Shown piece after piece: positions 1 through 64,000 of a stretch of DNA of 64,000 nucleotides. The number at the start of each line of letters is the position of its first letter. Position 1 is the first letter of the stretch. Location: positions 9,362 through 73,361 of the forward strand of contig JAMLJH010000001.1 of the NCBI GenBank assembly GCA_023953615.1, read 5' to 3'. The stretch is from Verrucomicrobiia bacterium (GTDB lineage Bacteria > Verrucomicrobiota > Verrucomicrobiia > Limisphaerales > JADLHS01). The notes beneath the pieces were generated by a model, which was not told where the DNA came from, made no database searches, and saw nothing but the letters and a program-made list of their open reading frames with translations. Position numbers and translations under genes: made by a program.

Positions 1-1837
1 CCACGACGCGCGCAATGTCCTCATCGGTGACTTCCTGCCGCAACAGCCGCAGTGGCGACGAGGCGTCGCGCCTGGTGGAGGTGACGCCATCGTCACCTCG
101 GGATGAAGTTCCACCGACGGAAGCCAACTCGCGGCTACTGCCGCTCTCCGGCGACGAGGCGTCGCGCTTGGTGGAGGTGACGCCATCGTCACCCCGGGAC
201 GAAGTCCCACCGACAGAAGCCAACTCACTGTTACTGCTGCTCTCCGGCGACGAGGCGTCGCCGCCACGTTCCAGCGTTGCAGCCACGGCCGCCAGTTTCT
301 TCTCCAGCGCAGGAATTTTGCCGTATTGAATCTCAGCGGACTTGCTCAAGTCTCCCCCGCGTTGCGCTTTCTCCAATTCAATTTTCGCCTGCTCCAACTG
401 CTGCTGCACGATGCTGACCGCGTTGACCGCAGTCTTTTCGTTCTGCCATTGCGCCGTGAGCGCTTTGGATTTCTCTTTCAGATTGGCAAGTTCCTGTTCC
501 AGCAATTTGAGGCGCTCCTTACTGGCGGCATCTTTTTCCTTGGCCAACGACGTGCGCTCGATCTCCAATTGCAAAACCTGCCGGTCCAGTTGATCCAACT
601 CAGTGGGTTTGGAATCCAGCTCCATTTTGATGCGCGAGGCCGCCTCATCCACGAGATCAATCGCTTTATCCGGCAGAAACCGGTCCGCGATGTAGCGATG
701 CGATAACGTCGCCGCCGCCACCAGCGCCGCGTCTTGAATCCGCACACCGTGATGCACTTCGTAACGCTCCTTAAGACCGCGCAAAATGGCAATGGTTGCC
801 TCGACCGTTGGCTCGGTCACCATCACCGGTTGAAAGCGGCGCTCCAAGGCCGGGTCTTTCTCAATGTGCTTGCGGTACTCATCCAGCGTGGTGGCCCCCA
901 CGCAACGCAGTTCGCCGCGCGCCAATTGCGGTTTCATGATGTTGGCCGCATCCGTCGCGCCTTCCGCCGCACCGGCGCCGACGAGCGTATGCAACTCGTC
1001 AATGAACAGAATGATTTTGCCTTCGCTGGCGGCAATCTCCTTGAGGAACGCCTTCAACCGATCCTCGAATTCGCCCCGATATTTCGCACCGGCAATCATC
1101 GCGCCGAGGTCCATTGCCACCAGTCGTTTGTTCTTGAGCGATTCCGGCACGTCACCGCTCACGATGCGCCGCGCCAATCCTTCCGCGATGGCGGTTTTGC
1201 CGACACCCGGTTCGCCGATGAGCACCGGATTATTCTTGGTGCGCCGCGTCAACACCTGCATCACACGCCGGATTTCCTCGTCGCGCCCGATTACTGGATC
1301 AATTTTGCCCTGCCGGGCCAGCGCGGTAAGATCGCGCCCGTATTTTTCGAGCGCCTGAAATTTGCCCTCGGGGGCTTGATCGGTGACGCGCTGATTACCG
1401 CGCAACTCTGCCAGCGCTTTAAGTACCACCTCGCGTTTAAGCCCGTGGGTTTTGAAAATCTGCTGCAATGCCGAACCACCAGCGTCGAGGATGCCCAGCA
1501 ACAGATGTTCGGTGCTGAGGTAATCGTCTTTGAGTTTGCCGGCTTCCGCCTGCGCGGCGTCCAAGGCTTTCTTCAATTCGCTGCTGAGATAAATATCCGC
1601 ACTGCTCGTACCCTGCACCTTATGGCGACGTCCCAGCTCCTGCTCCACCTCCGATTGCAACGCGCTGGGCGGCACGCCGATCTTTTCCAACAGCCCCGGC
1701 ACGAGGCTTTCGCCCTGCCCAATCAACGCCAGCAACAAATGCTCGCAATCCACCCCCTGATGCGAGTAGCCGTGAGCGATCCGTTGCGCTTCAGCCAGCG
1801 CTTCCTGGGACTTAATGGTCAACTTGTCCAATTGCAT
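1..1837 (-). CDS. clpB: ClpB AAA+ disaggregase, N-terminal ~612 codons (3' end continues past window start)
   Basis: The minus frame is open from ATG (1835-1837) to the window edge. It is absent from the ORF track because no stop lies in the window. Hand translation gives [21 protein letters not shown]..., Walker [33 protein letters not shown], and an M-domain coiled coil. The plus ORFs 326..706 and 734..1855 are antisense shadows. Confidence 0.92.
54..263. repeat. 96-nt tandem repeat (2 full copies plus the start of a third) with internal hairpins, lying in frame inside clpB
   Basis: GGCGACGAGGCGTCGC recurs at 54, 150 and 246 (period 96 = 32 codons). The copies differ at about 9 positions. 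Each unit contains GCGACG-AGG-CGTCGC and GGTGACG-CCAT-CGTCACC hairpins. Confidence 0.9.
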
Positions 1838-2021
1838 AGTTCATCAATGTGCTAAACAACTTCGCCGCGTCAAGTTTCCCCCGGCGACACCGCAAAACCT
1901 GCCTGAAAACGCGGGATGAACTCTGGATTTTCATTCAGTCCGGCGCGGAAGCGCTCACTCGCGGCGCAAAGAAATTCTGTTGAACCCAGACCTTCTGCGC
2001 TACGCTGAATGTGTTGCCCAA

Positions 2022-2804
2022 ATGGCTTCGGCAAAATTTCGCGAGCATGGAGAAAACTTTACTGTGAAACACATGGGTTTAATTGGTGGGCTGAGTCCGG
2101 AATCCACCGTCCACTACTATCAGATCATCTGCCGCGAACATAACCGTCGCTGCGGCGGATTGAATTTTCCCCGCCTCACCATCGAAAGTCTGAACCTCGC
2201 CGAGTTGGTGCGTTTATTTGAAGTCAATGATTGGGAGGGCGTAGCGACCATTCTGCTAGCCGCCCTGCACCGCTTGAAAAACGCCGGAGCGGAATTTGCC
2301 GCCATCCTGGCCAACACTCCGCACAACGCCTACGAGCGCATCCAAACCGCGACACCGCTCAAAATCGTCACCATCATGGAAGCCACGGCGGTGGCCCTGA
2401 AACGGGCCGCCCACAAAAACGTCGCCTTGTTGGGCACCAAAGCCACCATGGAATTTGGCTTCTTCCAAAAATACTTTGCGACCGAAAACATTCAAACCGT
2501 CGTGCCTGACGCCGCGCAACGCCAGGAACTGGATCGCATTATCTGGGACGAACTTGCGCATGGTCAGCTCCGTCCCGAATCGCGGCAGGCGGCGTGCCGG
2601 ATGCTCGCGACTTTGCAGGAACGCGGAGCGGAAGCGGTTGTGCTTGGTTGCACGGAGCTGTCGCTGTTGATTCAACCGGCAGACACGCAACTGCCTCTTT
2701 TCGACACCACAAAAATTCACGCGGAAGCGATTCTGGAATTTGCCAATTCCTCCGACGAACCACCAATCACTCCGACCACTCGGATCAACGCCGCCCGATC
2801 ATGA
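2022..2804 (+). CDS. aspartate/glutamate racemase family protein
   Basis: Motifs MGLIGGLSPEST near the N-terminus and GCTELSLL. The track ORF starts at TTG 1980; ATG 2022 or ATG 2073 are more likely starts. Confidence 0.8.
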   Translation: MASAKFREHGENFTVKHMGLIGGLSPESTVHYYQIICREHNRRCGGLNFPRLTIESLNLAELVRLFEVNDWEGVATILLAALHRLKNAGAEFAAILANTPHNAYERIQTATPLKIVTIMEATAVALKRAAHKNVALLGTKATMEFGFFQKYFATENIQTVVPDAAQRQELDRIIWDELAHGQLRPESRQAACRMLATLQERGAEAVVLGCTELSLLIQPADTQLPLFDTTKIHAEAILEFANSSDEPPITPTTRINAARS

Positions 2805-3304
2805 GTTCACCGCAACGATCTTCCGAATCCGACCGTCCCGCCCAAGCGCCGATGCCGTCTCAATCCGAAGGCAGCGAAGACGAAATACTGGAGGCCTCAA
2901 GCCCCACGTGTTATCTGGGTGAATTCGAAAATCTTCTAAAACCACCGCCCAACATCCAAATCAAAAGCATCCACGAAGCTCCCGCTCCCTCTGACGGCAC
3001 ACGAGTTTTTGTCGAATGTGCCAAGCCTACGAAAGCGGAGCCCGTTCGCGACTCGACCGCTGATTGGCATCAACAACTCGCTCCCAGCGCTGGCTTGCGG
3101 GAGTGGTTCCTGGCCGATCCGCCAACGCGTTGGATTGAATTTCGCGAGCGCTATTGGAACGAACTCAACGGTCGGCAGGAAGCACTGTCACCATGCTATG
3201 CCGCCCTTCAGAACGGCGCGCTGGCATTGATTCATGACGGTTGCGACGCGCGCCATAATCCAGCCCTGGTGTTACGCGAATACCTGTTGGCCCACCTGCC
3301 TTGA
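2801..3304 (+). CDS. DUF488 family protein
   Basis: ATG 2801 overlaps the racemase stop (ATGA). The C-terminal half matches the DUF488 pattern (WHQQLAPSAGLREWF..DPPTRWIEFRERYWNEL...HNPALVLREYL). Confidence 0.7.
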   Translation: MSSPQRSSESDRPAQAPMPSQSEGSEDEILEASSPTCYLGEFENLLKPPPNIQIKSIHEAPAPSDGTRVFVECAKPTKAEPVRDSTADWHQQLAPSAGLREWFLADPPTRWIEFRERYWNELNGRQEALSPCYAALQNGALALIHDGCDARHNPALVLREYLLAHLP

Positions 3305-3395
3305 CACACGCACAGCGCAGCCCGAATTTTTGTTTCCATTTCACCTCGGCGGCTAATCCCGACTCCACGAACGACTGACTTGCAACTCAAAGCGA

Positions 3396-4223
3396 CTAGG
3401 AACTGGCGCTGGTATAGCGGCGCACGGACCGACGCCAGATCCATTCCGAGGCCAGGGCGCATAAAATCGCCATGCCCACCAGCAGCCAGATGGAGGTGGG
3501 GGTCAGGCGATCGGTCAAGAGGCGCACGGGCACGTTGGAGACGAGCAACACAGGCAGCACAAAGGTGAATACGGAACGAAACACGCCGCCGCGTGGAAAC
3601 GCTTCGTCGGGCATTCGGGCGATGTTGAACAGGTTGTAGTAGCCGTGGACAATCCCCTGGGCGCGCACGGTCCAGAAGCTGATCGCGGCGAGCGAGAACA
3701 TCAGGCAGTAATGGATGCAAATCCCCAGCACGCAAAGTCCCAGAAAAATCAGCAAGCGCGACAGGGTCAGCGTCAGCCCGAGTTTTCCTCCGGCGTAAAG
3801 CATCACGATCACGGCAAAGGAGGCATTGACCAATCCGCCCAGATCGAGTTGCCGCAGGGAGAGCAGGAAGCGCGTGTTGACGGGCAGCATCAGCAGAAAG
3901 TCCAGTTTGCCGCTGCGCACCAGTTCGGAGAGGTTGAGGCAATTCACGAGGAAAAGGGTCTGGTAAAGTTGCTGGATGAAATGGCTCGCGCCGATCAATA
4001 GCACCACCTGCCATTTGGTCCAGGTGCCGATGGCTTCCGTGTGCAGGTAAAGCACGGAGATGAATCCAATCTGCATGGCAAACCAGGCAATCTCGACCAC
4101 GATCCAGAGCAGGAAGTTGCCCTTGAACATCATTTCGCGGGTGACGGAATTTTTCAGCAGCGCCCGGTAAATCGCCAGGTAACGGCGGCCGCGTTGCAAT
4201 CCATTGGTTGAAGGGGTCGTCAT
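3396..4223 (-). CDS. ABC-2 type transporter permease (DUF990/ABC2_membrane_6-like)
   Basis: Polytopic membrane ORF. ATG 4223 lies 1 nt after the upstream permease stop (track start 4271 is the alternative). It is paired with a paralogous permease. Confidence 0.7.
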   Translation of the reverse strand: MTTPSTNGLQRGRRYLAIYRALLKNSVTREMMFKGNFLLWIVVEIAWFAMQIGFISVLYLHTEAIGTWTKWQVVLLIGASHFIQQLYQTLFLVNCLNLSELVRSGKLDFLLMLPVNTRFLLSLRQLDLGGLVNASFAVIVMLYAGGKLGLTLTLSRLLIFLGLCVLGICIHYCLMFSLAAISFWTVRAQGIVHGYYNLFNIARMPDEAFPRGGVFRSVFTFVLPVLLVSNVPVRLLTDRLTPTSIWLLVGMAILCALASEWIWRRSVRRYTSASS

Positions 4224-4224
4224 G

Positions 4225-5034
4225 TCAGCCTCCTGCCGCCGCGTATTTTTTGATGCCGCACCGCCACGCAAAGCGCGCCAACAGGTAGGCGACGAAAACC
4301 CAGGCGGCTTGCATCAACAAGCCGATGGCAAGTTCGCGCCCGGAGATTTTTTCCAGATAAATGGCCACGGGCAAATACAGTTGATAGGGAAACGGAGTGA
4401 AGTTCATCAAGAAAAAGCGGAGTGAGTCCGGCAAAATATCGAGCGGGAACATGTGGCCGCTGGCGATGTATTCCAGCGCGTACAGAATGAACACGAAGGT
4501 GGAGATTTCGAGCAACCAAAACGCCAGCATGGCCAGCGTGTAGGAGAGGAAAAATTGCAGCAGGGCGGTCAAGACCACCGAGAGCAAGAATAACAGCAAC
4601 ACGCCAAAACTGGACGGCAGCAGGAAGTATTGGTGCAACAGCAAAATCACGGCGGTGATGGGTAGCGCGGCCACGGTCAGATAAACCGCGCGCCCAGCCA
4701 GAAACACGCAAAACCGGAACCACAGGTAGTCAATGGGCTTGAGCAAAAACTGGCTGATGTTGCCGTCCTTGATGTCAGCGGCGATCTGCCAATCGTCATC
4801 ATTCACGGCGGTCAAAACATCCACCACGGTCACGATCAAATAATAGGTGGTCATTTGCGCCAGCGTGAAGGTGGCCACGGCGGCGCCCGCCTCTTTGCCG
4901 GCGTAAATGGTCCGCCACAACAACAGCAACGCGGTGAGCGGAATGAAATCGAACAGCGTGCGCGCGAGAAAATTAAATCGGTACGTCAGATGGTTCTGCA
5001 CCCCGATTCCAATGACCTGCCAGTATTTCCTCAT
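4225..5034 (-). CDS. ABC-2 type transporter permease (DUF990-like)
   Basis: 269-aa hydrophobic ORF beginning MRKYWQVIGIGVQNHLTYRFNFLART..., about 6 TM segments, tandem with 3396..4223. Confidence 0.7.
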   Translation of the reverse strand: MRKYWQVIGIGVQNHLTYRFNFLARTLFDFIPLTALLLLWRTIYAGKEAGAAVATFTLAQMTTYYLIVTVVDVLTAVNDDDWQIAADIKDGNISQFLLKPIDYLWFRFCVFLAGRAVYLTVAALPITAVILLLHQYFLLPSSFGVLLLFLLSVVLTALLQFFLSYTLAMLAFWLLEISTFVFILYALEYIASGHMFPLDILPDSLRFFLMNFTPFPYQLYLPVAIYLEKISGRELAIGLLMQAAWVFVAYLLARFAWRCGIKKYAAAGG

Positions 5035-5110
5035 GCGCTACCAAGGCAAAATTATCAGGCGCCCGGCGCGGCTCCCAGCCGTTTGTGCGACGCCCTTTGC
5101 CGACGAAATT

Positions 5111-6394
5111 TCACGGCGAACGGGCGGCGGAGAAACCCGCGAAACGCGCGCGGTCGCGCAAATCGCGGTCAATGCGAATCAACTCGTTCCACTTCACCAG
5201 GCGTTCGCTGCGAGTGAAAGAACCGACCTTGATCTGGCCGGCGTTGGTGGCAACCGCAAGGTGCGAGATAAAGGCGTCCTCGGTTTCACCCGAGCGGGCG
5301 GACACGATGGGCTGCCAGCCGGCCTGCTGCGTCAGGTGAATGGCGTCCAGCGTTTCCGTCACCGTGCCGATTTGATTGAGTTTGATCAGCACCGCGTTGG
5401 CGACCTTTTGCTCGATACCCTGTTGAATCCGCGCGACCTGGGTGGTGAACAGGTCATCTCCCACCAACTGTACGCGCGCGCCAAGGGATGACGCGATCTG
5501 CCGCCAACCCGCCCAATCGGTGTCCGCCAGCGGATCTTCAATCGAAACAATTGGATAACGGGCGCACCAATCCTCCATCAGTTGAATGAACTCAGCCGAA
5601 GTAAATTCCCGGCGTTCGAGGCGAAACTGATATTTCTGCGTGGCCGCATCGAACAGATCACTGGCGGCGATATCAAGCGCGATGGCCGCCTCGCGACCGG
5701 GAGTGTAACCGGCGCGTTGCATGGCCTCGACGATGACGGCGAGCGGCGCTTCGTTGGTGGCAAACTCCGGCCAAAAGCCGCCCTCGTCCGCCACGCCAAA
5801 ATACTGGCCGCGTTGTTTCAGCAAATCACCGACGGCGTGATACACGTTGTGGGTGATTTCCAGCGTCTCGGCAAAATCGCGCGCGCCGACGGCGATCAAC
5901 AAGTAATCCTGCACGTCCGTCCGCCAGTTCGCGTGCGCACCACCGCCGATGATTTGGATTTCCGACACCGGCAGCAACGTCCCCTTTCCCGCTCCCAAGC
6001 TGACATGCAACGCTCCACCGCGTGCGTGCGCGGCGGCCCGAGCCACGGCCATGGAAACCGGCAGCACGGCGTTCGCGCCGAGCCGACGCTTGTTCGGCGT
6101 GCCGTCCAGATGGATCAACAGTTCGTCAATGGCGCGTTGCTCGAAAACATTCCGTCCGCGCAAGGCCGCGGCGATTTCGTTTTCGATGTGCGCGATGGCT
6201 TTGAAAACGGATTTGCCTCGGAAGCGGCGCGGGTCCTGATCGCGTAATTCCAACGCCTCGAACTGTCCCGTGGAAGCCCCCGACGGCGCCAGGCCGCGCC
6301 CCAAGATTCCATTGGCCAGACGCACCTCCGCCTCGACCGTGGGCACGCCGCGTGAGTCGTAAATTTGCCAGGCCGTGACAGATGCAATTTTCAT
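5111..6394 (-). CDS. enolase-family protein (divergent paralog of phosphopyruvate hydratase)
   Basis: Motifs DSRGVPTVEAEV, PSGASTGQFEALELRD, ADEGGF, LDIAASD, SIEDP, VGDDLF, LIKLNQIGT, SARSGETED, QIKVGS. See the finding on substitutions. Confidence 0.85.
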   Translation of the reverse strand: MKIASVTAWQIYDSRGVPTVEAEVRLANGILGRGLAPSGASTGQFEALELRDQDPRRFRGKSVFKAIAHIENEIAAALRGRNVFEQRAIDELLIHLDGTPNKRRLGANAVLPVSMAVARAAAHARGGALHVSLGAGKGTLLPVSEIQIIGGGAHANWRTDVQDYLLIAVGARDFAETLEITHNVYHAVGDLLKQRGQYFGVADEGGFWPEFATNEAPLAVIVEAMQRAGYTPGREAAIALDIAASDLFDAATQKYQFRLERREFTSAEFIQLMEDWCARYPIVSIEDPLADTDWAGWRQIASSLGARVQLVGDDLFTTQVARIQQGIEQKVANAVLIKLNQIGTVTETLDAIHLTQQAGWQPIVSARSGETEDAFISHLAVATNAGQIKVGSFTRSERLVKWNELIRIDRDLRDRARFAGFSAARSP

Positions 6395-7404
6395 GTTTTA
6401 GCGGTCAGCGGCGGAAGGATTTTCAGCAAATCAAACCACAGCTCCGACAGAGCGTTCACGGTTGGGAGCTGCGCCGCCAGCGCCGACGGCACAAAGTTAC
6501 GGATGAACGCCACGCGCGTCGAATCCAGATATTCCACCGGCGACTTGCCGTCCACACGCGCCAGCAGCAGCAGCGTCAGCAAACGCGTGACCGTAATTTC
6601 CAGGTCGCGGCTGGTTGACGACCGTTCGGCGCGGTACGTCCGCCAAAACATTTGAATCATTTCTGCGATTCCCGGATCACGCGGCGCGTGATAAAGCGCC
6701 TTGAGGAACAGATGATTCAGCAGAAACGCCACGTCGAAGGCGGCGTCTCCGTACCAGGCCACTTCCGCATCCAACAGCACCATGCGTGCGCCGCAAACCA
6801 GAAGGTTCTTCGGACTGAAATCGCCATGCACCAGACATTCTTTGACGGCAGCGAGGCGGGTCGCTTCGGCTTCGTAAAATTCTCGCAAATCCGGATGACG
6901 TTCGCCCGTCGTCAGCAGGTACGGGGCAAGGCGAAGCTGGTGGAAATTTTCGAGCGTGTCAAAACGCCGCCGCAACTCGGGACGATTGGCGGTCTCGCGG
7001 TGAATCGTTCCCAAAATGCGCCCGGCGATCTGGGCGGATTGAATTTCGCCGGCACCGCGCAGCAACAGTTGTTTCCAGTTGGCAAAGTCATCACCCAGAT
7101 ATGCCATGCCGAAGTAGCCGGCGGACGGATTGGCAAAGCGCAACTGCGGCACGGCATCCGGCAAGAACTGCGACACGCATTGGAAGTAATTCCATTCGCT
7201 GACGTTGCGGCGCGGGTCGGCAAACCAATCGTCCCGGACTTTGAGTTTGGGCAACGCCCGCTTCACCACGAAGCGCTCGGCGCCGTCCACGACCAGGTAA
7301 ATCTCACTCGAGACGCCACCACGCAACGGAAGCAGTTGCGCCTGCGGATCGCGCAACCAACCGTCGCGGCGCAACCATTCCTTAAACTCATCAGCGTCAG
7401 CCAT
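6391..7404 (-). CDS. phosphotransferase (APH / 5-methylthioribose kinase-like) family protein
   Basis: Motifs VKRALPKLKV, LVHGDFSPKNLLV and LLDAEVAWYGDAAFDVAF, which form a kinase catalytic/activation pattern. It overlaps the enolase-like gene by 4 nt. Confidence 0.75.
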   Translation of the reverse strand: MADADEFKEWLRRDGWLRDPQAQLLPLRGGVSSEIYLVVDGAERFVVKRALPKLKVRDDWFADPRRNVSEWNYFQCVSQFLPDAVPQLRFANPSAGYFGMAYLGDDFANWKQLLLRGAGEIQSAQIAGRILGTIHRETANRPELRRRFDTLENFHQLRLAPYLLTTGERHPDLREFYEAEATRLAAVKECLVHGDFSPKNLLVCGARMVLLDAEVAWYGDAAFDVAFLLNHLFLKALYHAPRDPGIAEMIQMFWRTYRAERSSTSRDLEITVTRLLTLLLLARVDGKSPVEYLDSTRVAFIRNFVPSALAAQLPTVNALSELWFDLLKILPPLTAKT

Positions 7405-7489
7405 GTGCCGGGTGTAAACCTACGCGCCCGCCCCGGGCCAAAGCAGTAAAAAAGACGCCACGAACGCGGACGATTGAAGTGGAGCAAAC

Positions 7490-8254
7490 TCAAGCCAAAG
7501 CCGCATGCACGGCCGTGACCAGCGCCTTGACCCGGACTTCCAGTGGAAAATCGGACGGCGCTTCGAGCGTGTACGACAGCCGGGTTTTGTGTTGGATCAG
7601 CCAGAACGATTCGGGCCAGAGCGTACGGGTGTGCGGGTCCAGCTCGGGGCGGATGATGCCCCCGCGAGCGGCCCGGCCTTCGATCAATTCCGAGTGATCA
7701 ATCGGGCAGACCGAACGAACTGCGGCGACCATGGTTTCCGCGAGCGAGGGCTGTTGGTCGGGATTCAATTCGTAAACGTAAAAGCCCAGCGATTCCCAGT
7801 CTTCGTGCAGGCACAGGCACAGGTCAAACTGCGGTTGGCGCTGGAGCCAGGCCAGATGCGCCCGCACTTCCGGTGAGCGGACATCGCGATAATCGCGGTT
7901 CAGATCAAGGCCCTCGGGACTCTCCCGACGGTTCAGTAAAGCGCCGCGCGGATTTAACGAGGGCAGAAGGGTAATCGCGGTGTTCTGCGGCCAGCAGTTT
8001 TCCTGAAGCAAGCGCAGCGCGGCGAGCGGCCCCGCCGGTTCATCTCCATGAATGCCGGTGCTGAGATAAATGCGCCGTTGCGCCGCACCAATATTTTTTT
8101 GCAACGCGATCCATTTGAGTCCCTCGGCAACGTGAAAGGTTTCCACCGACCAGTCGCAGGACGCCGCTGCGGTTTCCACTTTGTTGAGAACCTCCCGAAT
8201 GTTGATGCGTTCCCCGAAGTACCCGCCGACATTTTTGCCCAGCCGTTGTATCAC
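7490..8254 (-). CDS. M14-type zinc carboxypeptidase / succinylglutamate desuccinylase-aspartoacylase family protein
   Basis: HxxE zinc motif in STGIHGDEPAG, plus NPRG...LNRDY and LHEDWE. Confidence 0.65.
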   Translation of the reverse strand: MIQRLGKNVGGYFGERINIREVLNKVETAAASCDWSVETFHVAEGLKWIALQKNIGAAQRRIYLSTGIHGDEPAGPLAALRLLQENCWPQNTAITLLPSLNPRGALLNRRESPEGLDLNRDYRDVRSPEVRAHLAWLQRQPQFDLCLCLHEDWESLGFYVYELNPDQQPSLAETMVAAVRSVCPIDHSELIEGRAARGGIIRPELDPHTRTLWPESFWLIQHKTRLSYTLEAPSDFPLEVRVKALVTAVHAALA

Positions 8255-8411
8255 CTTAAGAATTTTTTAGCACGATTTTGTGAAGCGTCAAAGCTCGCAT
8301 CTGGCGCGCGAATAAAAAAGCGGCTTCCATTTACGAAATCGCATTTTCCACCATCACGCACGAGCGGAACGACAGCCTGACGCAACTCCGCCGGGCTTGC
8401 CAATAGACGCG

Positions 8412-9524
8412 TTATTTGGCCGCGAGTTCAGCGAGCGCCTCCGTTTTTGCAACCGGTTCGGCAGCGTCCGCCTCCTGCTCCTGATTATCGAAACCGCTGT
8501 GATCCCAGTCCGGGTCCAGCCCCAAATCCTTGAGCATTTGCAAGTCGCGCTCGACCGTCTGATTGAGGGTCGTGAGATAGTTGCCGACCAACAGCGCGCT
8601 GGCGCCCGCCATGAAGACCAGGCTCTGCGCGTCGCGCAAATTCACGCCGCGTCCCCCGGCAATCATGATTTCCTGCCGCGGCATGATCAGGCGAAAACAC
8701 GCGATGGTTTTGAGAATTTCCATTACCGGCAAACGCGGTTTGCGCTCGAACGGCGTTCCGGCGATTGGATTCAGAATGTTGATGGGCGTGATATGCGCGC
8801 CGACCGCCTTCAACTCGAAAGCGAGATCGCAACGGTCTTCGCGGGTTTCGCCCATGCCGATGATGCCGCCCGAACAAATCTTGATTCCGGCCTGCTTCAA
8901 ATGTTTCAGCGTTTTCAGCCGATCCTCATAGGTGTGCGTGGTGCAGGTGTTGGCGAAATAACGCCGCGAGGTTTCCAAGTTGTGGTTGTAACATTCCAAT
9001 CCCGCCGCCTTCAAGCGATCCGCCACGCGCTGTTCCTCGATCAACCCCAACGACGCGTCCGGTCGCGTTTTGCCGCCAGCCTTCATTTCCTCGATCCGCT
9101 CGCACACTTCATCAAGCAACGGACCTTCTTTCAAGCCGCGCCAGGCGGCGACCAGCCCCACGGCGGTGACGCCATTTTGATTCGCCTCTTCGGCCGCGTT
9201 CGCGATGGGTTCGGGCTCAATAAACCCGTACTTGGGCGAGCCGGTCTGGTAATGGGATGATTGCGAGCAGAAACTACAGTTTTCAGAACAGGATCCGGCC
9301 TTCGCGTTCACGATGGAGCACAGGTGGATTTTATTACCCTTGTTTTTGATGCGCACACGGTTCGCCCACGCCATCAACTCAAAGATGTCCGCTGACGCTT
9401 CGAGGTTGAATAGAAACAGGGCTTCGTCGCGCGTGATGGTGCCGCCCGCCAACACTCGCGCTCCCAACGCGCCGATTTGAGAGTAATGCGTCCCGTCAAG
9501 TAATTCCGCAGTCATGCTTGACAA
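8412..9524 (-). CDS. bioB: biotin synthase (radical SAM)
   Basis: Radical SAM motif CSENCSFCSQ (CxxxCxxC), plus YNHNLETS, CSGGIIGMGET and PINILNPIAGTPFE. Confidence 0.85.
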   Translation of the reverse strand: MSSMTAELLDGTHYSQIGALGARVLAGGTITRDEALFLFNLEASADIFELMAWANRVRIKNKGNKIHLCSIVNAKAGSCSENCSFCSQSSHYQTGSPKYGFIEPEPIANAAEEANQNGVTAVGLVAAWRGLKEGPLLDEVCERIEEMKAGGKTRPDASLGLIEEQRVADRLKAAGLECYNHNLETSRRYFANTCTTHTYEDRLKTLKHLKQAGIKICSGGIIGMGETREDRCDLAFELKAVGAHITPINILNPIAGTPFERKPRLPVMEILKTIACFRLIMPRQEIMIAGGRGVNLRDAQSLVFMAGASALLVGNYLTTLNQTVERDLQMLKDLGLDPDWDHSGFDNQEQEADAAEPVAKTEALAELAAK

Positions 9525-9629
9525 GATAACGGAAGCGAGTTTTCAGGCAAGCATGCAGATAATGACGCGGCGCCATCCCGCCGCAGCTCACTCCAGCGGC
9601 GTTCGGCGATGCGACCTACTCCCCCTCGG

Positions 9630-9875
9630 TCAAGCGCTCCGGCTCGGACGGATCGGATGGGCCACGCTCCGATCAGCGATCATGGGCAGCACAATGTCAA
9701 AATGCTGCTCGTGAAAACGCAGCACAATCTGCATGTCTATGATCTTGTGCGCCGAACAAAACTCGATGGCCTGCGTGGAACTGAGAAAATCCATCGCGTC
9801 GGCGGCACTCGAAGTGGTGAACCCCACCTCTTTGAGATAGAGTCCCGATTCCTTGTGTTGAAGCAGAACTTTCAT
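9630..9875 (-). CDS. hypothetical small protein
   Basis: Only a codon-plausible ORF from an internal ATG (MKVLLQHKESGLYLKEVGF...). No family was recognised. Confidence 0.3.
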   Translation of the reverse strand: MKVLLQHKESGLYLKEVGFTTSSAADAMDFLSSTQAIEFCSAHKIIDMQIVLRFHEQHFDIVLPMIADRSVAHPIRPSRSA

Positions 9876-10032
9876 CAATGCGGTATTAGCGTATTCCAAG
9901 TTCGCCTCCCAACACGGCATCCCGCCACTACCCGTAGTGGCAGACTTGGTTGGCTTCGCAACTAATTGTGCAAAACCGCTCTGAAAGCGCAACAACTATT
10001 TCTGAAAATTTTCGCCCTGCCTCGCGGACGGG

Positions 10033-10884
10033 TTAACTGACAAATTCCAGCTCCTGCCGATGCGGAATAAGTCGTTGCTCGAAGGCCCGTCCCAAGAAAC
10101 GGCGGATGGATTCCCGGCCTTTTTCGCCGTAGTCCAAAGTCCAATGGTTCACGTACATCCCGACAAATTGGTCCGCCAGGTCGCGGCCCATATCCCGGGC
10201 ATATTGCAAAGCGTGCTGCACCGCGGCGGGGCGATGGTCCAAACTGAACTGGATGCTGCGCGTCAGCAGATCGGAAATTTCCTTTCGGGCGACCGGTTCG
10301 AACCGCTTGTGAATCACGTTCCCGCCCAGCGGCAACGGCAGCCCATCATTTTCCCGCCCCCACCACTGGCCCATATCCTCGCAAACCACCAACCCTTCAT
10401 TTTGATATGTCAATTGACCTTCGTGAATGATCAGCCCGACCTCCGCCCGTCCTTCCCGCACGGCTTGGAAAATCTGATCGAACGGCACGACTTCGTAGTG
10501 CAACTCGCTACCGGGGCAGTTCAACCAGAGTTGCAGCGCCAGAAACGCGCTGGTCATGGTGCCGGGGACGGCGATTTTTTTACGCCGGATTTCCTCCCGC
10601 GAAAATTTCTGCTTCGCCACCAGCATCGGCCCATAGCCATCGCCCATGCTCGCGCCGCTGGGCAAGAGGGCGTATTTATCCGACACGTAAGCGTAGGCGT
10701 GGATGCTGATTGCGGAAATGTCGAGTTCTCCACGCGTGGCGCGTTCATTCAAGGTTTGGATGTCCTGGAGAATATGCTCGAAGCGATATCCGGGCGTGGC
10801 GATGAGTTCCCGCGCCAGTCCGTAAAACATGAAAGCGTCGTCCGGATCAGGCGAGTGTCCTAATGTTAGCAATTTTGCCTGCAT
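10033..10884 (-). CDS. MqnA/MqnD/SBP family protein (futalosine-pathway menaquinone biosynthesis-like)
   Basis: N-terminal LGHSPDPDDAFMFYGL and DIQTLNERATRGELDISAIS motifs. The likely start is MQAKLL at 10884 (track start 10923). Confidence 0.65.
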   Translation of the reverse strand: MQAKLLTLGHSPDPDDAFMFYGLARELIATPGYRFEHILQDIQTLNERATRGELDISAISIHAYAYVSDKYALLPSGASMGDGYGPMLVAKQKFSREEIRRKKIAVPGTMTSAFLALQLWLNCPGSELHYEVVPFDQIFQAVREGRAEVGLIIHEGQLTYQNEGLVVCEDMGQWWGRENDGLPLPLGGNVIHKRFEPVARKEISDLLTRSIQFSLDHRPAAVQHALQYARDMGRDLADQFVGMYVNHWTLDYGEKGRESIRRFLGRAFEQRLIPHRQELEFVS

Positions 10885-10941
10885 CGCTCCATCTTTCAGA
10901 CATAAAAAAGGTCTGTCGAACAAATTCGCCGGGCAAGCGAA

Positions 10942-13518
10942 GTGCTGACCTTTGCAGCAGTGAACGGTTCATCCACAGGTTACGCGGGGGAATCACCGTC
11001 GCCGCATCGTAGTTGGCGACGTTTTTTCAAAACCGCCCCGCGCCCCAACTCCAACCCGGTCCCGGCCAAAACTTCCGAGCCGTCGGCATCGCGACGTCGC
11101 GCTGGCAGTGCCGGTGCCGCGCCGATCGAGAATCCCGCTCCGTCTCATACGGAAGCGGTGTTTGCCGGTTTACGCCGACGACTGGGTACCACGGTTTTTC
11201 TCGCCACCGTTCCGGTGGTGCTGTTGATGTATTTCCTGCACCTCGAACAATGGGTCGGTTTTCTCATTGGCATGTTGGCGCTGGCCGCCGCGTGGTACGG
11301 CGGCGAACGCTTTGTCATGCGGCAGTTGCGCACGTTGCTGCAAGCCGCCGAGAAACTCGCGCAGGGCGATCTGACCAGCCGCACCTGTGTCAAGGATGGC
11401 AAGAGTGAGCTGGGGCAACTTGCCCGAACTTTTGATACGATGGCGGAGTCGCTCCAGGAACGAGCGCATGAAAATGAAGCTTCCGAAAAGCAACTGCTGA
11501 ATCGCGCACAGCAACAAGCCGTGATTGCGGCGATTGGCCAGTTCGCCATGCTCAATCAGGATTTCAACGCGCTCCTGAACCAGGCCTTGCAACTCGTCGC
11601 GGAAACTTTGGAGGTGGAATTGGCGCACATCGTCGAGTTGCAACCCGAAACGGAATCTCTCGTACCTCGCGCGACGCTGGGCTGGCGCACGGGGGGAAAT
11701 CGTCTCGGCTCCGCGGCGATTGAAGCGCACGGATTGTCACTGGGAGCGTATGTGTTGCGCCGCGGCGAACCGGTCATCATCGCCGACATGAAACAGGAAC
11801 GCCGCTTTGTTGCGCCGAACCTGTTGCTTGATCACGCCGTGGCGAGCGGCGTCTGCCTGGTCATCGCCACCCGTCAACAACCCTACGGCATTCTCGGCGT
11901 TTATACGGCGACCTTGCGCGCGTTCACCGGTGACGAAATTCAATTTCTCCTCGCCGCCGCCAACTCCCTCGGCATGGCGGCGGAACGGCGCCGCACGGAA
12001 GTTGAATTGCAGAAGCTCGCCGCGTTTGCGCAGCTTAATCCCAATCCCGCCATGGAATTGACCACGGCCGGTATGGTGACTTACTTCAACGATTCCGCGA
12101 TGCAGCTCGCGCTGTCCGTGGAATTAAATCATCCGCGCGAATTACTGCCGAACAAAGTTGGCGAGATTCTCCGGCGCTGTTTGGAGGAGAACGTCAGCCG
12201 GACGGATTATCAATCGAAGATCGGTGGACGGACTCTTTCCTGGTCGTTTCACCCGGTGGCGCCGAGCCGGGTTGTTCATTGTTACGTGGAAGACATCACG
12301 GCCCATCTCAATCTGGAAAGCCAATTGCGCCAGTCACAAAAAATGGAGTCCATCGGACAACTGGCCGCCGGCGTGGCGCATGACTTCAACAACATGCTGA
12401 CGATTATCCAAGGCCATGCGGGCATTTTGATGACGCGCCCCAACATGCCCGCGCCCTCGCTGGATTCGGCTCAAGCGGTGTTCTTCGCCGCAGAACGGGC
12501 GGCCAGCTTGACGCGCCAACTGTTGATGTTCAGCCGCAAAAACATCATGCAACCGGAAAATCTGGATTTGCGTGATCAGGTGTCCAACCTCAGCCGAATG
12601 GTGCAGCGGCTATTGGGCGAATTAATCACGCTGCAATTTACGCCACCGGCGGATTTGCCTCTGGTGAAGGGCGACGCGGGAATGATTGAGCAAGTGCTGA
12701 TGAACCTTTGCGTCAACGCGCGGGACGCCATGGAACGCGGCGGAGTGCTGAGTATCGAACTGGGCGTCGAGGAGATTGGGCCGGACTACGTTCACGCGCA
12801 TCCGGAAGCCCACGCCGGGCGCCACGTCTTCATGCGCCTCACCGATACCGGCTGCGGTATGGACAGCTACACGGTCACGCGCATTTTTGAACCGTTCTTC
12901 ACCACCAAGGAAGTTGGCAAGGGAACGGGACTGGGGCTGGCCACCGTTTACGGAATTGTCAAACAACACGGCGGCTGGGTGGAGGTTTCAAGTCAGCCCA
13001 ACTGCGGCACCACCTTCAAAGTGTATCTGCCCGCCACCAACGAAACGGTCAAGACTTCGGCGGAAAACATCACTCCCAATACTCCGATCCGGGGCGGTGA
13101 AGAAACCATTCTGGTCGTGGAAGACGAGCCGGTGTTGCAAGAGATGGCGCAATTGATCCTGGAGGAATACGGCTACAAAGTGCTCCTCGCCAACAACGGT
13201 CAGGAAGCCCTGCAACTATGGCAGCGACACAAACCCGGAATTGATTTGCTCTTCACCGACATGGTCATGCCGGGCGGTTTGACGGGCACCGAGCTGTCCG
13301 GCCATTTGATCGCGCAACACCCGCAACTCCGGGTCATCTTCGCAAGCGGTTACACCGCCAATGACATCAATACGGATTTTCTGACCCGTAACAATAGCGC
13401 GCGCTTTTTGCAGAAGCCCTACACCCGCACCAGCCTGACGCGGGCGGTGCGCGAGGCGCTCGACGGTGCGCCCGGCATCTCTTCCCGCCGACCAGAATCC
13501 GCCACGGTCACCGCGTAA
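10942..13518 (+). CDS. hybrid sensor histidine kinase (TM/HAMP-GAF-PAS-HisKA-HATPase-receiver)
   Basis: H-box AAGVAHDFNNML, N/G boxes (NLCVNARDAM, TDTGCGM, GTGLGLATVYG), and a C-terminal receiver ILVVEDEP...FTDMVMPG. The exact start is uncertain. Confidence 0.85.
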   Translation: MLTFAAVNGSSTGYAGESPSPHRSWRRFFKTAPRPNSNPVPAKTSEPSASRRRAGSAGAAPIENPAPSHTEAVFAGLRRRLGTTVFLATVPVVLLMYFLHLEQWVGFLIGMLALAAAWYGGERFVMRQLRTLLQAAEKLAQGDLTSRTCVKDGKSELGQLARTFDTMAESLQERAHENEASEKQLLNRAQQQAVIAAIGQFAMLNQDFNALLNQALQLVAETLEVELAHIVELQPETESLVPRATLGWRTGGNRLGSAAIEAHGLSLGAYVLRRGEPVIIADMKQERRFVAPNLLLDHAVASGVCLVIATRQQPYGILGVYTATLRAFTGDEIQFLLAAANSLGMAAERRRTEVELQKLAAFAQLNPNPAMELTTAGMVTYFNDSAMQLALSVELNHPRELLPNKVGEILRRCLEENVSRTDYQSKIGGRTLSWSFHPVAPSRVVHCYVEDITAHLNLESQLRQSQKMESIGQLAAGVAHDFNNMLTIIQGHAGILMTRPNMPAPSLDSAQAVFFAAERAASLTRQLLMFSRKNIMQPENLDLRDQVSNLSRMVQRLLGELITLQFTPPADLPLVKGDAGMIEQVLMNLCVNARDAMERGGVLSIELGVEEIGPDYVHAHPEAHAGRHVFMRLTDTGCGMDSYTVTRIFEPFFTTKEVGKGTGLGLATVYGIVKQHGGWVEVSSQPNCGTTFKVYLPATNETVKTSAENITPNTPIRGGEETILVVEDEPVLQEMAQLILEEYGYKVLLANNGQEALQLWQRHKPGIDLLFTDMVMPGGLTGTELSGHLIAQHPQLRVIFASGYTANDINTDFLTRNNSARFLQKPYTRTSLTRAVREALDGAPGISSRRPESATVTA

Positions 13519-13520
13519 GT

Positions 13521-15242
13521 TCAGCTGGGATGGCGACGCAACCACGCCACGATTTCTGCCGCCGCTCCAGCACTATCCACCGCCAGCATCGCACCCTGGC
13601 GCGGCTTGATCTCGACCTGACCTTTGGCCAGCGATTTCTCACCGATGGCGATGCGAAGGGGAAAACCAACCAGATCCGCGTCCTTGAACTTTACGCCCGG
13701 ACGTTCGTCACGATTGTCCAAGATCACCTCAATCCCCTGAGCGGTTAATTCCTGATACAATTTTTCCGCGCGTTGCATCACCGGACTCTCCGCCGCGACA
13801 CTCAACGGCGTGATGCAAACCTGATACGGGGCCACCGCGAGCGGCCAGATGATACCGTCCTTATCGTTGCATTGCTCGATGATGGCTTGCAACGTGCGCG
13901 TCACGCCAATGCCATAGCAACCCATGACGCAGGGCCGCCGCGCCCCCGCTTCATCCAGATAATTGGCTTCCAGCTTTTCACTGTATTTCGTGCCCAGTTT
14001 GAAAACGTGCCCGACTTCAATCGCGCGCCGGATCTTCAGCGGCTTCGCGCATTTGCCGCACGGTTCACCGGCGGCAACCGTGCGCAAATCGAACCAATCG
14101 GAAACGCGGATATCGCGCTCCATTGAAACCCGACGCAAATGGAATCCGTCCTCGTTCGCCCCCGTCGTCATGTCATTCGCACCGCGCAAACGCTCATCGG
14201 CCAACACCCGCACCGCCGCCGGCACCCGCGCGACCGCGCCCAGCGAACCCGGTTTCGCGCCCAGCACGGCCACACATTCCTCCGGCGTGGCGGGACGAAA
14301 GGCCAACGCACCCGTGCGCGCGCTGAACTTGGTTTCGTTCAGTTGATCATCGCCCCGGATCAAAATCAAAACCGGCTGGTTATCGGCGATATACACCAGC
14401 GTTTTAATCTGCCGATTGGCGGGAACTCGATAAGGCTCGCGCGATAACGCTTCAATCGTAACTACGCCGGGCGTCGCAAATTTTTCCGGCAGTTCCCCCG
14501 GCTCGCGAGCGGCCGTGCGCGGAATGCCACTCGTCGCTTTCTCGATATTGGCCGCATAACCGCAGGCGTCGCAAAACACCACCTCGTTTTCGCCCGTGTC
14601 CGCCGGCACCATGAACTCGTGCGAATGGCTGCCTCCAATGACCCCCGAATCGGCTTCCACGGGAAAATTCTGCACGCCACAGCGATTGAAAATGCGTTGG
14701 TAGGCGTCATACATTTTTTGATAGCTTGCCGTGGCGGCGGCATCGGTGACGTCGAAGGAGTAAGCGTCTTTCATGATGAACTCCTTGGCGCGCATCAACC
14801 CGAATCGCGGCCGGATTTCATCCCGAAACTTGGTGCTGATCTGATAGAAATTCTTGGGCAACTGCCGGTAGGAATTGATTTCATGCGCCGCCAACGTGGT
14901 GATGACCTCCTCGGCGGTCGGGCTTAGAAACCACTCGCGCTTCGCGCCATCTTGAACTTTGAACAACACCCCCTGGGCCGTCCCGGCGCGACCGGTGCGT
15001 TCCCAAATTTCCCGGGGTTGCAAGGCCGGCATCAACACCTCAATCGCCCCGGCGCGATCCATCTCCTCGCGAATGATTTGCTCCACCTTCCGCAGCGCCC
15101 GCAATCCCAACGGTAAAAAAGTATAAACCCCGCCGGCCAGCTTCCGGATCAGACCGGCGCGCAGCAGTAGTTGGTGTGAGAGGATTTCCGCATCCGACGG
15201 AGCTTCGCGCAGGGTCGGAATCAACGTTTCAGTCCACTTCAT
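13521..15242 (-). CDS. proS: proline--tRNA ligase
   Basis: N-terminus MKWTETLIPTLREAPSDAEILSHQLLLRAGLIRKLAGGVYTFLPLG. It has class II aaRS motifs and bacterial-type ProRS length (573 aa). Confidence 0.9.
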   Translation of the reverse strand: MKWTETLIPTLREAPSDAEILSHQLLLRAGLIRKLAGGVYTFLPLGLRALRKVEQIIREEMDRAGAIEVLMPALQPREIWERTGRAGTAQGVLFKVQDGAKREWFLSPTAEEVITTLAAHEINSYRQLPKNFYQISTKFRDEIRPRFGLMRAKEFIMKDAYSFDVTDAAATASYQKMYDAYQRIFNRCGVQNFPVEADSGVIGGSHSHEFMVPADTGENEVVFCDACGYAANIEKATSGIPRTAAREPGELPEKFATPGVVTIEALSREPYRVPANRQIKTLVYIADNQPVLILIRGDDQLNETKFSARTGALAFRPATPEECVAVLGAKPGSLGAVARVPAAVRVLADERLRGANDMTTGANEDGFHLRRVSMERDIRVSDWFDLRTVAAGEPCGKCAKPLKIRRAIEVGHVFKLGTKYSEKLEANYLDEAGARRPCVMGCYGIGVTRTLQAIIEQCNDKDGIIWPLAVAPYQVCITPLSVAAESPVMQRAEKLYQELTAQGIEVILDNRDERPGVKFKDADLVGFPLRIAIGEKSLAKGQVEIKPRQGAMLAVDSAGAAAEIVAWLRRHPS

Positions 15243-15300
15243 GCGGCGCGCAGCTTAAACCAAAGCCCGACGCAGAACGAAGTCTTTTCGGAGCAAACGG

Positions 15301-16056
15301 CTACTTGACCAGATTCACCAAGGGCGACAAACCGGCAATCCGGACTTCCAGGCGATCGCCAGATTGGATCGGACCGATCCCGGCCGGCGTGCCGGTCAGG
15401 ATGACGTCGCCCGGCAGCAACGTCATTTGTGCCGAGATAAAGCTCACCAATTCGTAACAGTTGAAAATCATCTGCCGCGTATGGGAGTTTTGTCGCAACT
15501 GACCGTTTTGGTAGAGTTGAATGCTCAGCTCCTTGGGATCAATTTTCGTTTCAATATAGGGGCCAAGCGGCGTGAAAGTATCGAACGATTTGGCGCGACA
15601 CCACTGACTCTCCGCGCCTTGGATCGTGCGATCCGTCAAGTCTTGAGCGGCGGTAAAGCCCAAAATATAACGCGGTGCGGACGCCACCGGTACCGCCCGA
15701 ATTTTTCGCCCTATGATGATGGCCAGCTCCGCCTCAAAATCCGTTCGATGTGCGGGGTGTGGAAGTTCGATTTTCCCCCCATCAGGAAGCAACGAAGTCG
15801 GCGCTTTCAACCAAATCAAAGGTTCTTTGGGCAACGGCTGCTTTAGCTCCCGAGCGTGATCCGCGTAATTCAATCCTACCGCAATGATTTTGGAAGGGGT
15901 GACCGGCACGAGCGTACGAATGCCCTTTCGAGGGAGCGGTTTTCGGTCGAACGTCGGAGCGCCGAAGACATCGCCATGCAAACGGAAAAGTTCGCCGTCC
16001 ACCATTTTGGCATAAAAAATCTCGTTGCCTTTCTGAAATCGCCCAATGGCTGCCAT
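15301..16056 (-). CDS. fumarylacetoacetate hydrolase (FAH) family protein
   Basis: Motifs GLNYADHARE, DFEAELAIIIG and LLPGDVILTGTPAGIG. Confidence 0.8.
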   Translation of the reverse strand: MAAIGRFQKGNEIFYAKMVDGELFRLHGDVFGAPTFDRKPLPRKGIRTLVPVTPSKIIAVGLNYADHARELKQPLPKEPLIWLKAPTSLLPDGGKIELPHPAHRTDFEAELAIIIGRKIRAVPVASAPRYILGFTAAQDLTDRTIQGAESQWCRAKSFDTFTPLGPYIETKIDPKELSIQLYQNGQLRQNSHTRQMIFNCYELVSFISAQMTLLPGDVILTGTPAGIGPIQSGDRLEVRIAGLSPLVNLVK

Positions 16057-16285
16057 AGGTATGAGCGAAACCCTAGCAAACCGATGCGCCCGTTCGCAAG
16101 CGTAAAGCAGCGGCAGCCGCAGTTTCGCCTGGCTCTACCGCCGATGTTGGTTGCGCCCGACAAACGCAAAATCTGTTGAGGCTTCTCGCCGGTCTTGCCA
16201 TCCGGGGTTAAAACTGACATATAAACCGCATCAAAGATTTTCGCGCTACACCGAGGTTTCCGTAGCCGAAGGCAACACATACGCG

Positions 16286-17038
16286 ATGAATACCAAACTC
16301 ATTACCGCCAGTTACCGGGTATGGAGTCCGGAAATGGTCTGCTACGGGCCAATCGAATTGACCACTTTGTTCGAGTGGGTGCGCGAACGGCGCGTTAGCC
16401 CCGAACATTGGATTTTCTCCGAACGCCGCAACACCTGGGTCAAGGCGGCGCAAATGGATGAGCTTAAGCCGTTGTTCGATTCTTCACGCCGCCGACCCGG
16501 ACATCTGCTCGACGTGCGGCAGGCGGGGGTGAATGCGGATGCGTTGTTGCGCATTAAAGTCTTTTCCGGACTGAACGAAGACCAGTTGCAGGCGTTTATC
16601 CGTTACATGGAAATGGTGGTGCTCGAACCGGCGGCGCTGGCCGTGCGCGAAGGCCAGCGTGGCGATGCCATGTTTTTAATTCTTGAAGGTGAAGTTCGCG
16701 TTCGCTGGTTGCGCCACGGCAAGGAATCCATTGTCACCACTTTGAGAACGGGGGATTTTTTCGGCGAGATTTCCCTGCTGGATGAAGGGCCGCGCTCGGC
16801 GGATGTGATCGCCAACGAACACACGACGTTGTTGAAGATTTCCAAGGCCGCCTTCACCAAACTGCGATCCGAAGCCCCGTCGCTCGCCGAACCGTTCCTA
16901 CATTCGCTCTCGCAGATCCTCGTGGGCCGATTGCGACAGTTGAACAAGCGTTACGTGGATTCGGTGTTGATGCTGCGCGCGCTTTCGGAACCGACTCGCG
17001 TTAAAACAACCCGCCCCGCAGCCAAACGCGCCCGTTAA
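16286..17038 (+). CDS. cyclic nucleotide-binding domain protein with N-terminal GYF_2-like domain
   Basis: cNMP-binding motif FFGEISLLDEGPRSADVIA. The likely start is ATG 16286 (MNTKLITASYRVW...). Confidence 0.7.
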   Translation: MNTKLITASYRVWSPEMVCYGPIELTTLFEWVRERRVSPEHWIFSERRNTWVKAAQMDELKPLFDSSRRRPGHLLDVRQAGVNADALLRIKVFSGLNEDQLQAFIRYMEMVVLEPAALAVREGQRGDAMFLILEGEVRVRWLRHGKESIVTTLRTGDFFGEISLLDEGPRSADVIANEHTTLLKISKAAFTKLRSEAPSLAEPFLHSLSQILVGRLRQLNKRYVDSVLMLRALSEPTRVKTTRPAAKRAR

Positions 17039-17409
17039 AATTCCTTCGCACAAAGCAGCGCCATCGCTCGCGGTCTCGACGTGGCTGGCGAACGTCTCGC
17101 GAGTACATTCGCGTTATGCCAACGCTATTCAGTTGTACTCGCCTCGCACCTTGGCTGGCTTGTGTTCCAACGAACCAATCCCCCACGTCAAGTTCAGTCT
17201 GCAAAAAATCGCATAATCGCCTCTGCCCCCGAAACCGGAAGTTGCGGGATAATTTCCAGCCCGCTAGATTGGAGCTGTGAATTCGATGACGCACCAGGAA
17301 AAGCGGGTGCTCTGCCTGATCCTGGGTTTGTTGCTCCTCGGTTGGGCGGTTAAAACCTATCGCGTGGCGTACCCGCCCGCGGCGACCGCGCATTCATCAA
17401 CTCGTTAAT

Positions 17410-17817
17410 ATGCAGGAATTACCTTTTGAAGCGATGCTGGAATTGATTCTGGCGAAGGACTCGCGTTACCAACGTGACGCATATTTGTTTGTGCGGGACG
17501 CGCTGGATTACACGCAGAAAAACCTCCGCCGAGCGAATAAGGGCGAACTCCGCCACGTGAGCGGACAGGAGTTGCTGACGGGCATTCGCCGTTACGCGCT
17601 GTCTCAATTCGGACCGATGACCATCACGGTCTTCGAGGAGTGGGGTATCCGACAGTGCGAAGATTTTGGTGAAATCGTCTTCAACATGGTGGACATCGGG
17701 TTGCTCGGAAAAACCACGCAAGACCGGCGCGAGGATTTTGCCGACGGTTATGATTTCGTGGCGGCATTCAAACACCCCTTTCTGCCGGGGAATGAAGTCA
17801 AAGTGTCGGTCGGTTGA
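17410..17817 (+). CDS. conserved hypothetical protein, Planctomycetes/Verrucomicrobia-restricted type (family name not verified)
   Basis: 135-aa ORF beginning MQELPFEAMLELILAKDSRYQRDAYLFVRDALDYTQ.... It resembles a family I recall as restricted to PVC bacteria. Confidence 0.6.
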   Translation: MQELPFEAMLELILAKDSRYQRDAYLFVRDALDYTQKNLRRANKGELRHVSGQELLTGIRRYALSQFGPMTITVFEEWGIRQCEDFGEIVFNMVDIGLLGKTTQDRREDFADGYDFVAAFKHPFLPGNEVKVSVG

Positions 17818-17880
17818 ACCCGCTCGCACCAAGTCCACACCGCCCGGGTTTCGTTCAGCAGCGTTTTAAGTTTTATCATC

Positions 17881-20466
17881 ATGAGCCATAATGTTTCCGC
17901 CTTCGACCCCAACGACAACGCCGCACCCGCCATGCCTTCCGGCGTCCGGATCGTCACGCTGGAAAACGGACTGACCATCATCACGCGCGAAGATCACAGC
18001 GCGCCGGTGGTTTCCGCCCAAGCCTGGGCCATGACGGGCAGCATTCACGAAGGCCGCTGGCTGGGCGCGGGGTTGTCTCACGTGTTGGAGCACATGCTGT
18101 TCAAAGGCACCACCACCCGCCCCGGCAGTCGGATTGACCAGGAAGTTCAGGAAGCCGGCGGCTACATGAACGCCTACACCAGCTTCGATCGCACGGTGTA
18201 TCACATTGATGTGCCCAACACCGGAATGGAGACGGCCCTCTCCATCCTCTGCGATATCATGCAAAACGCGTCCCTGCCCCCCGAGACGTTGGCCAAGGAG
18301 CTTGACGTCATCCGCCGCGAAATGGACATGGGACAGGATGATCCCGGACGGCGCTCGGGCCGGCGGCTGTTCGAGTCCGCCTATACGAAAAGTCCTTATC
18401 GCTACACGGTGATCGGCTACCTCGATATCTTCAACGAGTTAAAGCCCGAAGACATCCGCCAGTACTATCGAGAACGCTACGCGCCCAATAATCTTTTTTA
18501 CGTCGTCACGGGCGACTTCAAACACGAGGACGCCGTCGCCCAAATCCGGGCGGCCTACGCGCAGACCAAGTTCCACGTCCAACCCGCCGCAGTGCTGCCC
18601 GCCGAGCCACGCCAAACCGCGCCGCGCGAGGTCATCGAAGAGGCGCCCATCGAGTTGGGCTACTTGCATTTCGCCTGGCACATCCCGGAAGTGCGCCATC
18701 CGGACGTGCCGATCCTGGACGTGCTGGCGGTCGTGCTGGGGAACGGACGCAGTTCGCGTTTCTACCAGGAAGTACGCGAGAAACAGGGTCTCGTCCATTT
18801 TGCCGAAGCTTGGACGTACAATCCGGGCAACCCCGGACTTTTCGGGACCAGCGCCATGATTGACGCGGATCAATTCAGCGCCGCTCGCAACGCTCTGTTG
18901 GCGGAAATCGAGAAACTGAAAAGTCAGTTGGCGCCGGAAGCCGAGGTGCAAAAGGCCAAAAAACAATTCATCAGCGCCACGCTGGCCACGCGCAAAACCA
19001 TGCAAGGCCAGGCCCAGGACCTTGGGAACAATTGGCTCGCGGCCAATGATCTCAATTTCTCGCAGCATTATCTTGCCGCCGTTCAATGCGTCACGCCCGC
19101 GGATTTACAGCGGGTGGCGCGGGAATACTTGCGCGCGGAAAATCGGACGCTCTACGCGCTGCTTCCGGAAGGCGCCACACCCGCCCCGGCGGTGGTCAAC
19201 GAAAGCAACTCCACCCACGAAATCCAAAAATTTACTCTCGCCAACGGATTGCGCTTGTTGGTGAAGGAAGACCATCGGTTGCCGTTTGTGGAATTCCGCA
19301 CCGTCTTTCGCGGCGGCGTGCTGGCCGAGGACAAAAACAATCACGGCATCACGCAACTCATGGCGCGCTTGATCATCAAGGGCACCAAAACCCGAAGCGC
19401 CGAACAGATCGCCAGCGAGATCGAATCGCTCGGCGGCAGTCTGGATAGCTACGGCGGCAACAACAGCTTCGGCATCAACGCGGAAATTCTTCACCCCGAC
19501 TTTGACGCTGGATTAAATCTATTGGCAGACGTGATTCTCAATCCCACCTTCCCGGCGGCGCAACTGGAGCGCGAGCGGGAAATTCAGATCGCCGGCATCC
19601 GCAACAATCGCGACGATTTGCTGAAAAGTGCCTTCCAGTCCATGCGCCGCGAACTCTTCGGGCCGGCGGGGTATGGGCTTGATAATTTGGGCACGGAGGA
19701 AACGTTGGCGACGCTGGACTCCGAGCCGATCGCGCAATTTTATCGGCAGCTTGCGCGCCCCGATAATTGTGTGATCGCCATCTATGGCGACCTCAAAGCG
19801 GAAGTCGCCCGCGCCGCAATCGAACAGCGGTTCGGCAATTGGCGCGCTCCGTCGGCGCCAGGGCCAGTCGCGGCGTCCGCCAAATCGAACCCGGTGCAAG
19901 ACGGTCCGCGTCGCGTCCTGCAAGCGCGCGAGAAGAAGCAAGCCGTCGTGGTCATCGGTTTTCCCGGTTCGACTCTGGATGCGTCCGATCGCGAAGCGCT
20001 CGAAATTCTGCAGGAAATCTGCAGCGACCTAGGCTCGCGACTATTCCTGCGCATCCGCGAAAACCTCGGTCTCGCCTATTACGTCGGCGCGCAAAATCTT
20101 TTGGGACTCACGCCCGGTTATTTTGCTTTTTACGCCGGGACGGAACCGGCCCAGGTCGCCCGGGTCGAAACGGAAATGTTCAAAGAAATTGAACTGCTGC
20201 GAACGGAGGGAATCACCGCGAGCGAACTCAAACGTGCGCAAGCGAAACTCATCGGCCAACGCAAGATCGCCCGACAGGAATTGGGCGGCTTCGCCTCCAC
20301 AACCGCGCTCGATGAGCTTTACGGTTTGGGCTACGGCAACACGTATCGCGAGGACGAAAAAGTGGAAGCCGTGACGCTGGACCAGGTGAAGCGCGCCGCG
20401 CAAAAATATCTTCAACCCCACTTGGGCGTGGTGGCGATCATCAATCCTGAAAAACCGGCGCGCTGA
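17881..20466 (+). CDS. M16 family (pitrilysin-like) zinc peptidase, two tandem M16 units
   Basis: Inverted zinc motif HVLEHMLFKG (HxxEH). The 861-aa length and duplicated M16 architecture fit the family. Confidence 0.85.
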   Translation: MSHNVSAFDPNDNAAPAMPSGVRIVTLENGLTIITREDHSAPVVSAQAWAMTGSIHEGRWLGAGLSHVLEHMLFKGTTTRPGSRIDQEVQEAGGYMNAYTSFDRTVYHIDVPNTGMETALSILCDIMQNASLPPETLAKELDVIRREMDMGQDDPGRRSGRRLFESAYTKSPYRYTVIGYLDIFNELKPEDIRQYYRERYAPNNLFYVVTGDFKHEDAVAQIRAAYAQTKFHVQPAAVLPAEPRQTAPREVIEEAPIELGYLHFAWHIPEVRHPDVPILDVLAVVLGNGRSSRFYQEVREKQGLVHFAEAWTYNPGNPGLFGTSAMIDADQFSAARNALLAEIEKLKSQLAPEAEVQKAKKQFISATLATRKTMQGQAQDLGNNWLAANDLNFSQHYLAAVQCVTPADLQRVAREYLRAENRTLYALLPEGATPAPAVVNESNSTHEIQKFTLANGLRLLVKEDHRLPFVEFRTVFRGGVLAEDKNNHGITQLMARLIIKGTKTRSAEQIASEIESLGGSLDSYGGNNSFGINAEILHPDFDAGLNLLADVILNPTFPAAQLEREREIQIAGIRNNRDDLLKSAFQSMRRELFGPAGYGLDNLGTEETLATLDSEPIAQFYRQLARPDNCVIAIYGDLKAEVARAAIEQRFGNWRAPSAPGPVAASAKSNPVQDGPRRVLQAREKKQAVVVIGFPGSTLDASDREALEILQEICSDLGSRLFLRIRENLGLAYYVGAQNLLGLTPGYFAFYAGTEPAQVARVETEMFKEIELLRTEGITASELKRAQAKLIGQRKIARQELGGFASTTALDELYGLGYGNTYREDEKVEAVTLDQVKRAAQKYLQPHLGVVAIINPEKPAR

Positions 20467-20516
20467 CTAGCCGCGCACACACGCGCAACACCATTCCCGC
20501 ATCGGAAATTCGTCTG

Positions 20517-21608
20517 CTACCGCTGGATTCGCGCCGTGCCGCCGCGCGCAAACGCTTTGACCTGTTCGAGCGTGGCCATGGTGGTGTCGCCCGGAAAAGT
20601 AGTAAGCAACGCGCCGTGCGCCCAACCGAGGTTCACCGCTTCCTGCTCCGTCGCGCCACTCAGCAAACCATAAAAGAATCCCGCCGCGTAGCCGTCGCCA
20701 CCGCCCACGCGATCCCAAACGTCCAACTCGCAAACCGGAGATTGATACGTCTGACCGTTGACCCAGGCCACCGTAGCCCACGAATGGCGATTGGTGGAAT
20801 GAACCTCGCGCAAGGTGGTGCCGACAATTTTGATGTTCGGAAATTTCTTAACCGCCCGTTCGATGGTCGCGTAAAAGGCGCTGGGGTCCAGCTTGGCCTT
20901 CTGCTCCACGTCCTGGCCCGCGATATCGAGGCCCTTTTGCAAATCCTCCTCGTTGCCCACCAGCACATCCACATGCTCCACAATGCGACCCAGCACATTA
21001 ACCGCTTGCGCCTGCCCGCCCCAGATGTCCCAAAGTTTCTGCCGATAATTCAGATCGAACGAGGTAACCGCCCCGGCAGCCTTGGCGGCCCGCATCGCTT
21101 CAATGATGACTTCCCCGGTCGTTTCCGAAAGCGCGGCAAAAATTCCACCGGAATGAAACCACCGGACCCCGGTGGCAAAGATTTTTGACCAATCAAAATC
21201 GCCTGGCTTAAGTCGGCCCGCGGCTTCGTTCGAGCGATTGTAAAAGACCACCGGCGCGCGCACCCCATGACCGCGATCAGAATACACGGTGGCCATGTTC
21301 GGTCCACGCACTCCGTCATGTTGGAAAATTTGATAGAACGGTTTCACGCCCATCGCCCGGATGCGTTCGGCAATGAGGTCGCCGATCGGATAATTCACCA
21401 TTGCCGTGGCGATTCCAGTGTTAAGCCGGAAGCAATCCGCCAGGTTGGCAGCGACGTTGAATTCGCCGCCGCTGACGTGAATATCGCAGTGCGTCGCCTT
21501 ACGGAACGGAACAATACCCGGATCCAGCCGATGCACGAGGGCACCGAGAGAAAGAAAATCCAGCGCGCCAGTTGGGGAAATTTTCAAGCCATGATTCATA
21601 GCAGTCAT
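20517..21608 (-). CDS. PfkB-family sugar kinase (2-dehydro-3-deoxygluconokinase-like)
   Basis: Motifs GGEFNVAANLA, DLNYRQKLW and GGGDGYAAGFFYG. The likely start is an internal Met near 21608 (track start 21818 adds an Arg-rich junk-like leader). Confidence 0.75.
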   Translation of the reverse strand: MTAMNHGLKISPTGALDFLSLGALVHRLDPGIVPFRKATHCDIHVSGGEFNVAANLADCFRLNTGIATAMVNYPIGDLIAERIRAMGVKPFYQIFQHDGVRGPNMATVYSDRGHGVRAPVVFYNRSNEAAGRLKPGDFDWSKIFATGVRWFHSGGIFAALSETTGEVIIEAMRAAKAAGAVTSFDLNYRQKLWDIWGGQAQAVNVLGRIVEHVDVLVGNEEDLQKGLDIAGQDVEQKAKLDPSAFYATIERAVKKFPNIKIVGTTLREVHSTNRHSWATVAWVNGQTYQSPVCELDVWDRVGGGDGYAAGFFYGLLSGATEQEAVNLGWAHGALLTTFPGDTTMATLEQVKAFARGGTARIQR

Positions 21609-21808
21609 CTTTAATCGCGAAGCCATCATGCGAAATTTTCGCCGCACTTCAATCTTCTTCAACCAGGAAGCCAGAAATGGGGTCATCTCTCGAAGACAGC
21701 AGCATTCGCCGTCAACCGGCATGGTGCGGACTCGGACTCTGGTACGTTTTCTCCTTTTTCTCGTTTTGAAGTGGCGAAACCCATCCGGACGCCGCACAAT
21801 GTTTCCGC

Positions 21809-22225
21809 ATGAGTTCACAGAACCAAACCGCGAACCCGCCGATGATCAAGCCGCGGCGAATCTTGGTAGTGGATGATGAACCATTCGTGTGCGATGCCAT
21901 CCGGATGATGCTCGCCTTTGACGGGCATCAAGTGAAAACCGCCGGGAACGCCAAGGAGGCGCTGCAAATGTTTGCGCCCGGCGAGTATGATCTCGTCATG
22001 ACCGACTACGCCATGCCCGAGATGAAAGGAGATGAACTCGCCGACGCCATCAAGGCGCTCGCGCCCCAACAACCGATCATTTTGATCACGGCGTATGCGG
22101 AAATGCTCCGCTTCGATGACGCGCCGTTGCGCAGTGTGGATTTCATCATCAGCAAACCGTTTTTGCTGGAGACGCTGCGCACGGCCATTCAGAAAACCAC
22201 CGGCGAACCGGCCGCCCCGGTTTAA
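21809..22225 (+). CDS. single-domain response regulator (CheY-like receiver)
   Basis: Motifs RILVVDDEP, DLVMTDYAMPEMKG and ILITAY. Confidence 0.85.
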   Translation: MSSQNQTANPPMIKPRRILVVDDEPFVCDAIRMMLAFDGHQVKTAGNAKEALQMFAPGEYDLVMTDYAMPEMKGDELADAIKALAPQQPIILITAYAEMLRFDDAPLRSVDFIISKPFLLETLRTAIQKTTGEPAAPV

Positions 22226-22680
22226 CCCGCAATTTTCTCGATGAAGATTCGGCGTCCATTGCCGAATCATTGCGTGAAACCGGGCCGATGGCGGAGTCGA
22301 ACCCCATCCGCTTCAGCACGTAAGATCACGACGACTACCCTCGGGATGACCAACCGCGTTCCGGGATTCCAGCAATGAGCGGTGGCCAAACAGAGACTCG
22401 ATCGCTGAACGTGGGAGAGCGATTGGTATGAATCCATTCAAGTCCGGGGTTGGGAATCCCGGGACGTCTGTGGACGTCCATTTTCAAGACTGCTGGGAAA
22501 AACCTGCCAAGCTTCGGATATGAAAGATGTCAGCAAAAGAAGGCAAGGCGTTGAAAAACCGACCTCAACGGTGATTATTTTTGAGAGAAACTCATTGATT
22601 GAAAAATGTTCGATTGGAAAAAGTTTTGCGACAGCAGCAATACTGGTGCAGCACTTGCTTGAGTTGAACCATACTTTGTC

Positions 22681-25257
22681 ATGAACTGGAAAGCTAAACT
22701 CGCCGCCTACCTGCACGATCCGCCGCACAAGCCAGTTGGCATCCAACACCATGAGCAGGAACGCGGCTCGTTTCTAAACCGTTTTGGTTTATCCTCCGAG
22801 GACATGGCCGCGTTCGAAAAATCTGCTGATTGGCAGGCTGCGGCTGCGGATCGTCTCATCTTTCCCGATCCGGCCAAGTCCAAATTACGGGTGGATTGGA
22901 AAGGAAGTTGGATGGAGTTCTGTCACCCGCTGGGAGGCGGCCGTCTCAGGGCGGGCGCATTTCCTCCCACGGCCGCACAACTGGAAATCGAAATCACCCG
23001 CGCTGTGGAAGCCGTGGCGCTCCGAGATGCCCAAGACTGGTCGGCCAAATTCATTGCTGGATGGCGGCTATGGCCGGAACTGGCTGCCCGCGAGCAAAAT
23101 CCTCACCACGCCTATCTCGTCGCCGACACGCGCATTCCCGACCACACGCTCTGGCACCATAATGCGCTGGCGGCGACCTTCACGGGGTGCAACGGGAAAC
23201 CCGCCTTTCTGTTGTTTCAGATTGGCCCGGTACAGGATTTCATTGCGCAAGCTCGGAAGACCCAGGATCTCTGGTCCGGCAGTTACTTGCTCAGCTTACT
23301 CATTGCTCAAGCCATGCTCGCGGTGGCTGATCAAATCGGGCCGGACGCCATCATTTTTCCACAACTGCGCGGCCTGCCCTTGGCGGATTTCCATTGGTGG
23401 AAGCGTGGCTACCTCGGAGATTTGAAATTTCGAGCCAGCCACCCCAACGAACTACTCACACCTAATTTACCCAACCGCTTCCTCGCACTGGTGCCGACCG
23501 ATCAAGGAACGGAACTGGCGCAAACCGCCGCCGCTGCAGTCCACCAGACCTGGAACGACATCGCCGCCAAGGTCAAAACCTTCCTGGATAAGCAACTCAA
23601 CGGTCAATGCCCTGATTGGGACCAACATTGGACCGCCCAGATCGCCCGTTTTCCCGCAGTGGATTGGGTGGTTCATCCGTGGAGCAAAACGTCGGAAGCC
23701 CTGCAATCCGCCGCTAACGGCACGCCTCCCTTACCTGGCGGTTGGCAGAAACATGCCTTGCGACAGGCTCAACGTTGGGCCGAGGAGTTTATTCCCACCA
23801 ACGAACGGGAAGCCTACGGGCCATGTTCCAACGCTGGTTTTGCTTGGGCATTACACTTCGCCACCACGGATTGGAAACTTGCCGCCGCCAAGAACGCCCG
23901 CGGTTTTGCAGCATGGCAATCAGTCGGTCGGCTCAATGCCGATGGCGTCCCCAAAGATCACTTGGATGGGCGCAATGAAGTGCTGGGCGGCCCGGACCAC
24001 GAACGATTTTGGCAAGTATTACGCGAGCGATGCCCGAAACAATTCAAGGGTTCGCAACTCTATGGCGCCTTGTCCGTGATCAAACGACTTTGGCCGGAGG
24101 TGTATTTGCCAGACACGTTAGACTTGGATTGTAAGGATCATGGTCATCCGGTGTTTCAGCCGGTCGATGCAATTGCTCAAATTGACGATGCGATTAGTAA
24201 CGACCAAGAAGGTGCGGAAACCTACTATGCCGTGCTCTGTATGGACGGTGATGATATGGGGCAGTGGATCAGTGGCAGCAAAGCCGCGCCGCTGCTGAAC
24301 AGCCTCGCTCAAGAAGCTCAAGACTATTTCCGCCGGCATTGGCAGACCGGAGAAGGTGGCCTCGCGGCGGATCAGGTTCAACGCCCGTTGTCGCCGGGTT
24401 ACCATGTCGCGATTTCGGAAGCCCTTTCCAATTTCAGTCTCTACTGTGCGGGACCCATCGTGCGGGCTTTTGGAGGGCAGCTGATTTACGCGGGCGGCGA
24501 CGACGTACTGGCCATGCTGCCGGCGCGCAACGCCTTGGATTGCGCGCAGGCACTACAACTGACTTTCCGAGGCGTCAACCCAGATCACCCAGATGCTCAC
24601 GCTTCGGAGGAGGTGAAAGCTGTTCTTGGTGGACTGTTCGACTTCCCCGCTCCCGGCTTCATTACCTGTAAGCGTGACGCGGGCTACAAGACACGCCTAA
24701 AACCCAACTGGCCCTTGCTGGTCATGGGACCGAAAGCCACAGCCTCGGTCGGCATCGCCATCGGCCATGTCCGCTCACCGATGCAGGACACCATTCAAGC
24801 GGCGCGCGAAGCCGAGCGGCTGGCCAAGGAAGTCCCGAACAAAGGCGCTTTTGCGCTGCAAGTTCTCAAGCGCTCGGGCGAAGCCGTTGGTTTTACGGCC
24901 CGTTGGTCATCCGGAGTGGTGTCGGTCTGGAGCGAATTGGAAGCTGGGATTCATGATTTGAGCGGACGGTTTGCCTACCGCTACGCCAGCTTGGTCAAGG
25001 CCCTCGTTGTCACTGGCGGCGGACCGGATGGCGCCGGCTACGCCTCCGAATGGACTGAAACGCTCCGTGAAGTCATCGAAGCCGAATTACGCCACGTGTT
25101 GATACAACAAGGCGACTTCAAAGCGGATAAGGCGCGCGAGCAAGCACAACACTGGTGTGCAATTCTCACGGAAGCTCTCAATCCACGCGACTACCTCCAT
25201 TTCTGGATGACTTGGGCCTTTATCAACCGCCTGACCAAACCCTCAACCGATGATTAG
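22681..25257 (+). CDS. cas10: type III-B Cas10/Cmr2 large subunit, cyclase (Palm) motif intact
   Basis: N-terminal AAYLHDPPHKP (Cmr2-type), first palm VLCMDGDDMGQWISG, and GGDD in IYAGGDDVLAMLPA (about 24.49 kb). Length is 858 aa. Confidence 0.9.
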   Translation: MNWKAKLAAYLHDPPHKPVGIQHHEQERGSFLNRFGLSSEDMAAFEKSADWQAAAADRLIFPDPAKSKLRVDWKGSWMEFCHPLGGGRLRAGAFPPTAAQLEIEITRAVEAVALRDAQDWSAKFIAGWRLWPELAAREQNPHHAYLVADTRIPDHTLWHHNALAATFTGCNGKPAFLLFQIGPVQDFIAQARKTQDLWSGSYLLSLLIAQAMLAVADQIGPDAIIFPQLRGLPLADFHWWKRGYLGDLKFRASHPNELLTPNLPNRFLALVPTDQGTELAQTAAAAVHQTWNDIAAKVKTFLDKQLNGQCPDWDQHWTAQIARFPAVDWVVHPWSKTSEALQSAANGTPPLPGGWQKHALRQAQRWAEEFIPTNEREAYGPCSNAGFAWALHFATTDWKLAAAKNARGFAAWQSVGRLNADGVPKDHLDGRNEVLGGPDHERFWQVLRERCPKQFKGSQLYGALSVIKRLWPEVYLPDTLDLDCKDHGHPVFQPVDAIAQIDDAISNDQEGAETYYAVLCMDGDDMGQWISGSKAAPLLNSLAQEAQDYFRRHWQTGEGGLAADQVQRPLSPGYHVAISEALSNFSLYCAGPIVRAFGGQLIYAGGDDVLAMLPARNALDCAQALQLTFRGVNPDHPDAHASEEVKAVLGGLFDFPAPGFITCKRDAGYKTRLKPNWPLLVMGPKATASVGIAIGHVRSPMQDTIQAAREAERLAKEVPNKGAFALQVLKRSGEAVGFTARWSSGVVSVWSELEAGIHDLSGRFAYRYASLVKALVVTGGGPDGAGYASEWTETLREVIEAELRHVLIQQGDFKADKAREQAQHWCAILTEALNPRDYLHFWMTWAFINRLTKPSTDD

Positions 25258-25259
25258 CT

Positions 25260-26399
25260 ATGAACCCACTACTCATTGAACCCACCGACGTTTTGTTTTT
25301 TCGCGATGCCGTGCCGATGTCCGCTGGCCAGGGCAAAGGCGCCGGGTGCCGACTGCCTTTTCCCAGTACGCTGCATGAAGCTTTTCGGGGCAGTCTATTG
25401 CGAACGTCAGGCGAAACCATCCGCAGCAAGCAAATCGAAGGTCGCCCGCGCACGGCGAGCCGCTCCGGCAACTGGCATGTGGACGGTCATGACGGCAGAA
25501 CGTTCATCGCCACCAAAGCCTATCGCTCACTGCGCACCATCGGCCCGTTGCCCTACCAGAACGGACAGTTGCGGCTGCCGGTGCCGAATGATGTTGCGCG
25601 CGCTCCCGATGGTCGCCTGTCCCGATTACAGCTCTGGCGCGATGCGGCCGTTGCCGCCCGGCAAACCGCGCCACGTCCGGCTGAATTTCGCCCGTTCTGT
25701 CTGCCGATGGCGATTACACCACCCGACAAGCATGGCCAGCTTTCCGGCTGGTGGACCACGGCTCAATACCGGGCTTACCTCGATACCGCCCGCGCACCAG
25801 GCGAGCACAAGAATAGCCCCGGCGAATTTTTCCGCCCACTGCCGACTGCAGATCTTTGGGTCGCCGAGTCGCGCGTAGGCGTGCAAATTAATCCCCGCTC
25901 GTCCGCATCCGTCGAGGGGCAGCTTTACGCCAGCAGTTATTTGCGTATGGGACAACGCACCCGCTTGGTGGCTTGGGCGGAAGTCGCTGACCCTCTACAG
26001 GCCCGCAATGGCGAGGCGAAGGCCCGTCAGCACGAGCGCGATCAACTGGCGGGGCTGGATTGGCTTTTGCTCGGCGGCGAATTTCGCCTCGCCCGCCTCT
26101 GGCACCAGACCGAAGACAGGCAGGCAATCCCTGATCCGTTGGGCGAACTTCTCTTACCGCCGGACCCGCCGTCGGGCGATGGCCCTTGTCTGCTCAAATG
26201 GATTCTCGTCACTCCGGCAATTTTTGCGCATGGCAGCCTCCCGGGCTGGTGTTGGAACGCATCCGATGGCCGCCCCCCAGGCGAAGTCCGGTTGGGCGCG
26301 TCCAAACGAAAAGCTGATCACGGACCCCTTCCCACTCGCGGCACCAATGTTGGAGCTGGACATTGTGAACCCGCATTACGAAGCGGACGGCCGCGATAA
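25260..26399 (+). CDS. cmr3: Cmr3 (Cas5-family) subunit, 3' end apparently disrupted
   Basis: N-terminus LIEPTDVLFFRDAVPMSAGQG...PFPSTLHEAFRGSLL, central LLLGGEFRLARL, and ILVTPAIFAHGSLPGW. After about 26280 the frame reads as Arg/Gly-rich junk until the stop. Confidence 0.8.
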   Translation: MNPLLIEPTDVLFFRDAVPMSAGQGKGAGCRLPFPSTLHEAFRGSLLRTSGETIRSKQIEGRPRTASRSGNWHVDGHDGRTFIATKAYRSLRTIGPLPYQNGQLRLPVPNDVARAPDGRLSRLQLWRDAAVAARQTAPRPAEFRPFCLPMAITPPDKHGQLSGWWTTAQYRAYLDTARAPGEHKNSPGEFFRPLPTADLWVAESRVGVQINPRSSASVEGQLYASSYLRMGQRTRLVAWAEVADPLQARNGEAKARQHERDQLAGLDWLLLGGEFRLARLWHQTEDRQAIPDPLGELLLPPDPPSGDGPCLLKWILVTPAIFAHGSLPGWCWNASDGRPPGEVRLGASKRKADHGPLPTRGTNVGAGHCEPALRSGRPR

Positions 26400-26949
26400 G
26401 CGAAATCTCACCCCAAACGCTTTCCTCTGTGTTGAGCCGGGCATCATCTGGCGCTTCGTGTTCTTCGTCCGCGCCGGCGCACCAGATGCCACTAAACTGA
26501 AAGAACAAACGCAAACTTGGATTAAGGATACGCTAACCCAAACCGGTATCGGTGCCAAAACTGCAGCGGGCTATGGTCGCTTTCGTCTCCCTACTAAAGA
26601 CGATCGAACCGCTCAGGAAAAACGTCAGCATGAGGTGGACGCGGCTCAAGTCAAGGCCGCGGAGCAGGCCAAGTTGGAAGCGGAAAAAGCCAAGCTACGC
26701 GATGAGGCTCAAGCAAAAACGAAGCATGACTATCCCAACCCAGCTTCGTTCAAAAATCTGGTGCTTGATAAACTGAACCCCGGTCAGCTCGAGCAACTCC
26801 GCAATCAAATTCCTGCGCTGCAAAAACCGGAAAATGAATCCTGGCGCGAGGAATTGAAGCAACGGCTGGCCTCCCGTGACTACAAAGACATCCGCAAACG
26901 CCTCCGGGGGAAAGACTGGTTCCCCCCGGATTGGTTGCCGCCACAATAA
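26266..26949 (+). CDS. Cmr6-like RAMP C-terminal fragment plus ~120-aa charged helical tail (possible pseudogene remnant or fusion partner of cmr3)
   Basis: Frame +1 relative to cmr3. It contains KLITDPFP, LELDIVNPHY, PNAFLCVEPGIIWRFVFFV and GIGAKTAAGYGRF, matching the C-terminal half of Cmr6 as I recall it. No Cmr6 N-terminal half is present. The start codon is uncertain (ATG 26266 or 26347). Confidence 0.6.
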   Translation: MAAPQAKSGWARPNEKLITDPFPLAAPMLELDIVNPHYEADGRDKRNLTPNAFLCVEPGIIWRFVFFVRAGAPDATKLKEQTQTWIKDTLTQTGIGAKTAAGYGRFRLPTKDDRTAQEKRQHEVDAAQVKAAEQAKLEAEKAKLRDEAQAKTKHDYPNPASFKNLVLDKLNPGQLEQLRNQIPALQKPENESWREELKQRLASRDYKDIRKRLRGKDWFPPDWLPPQ

Positions 26950-26958
26950 CACCGCGCC

Positions 26959-27786
26959 ATGCAACTGAAATTCCAAGAATACAAGTTTACCCTGCTCACC
27001 CCCTGCTTCAGCGGTACGGCGTTGGGCAAGTACGGTGACCATGCCGAAATGCGGATTCCCCCCATCCGCGGACATGTTCGTTTCTGGCATCGGGCATTGT
27101 TCGGCGCGAACGACGCGAACCGTATTTGGGGCAGCGCCAGCGGTAATGAAGGACAAGGCAGCCGGGTGGCGCTCCGCTTTGTCGGTTCGGTGCCCAGCAA
27201 ACACGCCCATCCCAAAGCCACCACGCTGCCGCACAAGGATAATCCGGGCCAGCGTGGGCCGCGCCCCGCTTTGGCGGCCGGCGAATCGTTCACCCTTCAC
27301 CTGCAACGCTTGGTCGGCTGCACCCACGATGACTGGGATCACGCCCGACGCGCCGTCAAACTTTGGTTGCTCCTTGGCGGCCTCGGGCTGCGTGCCAACC
27401 GCGCTGCCGGCAGCGTGTGGCCTTTGCCGTCCGGAGGTTGGGACAAACCGCCAGCGACCCGAGAGGAGCTCAAGCAAACCCTGAGAGATATTGGCTGCCG
27501 CTGGCCCGTCAGTTTGATCGGAGAAAATGCAGAAAAGGACGCAACGGAATTGCGGGAGGTCGCATCAGACACGGTCAACAATGCAGAATACTTTGGTTCT
27601 GCCGGCAGGGATCGTAAACCGTCCCCCACCAAATTCAAAGTGATCCGCCTGGGATCAGCCTGCTGTTTGTTGGCCACCGCTCCGCGCGCTGACAACCACT
27701 CCAGCCCACTCCCCGGTGCCCATGCTCTCTTGAAGGATAAATTCCGCTGGAAAGCGCTCGGCGAATGGCACCCTTTACTCCCATGA
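26959..27786 (+). CDS. cmr1: Cmr1-like RAMP protein
   Basis: YKFTLLTPCFSGTA...MRIPPIRGHVRFWHRALFG and LWLLLGGLGLRANRAAG (G-rich loop). Confidence 0.75.
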   Translation: MQLKFQEYKFTLLTPCFSGTALGKYGDHAEMRIPPIRGHVRFWHRALFGANDANRIWGSASGNEGQGSRVALRFVGSVPSKHAHPKATTLPHKDNPGQRGPRPALAAGESFTLHLQRLVGCTHDDWDHARRAVKLWLLLGGLGLRANRAAGSVWPLPSGGWDKPPATREELKQTLRDIGCRWPVSLIGENAEKDATELREVASDTVNNAEYFGSAGRDRKPSPTKFKVIRLGSACCLLATAPRADNHSSPLPGAHALLKDKFRWKALGEWHPLLP

Positions 27787-27947
27787 AATCTCGTTTGCCT
27801 GATCCCTCGTGGCCGCCGCCATGGGCCCTGACTGGAAAGCCAACCCTCAATGGTCTGCTGCGCATTCAGACACCGACCGACCGGCGCATCTCCAAACGTC
27901 CACTTTATTTTTGACAAAACTCTGATGTTCCAACCTATACCCAAGTT

Positions 27948-29138
27948 ATGAAAACACAGCTCTGCTTGCTCAGTGGCGAATTGATGCCCAACGTTATTGG
28001 CGTGCTGCATTCGGGCGTCCGACAGGTGCTGCCCATTGTCAGCCGTGAATCCGCGGCCCAGGTGGATAGTTTCCGGCAGACACTGGCTGCCACCGGCAAT
28101 CCGGTAACCGTACTCGACCCTGTCACGGTGCTGCCGTTTGATCCTGCGGACTGCCGAAACACTCTCAGTCAAGCCATCGGAAACCATCCAGATTTGGAAA
28201 TCAATTGGACCGGTGGAACCAAGATCATGAGCTACGCCGTCCGCCAGCTGGCGGAAAAACACGGACTTCCCGCCTTGTACGTCAATACCAATGGTCGGGA
28301 AATCCTCCGCGAAAATCCCGCCGACGGCAGCGTACGGTCCGAGATGATTGATACGGCGCGACTGGGGTTAAACGTGTTGACCCATATTCTCGCCGCCGGG
28401 CATACGGTCGAAGGAGGGGAGTCGCTGGAGGCCTTTCGCACCCGCTGTACGCCCGCTCCCGAACTGGTTCAAGCGGCCACCCTCATTCTGGATGCCCGGC
28501 CATCGGAACGTTATGAATTGCGTGAACTGGCAAAAGCTGATCGCGCCGCTTTCCAACCACAACAACTGAACGCCGATTTTCTCAAGGCGCTGACCCAGGC
28601 CGGTCTGATTGAGCCCGCTGCGGATGCGGGAAAATTCTTCCTCGCGCATACCACCAAACTCCATCCGTTCCATCGGCAGAGTCCTGAGGAGCAAAATGCT
28701 ATTTTCCTGCGCAGCACTTATCTTGAAGTTTTCTTGTGGTCGCAGATTAAGGAGCGCAGCGCGATCGAAGACGTCGCCTGGCATGTCGCGCTCAATCCCG
28801 GCGTTCGGGGCCGTGCTGCTGAACTGGACGTTGCCCTGGCTCACGAAGGGCGTTTCGTGGTGTTGGAATGCAAACAACACTTGGACCTGAAAGAGCTGGC
28901 GAAGGTGATTGAAGAGCAGGCGGCTCGGACCCGTCGCATCGGGCGATTATTTGGACGCTGGATGCTCTATATTCATCATTCGCGGGCGGAATACGATGCC
29001 CCCGGATCTGACGCCATTATTGCCAGTCAGGCAGCCAGAGCTGCTGACTACGGCGGCAAACTACTTTGGCACGACGATCTAAAAGATCTGCCGGTCACGG
29101 TCGCCTCTTTTCTTAACGAAGGTCGGCTCACGCTTTGA
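27948..29138 (+). CDS. can2: Can2/Card1-family effector: N-terminal CARF domain plus C-terminal PD-(D/E)xK nuclease
   Basis: CARF hallmarks LSGELMPNV and INWTGGTKIMS. The nuclease motif is ELDVALAHEGRFVVLECK (D..E.K). Confidence 0.75.
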   Translation: MKTQLCLLSGELMPNVIGVLHSGVRQVLPIVSRESAAQVDSFRQTLAATGNPVTVLDPVTVLPFDPADCRNTLSQAIGNHPDLEINWTGGTKIMSYAVRQLAEKHGLPALYVNTNGREILRENPADGSVRSEMIDTARLGLNVLTHILAAGHTVEGGESLEAFRTRCTPAPELVQAATLILDARPSERYELRELAKADRAAFQPQQLNADFLKALTQAGLIEPAADAGKFFLAHTTKLHPFHRQSPEEQNAIFLRSTYLEVFLWSQIKERSAIEDVAWHVALNPGVRGRAAELDVALAHEGRFVVLECKQHLDLKELAKVIEEQAARTRRIGRLFGRWMLYIHHSRAEYDAPGSDAIIASQAARAADYGGKLLWHDDLKDLPVTVASFLNEGRLTL

Positions 29139-29150
29139 TATGGGAAAATC

Positions 29151-29393
29151 ATGACCCTCGACGTTTCCACTCTCTACGTCGCCACCGGCACCGCCAAATT
29201 GGCCGATCTGCCCGCTTACGAAGCCCGTGTGCGTGAACTCGTTCCCCCCGGTGCGGACGTAACTCTCACCGGCCCGGGACCGGTCTGGCTTTACCTCCGT
29301 CTCGCCCACCGGCTGCATGGTCGCGTCCGCATCCTGACCTACACCAGTCCCGTTAGCGGCCCCGTCGAGATTTTCAACCATAACCCCGGTTGA
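29151..29393 (+). CDS. csx3: Csx3-like protein (Crn3-type cA4 ring nuclease candidate)
   Basis: 80 aa. LTGPGPVWLYLRLAHRLHGRVRILTYTSPVSGPVEIFNHNP fits my remembered Csx3 pattern G-x-G-P-x-W-L...H..H...P..G.V.....H. Confidence 0.6.
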   Translation: MTLDVSTLYVATGTAKLADLPAYEARVRELVPPGADVTLTGPGPVWLYLRLAHRLHGRVRILTYTSPVSGPVEIFNHNPG

Positions 29394-29396
29394 ATC

Positions 29397-30641
29397 ATGA
29401 AGACCGAACGCAAACCCCGTGCCCGCGCGAAGTCCAATCTGGCCGGCAAACCTCCGGCCCGGTCACTTCCCGCCGACACCAGAAAGCCTGACGTGAAATC
29501 ACGAGCGGTGTTGCTCGCGGTCATGGGCACCTCCCCGGCCATTCTCACCGAAACGGTCTGGGCCTTGGCCCAAGGCGATGACCGGCACCCGCCCGTCATT
29601 CCCGACGAAGTCGTCGCCATCACCACCTGCCAGGGACGGGACAAAATCAACGCGCAATTGCTCGCGTCGCCGCCGGACGGGAGCGGGCAAAGCATCTGGC
29701 AATCCCTCCGGCGGACGCTATTGGGCGCCGACGCGGTGGCGGAACCCCGGCTCACACTCCGGATCGAGGTCATCGCGCGCCCGGCCCCGCTGACCGGACA
29801 GCTCACGCTCCTGACGGATATTCTGACCCTCGAAGACAACCTGGCGGCGGCCGAATTCATTTTCCAACACGTCCGCGCCCATGTCAGTGCCGACGATACC
29901 CGACTCATCGCCTCGCTGGCAGGCGGGCGCAAAACCATGAGTTCCCTGCTCCACGCCACCTTCAGCCATCTGGCCCGACCGCAAGACCGCTTGACGCACA
30001 TTTTGGTGAACGAACCGTTTGATGGCGCCGTCCAGCCGCTATTTTTTTATCCCGGCCAACCCCAGCAGAAACTGACGGATCGAGGTGGAAAAGTGTGGAC
30101 TGCTCGGGACGCGCGGCTGCTGCTGGCCGACGTACCCTTTGCGCCCATGCGCCTGCGGTTTCCTGACATTGAGAAAATCCCCATGCGTTTCCACACGCTG
30201 CTGAAAACCTACTCGGAAACCTGGCAGCGCGACGCCACCGAACCCGCGCGCATCGAGCTGCACCACACGCCCCCACGCGTGGTGGTGGATGGTCTCAGCG
30301 TGGAACTCGAAAGCGAACGCCAACTCACCGTCATCCAGTTTCTGCTGCGGGCCAACCGAGAGAGATGGGTGCAAAAGAACCAGGACGAAGCGCTGGCTAT
30401 CTTCAAGGCCACGCATGGGTACCCACCGGAATCGGGCAACGTACCCCCGGCGTTAAAGGCCACCCTTGAGAAACTCTCCGCCGCAGGTCAAAAAAAGCCG
30501 GGTCCCGAATGGATCAAAAACGCAACCACGGACGACATCAAACGTCCATTGAGCTACTGGCGGCGCCTTCTCGAGAAAAAGGGCAGCCGCTGGGTGCCTC
30601 CCAAGCGTGACTTGCGCTTTCCTCCCTTCGAATTGGTGTAG
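29397..30641 (+). CDS. NE0113/TIGR02584-like CARF (CARF7-type) protein with ~185-aa C-terminal extension
   Basis: LLAVMGTSPAILTETVWAL, VVAITT and SLAGGRKTMS motifs. The C-terminus carries PRVVVDGLSVELESERQLTVIQFLLRAN (winged-helix-like pattern). Confidence 0.65.
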   Translation: MKTERKPRARAKSNLAGKPPARSLPADTRKPDVKSRAVLLAVMGTSPAILTETVWALAQGDDRHPPVIPDEVVAITTCQGRDKINAQLLASPPDGSGQSIWQSLRRTLLGADAVAEPRLTLRIEVIARPAPLTGQLTLLTDILTLEDNLAAAEFIFQHVRAHVSADDTRLIASLAGGRKTMSSLLHATFSHLARPQDRLTHILVNEPFDGAVQPLFFYPGQPQQKLTDRGGKVWTARDARLLLADVPFAPMRLRFPDIEKIPMRFHTLLKTYSETWQRDATEPARIELHHTPPRVVVDGLSVELESERQLTVIQFLLRANRERWVQKNQDEALAIFKATHGYPPESGNVPPALKATLEKLSAAGQKKPGPEWIKNATTDDIKRPLSYWRRLLEKKGSRWVPPKRDLRFPPFELV

Positions 30642-30715
30642 GTCCGCGAGCCACCGTCACTACGACGTCCCCGGACGTCCACCAGCGCGACAACTTTATC
30701 CCGGTCGTTTACTCT

Positions 30716-30934
30716 ATGCACATGAAAAAAATAGCTTTAAGCTCATTTTCGAACAACTGGCCGAACCGTATTGAAATCGTCCTGCGCATCAGCGTGCTGG
30801 TTCTTTTGATCACCATGCTGATCAAACTGATGCTTCTGCCAAGCCTAACCCTCATAATGAGTCTGGCGGTAATGACCATCCTCGCGTCCGCCGTTTCCGG
30901 CATCTTGCGTGAATTGCGGCGGTGGCGGTCCTGA
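30716..30934 (+). CDS. hypothetical 72-aa protein with two predicted TM helices, in a lower-GC patch
   Basis: Sequence MHMKKIALSS...IEIVLRISVLVLLITMLIKLMLL...LTLIMSLAVMTILASAVSGIL..RELRRWRS. No family was recognised, and it could be non-coding AT-rich DNA. Confidence 0.4.
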   Translation: MHMKKIALSSFSNNWPNRIEIVLRISVLVLLITMLIKLMLLPSLTLIMSLAVMTILASAVSGILRELRRWRS

Positions 30935-30947
30935 ACGGCTCCACCAC

Positions 30948-31994
30948 ATGCCCACGCTCATCCTCAACCAAGCCCGCTGTCGGGTCGCCTTGATTTCCGA
31001 ACGGCTCGAGATTCTCAGTCCGTCGCTGGGAGAGCCGGATGCCGAACCCGAGCGCCGCACCGTGTCGCTCCTGGATGTGGAACGGGTAGTGGCGGGGGAG
31101 AACACGCATTTCACTCCGGCAGCTTGGGCGGAAATGTTGCGACGCCAAATTCCCATTCAGTTGTTCGCCTGGAACGGTCGCTTCCTTGGTGGTTTTCTGC
31201 CTGCCCAAAACCAACACGGTCTCTCCCGTCTGCGACAGTACCAACGCACTACCGATCCCGCCTTTGCCTTGCAAATGGCCGGTCGGATTATCGCCGCCAA
31301 AATTTATAATCAACGCCGCGTGATCCAGCGACTTCGAGCCAATCGCACTTTGACACAATCCACACCGGCCACCCCGGCAAATTCGGACCCCGGTCAGGCG
31401 ACCCTCGCCTGGCTGGACACCAGCCTCGCACAAGCCGCCCGGGCTCGTTCCCTCGGGGAACTGCGCGGTCATGAAGGCGCGGCCACTGCCCGATATTTTC
31501 AAGCTTGGGCGGACTGCCTGCCTGCGGCGTTCCCTTTTGAACAACGCAGCACCCGTCCTCCCTTGAATCCGGTCAACGCCTGCATCTCCTTTGGTGCCAC
31601 CTTGCTTTATCACGAAGCCGTTGCTTTTATCCACGCACACGGGCTGGATCCCGCCCTTGGCCTCCTGCACGCCACCGAAAACGGACGCTGGTCACTCGCC
31701 TTGGACCTCATCGAACCCTTCCGTCCCGTTCTGGTGGAAGCGCTGGCGCTGGATCTGTTCAGCCATCAAATTCTGAACACCTCGCATTTCGATGCCCGCG
31801 ACGGTGGCTGCTACCTCAATGAAGCCGGCCGCAAGAAATTCTTCTTCCAATACGAACGCCGCATGGAACGGCAATTCCTCAGTGAATGCGTTGGCCACCG
31901 CACCACCCTGCGCCAACAACTCGAACATCAAGCCGTACAATTCAAAAGCGCCTTGGATCAACCCGAAAAATTTGAACCCTTCCTCATGAATTGA
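30948..31994 (+). CDS. cas1: CRISPR-associated endonuclease Cas1
   Basis: Motifs LRGHEGAATARYF, NPVNACISFGATLLYHE and GLLHATENGRWSLALDLIEPFRP. The likely start is MPTLILNQ at 30948 (track GTG 30909). Confidence 0.9.
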   Translation: MPTLILNQARCRVALISERLEILSPSLGEPDAEPERRTVSLLDVERVVAGENTHFTPAAWAEMLRRQIPIQLFAWNGRFLGGFLPAQNQHGLSRLRQYQRTTDPAFALQMAGRIIAAKIYNQRRVIQRLRANRTLTQSTPATPANSDPGQATLAWLDTSLAQAARARSLGELRGHEGAATARYFQAWADCLPAAFPFEQRSTRPPLNPVNACISFGATLLYHEAVAFIHAHGLDPALGLLHATENGRWSLALDLIEPFRPVLVEALALDLFSHQILNTSHFDARDGGCYLNEAGRKKFFFQYERRMERQFLSECVGHRTTLRQQLEHQAVQFKSALDQPEKFEPFLMN

Positions 31995-32025
31995 AACTCC
32001 ACCTCCAAACACAGATACCGGCTGC

Positions 32026-34137
32026 TGGTCCAACGCCCTCGATGCCGAAAGGCATTGGAGACATCGCTCTTGGTTATAGGTGCCGAAGCCAGCTTGCGAG
32101 GGGCAGAACGCCCTCGATGCCGAAAGGCATTGGAGACCGAAGATTTGGAAGCGCTTGTCTTTGCGGTTCAGGAAGGGGCAGAACGCCCTCGATGCCGAAA
32201 GGCATTGGAGACAAAGCTTTTGAGGGGTGAACCAAGTCCCGTTGATTACTGGGCAGAACGCCCTCGATGCCGAAAGGCATTGGAGACATTTGGTTAAGGC
32301 ATGGGACATGCTCGAAGAACGCAAGAGGGGCAGAACGCCCTCGATGCCGAAAGGCATTGGAGACTTCTTGAATTCCAACCCCAGGGCGATGCGGTCTAAG
32401 CCCGGGCAGAACGCCCTCGATGCCGAAAGGCATTGGAGACTTGCCTTTGGCGTTTGACGCCATGCGGGTGACAATCCAGGGGCAGAACGCCCTCGATGCC
32501 GAAAGGCATTGGAGACTTAAGATTTTCTCGACAGCCTCACGTAGAGGCTTGGGGGGGCAGAACGCCCTCGATGCCGAAAGGCATTGGAGACTCCCTCCAT
32601 CAGGACTTTATTGACAGCCTCACGTAGAGGGCAGAACGCCCTCGATGCCGAAAGGCATTGGAGACCAGTTCCGCCCGCACCTTGGCTATCGTCTTGTCGT
32701 CCAGGGCAGAACGCCCTCGATGCCGAAAGGCATTGGAGACAGAGACTTGGGCAATTCAACGTTCACCTTGCTAAAGGTGAGGGCAGAACGCCCTCGATGC
32801 CGAAAGGCATTGGAGACTCACCAGATCAAGCGCGTGTTCTTCCATTCGTAAGACGGGCAGAACGCCCTCGATGCCGAAAGGCATTGGAGACGCATTTTGT
32901 CGCGTAGTGCCTCCACATCGCTAGCCGCGTGGGCAGAACGCCCTCGATGCCGAAAGGCATTGGAGACAACCGTGTCCCCCGGGAAAGGAATCTCTTAGCC
33001 GGGCCAGGGGCAGAACGCCCTCGATGCCGAAAGGCATTGGAGACAAGCTCTTGGGTAGTTCAACATTCACCTTGTGAAAGGTTGGGCAGAACGCCCTCGA
33101 TGCCGAAAGGCATTGGAGACGTCTTTTCAATGGCGACCAGGTATTGTTTGCCCGAGATGGGGCAGAACGCCCTCGATGCCGAAAGGCATTGGAGACTTCG
33201 CTTGGTTTGTTTGTTAGTGGCAAGCTGCGAGCGAGGGCAGAACGCCCTCGATGCCGAAAGGCATTGGAGACCCCGCGCCGCTTCAATTTGCTCACGTCAA
33301 TATCACCCGGGGCAGAACGCCCTCGATGCCGAAAGGCATTGGAGACTTGCTCATTTCAGCAGGGCATTGATGCGCCGTAGTTCGGGGCAGAACGCCCTCG
33401 ATGCCGAAAGGCATTGGAGACAAAAGATTTGCGGTTTGCCGTTCACGTCCCGCATATTGCGGGCAGAACGCCCTCGATGCCGAAAGGCATTGGAGACCGC
33501 GCACTCAATTAGCGGGGTCATATTATCCTTTCGTGGGCAGAACGCCCTCGATGCCGAAAGGCATTGGAGACGTTTGAGCGCGACGTTTGAAGCCGTCGTT
33601 ACTCCCCACGGGCAGAACGCCCTCGATGCCGAAAGGCATTGGAGACCAGCGCCGCGTCCGCTTCCATCTGCGCCAAAACGCGCGGGGCAGAACGCCCTCG
33701 ATGCCGAAAGGCATTGGAGACTAAAACGTGCCGCCTCCCCAAGTTTCTTGTAGCCAACACGGGCAGAACGCCCTCGATGCCGAAAGGCATTGGAGACGAA
33801 CCCGTAAGAAACACCATGTTTAATAGACTGTATGCTTCGATGTTCCACGATTGTTTATCTTTTCTGACCAAGGGCAGAACGCCCTCGATGCCGAAAGGCA
33901 TTGGAGACTTCAGTTTCCCGCCGGGTAAGTTTTAGCAATTCGGATTTGGGCAGAACGCCCTCGATGCCGAAAGGCATTGGAGACATGTAGGCTTCGGTGC
34001 TCGCCAGCTTTTCCAAGATTTTGGGCAGAACGCCCTCGATGCCGAAAGGCATTGGAGACGGAAAGGCCCGTGTAGCGTCCCACCAGATCCAGGATCTCCG
34101 GGGCAGAACGCCCTCGATGCCGAAAGGCATTGGAGAC
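32026..34137 (+). CRISPR. CRISPR array with 28 repeats of 37 nt (GGGCAGAACGCCCTCGATGCCGAAAGGCATTGGAGAC) and 27 spacers (26 of 37-41 nt, one of 74 nt)
   Basis: Repeats were located by eye at 32026, 32101, 32176 ... 34101. The first repeat deviates at 4 of its first 6 nt; all others are identical. Plus orientation is inferred from the hairpin TGCC-GAAA-GGCA followed by an 8-nt TTGGAGAC tail. Confidence 0.97.
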
Positions 34138-34164
34138 CACCAGGCCCTCCTTTCTATCTCGTCA

Positions 34165-34410
34165 CCGCCTGAAGGCGGGACTACGAACCAAGTTGCCTTC
34201 GCTGCCTGAAGGCGGGACTACGAACCCAACGCATCCCCCCGCCTGAAGGCAGAACTACAAACGAAACACCTCCTCCGCCTAAAGGCGGGACTACGAACCA
34301 AGTTGCCCTCGCTGCCTGAAGGTGGAACTACAAACATTCCTGCTGCTCGTAGTCCTGCCTTTAGGCAGATTGAACTTTCTCTTGTTGTTCGTAGTCCCGG
34401 CTTCAGCCGG
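34165..34410. repeat. cluster of 7 REP-like hairpin units (CYGCCTGAAGGCRGGACTACGAAC): 5 direct with 36-37-nt period, 2 inverted
   Basis: Direct units are at 34165, 34202, 34239, 34275 and 34312. Inverted units are at 34346-34369 and 34387-34410. Each has a CCGCC-TGAA-GGCGG type stem-loop. Confidence 0.85.
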
Positions 34411-34521
34411 AATTACAACCATCCGGCCGGGCGGTTCCGCATTGCTTCCGTTCGCGTGAAATTCCACTATGTTCACGGTGGTAAAAGTGACCAGCGACAA
34501 ACTAAAAATCCGATAAACACC

Positions 34522-35379
34522 ATGAAAATAAAATTGATGACAACAACCCTGGCGGCAGCCATTGGTTTCAGCTTCGCTCCCGCGAGCTTTGCGCAAGCCC
34601 CGAAGGTGGATTTCCCGGCGCCCAGCCCGACGTCCACGCTGAAGCAGCGCGTCGGTCTGACGGACATTGAAATTGTATATTCGCGTCCGGGAGTAAAAGA
34701 TCGCGAAATTTTCGGCGGCCTCGTGCCTTACGGCAAGGTCTGGCGCACGGGCGCGAATAGCGCGACGCGGATTTCATTCAGCACGGATGTCAAATTGAAC
34801 GGACACGATGTGCCTGCGGGAGCGTACGAACTGTTCACCATTCCCGATGAAAATGAATGGACCATCATCATCAACAAGGGCACGGGGCAATGGGGCGCGT
34901 TTCAATATGACGAAAAACAGGATTTCCTGCGCTTCAAAGTCAAGCCACGGCAACGCGCGCGTTCCGTGGAAACATTCACCATCGGCATCAGCAACATCCG
35001 GGACGAATACGCCACCATCAGTCTGGCTTGGGATAAAACCAGCATTCCGATCAAATTCGAAGTGGATTTAACTTCCAAACTCGTTCCACAAATCGAGGCC
35101 GCCATGGCCGCGCCCGATGGCAAGAAACCTTACTTCCAAGCCGCGACGTTTTATTACAATCACGGGCTTGATTCACAAAAAGCCTTGAAGTGGGTTAATG
35201 CTGCCGTCGCCGAAAATGAAGCGCATTACATCGTGCATTTGAAGGCCAAGGTTCTGGCGCGTCTCGGTGACAAAGCGGACGCCATCGCCGCCGCGAAACG
35301 CTCGAAGGAACTGGCCATCGCCGCCAAGGACTTCGGCTTCGTCAAGCTGAACGATGATTTGATCGCCAGCCTGCAGTAA
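34522..35379 (+). CDS. DUF2911 domain protein with signal peptide and C-terminal TPR-like helical region
   Basis: Signal peptide MKIKLMTTTLAAAIGFSFAPASFAQ, plus GKVWRTGANSATRISF..VKLNGHDVPAGAYELFTIP..EWTIIINK. Confidence 0.75.
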   Translation: MKIKLMTTTLAAAIGFSFAPASFAQAPKVDFPAPSPTSTLKQRVGLTDIEIVYSRPGVKDREIFGGLVPYGKVWRTGANSATRISFSTDVKLNGHDVPAGAYELFTIPDENEWTIIINKGTGQWGAFQYDEKQDFLRFKVKPRQRARSVETFTIGISNIRDEYATISLAWDKTSIPIKFEVDLTSKLVPQIEAAMAAPDGKKPYFQAATFYYNHGLDSQKALKWVNAAVAENEAHYIVHLKAKVLARLGDKADAIAAAKRSKELAIAAKDFGFVKLNDDLIASLQ

Positions 35380-35386
35380 ACGCCTC

Positions 35387-37933
35387 ATGAATCCGACGCA
35401 GGCTCCTGCTCGGTCGGCACGCTGGCTGGGAACGGTGGGAACATTGGGTTTGCCCCTGGCCCTGGCCGGCACACTGTGCTGGCCGGGTCAGGCGAAAGGA
35501 ACTGAATTGCTCGCCACTCCCGCCGCCATCAAACAGGAATTGATCCGTTTCAACACGATCGGCAGCGTGTTGTTGATCGCGGCGCATCCCGACGACGAGA
35601 ACACGCAGTTAATCACCTACCTGTCGCGGGGGCGGGGCTATCGCATGGGTTACCTCTCGCTGACGCGCGGTGATGGCGGACAAAATGTGATCGGGCCGGA
35701 GTTTGACGAAAAGCTCGGCGTGGCGCGCACGCAGGAATTACTGGCCGCGCGCCGATTGGATGGCGGCCAGCAGTTTTTCACCCGGGCGATAGATTTTGGT
35801 TACTCCAAAACGCCCGAAGAGACTTTGCGCTTTTGGGACCGGGACGCGGTGTTGGGCGACATTGTGCGCGTCATCCGAAAATTTCAGCCGGACGTAATCA
35901 TAACTCGTTTCCCCATTCCGCCCGGCAGCGGTGGGCACGGACATCATACGGCATCAGGAATTCTGGGGCTTGAAGCGTTCAAGCAAGCGGGCGATCCCAA
36001 CGCCTATCCGGATCAGATCCGAGCCGGGCTCCAACCGTGGTCGGCCAAACGCGTGCTGTGGAATGAATCCAGTTGGCAACGTCGCGATAGTTTGGAAGGA
36101 CCAACCATCCGGGTGGACATCGGCGGCACCGATCCGGTGACGGGCGAGGGCTTTGGAAGCATCGCCGCGGCCAGCCGGGCGCAACATATCACGCAAGGCT
36201 TTGGCAACTTCAATCGCGGCAGCGGCAGCGGCCCCACGCCTGAAACGTTCCGACTGCTCGCGGGCGATCCGCCCACAAACGATCTGATGGACGGTCTGGA
36301 TCTTACCTGGGCGCGTTATCCAGGTGGGGAAGAAATCGCGCAACAGACGCAAAAGGCGATCGCCGCTTTCGATCCGCAGTCACCGGCGCGCAGTGTGCCG
36401 GAATTACTGGCCATCCGCGCCAAATTATCCGCGCTGCCGGACAATGCGGTTCTGGCCGACAAACGCGCCCAACTGGATCACATTCTGCAATCCTGTCTGG
36501 GCTTGAGGGTGACCACCACAGCGGCGCGACCGGAAGTTGTGCCGGGTGAAACCGTAACCTTTACGCAAACGGTTCAACTGACCAGCGACGTGCCGGTGCG
36601 TTGGGTTGAAACACGGTTGCGCTACCCGGCGCAAACAATCCCAGTACACGCTCCGCTCGCCGTCGGAAAGGACCAGCAACAGGAGCTGCGCGTCACCGTG
36701 CCGTTGGATACGCCGTTGACGCAGCCTTACTGGTTGCGCGAACCGGGCACGAGCGGCACGTATCGGGTGGATGATTCAAGTTTGATTGGCACGCCGGAAA
36801 ACGCGCCGACGTTTCCGATGGATTACGTTTTTGATGTAGCCGGACAAACGCTGGTGATTCCGGATGAACCGCGGTGCCGGATTAAAGACGACCAGACGGA
36901 GCGGCAACGACGGGTGGATGTGATTCCGCCGGTATCGCTGCGTTTCATGGCGGAGGTGAATCTGTTCCATCCCGGTCGCACGCGCTCCGTCACCGTGGCC
37001 GTAACGGCAGCGCGCCCCAACCTCAAGGGCACGGTGCAGCTCGAATCTCCGGTCGGCTGGAAAATCACTCCCGCCACGCGCGAGTTTACGCTCGCCACCC
37101 CCGGCGCGAGTCAGTCACTTTCGTTTGAAGTCACCGCGCCGTCTGAACCGGCGACCGCGCGGCTCGGCGTCAGCGCCTCGGTCAATCATCAGCGCTACGC
37201 CAACCAACGCATTGAAATCAATTACCCGCACCTCCCCTTCATGCTGCTGCAACCCCCGGCCCAGTCCCGCTTGGTGGCGGTGGATTTTGCGGTGCGCGGA
37301 AAAAATGTCGGCTACGTGCCGGGCGCGGGCGACGCAACCGTGGCCGCACTGGAACAGTTGGGCTATCACGTCACGACCTTGACCGGCAGCGATTTGACGC
37401 CGGAAAACCTGAAAGGATTGGACACGGTGGTGATTGGGGTGCGCGCTTTCAATGAACGCCAGGACCTTGCCGCGCGAATGACCGATTTATTTGACTACGT
37501 AAAAAACGGCGGCACGGTCATCGCGCAATACAACCGCCCGAACGACTTAAAGACGCAGGAGCTGGGACCGTATCCGCTTTCGATTCAAGGTCCGGCGCCG
37601 CAGTTGCGCGTGACGGATGAACACGCCCCCGTCACCTTTCTGGATCCGCAATCGCCCGCTTTGACCACGCCCAACCCGATCAGCGCCGCTGATTTCGACG
37701 GTTGGGTGCAGGAACGCGGTTTGTATTTTCCGAGTCAGTGGGACGAGGAACATTACGACGCGGTATTGGCAATGGCGGATCCGGGAGAGGCCCCGTTGCG
37801 CGGCAGTTTGTTGGTCGCCAAATATGGTCAGGGGTATTACGTCTATACTGCGGTTGCGTTTTTTCGGCAATTGCCGCAAGGCGTGCCGGGCGCGTATCGG
37901 TTGTTCGCCAATTTGATTTCACTGGGGAAATGA
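35387..37933 (+). CDS. large PIG-L/LmbE-family deacetylase domain protein (secreted, C-terminal glutamine amidotransferase-like fold)
   Basis: LLIAAHPDDENTQL...LTRGDGGQN near the N-terminus. 848 aa with an N-terminal signal-like segment. Confidence 0.75.
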   Translation: MNPTQAPARSARWLGTVGTLGLPLALAGTLCWPGQAKGTELLATPAAIKQELIRFNTIGSVLLIAAHPDDENTQLITYLSRGRGYRMGYLSLTRGDGGQNVIGPEFDEKLGVARTQELLAARRLDGGQQFFTRAIDFGYSKTPEETLRFWDRDAVLGDIVRVIRKFQPDVIITRFPIPPGSGGHGHHTASGILGLEAFKQAGDPNAYPDQIRAGLQPWSAKRVLWNESSWQRRDSLEGPTIRVDIGGTDPVTGEGFGSIAAASRAQHITQGFGNFNRGSGSGPTPETFRLLAGDPPTNDLMDGLDLTWARYPGGEEIAQQTQKAIAAFDPQSPARSVPELLAIRAKLSALPDNAVLADKRAQLDHILQSCLGLRVTTTAARPEVVPGETVTFTQTVQLTSDVPVRWVETRLRYPAQTIPVHAPLAVGKDQQQELRVTVPLDTPLTQPYWLREPGTSGTYRVDDSSLIGTPENAPTFPMDYVFDVAGQTLVIPDEPRCRIKDDQTERQRRVDVIPPVSLRFMAEVNLFHPGRTRSVTVAVTAARPNLKGTVQLESPVGWKITPATREFTLATPGASQSLSFEVTAPSEPATARLGVSASVNHQRYANQRIEINYPHLPFMLLQPPAQSRLVAVDFAVRGKNVGYVPGAGDATVAALEQLGYHVTTLTGSDLTPENLKGLDTVVIGVRAFNERQDLAARMTDLFDYVKNGGTVIAQYNRPNDLKTQELGPYPLSIQGPAPQLRVTDEHAPVTFLDPQSPALTTPNPISAADFDGWVQERGLYFPSQWDEEHYDAVLAMADPGEAPLRGSLLVAKYGQGYYVYTAVAFFRQLPQGVPGAYRLFANLISLGK

Positions 37934-38082
37934 CCAAGCCGCATCCGCCATCTGAAGCGCCGTCCGAGGAAGCGCCGAACGTTCCCGGTTTCCGCACCTG
38001 GCGCGGCATTTATGTATTCGTGTTGTTTTGGTTCATCGGCTGCGTTGCGCTGTTGGCGTGGCTTTCCCACGCCTTCAAATGA
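37930..38082 (+). CDS. small (50-aa) single-TM protein, translationally coupled upstream of the symporter
   Basis: There are ATGA overlaps at both ends (37930-37933 and 38079-38082). The sequence is MTKPHPPSEAPSEEAPNVPGFRTWRGIYVFVLFWFIGCVALLAWLSHAFK. Confidence 0.5.
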   Translation: MTKPHPPSEAPSEEAPNVPGFRTWRGIYVFVLFWFIGCVALLAWLSHAFK

Positions 38083-39794
38083 ACTGGATTGACTGGCTGG
38101 TTCTGGTGGGAACGATGGTGGGCATTGCCGCCTACGGCACCTGGCGCACCCGCCACACGCGCAATCTCAACACGTACCTCAAGGGCAACGTCAACACGGG
38201 TTGGTTGACCATCGGCCTCTCGGTCATGGCCACCCAAGCCAGCACCATCACCTACCTTTCGCTGCCCGGGCAGGCGTTTGAAAGCGGCATTGACTTCATC
38301 CAAAACTATTTCGGTCTGCCGCTCGCGTTGATTGTGGTCTGCATCGTGTTTCTGCCAATCTACCGCAAACTCGGCGTTTATACCGCCTACGAATACCTCG
38401 GCAAACGGTTTGACGCCAAGACGCGGCTGCTCGGTGCGGCGCTGTTTCTCTTGCAACGCGGTTTGCAGGCGGGCATCACCATTTACGCGCCGGCCATCAT
38501 TCTCTCGACCGTGCTGGGCTGGCGATTGGATTTGACGATTCTGTTCACCGGTCTGCTGGTGGTGGTGTACACCGTCACTGGCGGCAGTGCGGCGGTGAAC
38601 CTGACGCAGAAATGGCAGATGGGCGTGATCTTCGTCGGGATGGTGGCCGCGTTCGTCATTCTGGTGTTGAAACTGCCGCCCGACGCCACGCACATCGCCG
38701 GCGCGTTGGGCAAATTACAGGGCGTGGACTTCACCCCGGACCTGAAACGCCGTTACACCTTCTGGAGCGGCATCCTCGGCGGATTCTTTCTCTCGCTTTC
38801 CTACTTCGGCACCGACCAATCGCAGGTGCAACGCTACATCGGCGGCGCCGCGTTGCGCGAAGGGCGCTTGGGGTTGATGTTCAACGCCGTGTTCAAAATC
38901 CCGATGCAATTCTTCATCGTGATGCTGGGCGCGCTGCTGTTCGTGTTCTATCAATTTCAGCCGAACACGCCCATCTTCTTCAACCAAACCGAGTGGCAGC
39001 GTCACGCGCAAGGTTCGCAAGGCGCGGAGCTGCGAATGATTGAAGCGAGGTTCGCCACGGTTCACGCCGAGAAGCAGGAGAAAATTCGCGCGTGGGTCGC
39101 CGCGCGTGATGGTGGCGACCCGACGCTCGAAAGCGCGGCCCGCACCACCATGATTGAATCCCATCAAGCCGCCAACGCGCTGCGCCAACAAGCCCGCAGC
39201 ACGTTGCTCGCGCTGGATCCCACGGTGAAAACCAAGGACTCGGATTACGTGTTCATCACTTTCATTCTGACGCAGCTTCCGCATGGACTGGTCGGTCTGC
39301 TGATCGCCGTGATGTTTGCCTCGGCGCTGTCCTCCAAAGCCGGGGAGTTGAACGCACTCGGCACGACGAGCACGATTGATCTGTGGCGGCACTTCCGGCC
39401 TCTGGCCGTTCACGACGAGGCGCGCAATGTGCGCAACGCCAAATGGTTCACCGCGTTGTGGGGCGTTTTTGCCATTGGTTTTGCCCTGTTCATCGGCTTT
39501 GCCGAAAACCTGATTGAAGCTTTGAACATCGTGGCTTCCATTTTTTATCCGTCGCTGCTGGGCGTGTTTTGCGTGGCGTTCTTCTTCAAACGCGTCGGCG
39601 GTTCGGCGGTGTTCGGGGCGGCCATCGTCGCGCAACTGCTCGTCTTGCTCATCTTTTTCTGCGGCAAACTGTTTCCCGCCTATGAAATCGGCTACCTCTG
39701 GCTGAATCCCATCGGTTGCGCCGGTTGCATCGGCTTCAGCCTGCTCTTTCAACTGTTATTCGGTCGCCGCAACCCGGCGATCGCCAAATCATGA
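38079..39794 (+). CDS. sodium:solute symporter (SSF) family transporter
   Basis: About 13 TM segments; YLKGN...GLSVMATQASTITYLSLPG and GTDQSQVQRY. The likely start is MNWIDW at 38079. Confidence 0.8.
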   Translation: MNWIDWLVLVGTMVGIAAYGTWRTRHTRNLNTYLKGNVNTGWLTIGLSVMATQASTITYLSLPGQAFESGIDFIQNYFGLPLALIVVCIVFLPIYRKLGVYTAYEYLGKRFDAKTRLLGAALFLLQRGLQAGITIYAPAIILSTVLGWRLDLTILFTGLLVVVYTVTGGSAAVNLTQKWQMGVIFVGMVAAFVILVLKLPPDATHIAGALGKLQGVDFTPDLKRRYTFWSGILGGFFLSLSYFGTDQSQVQRYIGGAALREGRLGLMFNAVFKIPMQFFIVMLGALLFVFYQFQPNTPIFFNQTEWQRHAQGSQGAELRMIEARFATVHAEKQEKIRAWVAARDGGDPTLESAARTTMIESHQAANALRQQARSTLLALDPTVKTKDSDYVFITFILTQLPHGLVGLLIAVMFASALSSKAGELNALGTTSTIDLWRHFRPLAVHDEARNVRNAKWFTALWGVFAIGFALFIGFAENLIEALNIVASIFYPSLLGVFCVAFFFKRVGGSAVFGAAIVAQLLVLLIFFCGKLFPAYEIGYLWLNPIGCAGCIGFSLLFQLLFGRRNPAIAKS

Positions 39795-40567
39795 GTGCGT
39801 CACCGATCATTTGTTTTGGCCAGCAACCTTGTGGCTTTTTTCCGCGCCGCTTTCTCTTCGCCAAAATTCAGACGGCCCGCCGGCTGCAGTCGGAGATTGG
39901 CGGTGAAATCGTGTTCTTCTATCACGATAGCGACCATGACCCGCGTGAGACGCGCACTTTGTTGCGGCATCGCAAAACCAACGAACTGGCGCACCTGAAT
40001 TTCAGCGTGACGAACAAAATCCAACGCAAATTCGCGCCGTTGTTTTTGAAACGCATCACTCCGGACTGGCCGCAGAAAACAGCGGCGCAACTGCCCAATT
40101 ACGTCGGACACGATTTGATGGATTTATTTCAATCCGTGACGGCGGATAACGTGGCGGACTTCTGTCTCGAGATGTACCGGCGACTCGGTTTGCTGGACGG
40201 CATCCGTCTGGTGCGCTCAGGCGATCCAGCCGTACGCCGCGCCGCCTGTGAGATCGAAGACCGCTTCGTGGATGTGCCTTATGAAGGCGAAATCGTCCGC
40301 GCGCGCCTCACGCCCGAAGGGTTTCAACTTCACGAGGGCGGCAATTCCTTCTTGCACTTCCCGACCACCGCTTTTACGAAGGAACAGGTCAGCCCGACGC
40401 GCGACAGCCGTTTGCGTTGGATGCAATCGGTCGTGCGTTGCACGCATTACGTCGCCGGCATGGGCGAACAAAATTATTTGCACCCGGAGGAAACGCCGGA
40501 GATTACTTTCGTGAAGCGCGATTTTATTGAACGTTCTGATGAAGCCTATACCGAAATCTCCCGTTAA
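39791..40567 (+). CDS. BshC-like protein, short form (N-terminal-domain-like, 258 aa)
   Basis: ICFGQQPCGFFPRRFLFAKI....IVFFYHDSDHDPRE resembles the BshC N-terminal GHQ/GQQ and EDHD motifs. ATG 39791 overlaps the symporter stop. It sits directly upstream of bshB-bshA. Confidence 0.45.
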   Translation: MSASPIICFGQQPCGFFPRRFLFAKIQTARRLQSEIGGEIVFFYHDSDHDPRETRTLLRHRKTNELAHLNFSVTNKIQRKFAPLFLKRITPDWPQKTAAQLPNYVGHDLMDLFQSVTADNVADFCLEMYRRLGLLDGIRLVRSGDPAVRRAACEIEDRFVDVPYEGEIVRARLTPEGFQLHEGGNSFLHFPTTAFTKEQVSPTRDSRLRWMQSVVRCTHYVAGMGEQNYLHPEETPEITFVKRDFIERSDEAYTEISR

Positions 40568-41276
40568 ACTCGCGCCGTTGTTGGTCTTCGGCGCGCACCC
40601 GGACGACATCGAATTCGGCTGCGGTGGCGTGGTCGCTTTGGAAACCCGACGCGGCCGCCCGACGCATCTGGTGGTCTGCTCCCGAGGCGAAGCGGCCACG
40701 CACGGCACGCCCAAACAACGCGCGCGAGAAGCGCAACAGGCGGCGAAAATTTTGGGCGCTACAATCGAGTGGATAACGCTGGACGGCGATGCGCATCTGG
40801 AATTAAAGGTCGCGCACACGATCAAGCTGGCGAAGCTCATTCGCCAACACCGTCCCGGCCTCGTGCTGGCCCCCTGCCCCGTCGAAAATCAGCATCCCGA
40901 TCACGACCGGCTCGGCAAACTGGTGCGCGATGCGGCGCGACTGGCGCGTTACGGCGGCGTCAAGGAATTGCGCCGCCAATTGCCCCATCGCATCGGACAA
41001 TTGCTCTTTTACGCGTTGACGGAAGAAGTGCAGGCCGTCGCGGGCAACGCCGTGTTGATTGACATTTCCGATCCGGCTCTGGTCGCCACCTGGACTCAAG
41101 CCATGCAAGCCCACGCTTCCCAAATGGCGACCCGGCGTTACGTGGAAATGCAACTTCTGCGCGCCCGGCTGAACGGTCATCGCGCCGGTGTCGAATACGC
41201 GCAGGCGTTGTTTCCCAACGACCCGCCGCTCCTGGAATCATTAACGCCGCTGGAACGTGGTGCGCGTCATTTTTGA
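40527..41276 (+). CDS. bshB: PIG-L family deacetylase, bacillithiol BshB-like
   Basis: LLVFGAHPDDIEFGCGG and HPDH motifs, adjacent to bshA. Confidence 0.65.
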   Translation: MNVLMKPIPKSPVKLAPLLVFGAHPDDIEFGCGGVVALETRRGRPTHLVVCSRGEAATHGTPKQRAREAQQAAKILGATIEWITLDGDAHLELKVAHTIKLAKLIRQHRPGLVLAPCPVENQHPDHDRLGKLVRDAARLARYGGVKELRRQLPHRIGQLLFYALTEEVQAVAGNAVLIDISDPALVATWTQAMQAHASQMATRRYVEMQLLRARLNGHRAGVEYAQALFPNDPPLLESLTPLERGARHF

Positions 41277-41277
41277 C

Positions 41278-42426
41278 ATGGTGGAGCGTCCCTTAAAAAT
41301 TGGCATTACCTGTTATCCGAGCGTCGGCGGCAGCGGCGTGCTGGCCACTTTGCTTGGCGAAGAACTCGCGCAACGCGGCCACGAGGTGCATTTCATCAGT
41401 TACGAACGTCCATTTCGCCTGCCCGAAAACGCGCCGCGCGTTTACTTCCATCCCGTCGTCATCAATGACTACGAACTGTTCAAGTATCCGGATTACACCC
41501 TGCCGCTCTCCGTGCGCATGGCGGAAGTCAGCCAACAATATCAGTTGGATATTTTGCACGCGCATTACGCCGTGCCGCACGCCACCGCCGCGCTGCTCGC
41601 GAACGCCATGCTGCCCGCCGACGCGCGCCCCCGCATCATCACCACCGTGCATGGCACCGACACCACGCTGCTCGGAAATGATCCCGGCTATCGTCCGGCA
41701 ATTTATCACGCTCTGGCCAACTCGGACGTCGTCACCGCCGTCTCCAATCATCTGCGCGCGGAAACCCAACGCGTCATCGGGTTCAACGGCCCCATCGAAG
41801 TGATCTACAATTTCTACGGTCCGCTGCCGCCACAACGCGCTCCGGAAACCGTGCGACGCGAACTGGGATTGCGCGACGAAACCCTGATCTTTCACGCCTC
41901 AAACCTGCGGCAAGTGAAACGCATTGACGTGCTGCTGGCCGCCGTCGCCCAGCTTCGTGATCGCCACGACTGGAAGTTGCTCATCCTGGCCGGCGCGCCA
42001 TTTGCGCCCTACGCCCAAGACGTGCAACGCCTCGGCCTGACCGACCGCGTCATCGTGCGTGAAAAGGTTCTGGACGTGGAAGATTACCTGCAAATCGCCG
42101 ACCTCGGATTGTTCACCTCGGACACGGAAAGTTTTTGTCTGAGCCTGCTGGAAGCCATGTGCTTTGGCTGTCCCAGCGTTTCGACGCGCGTTGGGGGCAT
42201 CCCGGAAGTGATCGAAGACCAGGTCTCAGGTCGGCTGGCTCCCGCCGGTGACGCCGACGCCTTGGCTCAAAACCTCCGGCATTTGCTCTCCGATTCCGTT
42301 GAACGGATCAAACTGGGTCACGCGGCAAAAATTCGCGCGCAGGAACGCTTCTCCGCGGAAGTCATCGTGCCGCAGTATGAGGCGCTATACCGCCGCGCGT
42401 TGGAAAACCAACCCAAACACAGTTAG
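41278..42426 (+). CDS. bshA: N-acetyl-alpha-D-glucosaminyl L-malate synthase (GT4), BshA
   Basis: LKIGITCYPSVGGSGVLATLLGEELAQRGHEVHFISYERPFRL and LHAHYAVPHATAALLA are typical of BshA. Confidence 0.75.
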   Translation: MVERPLKIGITCYPSVGGSGVLATLLGEELAQRGHEVHFISYERPFRLPENAPRVYFHPVVINDYELFKYPDYTLPLSVRMAEVSQQYQLDILHAHYAVPHATAALLANAMLPADARPRIITTVHGTDTTLLGNDPGYRPAIYHALANSDVVTAVSNHLRAETQRVIGFNGPIEVIYNFYGPLPPQRAPETVRRELGLRDETLIFHASNLRQVKRIDVLLAAVAQLRDRHDWKLLILAGAPFAPYAQDVQRLGLTDRVIVREKVLDVEDYLQIADLGLFTSDTESFCLSLLEAMCFGCPSVSTRVGGIPEVIEDQVSGRLAPAGDADALAQNLRHLLSDSVERIKLGHAAKIRAQERFSAEVIVPQYEALYRRALENQPKHS

Positions 42427-42486
42427 CTCCCGCCAGGTGCGGATTCGCATCAAGACCAGCGGACAACTACGGGTCGCGCAACGCCA

Positions 42487-44091
42487 TCAACGCGGGCGGG
42501 ATGGCGCGAAACGCTCAGCCGCGGCCGCGCGAAATTCCTCGTGAATTTCATTTTTCGCATAATTGATCCAGGCCACATCAATAAACAGGCTGATTCCAAA
42601 CCAACCCGCTACAGCGGGCAGAGGGCTGGGAAACATTTGGGCGAACGGAAGAAAAATCAACATTAACAACCAAGGCAGTGTCAAAATCGAACTGGCCGCC
42701 AGACGAAAATCCCGGCGGGTCGTCGGCGTGGCGACGCTCTTCCACAATCCCAGCCAGAAGAGCGCAAGCAAGTCGGGAACGAAAATCCCGACGACCACCA
42801 ACTGAATGCTCAGCATCGAAATTTGACCGGAGAAATCCAAATCATGGCGATACCAGCAAGCGCCCAACAGCGGCACCACCGTAGAGAGCAGGAGCAGAAA
42901 CGAGTTGCGAAACCGACGGCATAACGCCTGCCGTTCCCCCGCGATGATTTCCGCCACCGACAACGGAGTTACGAGCAACAGCTCAATCGCGCCGCTTTTC
43001 CGATCCCCCCACAGGCGCTGGCCCACTTCATTGCTCACCATCGCCTTGAAGGACGCCAACAGTGCCCAAACGGTCATCATATAACTAACGGGGTGAAGCC
43101 AATCCTGGCGCAACTCATAAAGTCCCCCAATCCAAAATGCGCCAAACAACGCGTACACCAGCCAGAATCCGTTGACGCCGCGGCGTTGGCGCAAGACCAG
43201 CCAACTGTAAGCATTTTTGTCGAGCAGCCCCCGGTGGCGGTTGACTTTCCGCCCACGCCGCGACCCCGGTTCAGACCGACCGCGCGCCGCAAGCGGGAAT
43301 TTCATTTTCCCTTCAGCCGTGGTTCGCCACGAACGCTGCAACTTAACGCCGGCCAAAATCAGGAACAGCCAGCCGAACGCATGAGTGATGGCCAGCGAAG
43401 GATAGAATAGATTTCCAAGCGACTGCGAATAGGCCGACGCCATGCCCGCCAGATAAGTAAAGACCGGGCATGGCAACAAAAAGATGAGTCGGTACGAGCC
43501 GTTGGTAAGGGGCGAATGTAGTTCCAACCAGCCCAGGAACGGCGGCACGCCAGTCACCAGCAGAATCAAACCCAGACCGACTGACGCTGCGGTTGCCGCG
43601 CGTTGACACCAAACTGAAGCCAACATTCCCGCGCTGAGCGAGAAAAATAGTGCGTTCAGAAACACCAGAGTCTGGCGCACATACTCGCCCCCGGTAACGC
43701 CGCCCAGCAGCAAGGGAATGCCCAATAACGGCACCACCGCCAGCAGCGCATAAAACAGAACGACCGAATGGGCGAGCAACTTGCCCAGCACCACGTCGTA
43801 GCCGCGCAAGTCCGTCAGAAACAGCAGCCCGAGCGTGCCTTCCCGCTTCTCGACACTCAGACAATCAGCCGTCGCCCGATAGCCCGCCACCAGCGCGAAG
43901 AGCGTGAGGCCGCCGGTCGCCAGATAAAACAACCCGGCGCCCATTTCGTGGGCGGAAAGCACGCCAGCTCCCAGCCGAAACCAACTGGCAGCAATCAGCA
44001 AAATCAGAGGCACCCAAAAGCGGACCCGATAAGTTCCCCGCCGTCGCGTCGCCACGCGCAACTCACGCTCGACGATCGGTAAAACTTGCAC
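42487..44091 (-). CDS. polytopic membrane protein (ABC-2 permease-like)
   Basis: 534 aa with more than 10 hydrophobic segments. The N-terminus is MQVLPIVERELRVATRRRGTYRVRFW. Confidence 0.7.
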   Translation of the reverse strand: MQVLPIVERELRVATRRRGTYRVRFWVPLILLIAASWFRLGAGVLSAHEMGAGLFYLATGGLTLFALVAGYRATADCLSVEKREGTLGLLFLTDLRGYDVVLGKLLAHSVVLFYALLAVVPLLGIPLLLGGVTGGEYVRQTLVFLNALFFSLSAGMLASVWCQRAATAASVGLGLILLVTGVPPFLGWLELHSPLTNGSYRLIFLLPCPVFTYLAGMASAYSQSLGNLFYPSLAITHAFGWLFLILAGVKLQRSWRTTAEGKMKFPLAARGRSEPGSRRGRKVNRHRGLLDKNAYSWLVLRQRRGVNGFWLVYALFGAFWIGGLYELRQDWLHPVSYMMTVWALLASFKAMVSNEVGQRLWGDRKSGAIELLLVTPLSVAEIIAGERQALCRRFRNSFLLLLSTVVPLLGACWYRHDLDFSGQISMLSIQLVVVGIFVPDLLALFWLGLWKSVATPTTRRDFRLAASSILTLPWLLMLIFLPFAQMFPSPLPAVAGWFGISLFIDVAWINYAKNEIHEEFRAAAAERFAPSRPR

Positions 44092-44356
44092 GACTTGCAG
44101 TTAGCCAAGTTCGCCGAAAGATTTCCAGCCCGAACCACCTGAACTGGGCTCCGCCCACCGTAACGCCATCCAGACCTGCAAACTCCAAATTAAAACAACT
44201 TGCCTCCCGATAAGGGCCAAATAAAATGCGGCGGTATCCATACGTGAAAACGTCTGAGCTAATCCAACCATGAAGACCGAATACCGGTTCTTTTTTTCAG
44301 GATAAGTTCAGAATTTATTGCGTGGAAATTCGACGAAATTACAACCTAAAAGTAAA

Positions 44357-47212
44357 ATGATGAAAGCAACCAGATATCGTAGTGTTCAACTCGCTCCGCA
44401 TTCGCCGCCGCACGGCGCGCGCGGAGCGTTGGTCCGGACCGGCGCCCTCGTTTTGAGTGCGGCGGTGTCACTGTTCGCAACTTCGGCGCGCGCGATGTTG
44501 TCCGACTATCAGAACGCCGTGATGAGTGAGTCCAGCCTCATCTCGTATTACACCTTTGATGGATCGGATCTTTCAGATAGTAAATTGCTCCATTGGGGTG
44601 AAGAAAAAGGGACTCCCGCCGTCGCTTACGTTCCCGGTGTGGATGGTGAAGGCATGTCCCTCAGTTTAGGCGGGCAGAATTGGATCAACTTTAACGTCGT
44701 CCCGGATTTTGCGTTCACGGATGGCGACGGCTCAATCGAGGCTTGGTTCCGGGCCGGCGAGAGAAATTACAATTCACTCCTCTTCGCCAACCGCGACGGA
44801 TCCACCCGTTACAGCGTCAATCTGGACGCCAATAAAAAAGGCATCGGGATGTGGAATGGCAGTGCGTATGTTCCCACGGTGCCGATTCCCGATGCGGGCA
44901 ACGCCTGGCATCACTTGGTGGTCGTATTCGAGGGTGGCGACTTCAAGGTCTATTTGGACGGCGTTTATGCCGGTTCCGTAAACCGCCCGTTGGGAAGTCC
45001 GTTAGATCGCCCCACCCAACTCGGCTCCACGTCTCCGTTTGCGGTGGACGAAGGTTGGATTGGCGAACTGGATGAAGTCGCCTTCTACGCCGATCCCCTG
45101 CCGCTGGCGACCGTCGCGGCGCATTACCAGGCGTTCCTTGTGGGTAAATCACCGGTGATCGTCAAGTCGCCCAACGGCGGCACGTTTCTACCCGGAGTGA
45201 CGCTTAATCTCAAAGTCCAAGCCACCGGACCAGATCTCACCTATCAATGGTTCAAAGGCGACGACCTTCTAGCCGGTGAAACGGCAGCCGTTCTCTCCCT
45301 GCCGAATTTAAGTGCGGCCGAGGTTGGCAACTATTCGGTCAAGGTGTCCAATGCCGCTGGGGAGGTAACCAGTGACACCGCTTCCGTGGCTTTGGAAACT
45401 GAACTGCCCGCGGCGCTGGTGTCCTATCAAACGGCGGTTTCAAACGAAACCAGTTTGATTTCGTATTACACCTTCGACCATTTGCAGCCGCTGGATGATT
45501 TCGGTTCGCATGACGGCACCCTGTCGGGTTCTGCCGGTTGGGGCACGGGATTGGGTGGCGGCCCGGCGCAGGCTCTGGCCTTGGACGGCAAAGGACATGT
45601 CCGCCTCGGCGCGGTGCCGGATTTTGATTTCATTTCGGAAAGCGGAACCGTCGAGGGCTGGGTTCGAGCGGATTGGAGCGCATCTGATGCCGTCGCCGAT
45701 TATCCATGCATGTTTGCCAATCGCAACGGCGGCACTCGCTGGAGTTTGCACATGAGCAAGAACAAGTCCACCCTGACCTTCTACAACGGGAGTGGCAGTG
45801 CGCTTTACACCATTCCGGGCGGTGCCGGCACCGTCTGGCATCACGTCGCAGCCGTGATTGACGCCGGGTATACTACCTATTATTGGGACGGCGCATTGCT
45901 CGCCACGATAGCGCGCCCCTTGGGCGGCGCCAGCGTCACTGTGCAGTTGGGTTCGTCCGCAGACAATACGACGGCGGAAGGCTGGTTTGGCCAGCTGGAT
46001 GAAGTGGCGTTTTACTCAGAGGCCCTGCCCGCCGCCGCAATCGAAGCGCATTACAACGCCTATGCCGGCACCTTCCCTCCGGAGATTACCGCGCAACCCA
46101 AAGGAGGATACTATTTAGCCAATCAGCCGTGGCAAATTTCGGTCGGCACGACCGGAGTGCAGTTGAGCTACCAGTGGTATCGCGACGGGGTGGCGATCCC
46201 GGGAGCAACGAGCGTCAGTTTTGGCTCGGGAGCGGCCAGTCCCACTCTTTCGGGTCATTACCATGTGGAAGTGTCCAACGCCAATGGCACGGTCACCAGC
46301 GATGACGTGGAAGTTCACATCGGTAATGACATTGCCAATTATCAGAGTGTCGTTCAGAGCGAAAGCAGTCTCATTTCGTACTACACCTTTGACAACGAAG
46401 ACGCGGAGGACGCGCAGTCTCTCTATCCCGGCACCATCGTGGGCGCCACTGAAACCAGCGTGACCTTCGGTTCGGGTGCGGGTGGAGTGCCCAACAAATC
46501 AGTTGTATTGGACGGCACGGGACACATTCGCCTCGGTGAAGTGGATGCGTTCAATTTTTACAGCGGTAGCGGGACCGTCGAAGCCTGGGTGCGCGCCAAC
46601 TGGGTTAATCCAGCCAGCTACGATCCCACCATTTTTGCGGATCGCTTGGGGGACAGCGTTTGGAGCATTCACATGGAGCGATGGAAGAACTTCATCGGCA
46701 ACTGGAACGGTGAACGTTTTTATCAACAACCCGTTTTCGGCGCCGAGCAATGGCATCATTACGTCGTTGTCTTTGAAGGCGGCCTCACCAAGATGTACTG
46801 GGACGGCAAACCGATCGGCACCGCGATCCAAGCCCTGAACAATTACCTCGGACGCACGACGCAAATCGGCTCCAGCGCCCCCGACGTCACGGCTGAGGGT
46901 TGGATGGGCGCTCTTGACGAGGTGGCGTTCTACTCCGAGGCGCTGGATGATACCGCCATCTGGAATCACTACGTGGCGATGACCGGCTCGGCGCTGCCGT
47001 TGCCGCCCGCGTTGACCATCACCTTCAGCGGCAACCAGGTCACCGTGGCCTGGCCCGCCGAAGCAACGGACTTCGAATTGGTAACGGCGGACACTTTGCC
47101 GACCAACGCTTGGACGGTGGTTCCCGGAGTGGTGGGTAACAGTGTAACCCTTGACGCCACGGGGACCAGCCAATTCTTCCGCCTCCGGAAAATTGAAATA
47201 GGCGTGCAATAA
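44357..47212 (+). CDS. secreted protein with three LamG/concanavalin-like lectin modules alternating with Ig-like domains
   Basis: It has a signal peptide. A threefold ~300-aa repeat opens each time with YQ.AV..ESSLISYYTFD and contains WHH.., GxLDEVAFY. Confidence 0.8.
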   Translation: MMKATRYRSVQLAPHSPPHGARGALVRTGALVLSAAVSLFATSARAMLSDYQNAVMSESSLISYYTFDGSDLSDSKLLHWGEEKGTPAVAYVPGVDGEGMSLSLGGQNWINFNVVPDFAFTDGDGSIEAWFRAGERNYNSLLFANRDGSTRYSVNLDANKKGIGMWNGSAYVPTVPIPDAGNAWHHLVVVFEGGDFKVYLDGVYAGSVNRPLGSPLDRPTQLGSTSPFAVDEGWIGELDEVAFYADPLPLATVAAHYQAFLVGKSPVIVKSPNGGTFLPGVTLNLKVQATGPDLTYQWFKGDDLLAGETAAVLSLPNLSAAEVGNYSVKVSNAAGEVTSDTASVALETELPAALVSYQTAVSNETSLISYYTFDHLQPLDDFGSHDGTLSGSAGWGTGLGGGPAQALALDGKGHVRLGAVPDFDFISESGTVEGWVRADWSASDAVADYPCMFANRNGGTRWSLHMSKNKSTLTFYNGSGSALYTIPGGAGTVWHHVAAVIDAGYTTYYWDGALLATIARPLGGASVTVQLGSSADNTTAEGWFGQLDEVAFYSEALPAAAIEAHYNAYAGTFPPEITAQPKGGYYLANQPWQISVGTTGVQLSYQWYRDGVAIPGATSVSFGSGAASPTLSGHYHVEVSNANGTVTSDDVEVHIGNDIANYQSVVQSESSLISYYTFDNEDAEDAQSLYPGTIVGATETSVTFGSGAGGVPNKSVVLDGTGHIRLGEVDAFNFYSGSGTVEAWVRANWVNPASYDPTIFADRLGDSVWSIHMERWKNFIGNWNGERFYQQPVFGAEQWHHYVVVFEGGLTKMYWDGKPIGTAIQALNNYLGRTTQIGSSAPDVTAEGWMGALDEVAFYSEALDDTAIWNHYVAMTGSALPLPPALTITFSGNQVTVAWPAEATDFELVTADTLPTNAWTVVPGVVGNSVTLDATGTSQFFRLRKIEIGVQ

Positions 47213-47235
47213 CAAAACACGCAATTAACGCGCTG

Positions 47236-47265
47236 GCATCCGGAAGTCGGAACACTTCCGGATGC
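47236..47265 (+). terminator. 12-bp perfect hairpin downstream of the LamG gene (no clear U-tract)
   Basis: GCATCCGGAAGT-CGGAAC-ACTTCCGGATGC. Confidence 0.4.
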
Positions 47266-47478
47266 CTCGCTCCCCGTTCCAGGCCGGCGCCAATGGCACT
47301 GGATTCAGTCGTCGCATCAGTCGCCGGGCTTCCGGCGAATTCCTGTCCTTCCGTGCTGCTTTTCCCCGATCTGGTTCTCTGGTCGGAAATTCGCCCGGAT
47401 TCATTCCTTCGGTTTGGGTGCGACAAGGTTCAAATCAGGGGACTGGACGACAGCAGACTTTTTTCCTAAAGTCCGTTT

Positions 47479-47757
47479 GTGCCAAATCCAGCCAAGAGCA
47501 CTTCATCCGCCACCGCAACCAAAACGACGATGCCGTTTGAGGAGGCATTAGAGAAATTGGAGGCCGTCGTGGAAGCGATGGAGTCCGGGGAGTTGCCATT
47601 GGAGAAATTGATCGCGCGCTATGAAGAGGGCGTTAAGTTTGCGAAAATTTGTCAGGAAAAGCTGGCGGAGGCGGAGGTGAAGATTCAACAATTGGAACAA
47701 ACCGCCACCGGCGAGTTGAAGTTGAAGCCGTTGACGGCTGATTTGGTCGAAGAATGA
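47479..47757 (+). CDS. xseB: exodeoxyribonuclease VII small subunit
   Basis: FEEALEKLEAVVEAMESGELPLEKLIARYEEGVKFAKICQEKLAEAE. It may start at GTG 47479 or the internal ATG. Confidence 0.85.
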   Translation: MPNPAKSTSSATATKTTMPFEEALEKLEAVVEAMESGELPLEKLIARYEEGVKFAKICQEKLAEAEVKIQQLEQTATGELKLKPLTADLVEE

Positions 47758-47758
47758 C

Positions 47759-49747
47759 ATGAGCAGATATCTGGATATGGTGGATGGGCCGGCCCACTTG
47801 AAAAAACTCTCGCCGCCACAGTTGGAAGTCATCGCGTCGGAAATCCGTCAGGAACTGATCACCAGTCTGGCCAAAGCCGGCGGCCATTTAGGCCCTAATT
47901 TGGGAGTGGTGGAGTTGACGCTGGCACTGCATTACGTCTTCGATTCGCCTACCGACAAATTTGTCTGGGACGTGAGTCATCAAGTTTACGTCCATAAAAT
48001 TCTCACGGGGCGCAAGGACCGCTTTCATACCATCCGCCAAACCGACGGCTTGAACGGCTTCGCACTGCGTACTGAAAGCGAGCATGATTGCTACGGCGCG
48101 GGGCATGCCGGGACGGCGTTGTCCGCGGCGCTGGGTATCGCCTCCGGGCGGGATCGGCGCGGGACGGAAGAGAATGTGGTGTGTATCTTCGGGGATGCCG
48201 CCCTGACGAACGGTATTTCCTACGAGGCGCTGAACAACATTTCGCAAACCACAAAGAAGTTCATCGGCATTCTGAACGATAATGAGTGGAGCATTGCGGA
48301 AAATGTGGGGGCGATTAACAATTACCTCAACAAGCTGATCCGCAACCCGTCCTACAACAAACTGGCGCGCGACTTTCAGAATTTTCTGCGCAAACTGCCG
48401 AAGGGAGATCTGGCGGCGAAACTGGCGCGCAAAGCCGAAGAAGGATTCAAGGGCGCGCTCTCCGAGGTCAGCCTGCGTCGCAATGCGCCAATTGTGGATG
48501 CGGAAGGTCGCGGCGGTTACGGCAGCGCCATTTTGTTCGAGGAACTGGGCTTGCGCTATCTTGGTCCGATTGACGGGCACGATCTGCCGCTGCTGATCAA
48601 GACGCTGGAATTTGCCAAGTCCTGCGATCACCCCATCGTCATTCACATTCTGACCCGCAAAGGCAAGGGTTTTGAGGCCGCACTCAAAGCGCCGGAAAAA
48701 TTCCACGGCTTGGGACCGTTTGATGTAAAAACGGGAGAAACCCTGCCAGCCAGCCCCGGCGCCGCCCCCAACTACCAGGACGTGTTCGGCCAGGCGTTGG
48801 TCAAGTTATGTCGAAAAAACAACACGTTGGTCGGCATCACGGCAGCCATGCCCAGCGGTACCGGGCTGAAGCATTTGGAAAAAGCCATGCCGGAACGTTA
48901 CGTGGACGTGGGCATTGCCGAAGAACACGGAGTCATCTTCGCTGCCGGATTGGCAACCATGGGCTTCCATCCGGTGGTGGCAATCTATTCGAGCTTCCTG
49001 CAACGCGCGTATGACTGCATCCATCACGATGTGTGCCTGCAGGATCTGCCGGTGATTTTCTGCATGGATCGCGCGGGGTTATCCGCGAATGACGGCCCGA
49101 CCCATCATGGCTTGTTCGATATCGCGTATCTCCGCTGCCTGCCAAACGTCATTGCGATGGCGCCAAAAGACGAGGACGAACTGCAGGACATGCTGTTTAC
49201 GGCGACCCATCAAAATCATCCCACTTTCATCCGTTACCCTCGCGGAGCTGGCGAGGGCGTGCCGATCAAGGAGCAGCCGAAGTTGCTGGAAGTTGGCAAG
49301 GCGGAGGTAATCAGCACGTTCGCCAATTCCGGCAAACGCAAGGTGGCTCTCTTCGGTCTGGGTAGCATGTGTCATGTGGCGCGGGAAGCGGCGGCGGAAC
49401 TGCGCGCGAGCGATTTCGACGTGGCGGTCGTCAACCCCCGCTTCACCAAACCGCTTGACGCGGGAACGCATGAATTTTTTGGACGGGGAGCGGACCTGCT
49501 CGTCACGCTTGAAGACCATGTGCTGATGGGTGGTTACGGTGCGGCGGTGTTGGAATGTTTCAGCGATCGCAGCCTGACGACGCCGGTGATTCGGGTCGGT
49601 TGGCCGGACCAATTCATCGAACACGCTTCGACACAGAATGAACTGCGCGCCAAATACGGCCTCACCGCCGCCAGCGTGGTTGCGCGAGTGAAGGCGCATT
49701 TCACCGATGCGGCGGTGGCACAGCGCAAATTTGCTGAAGTTGCCTGA
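47759..49747 (+). CDS. dxs: 1-deoxy-D-xylulose-5-phosphate synthase
   Basis: GGHLGPNLGVVELTLALHYVFDSPTDKFVWDVSHQVYVHKILTGR and DGPTHHG. Length is 662 aa. Confidence 0.92.
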   Translation: MSRYLDMVDGPAHLKKLSPPQLEVIASEIRQELITSLAKAGGHLGPNLGVVELTLALHYVFDSPTDKFVWDVSHQVYVHKILTGRKDRFHTIRQTDGLNGFALRTESEHDCYGAGHAGTALSAALGIASGRDRRGTEENVVCIFGDAALTNGISYEALNNISQTTKKFIGILNDNEWSIAENVGAINNYLNKLIRNPSYNKLARDFQNFLRKLPKGDLAAKLARKAEEGFKGALSEVSLRRNAPIVDAEGRGGYGSAILFEELGLRYLGPIDGHDLPLLIKTLEFAKSCDHPIVIHILTRKGKGFEAALKAPEKFHGLGPFDVKTGETLPASPGAAPNYQDVFGQALVKLCRKNNTLVGITAAMPSGTGLKHLEKAMPERYVDVGIAEEHGVIFAAGLATMGFHPVVAIYSSFLQRAYDCIHHDVCLQDLPVIFCMDRAGLSANDGPTHHGLFDIAYLRCLPNVIAMAPKDEDELQDMLFTATHQNHPTFIRYPRGAGEGVPIKEQPKLLEVGKAEVISTFANSGKRKVALFGLGSMCHVAREAAAELRASDFDVAVVNPRFTKPLDAGTHEFFGRGADLLVTLEDHVLMGGYGAAVLECFSDRSLTTPVIRVGWPDQFIEHASTQNELRAKYGLTAASVVARVKAHFTDAAVAQRKFAEVA

Positions 49748-49797
49748 ACGCCAATTGCGGTGAAGGTAAAACCGCACCCCCAACCCCAACTTGAACG

Positions 49798-51066
49798 ATG
49801 AGAAAGCCCTCTTTGCTCATCGTCTGGCTGACGGTTTTCATAGATCTGATCGGGTTCGGCATCGTAGTGCCGCTGACGCCGATTTTTGCGGAACGATTTC
49901 GCGCCAGCAGTCTTACCATCAGCATCATCCTCGCGAGCTTTTCGGCCCTGCAATTTGTTTTTGCACCGATCTGGGGGCGTTTATCCGATCGCAAAGGGCG
50001 TCGCCCCATCATGCTGATCAGCACGGCGGGCGCCATGTTCTCGTACGTCATTTTCGCGATCGGGTTGGAATTGCCGAACGCTGACGCGACGCTTGTCATT
50101 CTGATCCTCTCGCGCTCGCTGGCCGGAGCGTTCGGCGGAAACATCACCGTGGCGCAGGCTTACATTGCCGACATTACACCGCCTGAAAAGCGGGCGCAGC
50201 GCATGGGTTTGATCGGAATGGCGTTCGGACTCGGGTTTATTTTTGGGCCGGCCATTGGCGGTTTCTGTTTGAAGCACGGCGGTGTTGCCGCCCCCGGCTG
50301 GGCGGCGGCAGCCATTTGCGCCGGCAACCTGGCGCTGGCCTTCGGGTTGTTGCCGGAAAGTCGCCGGGCGGATTCTGGTCACGCGCCGCAGCGCCCACAT
50401 TTCGCCCAATGGAAACACACGCTGATGACTCCCGGCGTCGGCCTGTTGGTGATGGTATTTTTTCTTTCGACGCTTTGTTTCAGTGCGTTCGAAGTGACGC
50501 TGGCATTGTTGGTGTGCGATAATTTCAAAATTGATATTCATGACGACGCGGCAACGGCGGCCGTGGCGACCTACCTTTTCGTGTACTGCGGATTGATCAG
50601 CGCTTTGGTTCAGGGCGGTATGATCAAGGGCATCGTCCGGAGGCTCGGCGAGCCTAAAGTAATCGCTTTGAGCTTGGTTCTAACCGCAATCAGTTTGATG
50701 TTCCTGCCGTTCATCCATGGAGATGGCACGCTTTCGTGGTCGGTGCTGACGCAGCGGGCGGGCGGTCCCTGGTGGACGCTGCTGGGTGCTTTGGCACTAT
50801 TGGCCGTGGGCACGAGCCTCACGCGCCCGCCGTTATTCGGTCTGCTTTCCAATCTTACCGCCGCAAACGAACAAGGGGCGAACATTGGCGTCAATCAAAG
50901 CGCCGGAAGCCTTGCCCGCATCATCGGACAATTCGGCGCTCCGCTTATCCTGCTGGACGTTTCGCCTTACGTCCTGTTTCTGGGCAGCGGTTTGATGCTT
51001 TTGGTGGTGACTGGCATCGTGCTCCAGCGCTTGGTTCCTGCCGGCCAAAAACCTTCCGCCACCTGA
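49798..51066 (+). CDS. MFS transporter (TetA/drug-H+ antiporter-like)
   Basis: 12 TM segments with the MFS signature WGRLSDRKGRRP. Confidence 0.8.
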   Translation: MRKPSLLIVWLTVFIDLIGFGIVVPLTPIFAERFRASSLTISIILASFSALQFVFAPIWGRLSDRKGRRPIMLISTAGAMFSYVIFAIGLELPNADATLVILILSRSLAGAFGGNITVAQAYIADITPPEKRAQRMGLIGMAFGLGFIFGPAIGGFCLKHGGVAAPGWAAAAICAGNLALAFGLLPESRRADSGHAPQRPHFAQWKHTLMTPGVGLLVMVFFLSTLCFSAFEVTLALLVCDNFKIDIHDDAATAAVATYLFVYCGLISALVQGGMIKGIVRRLGEPKVIALSLVLTAISLMFLPFIHGDGTLSWSVLTQRAGGPWWTLLGALALLAVGTSLTRPPLFGLLSNLTAANEQGANIGVNQSAGSLARIIGQFGAPLILLDVSPYVLFLGSGLMLLVVTGIVLQRLVPAGQKPSAT

Positions 51067-51350
51067 CGGTTCTGGCAACCACTTTGCTCGAAGAGTAATC
51101 AAGGCCCGATCAAAAGACCGGCGGCTGAACTCAAATTCTGCCGCCACCCACCGGCACCACTGGCGCGGGGAATTTCATCGGTAAAATTAATCCTGAAAAA
51201 AGTAAAAACTTTTGAATGACAAGCTGCCGAACTGGTCTTATGGTCAGACTGTCAGAGGTGTTATGAAGTTTAACAACACTCAACTGGAAACGCACAAGGA
51301 GCGTTTTTGGAATCGGTCATCCTCAACAATAAACATCATTGTCCAAGCTT

Positions 51351-51515
51351 ATGACCAAAGCCACGATTGAAGCCATCAGTGACGCCATTCGCGATCCCAA
51401 CCATCCCTTCCGCAAGACGGACTATCAACCCAAGAAGGCGATGAAGAATCGTTACGAACGGCGAAAGATCAAAGCCTATCTGCATCTGACCGACTGGGAA
51501 GCTGAGCCGGTGTAA
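51351..51515 (+). CDS. hypothetical 54-aa basic protein
   Basis: ORF below the track cutoff (MTKATIEAISDAIRDPNHPFRKTDYQPKKAMKNRYERRKIKAYLHLTDWEAEPV). A strong hairpin terminator follows. Confidence 0.35.
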   Translation: MTKATIEAISDAIRDPNHPFRKTDYQPKKAMKNRYERRKIKAYLHLTDWEAEPV

Positions 51516-51544
51516 TCTCCGAGCTTTCATGGAAAGTCTTGTTA

Positions 51545-51578
51545 CCGCCGCACCTGTAGGTGCGGCGGCTCTATTTTT
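51545..51578 (+). terminator. rho-independent terminator between convergent genes
   Basis: CCGCCGCACC-TGTA-GGTGCGGCGG followed by CTCTATTTTT. Confidence 0.6.
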
Positions 51579-52026
51579 GGCAGGTCGGGCAAACGCCAAA
51601 GAACTCCAACCGATGGGTGACTGCTTTGAAATGGCTCTGTGCAATCAGCCGCTTTTCTAAATCCGCGACGATACACTCCTCAAGTTCAACGATGCGATTA
51701 CACTCGGTGCAAACCAAATGATGCAGGTGGGCGTCCGGGCGGTCGTTCAACCAGGCGAAGCGAGTGGTGCCGTTTTCAAAGTGAAACCGTTTCACCAATC
51801 CGATCTGTTCCAGGACTTTGACCGAGCGATAAACCGTCGCCAAGTCACAGTGATCCGCAGGGAGCGCCTGAAAAATTTCCTTATGCGTCAGGGAACCCGA
51901 AGCGCGCTGCAACACTCGTAAGATCGCCCGGCGGGGCGCAGTGATTTTACGCGCCTCCCGGCGTAGCCGCAGCGAGAGCCGGTGCTCGGCGGTGGCGCCC
52001 GCCGTGGTCGCGACAACAGCCTTCAT
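51571..52026 (-). CDS. Fur-family metalloregulator, probably Zur (context)
   Basis: RRAILRVL...LTHKEIF, ATVYRSVKVLEQIGLV, and HHLVCTECNRIVE...GVCPTCQ (CxxC pairs). It lies 3 nt downstream of a ZIP transporter gene. Confidence 0.8.
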   Translation of the reverse strand: MKAVVATTAGATAEHRLSLRLRREARKITAPRRAILRVLQRASGSLTHKEIFQALPADHCDLATVYRSVKVLEQIGLVKRFHFENGTTRFAWLNDRPDAHLHHLVCTECNRIVELEECIVADLEKRLIAQSHFKAVTHRLEFFGVCPTCQK

Positions 52027-52029
52027 GCG

Positions 52030-52809
52030 TCAATGCACAAACACACAGGCAATTCCCGCTGCCGAACCGATGATGATCGCGCCCAGCTTGGCCAGGTTGA
52101 AGCGATGTAAATCGCTCGATTCAAACAAAATCGTGGTGGAGATGTGCATGAAAATGCCGATGACAACCGCCATCATTTCCTTGCCATAGGCCGCCAGGGT
52201 CGTGTGGCTGCTGATGAACATGCCCAGCGGCGCCATGGCCGCAAACAACACCAGAATTCCGATGGCCTTTCCGCGCGGCATTCCGGATTGCAATAACATG
52301 CCCAAGAGAGCGATGGAGACGGGATAGTTATGGACGATGATGCTCGTCAACAAAAGCCGTCGCGTGTGCGGGTCCAGCCCCTGTCCCACCCCGGCGTGTC
52401 CTTTTCCCAACGCCAAAGCTTCCACCAAAGCGTGTAAACAAAGCCCCATCACGATGCCGACGGGCATGCGCTTGGCCACGACATGAGAATGACCATGCTC
52501 AACCCCCATGGAAATGACATCCAGCGCCACCTGGATGAAGAATCCCAATAACATCAGAAAACCGATCAACAAGACTCCGGACGACACCGCGTTCTCGTGG
52601 GCCGGATGATCGTGGTAAAGCTCCGGCAACAGGTGCAGAAACGTCAGGCTGAGCAGGAAGGCTCCGGTAAAGGCGTTCAGGAGACGAATGTGTCGCGCTT
52701 CGTAGAGTCGGAAGCCGAACACCGTGAGCGCCCCCAGCGCGATACTCGAGAGCAACAGCAGATACTCCATAAACGGACTTGGAAAGCGTTTGACCGGGAA
52801 CGCCGTCAC
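52030..52809 (-). CDS. ZIP family metal (zinc) transporter, ZupT-like
   Basis: 8 TM segments with His-rich motifs (GVEHGHSHV, HNYPVS, HALVEALALG). Confidence 0.8.
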   Translation of the reverse strand: MTAFPVKRFPSPFMEYLLLLSSIALGALTVFGFRLYEARHIRLLNAFTGAFLLSLTFLHLLPELYHDHPAHENAVSSGVLLIGFLMLLGFFIQVALDVISMGVEHGHSHVVAKRMPVGIVMGLCLHALVEALALGKGHAGVGQGLDPHTRRLLLTSIIVHNYPVSIALLGMLLQSGMPRGKAIGILVLFAAMAPLGMFISSHTTLAAYGKEMMAVVIGIFMHISTTILFESSDLHRFNLAKLGAIIIGSAAGIACVFVH

Positions 52810-52816
52810 CTGGCGC

Positions 52817-52838
52817 TAATTGCAAAAGTTTGCAATTA
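52817..52838. promoter_or_regulatory. perfect 10-2-10 palindrome, candidate Zur/Fur operator upstream of the ZIP-fur operon
   Basis: TAATTGCAAA-AG-TTTGCAATTA lies 8 nt upstream of the ZIP start codon. Confidence 0.5.
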
Positions 52839-52844
52839 GACAGG

Positions 52845-52876
52845 CAAAAAATCCCGTTGGTCGAAAAACCAACGGG
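52845..52876 (-). terminator. rho-independent terminator of the dksA-like/rpmG/rpsR operon
   Basis: On the minus strand, CCCGTTGG-TTTTTCGA-CCAACGGG is followed by ATTTTTTG. It sits just after the rpsR stop. Confidence 0.7.
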
Positions 52877-52884
52877 AGACGAAG

Positions 52885-53142
52885 TTATTTAACCAACAAC
52901 ATCTGCCGGGCGCGTTTGATGGCGCGGCTCAACCGGCGTTGGTAGTGCGCGGGCAGGCCGGTGTATTTACGCGGCAGAATGCGCCCCTGGTCCGTCACGA
53001 ATTGACGCAGCAGATTGGTGTTCTTGAAATCCAGAGCGTCCACCGTGAAATCAATTTTCGGCTTCGGCCGGGGCGTGCGTCTTTCGGTGCTGTTACGACG
53101 TCCGTGTTTGTCCGATTTATCGGTATTGGTCTTGCGTGGCAT
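52885..53142 (-). CDS. rpsR: 30S ribosomal protein S18
   Basis: DFKNTNLLRQFVTDQGRILPRKYTGLPAHYQRRLSRAIKRARQMLL. Confidence 0.9.
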   Translation of the reverse strand: MPRKTNTDKSDKHGRRNSTERRTPRPKPKIDFTVDALDFKNTNLLRQFVTDQGRILPRKYTGLPAHYQRRLSRAIKRARQMLLVK

Positions 53143-53145
53143 GGC

Positions 53146-53313
53146 TTACTTGATCTCCTTGTGCAACGTGTGGCGGCGGAGAGCCGGGTTGTATTTTTTC
53201 AATTCCAACTTCTCCGTCTGTAGTTTTTTATTGCGAGTGGTCGTATAACGAGAGGGGGATTTCCCCTCCTTCCGAGCCTCGGTGCATTCGATGGTGATTA
53301 TTTCACGCGGCAT
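53146..53313 (-). CDS. rpmG: 50S ribosomal protein L33 (Cys-poor, C- type)
   Basis: 55-aa ORF missing from the track: [55 protein letters not shown]. Only one Cys occupies the four zinc-ribbon positions. Confidence 0.85.
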
Positions 53314-53321
53314 AAAATTTT

Positions 53322-53915
53322 CTATTCTTCTTTTTCTTTGGCCGGCTTTTCATCCGGCGCGTCATCGTTGTCGTCTTCCAACTCGGCGGTGGCCGCGGCA
53401 TCCACGGTGCCCAACTGGCCAAGCCGGCGTTGGCGCAAAGCGCCTTCACGTTCCAATTGCGCCTGCGCCTGCACGGTGAAACGCGCCCACGGAATGGCTT
53501 CAAGCCGTGCCTTGGGAATCGCCTTCCCGGTCAATTCACACACACCATAAGTGTTTCGCTCGATCCGTTTCAAGGCTTCTTCAATCTCGTAAAGCGCGTC
53601 TTGATCGGCAGACAACAAACTAAGCGCGAAATCGCGGTCAAAATTGTCCGTTCCGGAATCGGCCATGTGCAGGCCGTATCCCGCGATTTCCTCGGCGGAT
53701 TCTTTCGCCAATCCCGACATTTGCCGGACCAATTGGGCGCGCAACTCTTGCAGGTGGAGATAATACTTTTGCCACTCGGGCTTCACGCGTTTGGGCTTAA
53801 GCTCATTGGCGCCCGATTTCCCGCCCACGGGGCGACCGAGGATCGCTGCTGCCGAGGCTGGCGCATGTGAGGTCACTCGTCCCGTTTTCTTGGTTGCTTT
53901 CTTCTTTGCAGTCAC
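53322..53915 (-). CDS. DksA/TraR-family protein lacking the 4-Cys zinc finger
   Basis: [49 protein letters not shown]. Canonical DksA has CxxC...CxxC here, and only one Cys is retained. Confidence 0.7.
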
Positions 53916-54113
53916 GCGTCTATTTTTCGATAATTCTAGCCTGATTTTTCACTCCTCGGAGCCCATTGTTTCCTACGAGGGGCGCGACTCTATCAGATGA
54001 ACGAAAATAATCCATAAAAAAGTTCGGTAAAAACGCTTCGGAATTGACGACCGATTTTCAAAGTAACGCCTGGTCGCTCTTGACTTGACCCCAGCTTTCC
54101 TCAACATCGTTTC

Positions 54114-55124
54114 GTGGCTTTATTCACAATCCAAAGTGATTTCCGTTACGAGGTCGTTCGGAAGATTTTCGAGGGCGGCATGGGGGTGGTGTACGAAGCC
54201 GAACAACGCGGCGCGCGCGACTTTGTTAAACGGGTGGCCATTAAAATCATCCGCCCCAATTACGCCAGCCAGAAAATGTTCATTGAGAACTTCATTGGCG
54301 AAGCCAAACTGGTCGCCGACCTCATCCACACCAACATCGTCCAAACCTATCACCTCGGGGAAACCAACAACGCCTGTTTCATTGCGATGGAGCTTATTCG
54401 CGGGGTGAACCTGGAGCAATTCGGCCAACAGCTCGCGGAGAAGCGTCGCCAACTGCCGTTGGAGCTGGCGGTATTCATCACCAGTCGAGTGGCGCGCGGA
54501 CTCGCCTACGCCCATGCGAAGACCGGCCCGGATGGAAAGCCGCTGGGCATTGTGCATCGTGACGTCAGCTTTAAGAACATCATGATTGCTTTCGAAGGCG
54601 ACGTTAAGCTGACTGATTTCGGTATTGCCAAAGCGCGCGGATTTCTGACGGATCAAGAAGGCGAAGTCGTCGCGGGCAAGGCTGATTACATGAGCCCCGA
54701 GCAGGCGGATTTTCAAATCACGGATAAACGGTCCGATCTGTTTTCCGCAGGCGTCGTGCTGGCGCACCTGGTGCTTGGATACAATATTTTCAAGGGGCTC
54801 ACCGCCGAAGAATCGCGCCAACGGGTCATTAAGCAGCCGATCCCCGACTTTCGCACCTTGGACGCCCGGGTGGACGACCGATTAAACAACATTTTACAGC
54901 GTTGTTTGACCCGGGATCGCCAGCAACGCTTCGCCACCGCGGATGAGTTGATGTACGAGCTGGAGTATTACATCTACCACGGCGGCTATGGCCCCACCAA
55001 CGAGACGCTGGGCAAATTCATCCGCGAACTGTTCGGCCAACCTTCGTCCGCAGCGCAAACCGCGGAATTACAGAAGCGGACCGAACTTATGGAAAACAGT
55101 TCCCGGCTCCACGCCAACTCGTGA
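54114..55124 (+). CDS. Hanks-type serine/threonine protein kinase
   Basis: GGMGVVYEA, VAIK, HRDVSFKNIMI, DFGIAKA and YMSPEQ. Confidence 0.85.
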   Translation: MALFTIQSDFRYEVVRKIFEGGMGVVYEAEQRGARDFVKRVAIKIIRPNYASQKMFIENFIGEAKLVADLIHTNIVQTYHLGETNNACFIAMELIRGVNLEQFGQQLAEKRRQLPLELAVFITSRVARGLAYAHAKTGPDGKPLGIVHRDVSFKNIMIAFEGDVKLTDFGIAKARGFLTDQEGEVVAGKADYMSPEQADFQITDKRSDLFSAGVVLAHLVLGYNIFKGLTAEESRQRVIKQPIPDFRTLDARVDDRLNNILQRCLTRDRQQRFATADELMYELEYYIYHGGYGPTNETLGKFIRELFGQPSSAAQTAELQKRTELMENSSRLHANS

Positions 55125-55128
55125 CGCA

Positions 55129-56031
55129 ATGAAACGACGCACCTCAAATTCCATTGTTCGCCTCGGCCTGTTACAACACGCCTGCGGTCCGGACCCGATT
55201 GCCAATCGCAAAAAAGCCCTGACGCTGGCGGAACGTGCCGCTAAACAGGGCGCGCAAATCATCTGCACGCAGGAATTGTTCACCTCGCAATACTTTTGTC
55301 AGAGCGAAGATCACGACTGTTTTCAACTGGCCGAACCCATTCCCGGACCGAGCACGCAGGCGTTCCAAAAACTGGCCAAGCGGCATCAAGTTGTCGTGAT
55401 CGCGTCGCTTTTCGAGAAACGCACGGCGGGGGTTTATCACAACTCCGCCGCCATCATTGACGCGGATGGAAAATTGCTCGGCACGTATCGCAAGATGCAC
55501 ATTCCGGATGACCCGTTGTACTATGAGAAATTTTATTTCACGCCGGGCGATTTGGGTTTCCGCGTGTGGCATACACGCTACGGCAAAATCGGTGTTTTGA
55601 TTTGTTGGGATCAATGGTATCCGGAAGGCGCGCGACTCACCGCCATGCAAGGCGCGCAAATCCTGTTCTATCCCACCGCCATCGGCTGGCATCCGAGCGA
55701 AAAACCGTCACACGGAGACAAGCAACACGGCGCCTGGGAAATCATTCAGCGCAGCCACGCCGTAGCCAACGGATGCTACGTCGCGTCGGTGAACCGGGTT
55801 GGCCATGAAATCCTCTCCACCGTGGGCGGCGCGGGAATCGAGTTTTGGGGCCAAAGCTTTGTTGCCGGCACCGCCGGTGAAATTCTGGCCAAGGCCGGCA
55901 ACCACCAGGAAGAAGTCCTCATTGTCCCCGTGGATCTGGCGCAAGTGGACCTCACCCGCACGCACTGGCCATTTTTGCGGGATCGCCGAATTGACGCTTA
56001 CGGTGACATCACCCGCCGACTCATTGATTGA
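55129..56031 (+). CDS. aguB: carbon-nitrogen hydrolase, N-carbamoylputrescine amidase-like
   Basis: [50 protein letters not shown] and RDRRIDAY. The start is ATG 55129. Confidence 0.75.
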
Positions 56032-56117
56032 CTTGGGAAACTGACCCTGGCTTGAGGTGCGGTTTTCCTTTCGCTCCGCTTGCTCCCCTGCCCGTTTTAC
56101 ATCAACATTCTCGCACA

Positions 56118-57854
56118 ATGAAAAAGAAATCGTCTGCTCATACCGAACCGAACCTTCGCCCTTTTTCCAGCGCCTTGCTCGACGGACCGGAACGCGCCGC
56201 CGCGCGCGCCATGTTGTATCCAGTCGGCTTTCGCGCGGAAGACTTCAAAAAGCCGCTCATCGGGGTGGCGTCCACCTGGAGTGACGTCACGCCATGCAAC
56301 ATGCACATTGACGATCTCGCCCTGGCGGCCGAAGCCGGCGTCAACGCCAACGGCGGCAAGGCGATTGTCTTCAATACCATCACCGTCTCCGACGGCATCT
56401 CGAATGGCAATGAGGGCATGAAATACTCGCTCGTGTCGCGCGAAGTCATTGCGGACTCAATCGAAACCGTGGTCGGCTGCGAAGGCATGGACGGCTACCT
56501 CGCCATCGGCGGTTGCGATAAAAACATGCCCGGGGCCTTGATTGCCATGGCGCGCATGAATCGGCCCGCCGTTTTCGTTTACGGCGGCACCATTTTACCC
56601 GGATTGCTCAAGTCGCCACATTCACCCGGCGGCGACAAGGAAGTTGATATTGTTTCCGTCTTTGAAGCCATTGGACAACACGCCGCGGGCAAAGTCAGTG
56701 ACGAGGAATTGCACGCGGTGGAGTGTTGCGCCATTCCCGGGCCGGGCGCCTGCGGCGGCATGTACACCGCCAACTCCATGGCCAGCGCCATCGAAGCGCT
56801 GGGTATGAGTCTGCCCAACAGTTCGGCGCAGAACGCCATTTCCAAGGCGAAGCTCGAGGATTGTCGTCGCGCTGGCGCGGCGGTGGTGAACATGTTGCGC
56901 CAAGGCATCCGACCGCGTGACATTCTCACCCGCAAAGCCTTCGAAAACGCAATCACCACCGTTATCGCGTTGGGCGGTTCAACCAATTGCGTGTTGCACC
57001 TGTTGGCCATCGCCCAGGCCGCGAACGTAAAACTCTCGATTGACGATTTCACCCGCATCGGCAAACGCGTGCCGGTACTGGCGGACCTGCGACCGAGCGG
57101 CACTTTCAGCATGAGCGCACTGGTGGCAATCGGCGGAATTCGGCCCCTGATGAAAACCTTGTTGGATGCCGGTTTGCTTCATGGTGATTGCCTTACCGTC
57201 ACCGGCGAAACCATGGCGGCAACCCTGGCGGACGTGAAACCTTACCCGCCCGGTCAGAAGATCATTTATCCACTGGATAACCCGATCAAGAAAGACAGCC
57301 ATCTGGTCATTTTCTACGGCAACCTCGCGCCCGAAGGCGCGGTCGGTAAAATCACCGGCAAGGAGGGCACACGTTTTGAAGGTAAAGCCATCGTGTTCAA
57401 GGGCGAAGAAAAAGCGTTGCACGCCATTCTCGATGGGACGGTCAAAGCCGGTCACGTTGTGGTCATTCGTGGCGAAGGGCCGAAAGGCGGTCCCGGAATG
57501 CGCGAAATGCTTTCCCCGACGAGCGCCATCATGGGCAAAGGTCTGGGCAAAGACGTGGCGTTGCTGACCGATGGCCGGTTCAGCGGCGGCAGCCACGGAT
57601 TTGTGGTCGGCCACGTCACGCCGGAAGCCTATGTAGGCGGTCCGATCGCGCTCGTGAAAAATGGCGACAAAATCATCATTGATTCCGTCAAACGCACGCT
57701 CACGTTGGCCGTGCCCGCCAAGGAACTGGCGAAGCGAAAGAAAGCCTGGAAGCAACCTAAACCGCAGTACACCCGAGGCGTGCTGGCCAAGTTTGCCGCG
57801 CACGTGACCAGTGCTTCGCAAGGCGCCGTGACCGATCTCGATTTGAAATTGTAA
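56118..57854 (+). CDS. ilvD: dihydroxy-acid dehydratase
   Basis: [45 protein letters not shown] and [13 protein letters not shown]. The start is ATG 56118. Confidence 0.9.
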
Positions 57855-57979
57855 CCTCGGCAAACGGTCGCCAATGCGGTAGTTCCCGCTGTCGCGCCAA
57901 GGTGGCAACCCCTCTGGGGCTGCGCCTGCCTTCGCGCTGGTTGACGCATGCCATGATCCTGTCATAAAATGACAACATC

Positions 57980-59032
57980 ATGGCTGTTCAAAAACCTGAA
58001 CCGCCCGTCTCCCGGCGGCGAGCACAACGCGGTTGGTCACAAGCCGAACTGGCGCGGCGCGCGGATATTCCCCGCACCACCATCAGCGCCATTGAAGGCG
58101 AACGCCTCACCCCTTCCGTCACCACGGCATTGGCCTTGGCGCACGCGCTCGAATGTTCCGTTGAGGAGTTGTTCAGCGACGCGACGTTGCCCGCACCCAC
58201 CGGGCCGACCTGGGCTTGGATGCCCCGGACGGAACCGTGCCGGTATTGGGAAGCGGAAGTGGGCGGACGCCGCTTGCTCTACCCGGTGGAAAGCCTGGCG
58301 CTGAACGTGATTCCGCATGACGGCGTGTGGCGCGGCGGGCCGGGCCGGGATGTCGGTGAAACCCTGGCGACGTCCACATTGGTGTTGGCGTGTTGCGATC
58401 CTGCCGCCGGCTTGCTGGCCGCGGAATATGCGCGGGCCAGTGGTTTGCGGCTGATCGTGTTTCCGCGCAGCGGTGGCGAGGCCATTGATTTGTTGAAGCG
58501 CGGTTTGGTGCATCTGGCGGGACTGCACCGCTCCACTCAGGAGCATCCCGAGCGCAATCTGGAAACGGTACGCGAAGAGTTGGGCAACGGTTTCCGTCTG
58601 GTACGCGTGGCGGACTGGCAGGAGGGGTTGGCGCTTCGGACGGACTGGCGTGCGCGCTCGCCTTCGAGCATCGCCCGTCAGGTGCAGCGCTGGGCGTTGC
58701 GTGAGACCGGTTCAGCAGCGCGGGAATGTCTTGATCAACTCCATGCCGGCGCCTCGGGTCAAACGGTTCACAGTCATGGCGCCGTTGCGGAAGCCATTCG
58801 CGGCGGCTGGGCGGAAGCGGGCGTATGTGTGCGGCTGTCCGCCGAGGAATCGGGCCTGAACTTTCTGCCGGTTCGCACCGAGGCTTTGGACTTTTGTTTC
58901 TCCGGAAAACGCCAACACGATCCTCGCTTACAAGCGCTCCTGCGACTTTTGCGCAGCCGCTCGTACCGCCAGATGGTTGGCGAATTGCCCGGGTACGATG
59001 TCCAACACACCGGCGAAGTTCTCTCAGTCTGA
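57980..59032 (+). CDS. XRE-family HTH regulator fused to a periplasmic-binding-protein-like domain
   Basis: N-terminal [39 protein letters not shown], followed by a ~270-aa PBP-like C-terminal domain. Confidence 0.7.
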
Positions 59033-59037
59033 CTGGC

Positions 59038-59850
59038 ATGGTCCCCGTTCCGTCCAATCCGCCCGCAACCAACCAGGCGTTCACGCTGATCGAACTTCTG
59101 GTGGTTATCGCCATAATTGCCGTGTTGGCGGGACTGCTATTGCCCGCGCTGTCACGAGCGAAGGAAAAATCCCGGGCAACCCAGTGCATCTCAAATCTGC
59201 GTCAATGGGGACTCGCTGTGCAAATGTATGCGGAAGATCACGACGGTTTCCTGCCGCATCCGGATGATCGCCGCCGCGATGGCGGCACCCTTGGTTCGAC
59301 AACGCATCCCGAGCATGATTTCAGCTACGTGGATCTGCTGCCTGCGTATCTCGGTTCCACGGCGTGGCGAGACTTCCCGGCGGACGCAAAGCCCACCGGC
59401 GGAATCTGGCAGTGCCCCTCCGTCCGATTGTTGGCGGAAACCGAATACGATTATCGCCCGGTCACTGAAGGCTATCACAGCTACGCAATGAACTCCTATC
59501 TTGCGCATGATTTCCTCTACGGTTTGCCGTGGGGCGCAGAGTTGCAACCGAGCTTCCTAAAATTGTCGCGAGCAGCCGCTCCCTCCCGCACCGTCGCAAT
59601 GTTCGAGCAGACCCTTGATCCCCGGGCGGGTTACGGTCAGGCGGGATCGTTCCGCCTGGCTGGATATCAAACCGCCGAGGACGCACGCGCCGCCACCGAG
59701 CGTCATGCCCGACGGCGAAGTGAATTGGGCGGCATCGTGCTGCATCTCGACGGTCATGTGCGCTGGCGCAACGATCTTTGGGACAAGTCGCGCTCCAATC
59801 CACGCATCCCGCAACGGGGCGATCTCACCTGGTTTCCTTACTATTACTAA
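59038..59850 (+). CDS. prepilin-type N-terminal cleavage/methylation domain protein (DUF1559-like)
   Basis: [33 protein letters not shown], typical of PVC bacteria. The start is ATG 59038. Confidence 0.8.
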
Positions 59851-59865
59851 ACCAACTCGATTCAA

Positions 59866-60822
59866 ATGAAACTTATGCCATCCAGCATCAAATTTGACAT
59901 CACCCTCACGAACACATTCCGTCGCCGCCAATGGAAATGGCTGGCCACCGCTTTGGCGATTGGCAGCCTGCCGTTACTGATCCACGCCGTGGACTTCCCG
60001 ATCACGACCGACACCTATCTGGACAGCCGCGCGGACAGTCAAACGGTGAACTTCGGTCTTAATGGGAGCGTGCGAGTTTTGGTGAATAGTGATACTTCGG
60101 TAACACGCGGATTGTTCGCCATTCCAGAAGCGTTGGGCGCGTATCCGCCCGAAGCCATTCAGGAAGCGCGGGTCTATTTTTATGTGTTTCAGGACAACAC
60201 AAAGACTCGCGAGATTCGCCTCTATCCCTTGACCACGACATTTGTCGAAGGCACGGGAGGCACGGGGGCGGAGGCCACGGGCGCAACCTGGCTCGCTTCT
60301 GACGGCATCAATAATTGGACCACTCCCGGCGGGGATTTCGACAGCGACCACGCGGTGGTGGGAGTGAAGGAGCCAGTGTTGGACCCGGATCTCAACGACC
60401 GATTTTTCAGTTGGGACATCACCGAGCTGCTTACCAACAGCTTGACGCGATCCAACCTCCTGACGCACGGCGCAATTCTCATCATTGACGAATCTCCCAT
60501 CCCCGCGACCAGCTCGGATCGCGCGCCGTTTACGTCCTCGGAAAGCACCTCCAATCCCGCGCCGTATTTACCCCGGATTGCGGTCACCCTGCGCGGCCCA
60601 ATTCTGAGTCTGGTCAAATCAAGCCCGACTGAATTCCGTTTACATATCGCCAATGCCACCCCATCCCGATTTCATCGCATCGAACGATCCTTCGACTTGA
60701 GTTTGCCGGAGAATTGGACGGAGGTCGCCACCCTCGAGGCAACCGAAACTGAAATCAACTGGACCGACGCCGCGTTCGGCGCCGAAACAAACGTGTTCTA
60801 TCGCGTAGTCGTCGAACCATGA
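59866..60822 (+). CDS. secreted DNRLRE-domain-like protein
   Basis: It has a signal/TM segment, then DTYLDSRADSQTVNFG...RGLFAI...ARVYFYV...ATWL...W.TPGGDF. Confidence 0.5.
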   Translation: MKLMPSSIKFDITLTNTFRRRQWKWLATALAIGSLPLLIHAVDFPITTDTYLDSRADSQTVNFGLNGSVRVLVNSDTSVTRGLFAIPEALGAYPPEAIQEARVYFYVFQDNTKTREIRLYPLTTTFVEGTGGTGAEATGATWLASDGINNWTTPGGDFDSDHAVVGVKEPVLDPDLNDRFFSWDITELLTNSLTRSNLLTHGAILIIDESPIPATSSDRAPFTSSESTSNPAPYLPRIAVTLRGPILSLVKSSPTEFRLHIANATPSRFHRIERSFDLSLPENWTEVATLEATETEINWTDAAFGAETNVFYRVVVEP

Positions 60823-61361
60823 GCGGCAACGGCCAATCACTGCCGCTCGTGCGGCTGGTCACCGGCGCGCGGGGCGCAGGCAAAACTCACTGGTGTGAAG
60901 GTGCGATCGCAAACGCGCGGGCAGCCGGACACGAGGTTCGGGGGCTGCTATCTCCCGGCGACTTTGTGGCTGGAAAGAAAATCGGCATTCGCGTGCGTGA
61001 CCTTCATTCCGGAGCGGAACGCCCGCTGGCCAGAGCTCATGCTCCTTCCGGCGCGGACACAAAGCGCCTTTGGGATTTTGATGACAAGATCCTGACGTGG
61101 GCCAACGAACGGTTGCGAGCAGTGAGTCATTGCCACACGCTGGTGGTGGACGAAGTTGGGCCAATGGAATTGTTGGAAAACCGCGGATGGACGGCAATCT
61201 GGTCGGTCTTGCGCGACTGCGATTTCGCGCAAGCGATCCTGACGGTGCGACCCGCACTGCTTGAAACCTGTCAAACCCGAATCGGTCAACTCGGCGAGTT
61301 CAGTTGGGAAGTCATCTCTTGCCCAATCGGAAAGGACCTTAGTGCTTCACTCACGCAATAA
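60819..61361 (+). CDS. P-loop NTPase (DUF2478/THEP1-like)
   Basis: Walker A TGARGAGKT and Walker B LVVDEVGPMEL. There is a 4-nt overlap with the upstream gene. Confidence 0.65.
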   Translation: MSGNGQSLPLVRLVTGARGAGKTHWCEGAIANARAAGHEVRGLLSPGDFVAGKKIGIRVRDLHSGAERPLARAHAPSGADTKRLWDFDDKILTWANERLRAVSHCHTLVVDEVGPMELLENRGWTAIWSVLRDCDFAQAILTVRPALLETCQTRIGQLGEFSWEVISCPIGKDLSASLTQ

Positions 61362-61464
61362 ACCGAATTTATCCGCTTGTTCTGAGGAGCGCACCCACTT
61401 CGGGCGCGACGCGAGAGCGCGCCAAACCACAGCCAGAACCGCGCTCTCCAACCCATTTCACTGG

Positions 61465-62547
61465 GTGGTTTTGGTCAAACACCATGCCGTTCACGTCGCA
61501 CTGGTGGCGCTCTGTTTTTGCGCACTTACGGCCGGCGCGCAGTCTTCCCGTTTGACGTTGACCAACCATGCCGGACGCGAATTGCAATTGGCCGAATCGC
61601 CCGTGCGCCTCGTGGTGGCCGGGCGCGGTTCATTCATGATCGTCCACGCCGCCACGCTGTTCCCCGAGGCAAAGACTCGACTCCTGGCCGCCGCGGGCGG
61701 ACGCCAGTTGCAGGGCGACGACCTCGATTTCCTGATCCAAGCCGGACGACTATCCACCAATCTGATGCGGCTCGGCGCGGAAGTCGGCCCCGAGCAACTT
61801 GCGCCGTTACATCCCGATCTCGTCTTGCTCAAGAGCGCTTCCGTGCGACTTAGCGACGCGCTGGCCAAGGTGCGCATTCCCGCATTCGATTTTGATTTGG
61901 AAACACCGGAGCAATACGAACAGGAGTTGATTGCTCTCGGCAACATCCTCGGCAACACGCAACGAGGTGTGGACTTGGCGGCTTATTACCGCGAATGTCG
62001 GACCAGGATCGCCAGTCGTTTGAGTGACGCGCCGCCCGAGCAACGCCCACGGGTTCTGTTGGTTCAAGCCTCGGTCCGCGGCGGGGCGCTTTCCTTCAGT
62101 GTGCCGGGGGTGGATTGGATGCAAACCCAACTGATCCAGATGGCTGGAGGGCTTCCGGTCTGGCAAAGTGCGGCTACGCGCAGTGGTTGGTCCGTCGTTG
62201 GTCTGGAACAGACGGCGATTTGGAATCCCGACGTAATATTGGTGGTGGACTATGGCGAGGGAAACAACGAGATGGCGACGCGCATTCGAGACGATCACAC
62301 TTGGCAAAGACTGGACGCGGTGAAACGTGGCAAGGTCTGGACCTTTCCGCGCGATTTCGTCTCTTGGGATCAACCCGACCCGCGCTGGGCCTTGGGTTTG
62401 ATGTGGACGGCCAAACGCCTGCATCCGGATCGCTTTACCGAACTAAACCTGTGGGCGGAAGTGGTGGCCTTCTACCGGTGGTACGGCCTGAATGAAGCCG
62501 AGGTAACGGCGCAAATCAAACCGCGACTGCGTGGTGACTGGCAATGA
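61465..62547 (+). CDS. ABC transporter periplasmic substrate-binding protein (iron-siderophore/cobalamin type)
   Basis: A GTG 61465 start gives the signal peptide VLVKHHAVHVALVALCFCALTAGAQS. It is followed by FecCD permease and ATPase genes. The track start 61261 overlaps the upstream gene. Confidence 0.65.
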   Translation: MVLVKHHAVHVALVALCFCALTAGAQSSRLTLTNHAGRELQLAESPVRLVVAGRGSFMIVHAATLFPEAKTRLLAAAGGRQLQGDDLDFLIQAGRLSTNLMRLGAEVGPEQLAPLHPDLVLLKSASVRLSDALAKVRIPAFDFDLETPEQYEQELIALGNILGNTQRGVDLAAYYRECRTRIASRLSDAPPEQRPRVLLVQASVRGGALSFSVPGVDWMQTQLIQMAGGLPVWQSAATRSGWSVVGLEQTAIWNPDVILVVDYGEGNNEMATRIRDDHTWQRLDAVKRGKVWTFPRDFVSWDQPDPRWALGLMWTAKRLHPDRFTELNLWAEVVAFYRWYGLNEAEVTAQIKPRLRGDWQ

Positions 62548-62551
62548 ACTC

Positions 62552-63547
62552 ATGACGCGTCCGCCCTGGCTTACTTCACCCTGGCTGCTGCCCGCGCTCT
62601 TGTTGCCGCTGATCCTCTTGTCGCTGTTGCTCGGGCGTTATCCGCAACCGCCGGGAATGTCGGTGCGCCTGCTTTGGGAGGATGAACTGGCCTGGGAATT
62701 GGTTTGGAATCTGCGCCTGCCGCGCGTCTGCGCCGCCGTGCTGCTGGGCATGGCGCTGGGTGGAGGCGGCGCGGTGCTGCAAATGCTGTTTCGCAACCCA
62801 CTGGTCGAACCGGGTTTTCTAGGCGTATCCCAAGGCGCGGCGTTCGGGGCGGCGCTGGCCATCCTCTTCTTCAAAGGCGCGATCGTTTTATTGCCTTTGA
62901 GCGCCGGATTGTTTGCGTTGGGCGGACTAGCCTTATCCTACACGCTCGCGCGACATCTCAAATTTGGCGGTTGGATCATGCGCCTGATCCTGGCAGGCAT
63001 CGTGGTATCCGCGTTATTTGCGTCAGGGCTTGGCCTGCTGAAAAGCATGGCGGACCCGCGGCGCGAATTACCGGAATTGACCTTCTGGTTGCTTGGCGGA
63101 TTATGGGGTGTTTCCTGGAGCGATGTGCAACGCATGGTCGTCATCGTTGTTCCCGCCCTGGTTGTCATCGGTTTGATGCGCTGGCGCATTTCAATTCTCG
63201 CACTGGATGAGGCCACCGCGTTTTCGTTGGGGGTGGCGGCGGGACGCGAACGCGCCCTGTTGGTGGTGGCGGCAGTGGCGGCGACGGCGGCGGTCGTTTC
63301 TGTGGCCGGCATGGTGGGTTGGATCGGCCTGCTCGTGCCACACATTGCCCGGCGTTTATTAGGCGCAGATGCGCGTCATTCCCTGCCGGGCGCCATGTGG
63401 CTGGGCGGTATCTTTGCCCTGGGCTGCGATGATCTGGCCCGCTTCCTGACGGCGGGAGAAATTCCACTCGGCATTCTCACCTCCCTGATCGGAGCGATTG
63501 GTTTCACCGTCATTCTCCTGCGGGGAGCAAAGTTGACTCGCGAATGA
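62552..63547 (+). CDS. FecCD-family ABC transporter permease
   Basis: RLPRVCAAVLLGMALGGGGAVLQMLFRNPLVEPGFLGVSQGAA and GMVGWIGLLVPHIAR. Confidence 0.85.
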   Translation: MTRPPWLTSPWLLPALLLPLILLSLLLGRYPQPPGMSVRLLWEDELAWELVWNLRLPRVCAAVLLGMALGGGGAVLQMLFRNPLVEPGFLGVSQGAAFGAALAILFFKGAIVLLPLSAGLFALGGLALSYTLARHLKFGGWIMRLILAGIVVSALFASGLGLLKSMADPRRELPELTFWLLGGLWGVSWSDVQRMVVIVVPALVVIGLMRWRISILALDEATAFSLGVAAGRERALLVVAAVAATAAVVSVAGMVGWIGLLVPHIARRLLGADARHSLPGAMWLGGIFALGCDDLARFLTAGEIPLGILTSLIGAIGFTVILLRGAKLTRE

Positions 63548-64000
63548 AACCGCCCCAACCCATCTTGCGTCTGGAACGGATCGTCTTCAGTTATACGAAG
63601 GCCGAACCGGTGTTGCGCGACGTTTCGCTGAGCCTCACCACGGGTGCGCTCACCGCCATTCTCGGCCCGAATGGCGGCGGCAAAACCACATTGCTACATT
63701 TGTTGCTCGGTTGGTTGCAGCCACAAGCGGGCGTATTGCATCTGAACGACCGGCCATTGAGCGCTTTCAGCCATCGAGAACGCAGTCGCCTGATCGGGTT
63801 GGTCCCGCAAAGCGAACACATTCCCTTCGAGTTTACATTGCTGGACTATGTCTTGCTCGGGCGTGCCCCGCATCTCGGCCCGTTGGAGTTGCCGGGAGCC
63901 CCAGACCTGGCGGCGGCGCGGCAAGCCATCCAGCGCGTCGGGTTGAATGAACTGATCTCGCGTCCACTGACGCACATGAGTGGCGGCGAACGCCAACTGG
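63544..64000 (+). CDS. ABC transporter ATP-binding protein (FepC/BtuD-like), partial, continues past window end
   Basis: ATG 63544 overlaps the permease stop. It has Walker A GPNGGGKTTL and signature MSGGERQL at the window edge. It is not in the track because no stop lies in the window. Confidence 0.85.
   Translation, partial: MKPPQPILRLERIVFSYTKAEPVLRDVSLSLTTGALTAILGPNGGGKTTLLHLLLGWLQPQAGVLHLNDRPLSAFSHRERSRLIGLVPQSEHIPFEFTLLDYVLLGRAPHLGPLELPGAPDLAAARQAIQRVGLNELISRPLTHMSGGERQL

What the first reader, a model, noticed from the sequence alone, without database searches (positions are those of the whole stretch)
22681..34137. Type III-B-like CRISPR-Cas island with a cyclase-competent Cas10 but no Cas7 backbone, Cas11, Cas6 or Cas2
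The island encodes cas10/cmr2 (GGDD intact), cmr3, a Cmr6 C-terminal fragment, cmr1, three cOA-signalling accessory genes, cas1 and a uniform 28-repeat array. In all six frames I could not recognise cmr4 (the crRNA-binding, target-cleaving backbone), cmr5/cas11, the N-terminal half of cmr6, cas6 or cas2. There are two readings. One is a recently crippled III-B locus that still keeps a large, perfectly homogeneous array and an intact signalling module. The other is an effector built from far fewer parts than any described III-B complex, possibly borrowing Cmr4-6/Cas6/Cas2 in trans. The Cas10 N-terminus has LHDPPHK (Cmr2-type), and I cannot judge HD nuclease competence.
Basis: partly seen in the sequence, partly recalled or inferred. 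Interest (0 to 1): 0.7.

Follow-up and report, generated by a model that had tools for sequence, protein, structure and literature searches.

The report
Recently deleted, broken type III-B CRISPR locus
This is an ordinary six-subunit type III-B (Cmr) CRISPR-Cas locus of an uncultured Verrucomicrobiota bacterium that two very recent small deletions have broken, because the same strain in other public datasets still carries the complete locus.

Summary
The window has cas10/cmr2, cmr3, a cmr6 3' remnant, cmr1, three cOA-signalling accessory genes, cas1 and a homogeneous array. It has no cmr4, cmr5, cmr6 5' half, cas6 or cas2.

The cause is simple. A Logan contig from another sequencing run (L029) is 100% identical to the window on both sides. 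It carries cas10-cmr3(456 aa)-cmr4-cmr5-cmr6(392 aa)-cmr1-...-cas1-cas2.

- **Deletion 1.** The window lacks 2,179 bp between two copies of TTCCC (junction 26329-26333). This frameshifts Cmr3 after residue 358 and leaves Cmr6 residues 189-392 without their own start. The same junction is assembled in 7 contigs from other runs, so it is not a mis-assembly.
- **Deletion 2.** This one is seen only in the window. It removes cas2, the leader and the first 9 nt of a repeat (junction AAC, 32032-32034).
- **Other alleles.** Two other independent deletions occur in the same clone elsewhere: 1,278 bp (cmr3::cmr4) and 4,311 bp (cas10 to cmr6).
- **cas6.** It is absent from the flanks fetched for all 26 related loci, so its absence is a lineage trait.

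The 'recently crippled' reading is right and the 'minimal effector' reading is not supported. This is ordinary locus decay. The recurrent deletions hint at selection against the effector, and that is the only mildly interesting point.

The parts
22681..25257 (+). cas10/cmr2, intact, 858 aa. HD dyad H12-D13, DGDD 521-524, GGDD 605-608.
   Evidence: TIGR02577 at 2.2e-66, plus Pfam Cmr2_N and palm2. Matches solved Cmr2 structures 9l7c and 4w8y. Motifs conserved in 20 Cas10 proteins of this lineage. DNA 100% identical to the intact-locus allele L029.
25260..26399 (+). cmr3, truncated. Native codons 1-358 end at 26333. A 21-codon out-of-frame tail follows, with the stop at 26397-26399. The intact protein is 456 aa.
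   Evidence: Pfam Cas_Cmr3 at 2.1e-25, covering profile 2-282 of 367. The alignment with P0001 (456 aa) is identical up to ...DHGPLP and then diverges.
26329..26333 (.). Junction of deletion 1: the single remaining copy of a 5-nt microhomology, TTCCC. 2,179 bp are lost: the cmr3 3' end, cmr4, cmr5 and the cmr6 5' half.
   Evidence: L029 1-8154 equals window 18180-26333, and L029 10329-16046 equals window 26329-32046. Sequences across the junction were read. The same junction is in L027, L028 and L033.
26335..26949 (+). cmr6 3' remnant, residues 189-392 of 392. It has no native start; the first in-frame ATG is at 26347.
   Evidence: TIGR01898 at 2.4e-15, profile 98-194 of 195. Lineage HMM positions 186-391 of 391. 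PADLOC Cmr6 at 5.3e-16. Coordinates worked out.
26959..27786 (+). cmr1, intact, 275 aa.
   Evidence: Lineage HMM at 5.9e-106. PADLOC Cmr1 at 2.2e-12. Pfam RAMPs.
27948..29138 (+). CARF4-PD(D/E)xK nuclease, Card1/Can2-like. Putative cOA-activated effector.
   Evidence: PADLOC CARF4--CARF_PDDEXK at 1.5e-28, full length. Pfam CARF_Card1 at 30.2 bits and Card1_endonuc at 25.4 bits, just under its 26.4 cutoff.
29151..29393 (+). csx3, 80 aa. Putative ring nuclease.
   Evidence: Pfam Cas_csx3 at 25.5 bits against a cutoff of 21. PADLOC Csx3 at 1.4e-13.
29397..30641 (+). CARF5 / NE0113-family protein, 414 aa. The C-terminal ~150 aa are unassigned.
   Evidence: TIGR02584 at 1.1e-49. PADLOC CARF5 at 5.6e-56.
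30716..30934 (+). 72-aa ORF of unknown function between the CARF5 gene and cas1.
   Evidence: Called as a gene in all Logan alleles. No significant family hit.
30948..31994 (+). cas1, intact, 348 aa from the ATG at 30948.
   Evidence: TIGR00287 at 2e-68 and Pfam Cas_Cas1 at 4e-77. The exact protein is on 16 Logan contigs.
32032..32034 (.). Junction of deletion 2: AAC microhomology. cas2 (91 aa), the 194-nt leader and the first 9 nt of a repeat are lost. The loss is at least 696 bp and probably includes one or more repeat-spacer units.
   Evidence: L027 is identical to the window up to 32034. It then continues with 696 nt that hold cas2 (Pfam CRISPR_Cas2 at 1.6e-20) and the leader before its first repeat.
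32035..32062 (+). 5'-truncated repeat: the last 28 of 37 nt.
   Evidence: Sequence read directly.
32063..34137 (+). CRISPR array: 27 spacers (26 of 37-41 nt and one of 74 nt) and 27 identical repeats GGGCAGAACGCCCTCGATGCCGAAAGGCATTGGAGAC.
   Evidence: Repeat scan and TRF. The repeat folds with a 3' hairpin, -18.3 kcal/mol, z = -4.8. The 3' half GCCGAAAGGCAWTGGAGAC is shared, with single-base variants in two arrays, by the arrays of 5 relatives.

Best explanation
This is a canonical type III-B (Cmr) CRISPR-Cas locus of an uncultured Verrucomicrobiota bacterium that two recent deletions have inactivated.

**Ancestral locus (shown).** It is still present in the same clone in other datasets. Gene order is cas10-cmr3-cmr4-cmr5-cmr6-cmr1, then the CARF4-PD(D/E)xK nuclease, csx3, the CARF5 (NE0113) gene, orf72, cas1, cas2, the leader and the array.

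**Deletion 1 (shown).** It removed 2,179 bp between two TTCCC pentamers. It took out the last 98 codons of cmr3, all of cmr4 and cmr5, and the first 188 codons of cmr6. It joined the remainders out of frame.

**Deletion 2 (shown).** It runs between an AAC downstream of cas1 and the AAC inside a repeat. It removed cas2, the leader and at least the first 9 nt of a repeat.

**Consequences (inferred from established type III-B biology).**
- Without the Cmr4 backbone, Cmr5, full Cmr6 and a complete Cmr3, no crRNA-guided complex can assemble.
- Target RNA can therefore no longer switch on the Cas10 cyclase or the HD domain.
- The Card1-like nuclease, the CARF5 protein and the Csx3 ring nuclease are left without their signal.
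- Without Cas2 and the leader, no new spacers can be added.
- The array is a frozen relic. At most it is transcribed by read-through from cas1.

**Why the array is so uniform (shown).** The intact and deleted alleles differ by zero substitutions over about 13.9 kb. There has been no time for the rest of the locus to decay.

**cas6 (shown).** The absence of cas6 is a trait of the whole lineage, not damage.
For: - **Isogenic intact allele.** L029 is 100% identical to window 18180-26333 and to 26329-32034. It carries Cmr3 of 456 aa, Cmr4 of 314 aa (PADLOC 1.6e-59), Cmr5 of 121 aa (1.1e-13), Cmr6 of 392 aa (4.8e-31) and Cas2.
- **Junction anatomy.** The junctions and their microhomologies were read directly.
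- **Deletion 1 is reproducible.** The exact 379-aa truncated Cmr3 is on 7 contigs from other sequencing runs, and the junction is identical in L027, L028 and L033.
- **cas2 and leader exist in a sister strain.** They are present in the otherwise identical L027.
- **Conserved synteny.** The order cas10-cmr3-cmr4-cmr5-cmr6-cmr1-CARF genes-cas1-cas2 recurs across the 26 related Verrucomicrobiota loci wherever the contig extends far enough.
- **Nothing hidden in the window.** Lineage HMMs find no Cmr4, Cmr5 or Cas2 anywhere in its six frames.
- **Independent alleles.** Two other deletions exist in the same clone: 1,278 bp in frame, Cmr3(1-243)::Cmr4(209-314), and 4,311 bp from cas10 codon 378 to cmr6 codon 59.
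Against: - Deletion 2 was seen only in the window. I could not confirm it in an independent assembly. All 16 Logan contigs with the identical Cas1 that extend far enough still have cas2.
- Only 64 kb of the genome is visible. A second Cmr module or a cas6 elsewhere cannot be ruled out, and two relatives (L003, L012) do carry two Cmr modules in tandem.
- No expression or activity data exist.
Confidence: 0.93

Rival explanations
1. The remaining Cas10, Cmr1 and accessory proteins still work. They borrow Cmr3, Cmr4, Cmr5, Cmr6, Cas6 and Cas2 from a second CRISPR-Cas locus elsewhere in the genome, so the array is still used.
For: Two relatives (L003, L012) have two Cmr modules side by side. Cas10, Cmr1, the accessory genes and cas1 carry no mutation relative to the intact allele. 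Sharing of Cas6 and the adaptation module between co-resident systems is well established for type III.
Against: No second set of Cmr genes is in the 64-kb window. The deletion also destroys Cmr3, which is the partner of Cas10. The leader is gone, so normal array transcription and spacer acquisition are compromised. Zero substitutions mean that the intactness of the remaining genes says nothing about selection on them.
Confidence: 0.05
2. One or both junctions are assembly or consensus artefacts, or minority variants, in a mixed population that mostly carries the intact locus.
For: Intact and deleted alleles of the same clone coexist across public runs, including within one run series: SRR12908314 is intact and SRR12908348 has the 4.3-kb deletion. 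Deletion 2 is unique to the window.
Against: Junction 1 is assembled identically in 7 contigs from several runs. The junction overlaps are 5 nt and 3 nt. That is far below any assembler k-mer, so neither junction can arise from repeat collapse (inference). Junction 2 lands inside a CRISPR repeat and keeps the downstream array in register.
Confidence: 0.07
3. The deletions are not neutral decay. They were selected because an active type III-B effector was costly in this strain, for example through self-targeting, targeting of a useful mobile element, or toxicity of the cOA response.
For: There are three independent deletions in one clone. Each removes all or part of cmr4 and each reached assembly consensus. 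The accessory and adaptation genes are untouched in all 16 Cas1-bearing contigs. With random placement inside the 12-kb island, all three would overlap cmr4 with a probability of roughly 0.05 (my own rough calculation from the sizes).
Against: No spacer matches the window outside the array, and the rest of the genome was not available. The runs may not be independent cultures. My way of finding alleles, through Cmr3 and Cas1, favours seeing effector deletions. Relaxed selection together with microhomology-mediated deletion would give the same picture.
Confidence: 0.35

Closest known systems
Canonical type III-B (Cmr1-6) systems, e.g. Pyrococcus furiosus Cmr (Cmr2 structure 4w8y) and the Cmr2 of 9l7c
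   Same: The same six-subunit gene set and order are present in the intact allele L029. Cas10 has Cmr2_N and palm2 domains with the DGDD and GGDD motifs and an N-terminal HD dyad.
   Different: The window's copy lacks cmr4, cmr5, half of cmr6 and the 3' end of cmr3. Cas10 has a shorter N-terminal region (about 145 aa before the Cmr2_N block, against about 210 in 9l7c and 4w8y). No cas6 is linked.
Synechocystis sp. PCC 6803 CRISPR3, subtype III-Bv, matured by RNase E and RNase J without Cas6 (PMC12464536; Behler et al. 2018 as cited there)
   Same: It is a III-B locus with its own array and no associated cas6. This is a precedent for Cas6-independent crRNA maturation.
   Different: No evidence here for which nuclease processes the repeat. 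The Verrucomicrobiota repeat has a strong 3' hairpin followed by ...TTGGAGAC, as expected for a classical 8-nt tag. Per the paper read, RNase E cleaves the Synechocystis CRISPR3 repeat to leave 13-14-nt handles. Homology of the Cmr proteins to the III-Bv set was not tested.
Loss-of-function deletions in type III CRISPR-Cas loci under self-targeting or cost (from my own knowledge: described for Staphylococcus epidermidis type III-A and other systems)
   Same: Small deletions remove effector genes or spacers while leaving the rest of the locus. Multiple independent alleles occur in one lineage.
   Different: Here the selective agent is unknown, and selection itself is not shown.
Card1/Can2 cA4-activated nucleases and Csx3/Crn3 ring nucleases
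   Same: The domain architectures match: CARF plus PD-(D/E)xK, and an 80-aa Csx3 fold family.
   Different: Sequence matches are weak to the Pfam models; Card1_endonuc is just below its cutoff. The ligand and the activity are untested.

Membership tests
Type III-B (Cmr) CRISPR-Cas locus | Cas10 of the Cmr2 type (Cmr2_N and palm domains) | tested here: met
   TIGR02577 at 224.8 bits against a cutoff of 79.4; Pfam Cmr2_N and palm2.
Type III-B (Cmr) CRISPR-Cas locus | Cmr3 (Cas5-like partner of Cas10), full length | tested here: not met
   The family is recognised, but the gene is frameshifted after codon 358 of 456. It is full length in the isogenic allele L029.
Type III-B (Cmr) CRISPR-Cas locus | Cmr4 (Cas7 backbone and target RNase) | tested here: not met
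   No hit in six frames of the window, best E = 2.7. Present in L029 with PADLOC Cmr4 at 1.6e-59.
Type III-B (Cmr) CRISPR-Cas locus | Cmr5 (Cas11 small subunit) | tested here: not met
   No hit in six frames, best E = 1.8. Present in L029 with PADLOC Cmr5 at 1.1e-13.
Type III-B (Cmr) CRISPR-Cas locus | Cmr6, full length | tested here: not met
   Only residues 189-392 remain.
Type III-B (Cmr) CRISPR-Cas locus | Cmr1 | tested here: met
   Lineage HMM at 5.9e-106 and PADLOC Cmr1 at 2.2e-12. The TIGR01894 score of 23.5 is below its 28.65 cutoff.
Type III-B (Cmr) CRISPR-Cas locus | Descent from, and synteny with, complete III-B loci | tested here: met
   An identical-flank allele has all six cmr genes. 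The gene order recurs across the 26 relatives wherever the contig extends.
Functional adaptation module | Cas1 plus Cas2 plus a leader next to the first repeat | tested here: not met
   Cas1 is present. Cas2 and the leader are deleted relative to L027.
Cas6-independent III-Bv-like system | No cas6 associated with the locus | tested here: met
   No Cas6 family hit in the island. No Cas6 family is among the listed top hits, and no defence family is matched by two or more of the 88 unassigned ORFs from the 26 related loci.
Cas6-independent III-Bv-like system | crRNA maturation by a housekeeping RNase (RNase E/J) | not testable with these tools
   This needs RNA-seq or biochemistry. The rest of the genome, where a cas6 could lie, was not available.
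Card1/Can2 cOA-activated nuclease | N-terminal CARF plus C-terminal PD-(D/E)xK nuclease domain | tested here: met
   PADLOC CARF4--CARF_PDDEXK covers residues 1-390 at 1.5e-28. Pfam CARF_Card1 is above its cutoff and Card1_endonuc is 1 bit below.
Csx3/Crn3 ring nuclease | Csx3 domain | tested here: met
   Pfam Cas_csx3 at 25.5 bits against a cutoff of 21; PADLOC Csx3 at 1.4e-13. Catalysis not tested.

The most novel reading that the evidence does not exclude
The same environmental clone has lost its Cmr effector at least three separate times, through different microhomology deletions that all hit cmr4, while keeping its cOA-signalling and adaptation genes. If positive selection drove this (autoimmunity, or the cost of an active type III-B system in reactor or natural populations), these public time-series datasets would show selection for CRISPR loss in a wild population. 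Separately, this whole Verrucomicrobiota III-B lineage has its own cas1-cas2 and arrays but no linked cas6. It may therefore use a host RNase for crRNA maturation, as Synechocystis III-Bv does.
Probability: 0.3. Interest if true: 0.45.

Novelty: new member of a known kind. Interest (0 to 1): 0.22.

Why it matters
The apparent minimal type III-B effector would have been remarkable, but it is an ordinary complete Cmr system caught just after it was deleted. This is a warning against reading novel architectures into single loci without comparing sister alleles.

The residual value is modest:
- The locus gives base-exact examples of microhomology-mediated loss of cas genes, with the ancestral allele in hand.
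- Three independent effector deletions in one clone could be used to study the cost of type III immunity in natural or reactor communities.
- It documents a Verrucomicrobiota III-B lineage with Card1-like, Csx3 and CARF5 accessory genes and no linked cas6.

Tried and rejected
- **Self-targeting.** All 27 spacers were run with blastn-short against the window with the array masked. Only chance matches of 15 nt or less were found.
- **Spacer targets.** Two conserved cores from related spacer pairs were searched in IMG/VR viral contigs, with 0 hits. I ran no further search on this.
- **Other arrays with this repeat.** The exact 37-nt repeat gave 0 hits in genome contigs and 0 in metagenome contigs.
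- **Rfam.** A scan of 21800-34700 at E up to 0.1 found no family, including the CRISPR-DR families.
- **Sample identity.** A full-text search for six SRR accessions found 0 papers, so the nature of the samples is unknown.
- **Whole-window PADLOC and Pfam through a pseudo-alignment.** I supplemented it with individual Pfam scans of Cas6-sized ORFs.
- **First estimate of junction 1.** The tblastn result suggested about 26287-26297. This was wrong, because the Cmr3 of this sub-lineage has an extra segment (GASKRKADHGPLP). The true junction, 26329-26333, came from the 100%-identical allele.
- **Rejected: a small ORF as a degenerate Cas2.** orf72 (30716-30934) has no Cas2 signal.
- **Rejected: the 74-nt spacer hides a degenerate repeat.** No repeat similarity within 4 mismatches was found.

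Full report
**What is in the window.** On the + strand, 22681-34137 holds these features:

- cas10/cmr2, 22681-25257, 858 aa.
- cmr3, 25260-26399, a 379-aa ORF.
- An overlapping ORF (26008-26949) whose last ~200 residues are the C-terminal half of Cmr6.
- cmr1, 26959-27786.
- A CARF4-PD(D/E)xK protein of the Card1/Can2 type, 27948-29138.
- An 80-aa Csx3, 29151-29393.
- A CARF5/NE0113 protein, 29397-30641.
- A 72-aa ORF of unknown function.
- cas1, 30948-31994.
- A CRISPR array ending at 34137.

These assignments come from NCBIfam, Pfam and PADLOC. The flanks are chromosomal housekeeping genes, including a peptidase M16, a PfkB kinase, a response regulator and a DUF2911 protein.

**The missing genes are really missing.** I fetched 26 related loci with the Cas10 protein. 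Nearly all are Verrucomicrobiota MAGs, with 46-74% Cas10 identity. Where their contigs extend, they share the order cas10-cmr3-cmr4-cmr5-cmr6-cmr1, then one to three CARF effectors (Csm6, Card1-like, CARF-adenosine deaminase), sometimes csx3, then an NE0113 gene, cas1 and cas2.

I built HMMs from their Cmr4 (21 sequences), Cmr5 (14) and Cas2 (3) and searched them without filters against the six-frame translation of the whole 64 kb. They find nothing better than E = 0.86. The Cmr6 HMM matches only with its positions 186-391 of 391. tblastn with the proteins of L001, whose Cas10 is 70% identical, agrees.

No Cas6 family appears for any island ORF. The island has no unassigned gap large enough for a cas6. 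The Cas6-sized ORFs elsewhere in the window are housekeeping genes, apart from two with no Pfam hit.

**Why they are missing: an isogenic intact allele exists.** A search with the window's Cmr3 returned P0001, a 456-aa Cmr3. It is identical to the window's protein up to ...KADHGPLP (residue 358) and then continues with a normal Cmr3 C-terminus, whereas the window's protein runs into 21 unrelated residues and a stop.

The contig that encodes P0001 is L029 (Logan assembly of SRR11577119). It lies in the same chromosomal context and carries cas10 (858 aa), cmr3 (456), cmr4 (314), cmr5 (121), cmr6 (392), cmr1 (275), the same three accessory genes, orf72, cas1 and cas2. PADLOC confirms the three extra genes as Cmr4 (1.6e-59), Cmr5 (1.1e-13) and full-length Cmr6 (4.8e-31).

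At the DNA level, L029 1-8154 equals window 18180-26333 at 100%. L029 from 10329 onward equals the window from 26329.

- The 5 nt TTCCC (26329-26333) occur at both ends of the missing segment in L029 and once in the window.
- The deletion is 2,179 bp.
- It ends Cmr3 exactly after codon 358 and resumes in the third base of Cmr6 codon 188, so the joint is out of frame.
- The three mismatches that BLAST reported near 32035-32046 are an over-extension past the second junction. Up to 32034 the two alleles have no substitution at all.

**It is not a mis-assembly.** The exact 379-aa truncated Cmr3 is encoded on 7 Logan contigs. The two shown come from different runs (SRR32031695 and SRR32031698). L027, L028 and L033 have the identical junction. 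A 5-nt overlap is far shorter than any assembler k-mer, so it cannot cause a collapse; this last point is my inference.

**A second deletion explains the missing cas2.** L027 is identical to the window from 15260 to 32034. It then continues for 696 nt that the window lacks: the spacer after cas1, a 91-aa Cas2 (Pfam CRISPR_Cas2, 1.6e-20), a 194-nt leader and the first 9 nt of a repeat.

In the window...GGTCCAAC is joined directly to GCCCTCGATGCCGAAAGGCATTGGAGAC, the last 28 nt of a repeat. The trinucleotide AAC is shared by both sides. The base after L027's first repeat (C) differs from the base after the window's truncated repeat (A). Either some leader-proximal units went with the deletion, or the arrays differ there.

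The array therefore consists of one truncated repeat (32035-32062) and 27 perfect 37-nt repeats, with 27 spacers. I found this second junction only in the window. Every one of the 16 Logan contigs with the identical Cas1 that reaches that far still has cas2. This junction is therefore less well supported than the first.

**More alleles in the same clone.**
- P0003 (348 aa; L032 and L034, from SRR12234141) is an in-frame fusion of Cmr3 residues 1-243 to Cmr4 residues 209-314. A 1,278-bp deletion with a 2-nt overlap (TG) made it.
- L036 (SRR12908348) has a 4,311-bp deletion from cas10 codon 378 to cmr6 codon 59, with a 3-nt overlap (TAC).
- Intact alleles are in SRR11577119, SRR16642439 and SRR12908314.

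All are 100% identical outside the deletions. The effector operon of one clone was thus hit at least three times independently. Each hit removed all or part of cmr4, and the accessory and adaptation genes stayed intact in all the contigs seen. This may reflect selection against an active effector. My rough estimate is that three randomly placed deletions of these sizes in the 12-kb island would all overlap cmr4 about 5% of the time. My search route also favoured finding such alleles, and the runs may not be independent. I rate selection at about one in three.

**Cas10.** The protein is untouched, being identical to the one in the intact allele.
- It aligns to solved Cmr2 structures 9l7c and 4w8y.
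- Across 20 full-length Cas10 proteins of this lineage, the two cyclase motifs are conserved: YYAVLCMDGDDMG (DGDD 521-524) and LIYAGGDDVLAM (GGDD 605-608).
- The N-terminal LHDPPHK is conserved too. H12, D13, H24, D50, D57, H82, D149, H155 and H160 are each at least 90% conserved.
- The HD domain therefore looks under constraint in the lineage, but its activity cannot be judged from sequence.

None of this matters in the window's strain, because Cas10 has lost its complex.

**cas6.** None of the 26 related loci has a recognisable cas6 within the flanks fetched (up to 10 kb each side). Among 88 unassigned ORFs of 170-380 aa from those loci, no PADLOC family is hit by more than one member, and no Cas6 family is among the listed hits. 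That listing is capped at 25 families.

The repeats of five relatives share, with single-base variants in two of them, the 3' half GCCGAAAGGCAWTGGAGAC. The window's repeat folds into a stable 3' hairpin followed by a short tail (-18.3 kcal/mol, z = -4.8). This is the classical substrate shape for hairpin-directed cleavage that leaves an 8-nt tag (UUGGAGAC).

Either a cas6 elsewhere in these genomes serves the locus, or a housekeeping RNase does. The second option has a precedent in the Cas6-less III-Bv system of Synechocystis, which RNase E and RNase J mature (PMC12464536). This cannot be decided here.

**How it works, or worked.** In the intact allele, by analogy with characterised III-B systems (established knowledge, not tested here):
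1. The crRNA-loaded Cmr1-6 complex binds complementary RNA.
2. Cmr4 cuts that RNA.
3. Cas10 is switched on to make cyclic oligoadenylate.
4. The signal activates the Card1-like nuclease and probably the CARF5 protein.
5. Csx3 degrades the signal.

In the window's allele, steps 1-3 cannot occur. The signalling genes are orphaned, and Cas1 has neither Cas2 nor a leader. The array's perfect uniformity reflects how recent the damage is, not continued function.

**Organism.** A membrane protein in the window (49798-51066) is 97% identical to one in the MAG Verrucomicrobiota bacterium AS-MESO-3CA.116. The next best genomes are at 75% or less. No GTDB representative genome, that MAG included, gave a Cas10 hit above 74%. 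The island is therefore probably variable even among close relatives, or it was not binned.

**Verdict.** The 'recently crippled' reading is proven to the base. The 'reduced effector' reading is not supported. This is a new but ordinary member of type III-B in a decayed state, and interest is low. The recurrent deletions and the cas6-less lineage are minor leads.

Noticed in passing
window 34165-34410: The intergenic region between the array and the DUF2911 gene holds a cluster of about 8 copies of a 25-nt element, CCGCCTGAAGGCGGGACTACGAACC. It consists of a 5-bp hairpin with a conserved tail, spaced about 37 nt apart, and two copies are inverted. The element occurs nowhere else in the 64 kb (0 expected by chance). 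It looks like a REP-type element rather than a CRISPR.
   Followed up: partly
window 33798-33871: One spacer is 74 nt, about twice the usual 37-41 nt, with no repeat-like sequence inside. It could be two spacers joined by precise loss of a repeat, or an aberrant acquisition.
   Followed up: no
window 32517-32554 with 32592-32628, and 32741-32780 with 33045-33083: Two pairs of spacers are related. One pair shares GACAGCCTCACGTAGA. The other pair differs at 5 of about 33 positions. This suggests repeated acquisition from variants of the same target. Neither core has an exact match in IMG/VR.
   Followed up: partly
L032 10001-11047; L036 1-2002: Two further independent deletion alleles of the same clone occur in other sequencing runs. 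One is an in-frame Cmr3(1-243)::Cmr4(209-314) fusion (1,278 bp lost). The other is a 4,311-bp deletion from cas10 codon 378 to cmr6 codon 59.
   Followed up: yes
L003 1-9800 and 9971-17527; L012 about 650-9000 and 9947-18400: Two related Verrucomicrobiota loci carry two Cmr modules in tandem.
   Followed up: no
L018 16878-18713 (also L014, L015, L020): Some relatives carry a CARF(NE0113)-adenosine deaminase fusion (Cad1-like) in the accessory slot; others carry Csm6 (CARF-HEPN). The accessory module therefore varies within this lineage. In L007 a 355-aa ORF sits directly before cas1. It may be the source of the reverse-transcriptase hit (1.4e-53) seen among the relatives' ORFs, but one search does not say which ORF matched.
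   Followed up: partly
window 30716-30934: A 72-aa ORF between the CARF5 gene and cas1 is called as a gene in every allele of this clone but matches no family. It is not conserved in the more distant relatives.
   Followed up: partly
window 54-261: A 96-nt tandem repeat, 2.2 copies at 91% identity, lies at the very start of the window, inside a small ORF.
   Followed up: no

What the first reader, a model, noticed from the sequence alone, without database searches (positions are those of the whole stretch)
26230..26400. cmr3 switches frame into the C-terminal half of a Cmr6: deletion scar or Cas5-Cas7 fusion
Good Cmr3 sequence (…LLKWILVTPAIFAHGSLPGW…) runs in one frame to about 26280 and then degenerates into Arg/Gly-rich sequence until a stop at 26399. 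From about 26290 the +1 frame reads KLITDPFPLAAPMLELDIVNPHYEADGRDKRNLTPNAFLCVEPGIIWRFVFFV...GIGAKTAAGYGRFRL. This matches the C-terminal half of Cmr6 as I remember it (DAfP, D.mnPHy, P.pi.Fl.v..G..F.F, GiGaKT..GYGrf). The Cmr6 N-terminal half, cmr4 and cmr5 would lie between cmr3 and cmr6 in the cas10-cmr3-cmr4-cmr5-cmr6-cmr1 order I recall from Thermus, and they are missing. The simplest model is an out-of-frame deletion from the 3' end of cmr3 to the middle of cmr6. A C6 homopolymer (26272-26277) sits at the junction. Removing one C would fuse both parts into a single ~563-aa Cmr3-Cmr6C protein, so a sequencing indel or a real fusion cannot be excluded.
Basis: partly seen in the sequence, partly recalled or inferred. 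Interest (0 to 1): 0.62.

Follow-up and report, generated by a model that had tools for sequence, protein, structure and literature searches.

The report
Deletion scar in a CRISPR operon
A 2,179-base deletion has removed the core genes of this bacterium's type III-B CRISPR defence, so a shortened cmr3 gene now runs out of frame into the back half of cmr6; this is a broken locus, not a new fusion protein or a sequencing error.

Summary
Public metagenome contigs carry the intact locus at 100% identity: cas10-cmr3(456 aa)-cmr4(314)-cmr5(121)-cmr6(392)-cmr1. Against it the window lacks exactly 2,179 bp (3n+1). The junction lies in a 5-bp microhomology, TTCCC, at 26329-26333.

The deletion removed cmr3 codons 359-456, all of cmr4 and cmr5, and cmr6 codons 1-186. 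The junction is 55 nt downstream of the C6 run, and that run is identical in intact cmr3 genes, so it is not an indel. The supposedly degenerate stretch 26280-26333 is genuine Cmr3.

Contigs of four independent runs cross the junction without a difference. The 95%-complete genome has no Cmr4, no Cmr5 and no other RAMP gene, so the Cmr effector is dead.

Two side findings add some interest. Another population carries a different, in-frame 1,278-bp cmr3::cmr4 deletion. This genome also lost cas2 plus leader, and 559 codons of a cas9, while about 90 kb of control DNA shows no indel. It carries a 7-kb inovirus-like prophage that one spacer of the dead type II system's array matches at 26 of 30 bases. 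Overall this is ordinary CRISPR decay, possibly selected.

The parts
22681..25257 (+). cas10/cmr2, intact (858 aa, GGDD present)
   Evidence: TIGR02577 224.8 bits; PF12469 and PF22335. 100% identical to the intact-allele contigs L001 and L004. GGDD read in the translation.
25260..26333 (+). cmr3 remnant, native codons 1-358 of 456
   Evidence: Identical to P0004/L001 Cmr3 residues 1-358. PF09700 90 bits, but only profile positions 2-282 of 367.
26272..26277 (+). C6 homopolymer, an ordinary part of cmr3 (codons for RPP) and not the junction
   Evidence: Same six C in the intact cmr3 of L001-L003 and in Logan contigs of 12 or more runs.
26329..26333 (+). Deletion junction: 5-bp microhomology TTCCC shared by cmr3 (L001 8150-8154) and cmr6 (L001 10329-10333)
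   Evidence: The blastn blocks window 18180-26333 = L001 1-8154 and window 26329-32046 = L001 10329-16046 overlap by 5 nt.
26334..26399 (+). Aberrant tail of the truncated cmr3 ORF: 21 codons of cmr6 DNA read out of frame (TRGTNVGAGHCEPALRSGRPR) plus a TAA stop
26329..26949 (+). cmr6 remnant, codons 187-392 plus stop, in the +1 frame relative to cmr3, with no start of its own upstream of the junction
   Evidence: Identical to residues 187-392 of intact Cmr6. TIGR01898 positions 98-194. The first in-frame ATG, at 26347, has no purine-rich stretch before it.
26959..27786 (+). cmr1-like RAMP gene, intact (275 aa)
   Evidence: PF03787 31.7 bits; TIGR01894 23.5 bits, below its cut-off of 28.65. Identical in L001.
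27948..30641 (+). cOA-signalling accessory genes, intact: Card1-like CARF nuclease (27948-29138), Csx3-like (29151-29393), NE0113/Csm6-family CARF protein (29397-30641)
   Evidence: PF23400 and PF09002; TIGR02579 (weak); TIGR02584 169 bits.
30909..31994 (+). cas1, intact
   Evidence: TIGR00287 230.9 bits.
32032..32035 (+). Second deletion junction (32034|32035, AAC microhomology). It joins DNA 40 nt past cas1 to the inside of a CRISPR repeat; cas2 and the leader (at least 696 bp) are gone.
   Evidence: Seen only in this assembly: no indexed run carries the junction.
32026..34137 (+). CRISPR array, 28 repeats of 37 nt (the first is a hybrid) and 27 spacers

Best explanation
The window carries a recently broken type III-B (Cmr) CRISPR-Cas operon. 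One illegitimate-recombination or replication-slippage event between two TTCCC pentamers, one in cmr3 and one in cmr6, deleted 2,179 bp. That removed the last 98 codons of cmr3, all of cmr4 (the Cas7 backbone and target-RNA-cutting subunit), all of cmr5 (the Cas11 small subunit) and the first 186 codons of cmr6.

Because 2,179 = 3n+1, translation of cmr3 passes the junction into cmr6 DNA in the wrong frame and stops after 21 aberrant codons. The remaining 206 cmr6 codons lie in the +1 frame without a start of their own, so they are most likely not translated (inferred).

Without Cmr4, Cmr5 and Cmr6 no crRNA-guided Cmr complex can assemble. Cas10 can then not be activated by target RNA, and the intact downstream cOA effectors (Card1-like, Csx3-like, NE0113/Csm6-like) stay silent. 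This step is inferred from the established architecture of Cmr complexes. The flanking genes are still 100% identical to intact alleles, so the event is very recent.
For: - Intact allele: Logan contig L001 has cas10-cmr3(456)-cmr4(314, TIGR02580 200 bits)-cmr5(121, PF09701)-cmr6(392, TIGR01898 105 bits)-cmr1.
- Window 18180-26333 and 26329-32034 are 100% identical to L001 1-8154 and 10329-16034. The blocks overlap in TTCCC and 2,179 bp are missing.
- Cmr3 residues 1-358 and Cmr6 residues 187-392 are letter-identical to the intact proteins.
- The junction is crossed without a difference by 39-42-kb contigs of four runs, X1-X4, at depth 13-21. The 379-aa product is called on 7 contigs of the SRR320316xx runs. 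These contigs differ from the window elsewhere (they keep cas2 and an intact cas9), so they come from a separate assembly of a non-identical population, not from the window's own assembly.
- Intact alleles occur in at least 9 other runs from at least 4 studies.
- The genome (95.5% complete) has no Cmr4 or Cmr5 hit, only two RAMP hits (cmr1 and the cmr6 stub), and no copy of the deleted DNA.
- An 80%-identical orthologous locus keeps the six genes in the same order.
- Loss of type III immunity by deletion is documented experimentally in S. epidermidis (PMC3784566).
Against: - All read evidence is Logan contigs, not raw reads, so a minority intact allele in X1-X4 cannot be excluded.
- About 4.5% of the genome is unassembled, so a cmr4 elsewhere is not strictly excluded.
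- Non-translation of the cmr6 stub and silence of Cas10 are inferred, not measured.
Confidence: 0.95

Rival explanations
1. A genuine Cas5-Cas7 (Cmr3-Cmr6C) fusion protein of about 562 aa, hidden by a one-base sequencing error in the C6 homopolymer.
For: Removing one base gives a single open frame that hits both Cmr3 and Cmr6. Homopolymers are error-prone in long-read assemblies.
Against: - The C6 run, and every base from it to the stop (26272-26399), is identical to the intact cmr3 (up to 26333) and the intact cmr6 (from 26329) in independent short-contig assemblies.
- The frame offset follows from the deletion length, 3n+1.
- Four runs give the same sequence.
- None of the 120 listed relatives is a Cmr3-Cmr6 fusion; each carries either the Cmr3 or the RAMP (Cmr6) domain. 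The one 604-aa hit is a Cmr3 with an unrelated tail.
Confidence: 0.01
2. Assembly artefact: the cells carry the intact operon and the assembler skipped 2.2 kb.
For: Two other deletion junctions in this genome (cas2/leader and cas9) are not seen in any indexed run, so this assembly does contain unique junctions.
Against: - The cmr junction is reproduced in separate contig assemblies of four runs and on 7 contigs, with no branch or loose end at 26329/26333. Runs with mixed alleles do break there.
- Assemblers do not collapse at 5-bp microhomologies.
- The surrounding 14 kb has no indel.
Confidence: 0.03
3. The deletion is real and was also favoured by selection. On this view, loss of the Cmr effector, and later of cas2 and a cas9, relieved a conflict with a resident mobile element or a cost of cOA signalling. 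This adds a cause to the best explanation and is not exclusive with it.
For: - A second, independent deletion (1,278 bp, in frame, cmr3 codons 1-243 fused to the cmr4 C-terminus) dominates another population, at 12-28x against 3-9x for the intact allele.
- This genome has three microhomology deletions, all in cas DNA (about 17 kb compared). About 71 kb at four randomly chosen loci plus 20 kb of the window show no indel against other populations.
- The delta-2179 lineage is the one carrying a 7,027-bp inovirus-like prophage; non-lysogens have the empty site.
- Spacer 26 of the array beside the deleted cas9 matches the prophage replication gene at 26 of 30 bases.
Against: - No spacer of the surviving III-B array matches the prophage or the genome.
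- The SRR320316xx population keeps an intact cas9 despite the prophage.
- The co-occurrence rests on a single lineage.
- I looked at cas loci on purpose. Discounting the first event, the enrichment is only about P = 0.02.
- Neutral loss is known to be cheap (PMC3784566).
Confidence: 0.3
4. The remnant is functional: a +1 ribosomal frameshift, or internal initiation at ATG 26347, yields a Cmr3-Cmr6C or Cmr6C protein that works with Cas10 and Cmr1.
For: The open +1 frame runs 206 codons, and an in-frame ATG lies 14 nt after the junction.
Against: - The junction was created by a random recent deletion, so no recoding signal can have evolved.
- There is no Shine-Dalgarno-like sequence before ATG 26347.
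- Half a RAMP fold, with no Cmr4 backbone, has no known activity.
Confidence: 0.01

Closest known systems
Intact allele of the same locus (Logan contigs L001-L003, e.g. SRR11577119) and its 80%-identical orthologue in a Verrucomicrobiota MAG (GCA_035411585.1, L016)
   Same: cas10, cmr3 codons 1-358, cmr6 codons 187-392, cmr1, card1-like, csx3-like, NE0113-like and cas1 are identical (L001) or syntenic (L016). Gene order is cas10-cmr3-cmr4-cmr5-cmr6-cmr1.
   Different: The window lacks 2,179 bp (cmr3 3' end, cmr4, cmr5, cmr6 5' half). It also lacks cas2 and the leader.
Canonical type III-B Cmr complex (Cmr1-6 of Pyrococcus furiosus and Thermus thermophilus; my own knowledge of the literature)
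   Same: The same six-gene family set in the intact allele. Cas10 has GGDD, and CARF effectors lie downstream, so the intact system should work as target-RNA-activated cOA signalling plus Cmr4 RNA cleavage.
   Different: In the window the backbone (Cmr4), the small subunit (Cmr5) and half of Cmr6 are absent, so it cannot work like a Cmr complex.
Spontaneous CRISPR-Cas loss-of-function mutants of the type III-A system of Staphylococcus epidermidis RP62a (Jiang et al. 2013, PMC3784566)
   Same: Immunity is lost by partial deletion of, or frameshift in, the cas/csm operon. Such mutants are frequent and cost little, and they are selected when a targeted element is useful.
   Different: Those mutants arose in laboratory conjugation experiments and many were IS-mediated. 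Here the alleles are natural, found in wastewater, sludge and soil metagenomes, and have 2-5-bp microhomology junctions.
Natural RAMP fusions such as Cas7-11/gRAMP (type III-E) and fused Cas7 genes of type III-D
   Same: They place several RAMP domains in one polypeptide, which is what the fusion reading proposed.
   Different: Those fusions are in frame, conserved across many genomes and contain whole RAMP domains. Here the two pieces are out of frame and each is truncated within its conserved region (the Cmr3 and Cmr6 models are only partly covered), and the junction is found only in one lineage.

Membership tests
Type III-B (Cmr) effector module | Cas10/Cmr2 large subunit | tested here: met
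   TIGR02577 224.8 bits (cut-off 79.4); PF12469 and PF22335.
Type III-B (Cmr) effector module | Full-length Cmr3 (Cas5) | tested here: not met
   Only codons 1-358 of 456 remain. HMM coverage stops at 282 of 367 (Pfam) and 258 of 346 (TIGR01888); the intact protein reaches 321 of 346.
Type III-B (Cmr) effector module | Cmr4 (Cas7 backbone) | tested here: not met
   No TIGR02580 hit in the whole genome, although 5 control genomes hit. PF03787 finds only cmr1 and the cmr6 stub.
Type III-B (Cmr) effector module | Cmr5 (Cas11 small subunit) | tested here: not met
   No PF09701 hit in the genome. It is present in the intact allele.
Type III-B (Cmr) effector module | Full-length Cmr6 | tested here: not met
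   Only TIGR01898 positions 98-194 of 195 remain, out of frame and without a start.
Type III-B (Cmr) effector module | Cmr1 | tested here: inconclusive
   PF03787 31.7 bits (above 22.1), but TIGR01894 23.5 bits (below 28.65). Its position after cmr6 matches cmr1.
Type III-B (Cmr) effector module | Adjacent CRISPR array | tested here: met
   28 repeats of 37 nt at 32026-34137. No cas6 (TIGR01877) in the genome, and none next to the intact alleles either.
   The frames differ by +1, a TAA stop lies at 26397-26399, and the sequence is verified against the intact parents and four runs.
   All 120 listed homologues are separate Cmr3 or Cmr6 proteins.
Microhomology-mediated deletion allele | Both flanks colinear and identical with an intact allele, with a short shared sequence at the junction | tested here: met
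   100% identity on both sides and TTCCC present at both parental sites.

The most novel reading that the evidence does not exclude
This cosmopolitan wastewater and sludge Verrucomicrobiota species may be repeatedly disarming its own CRISPR systems in nature.
- Two independent deletions hit cmr3-cmr4 in different populations.
- The window's lineage carries a 7-kb inovirus-like prophage. It lost the Cmr effector first, then cas2 plus leader, and then 559 codons of the cas9 whose array holds a 26/30 match to the prophage's replication gene.

If selection by conflict with a chronic filamentous phage (or the cost of cOA-triggered effectors) drives this, it would be a natural, time-ordered case of 'CRISPR loss to keep a mobile element', caught at 100% flanking identity.
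Probability: 0.25. Interest if true: 0.5.

Novelty: already known. Interest (0 to 1): 0.27.

Why it matters
For annotation, the 379-aa 'Cmr3' and the 313-aa ORF at 26008-26949 should be marked as pseudogene remnants. The locus should not be counted as a functional or 'minimal' type III system, nor as a new Cas5-Cas7 fusion.

For biology, the value is modest but real. The intact allele, a delta-1278 allele and a delta-2179 allele of one otherwise identical locus coexist in public metagenomes. This one genome carries three separate cas-inactivating deletions. That gives a clean natural example, and a testable one, of how quickly CRISPR-Cas immunity is lost.

Tried and rejected
- Fusion or homopolymer error: rejected by base-for-base identity to the intact parental genes.
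- A second cmr4/cmr5/RAMP set elsewhere in the genome: none found, and the deleted DNA is absent.
- Self-targeting by the surviving III-B spacers as the cause: none of the 27 spacers matches the genome or the prophage beyond 14-18 nt chance hits.
- Arrays with this repeat in the JGI metagenome and GTDB genome collections, to look for anti-prophage spacers: the exact 37-nt repeat was not found.
Fixation of the deletion in X1-X4 therefore rests on unbranched contigs only.
- The three 'mismatches' near 32035-32041 are not SNPs. They mark the true cas2/leader deletion junction, over-extended by blastn through a repeat-like sequence.
- The Cas9 proteins of the two type II loci are too diverged to compare by tblastn. 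The cas9 truncation was shown through intact alleles instead.

Full report
**What is there.** The window holds a type III-B CRISPR-Cas island:
- cas10/cmr2: 22681-25257
- a Cmr3 ORF: 25260-26399
- a cmr1-like RAMP gene: 26959-27786
- a Card1-like CARF nuclease: 27948-29138
- a Csx3-like gene: 29151-29393
- an NE0113/Csm6-family CARF gene: 29397-30641
- cas1: 30909-31994
- a 28-repeat array: 32026-34137

The Cmr3 ORF matches only the first three quarters of the Cmr3 models (PF09700 positions 2-282 of 367; TIGR01888 2-258 of 346). The overlapping +1 frame (26008-26949) matches the second half of Cmr6: TIGR01898 positions 98-194 of 195, 57.2 bits, above the curated cut-off, E = 2.4e-15.

**The intact allele.** A homology search with the hypothetical fused protein found no fusion. 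It found separate Cmr3 proteins (most about 415-500 aa) and separate Cmr6 proteins (about 370-440 aa). Two of them are near-identical to the window:
- P0004, a 456-aa Cmr3 identical to the window over its first 358 residues.
- P0025, a 392-aa Cmr6 whose residues 187-392 are identical to the window's +1 frame.

The contig that encodes P0004 (L001, Logan assembly of SRR11577119) carries cas10-cmr3(456)-cmr4(314)-cmr5(121)-cmr6(392)-cmr1, then the same accessory genes, cas1 and cas2. The two extra genes score as Cmr4 (TIGR02580, 200 bits) and Cmr5 (PF09701). An orthologous locus at about 80% identity in a Verrucomicrobiota MAG has the same six-gene order.

**The breakpoint.**
- Window 18180-26333 equals L001 1-8154, and window 26329-32034 equals L001 10329-16034, both at 100% identity.
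- The two blocks overlap in TTCCC (26329-26333), which is present at both parental sites.
- The missing piece is 2,179 bp = 3x726+1.
- It comprises cmr3 codons 359-456, all of cmr4 and cmr5, and cmr6 codons 1-186.
- The truncated cmr3 therefore reads 21 codons of cmr6 DNA in the wrong frame and stops at 26397-26399.
- The remaining 206 cmr6 codons sit in the +1 frame without their own start. The first in-frame ATG is at 26347 and has no purine-rich sequence before it.

- The stretch 26280-26333, judged 'degenerate Arg/Gly-rich', is genuine Cmr3: GEVRLGASKRKADHGPLP, also present in the 81%-identical P0005.
- 'KLITDP' in the other frame is not Cmr6. Intact Cmr6 reads ...VIFVGG before FPLAAPM.
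- The C6 run (26272-26277) lies 55 nt upstream of the junction and is the same six C in every intact cmr3.

Because every base from the C6 run to the stop is identical to one or the other intact parent, no sequencing indel is hidden there. The +1 offset is simply the deletion length modulo 3.

**Is the deletion real in cells?**
- Logan contigs of four runs of one study (X1-X4), 39-42 kb long at depth 13-21, cross the junction with no difference, branch or loose end.
- The 379-aa product is called on seven contigs of SRR320316xx runs. One contig length, 39,655, identifies X2 as one of them.
- These contigs are not copies of the window's assembly: they still carry cas2 and an intact cas9, which the window's genome lacks.
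- At least nine runs from at least four other studies carry the intact allele. Their contigs leave the window at 26333 into GGAAGGGCC... and re-enter at 26329 from ...GTAGGTGGT.
- The genome (4.15 Mb, 2 contigs, 95.5% complete) has no Cmr4 or Cmr5 hit, only two RAMP hits (cmr1 and the cmr6 stub), and no copy of the deleted DNA.

**Mechanism.**
- Shown: a microhomology-flanked deletion removed the Cas7 backbone, the Cas11 subunit, half of Cmr6 and the C-terminal domain of Cmr3.
- Inferred from the established Cmr architecture: no crRNA-bound complex can form, Cas10 (GGDD intact) cannot be switched on by target RNA, and the intact cOA effectors remain idle.
- The complete identity of the flanks to intact alleles shows the event is very recent.
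- Loss of type III immunity by deletion or frameshift is a documented, frequent and cheap event (PMC3784566). Earlier notes of this scan describe similar scars in other genomes.

The finding itself is therefore ordinary.

**Beyond the finding.**
1. A second, independent allele exists. In sample S7 (X7, X13; contig L004 of SRR12234141) a 1,278-bp in-frame deletion with 2-bp microhomology fuses Cmr3 residues 1-243 to the C-terminus of Cmr4 (P0006). It dominates at 12-28x over an intact minority at 3-9x.
2. In the window, DNA 40 nt after cas1 is joined at 32034|32035 to the inside of a repeat. Intact alleles have cas2 and the leader there, at least 696 bp. That DNA is nowhere in the genome.
3. 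The genome has two type II loci.
   - One is intact (Cas9 of 1,082 aa).
   - In the other, cas9 has lost codons 48-606 through an in-frame 1,677-bp deletion with 4-bp microhomology, relative to 100%-identical contigs that encode a 1,035-aa Cas9.
   - No indexed run carries the cas2 or the cas9 junction. Both are so far unique to this assembly and need read-level confirmation.
4. As a control, four randomly chosen housekeeping regions (71 kb) and window 35000-54999 are colinear with contigs of other populations, with no indel and almost no SNP. Deletions are thus enriched in cas DNA, though only modestly significantly once ascertainment is discounted.
5. The delta-2179 lineage (this genome and the SRR320316xx runs) carries a 7,027-bp inovirus-like prophage with a Zot-like ATPase and a G2P-type Rep, between pnp and glgA. 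Other populations have the empty site.
6. Spacer 26 of the array beside the deleted cas9 matches the prophage rep gene at 26 of 30 bases.
7. None of the 27 surviving III-B spacers matches the prophage or the genome.

These observations allow a selection scenario, CRISPR disarmament in a lysogen, but do not prove it. I rate that scenario at about 0.25-0.3.

**Verdict.**
- Observation: partly confirmed. The frame switch is real, but the junction and the role of the homopolymer were misplaced.
- Interpretation as a deletion scar: supported.
- Fusion or sequencing error: excluded.
- Novelty: an already known kind of event.
- Interest: low to moderate, raised a little by the natural allele series.

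Noticed in passing
window 32026-32062 (junction 32034|32035): A second deletion. cas2 and the CRISPR leader (at least 696 bp in intact alleles) are missing, and the 'degenerate first repeat' is a hybrid of cas1-downstream DNA and a repeat. The parental site after cas1 is itself repeat-like (AAC-TCCCTTAATGCC against AAC-GCCCTCGATGCC). No indexed run carries this junction.
   Followed up: partly
own genome C1:936591-936594 (locus L010 about 12591-12594): A third deletion. The cas9 of a second type II locus lost 1,677 bp in frame (codons 48-606, including HNH), with 4-bp microhomology. That leaves a 476-aa ORF next to cas1, cas2 and a 59-repeat array. Intact 1,035-aa alleles at 100% flanking identity occur in many runs, including X1-X4.
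   Followed up: yes
own genome C2:1218910-1225936 (locus L032 4910-11936): A 7,027-bp inovirus-like prophage (Zot-like assembly ATPase, G2P-type Rep, lower GC) lies between pnp and glgA, with an overlap of about 18 nt at the attachment site. It is present in this genome and in SRR32031694/-97, and absent (empty site) in SRR12908348 and SRR12234145.
   Followed up: partly
own genome C1:931246-931275 against C2:1224625-1224654: Spacer 26 of the type II array beside the truncated cas9 matches the prophage rep gene at 26 of 30 bases (E = 3.7e-6 against the whole genome). PAM and strand were not analysed.
   Followed up: partly
locus L004 8001-9047 (equivalent to a break at window 25989): An independent 1,278-bp in-frame deletion allele, in which Cmr3 residues 1-243 are fused to the Cmr4 C-terminus (348 aa). 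It is the majority allele in one activated-sludge sample, alongside a minority intact allele.
   Followed up: yes
window 26584-26949: The charged helical tail of about 120 aa after the Cmr6 GYGRF motif is not a product of the deletion. It is present in the intact 392-aa Cmr6 and conserved in the 80%-identical orthologue P0042. Its function is unknown.
   Followed up: partly
window 32063-34100: Oddities in the array. Spacer 24 is 74 nt long. Spacers 10 and 14 are 88% alike, so they are variants of one target. Spacers 7 and 8 share 16 nt (GACAGCCTCACGTAGA), which suggests overlapping protospacers. Spacers 1, 5 and 6 also occur, flanked by repeats, in other wastewater runs, and spacer 6 occurs in a sludge metatranscriptome contig.
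   Followed up: partly
window 34165-34411: Hairpin repeats (GCCTGAAGGCGGGACTACGAAC-like) with a period of about 37 nt lie directly after the array. In the metagenome contigs they join to several different flanks, so they form a multi-copy dispersed repeat family.
   Followed up: no
whole genome; loci L001 and L015: No cas6 (TIGR01877) in the genome, and none beside the intact III-B alleles or the 80% orthologue. How this III-B system processes its crRNA is open.
   Followed up: partly
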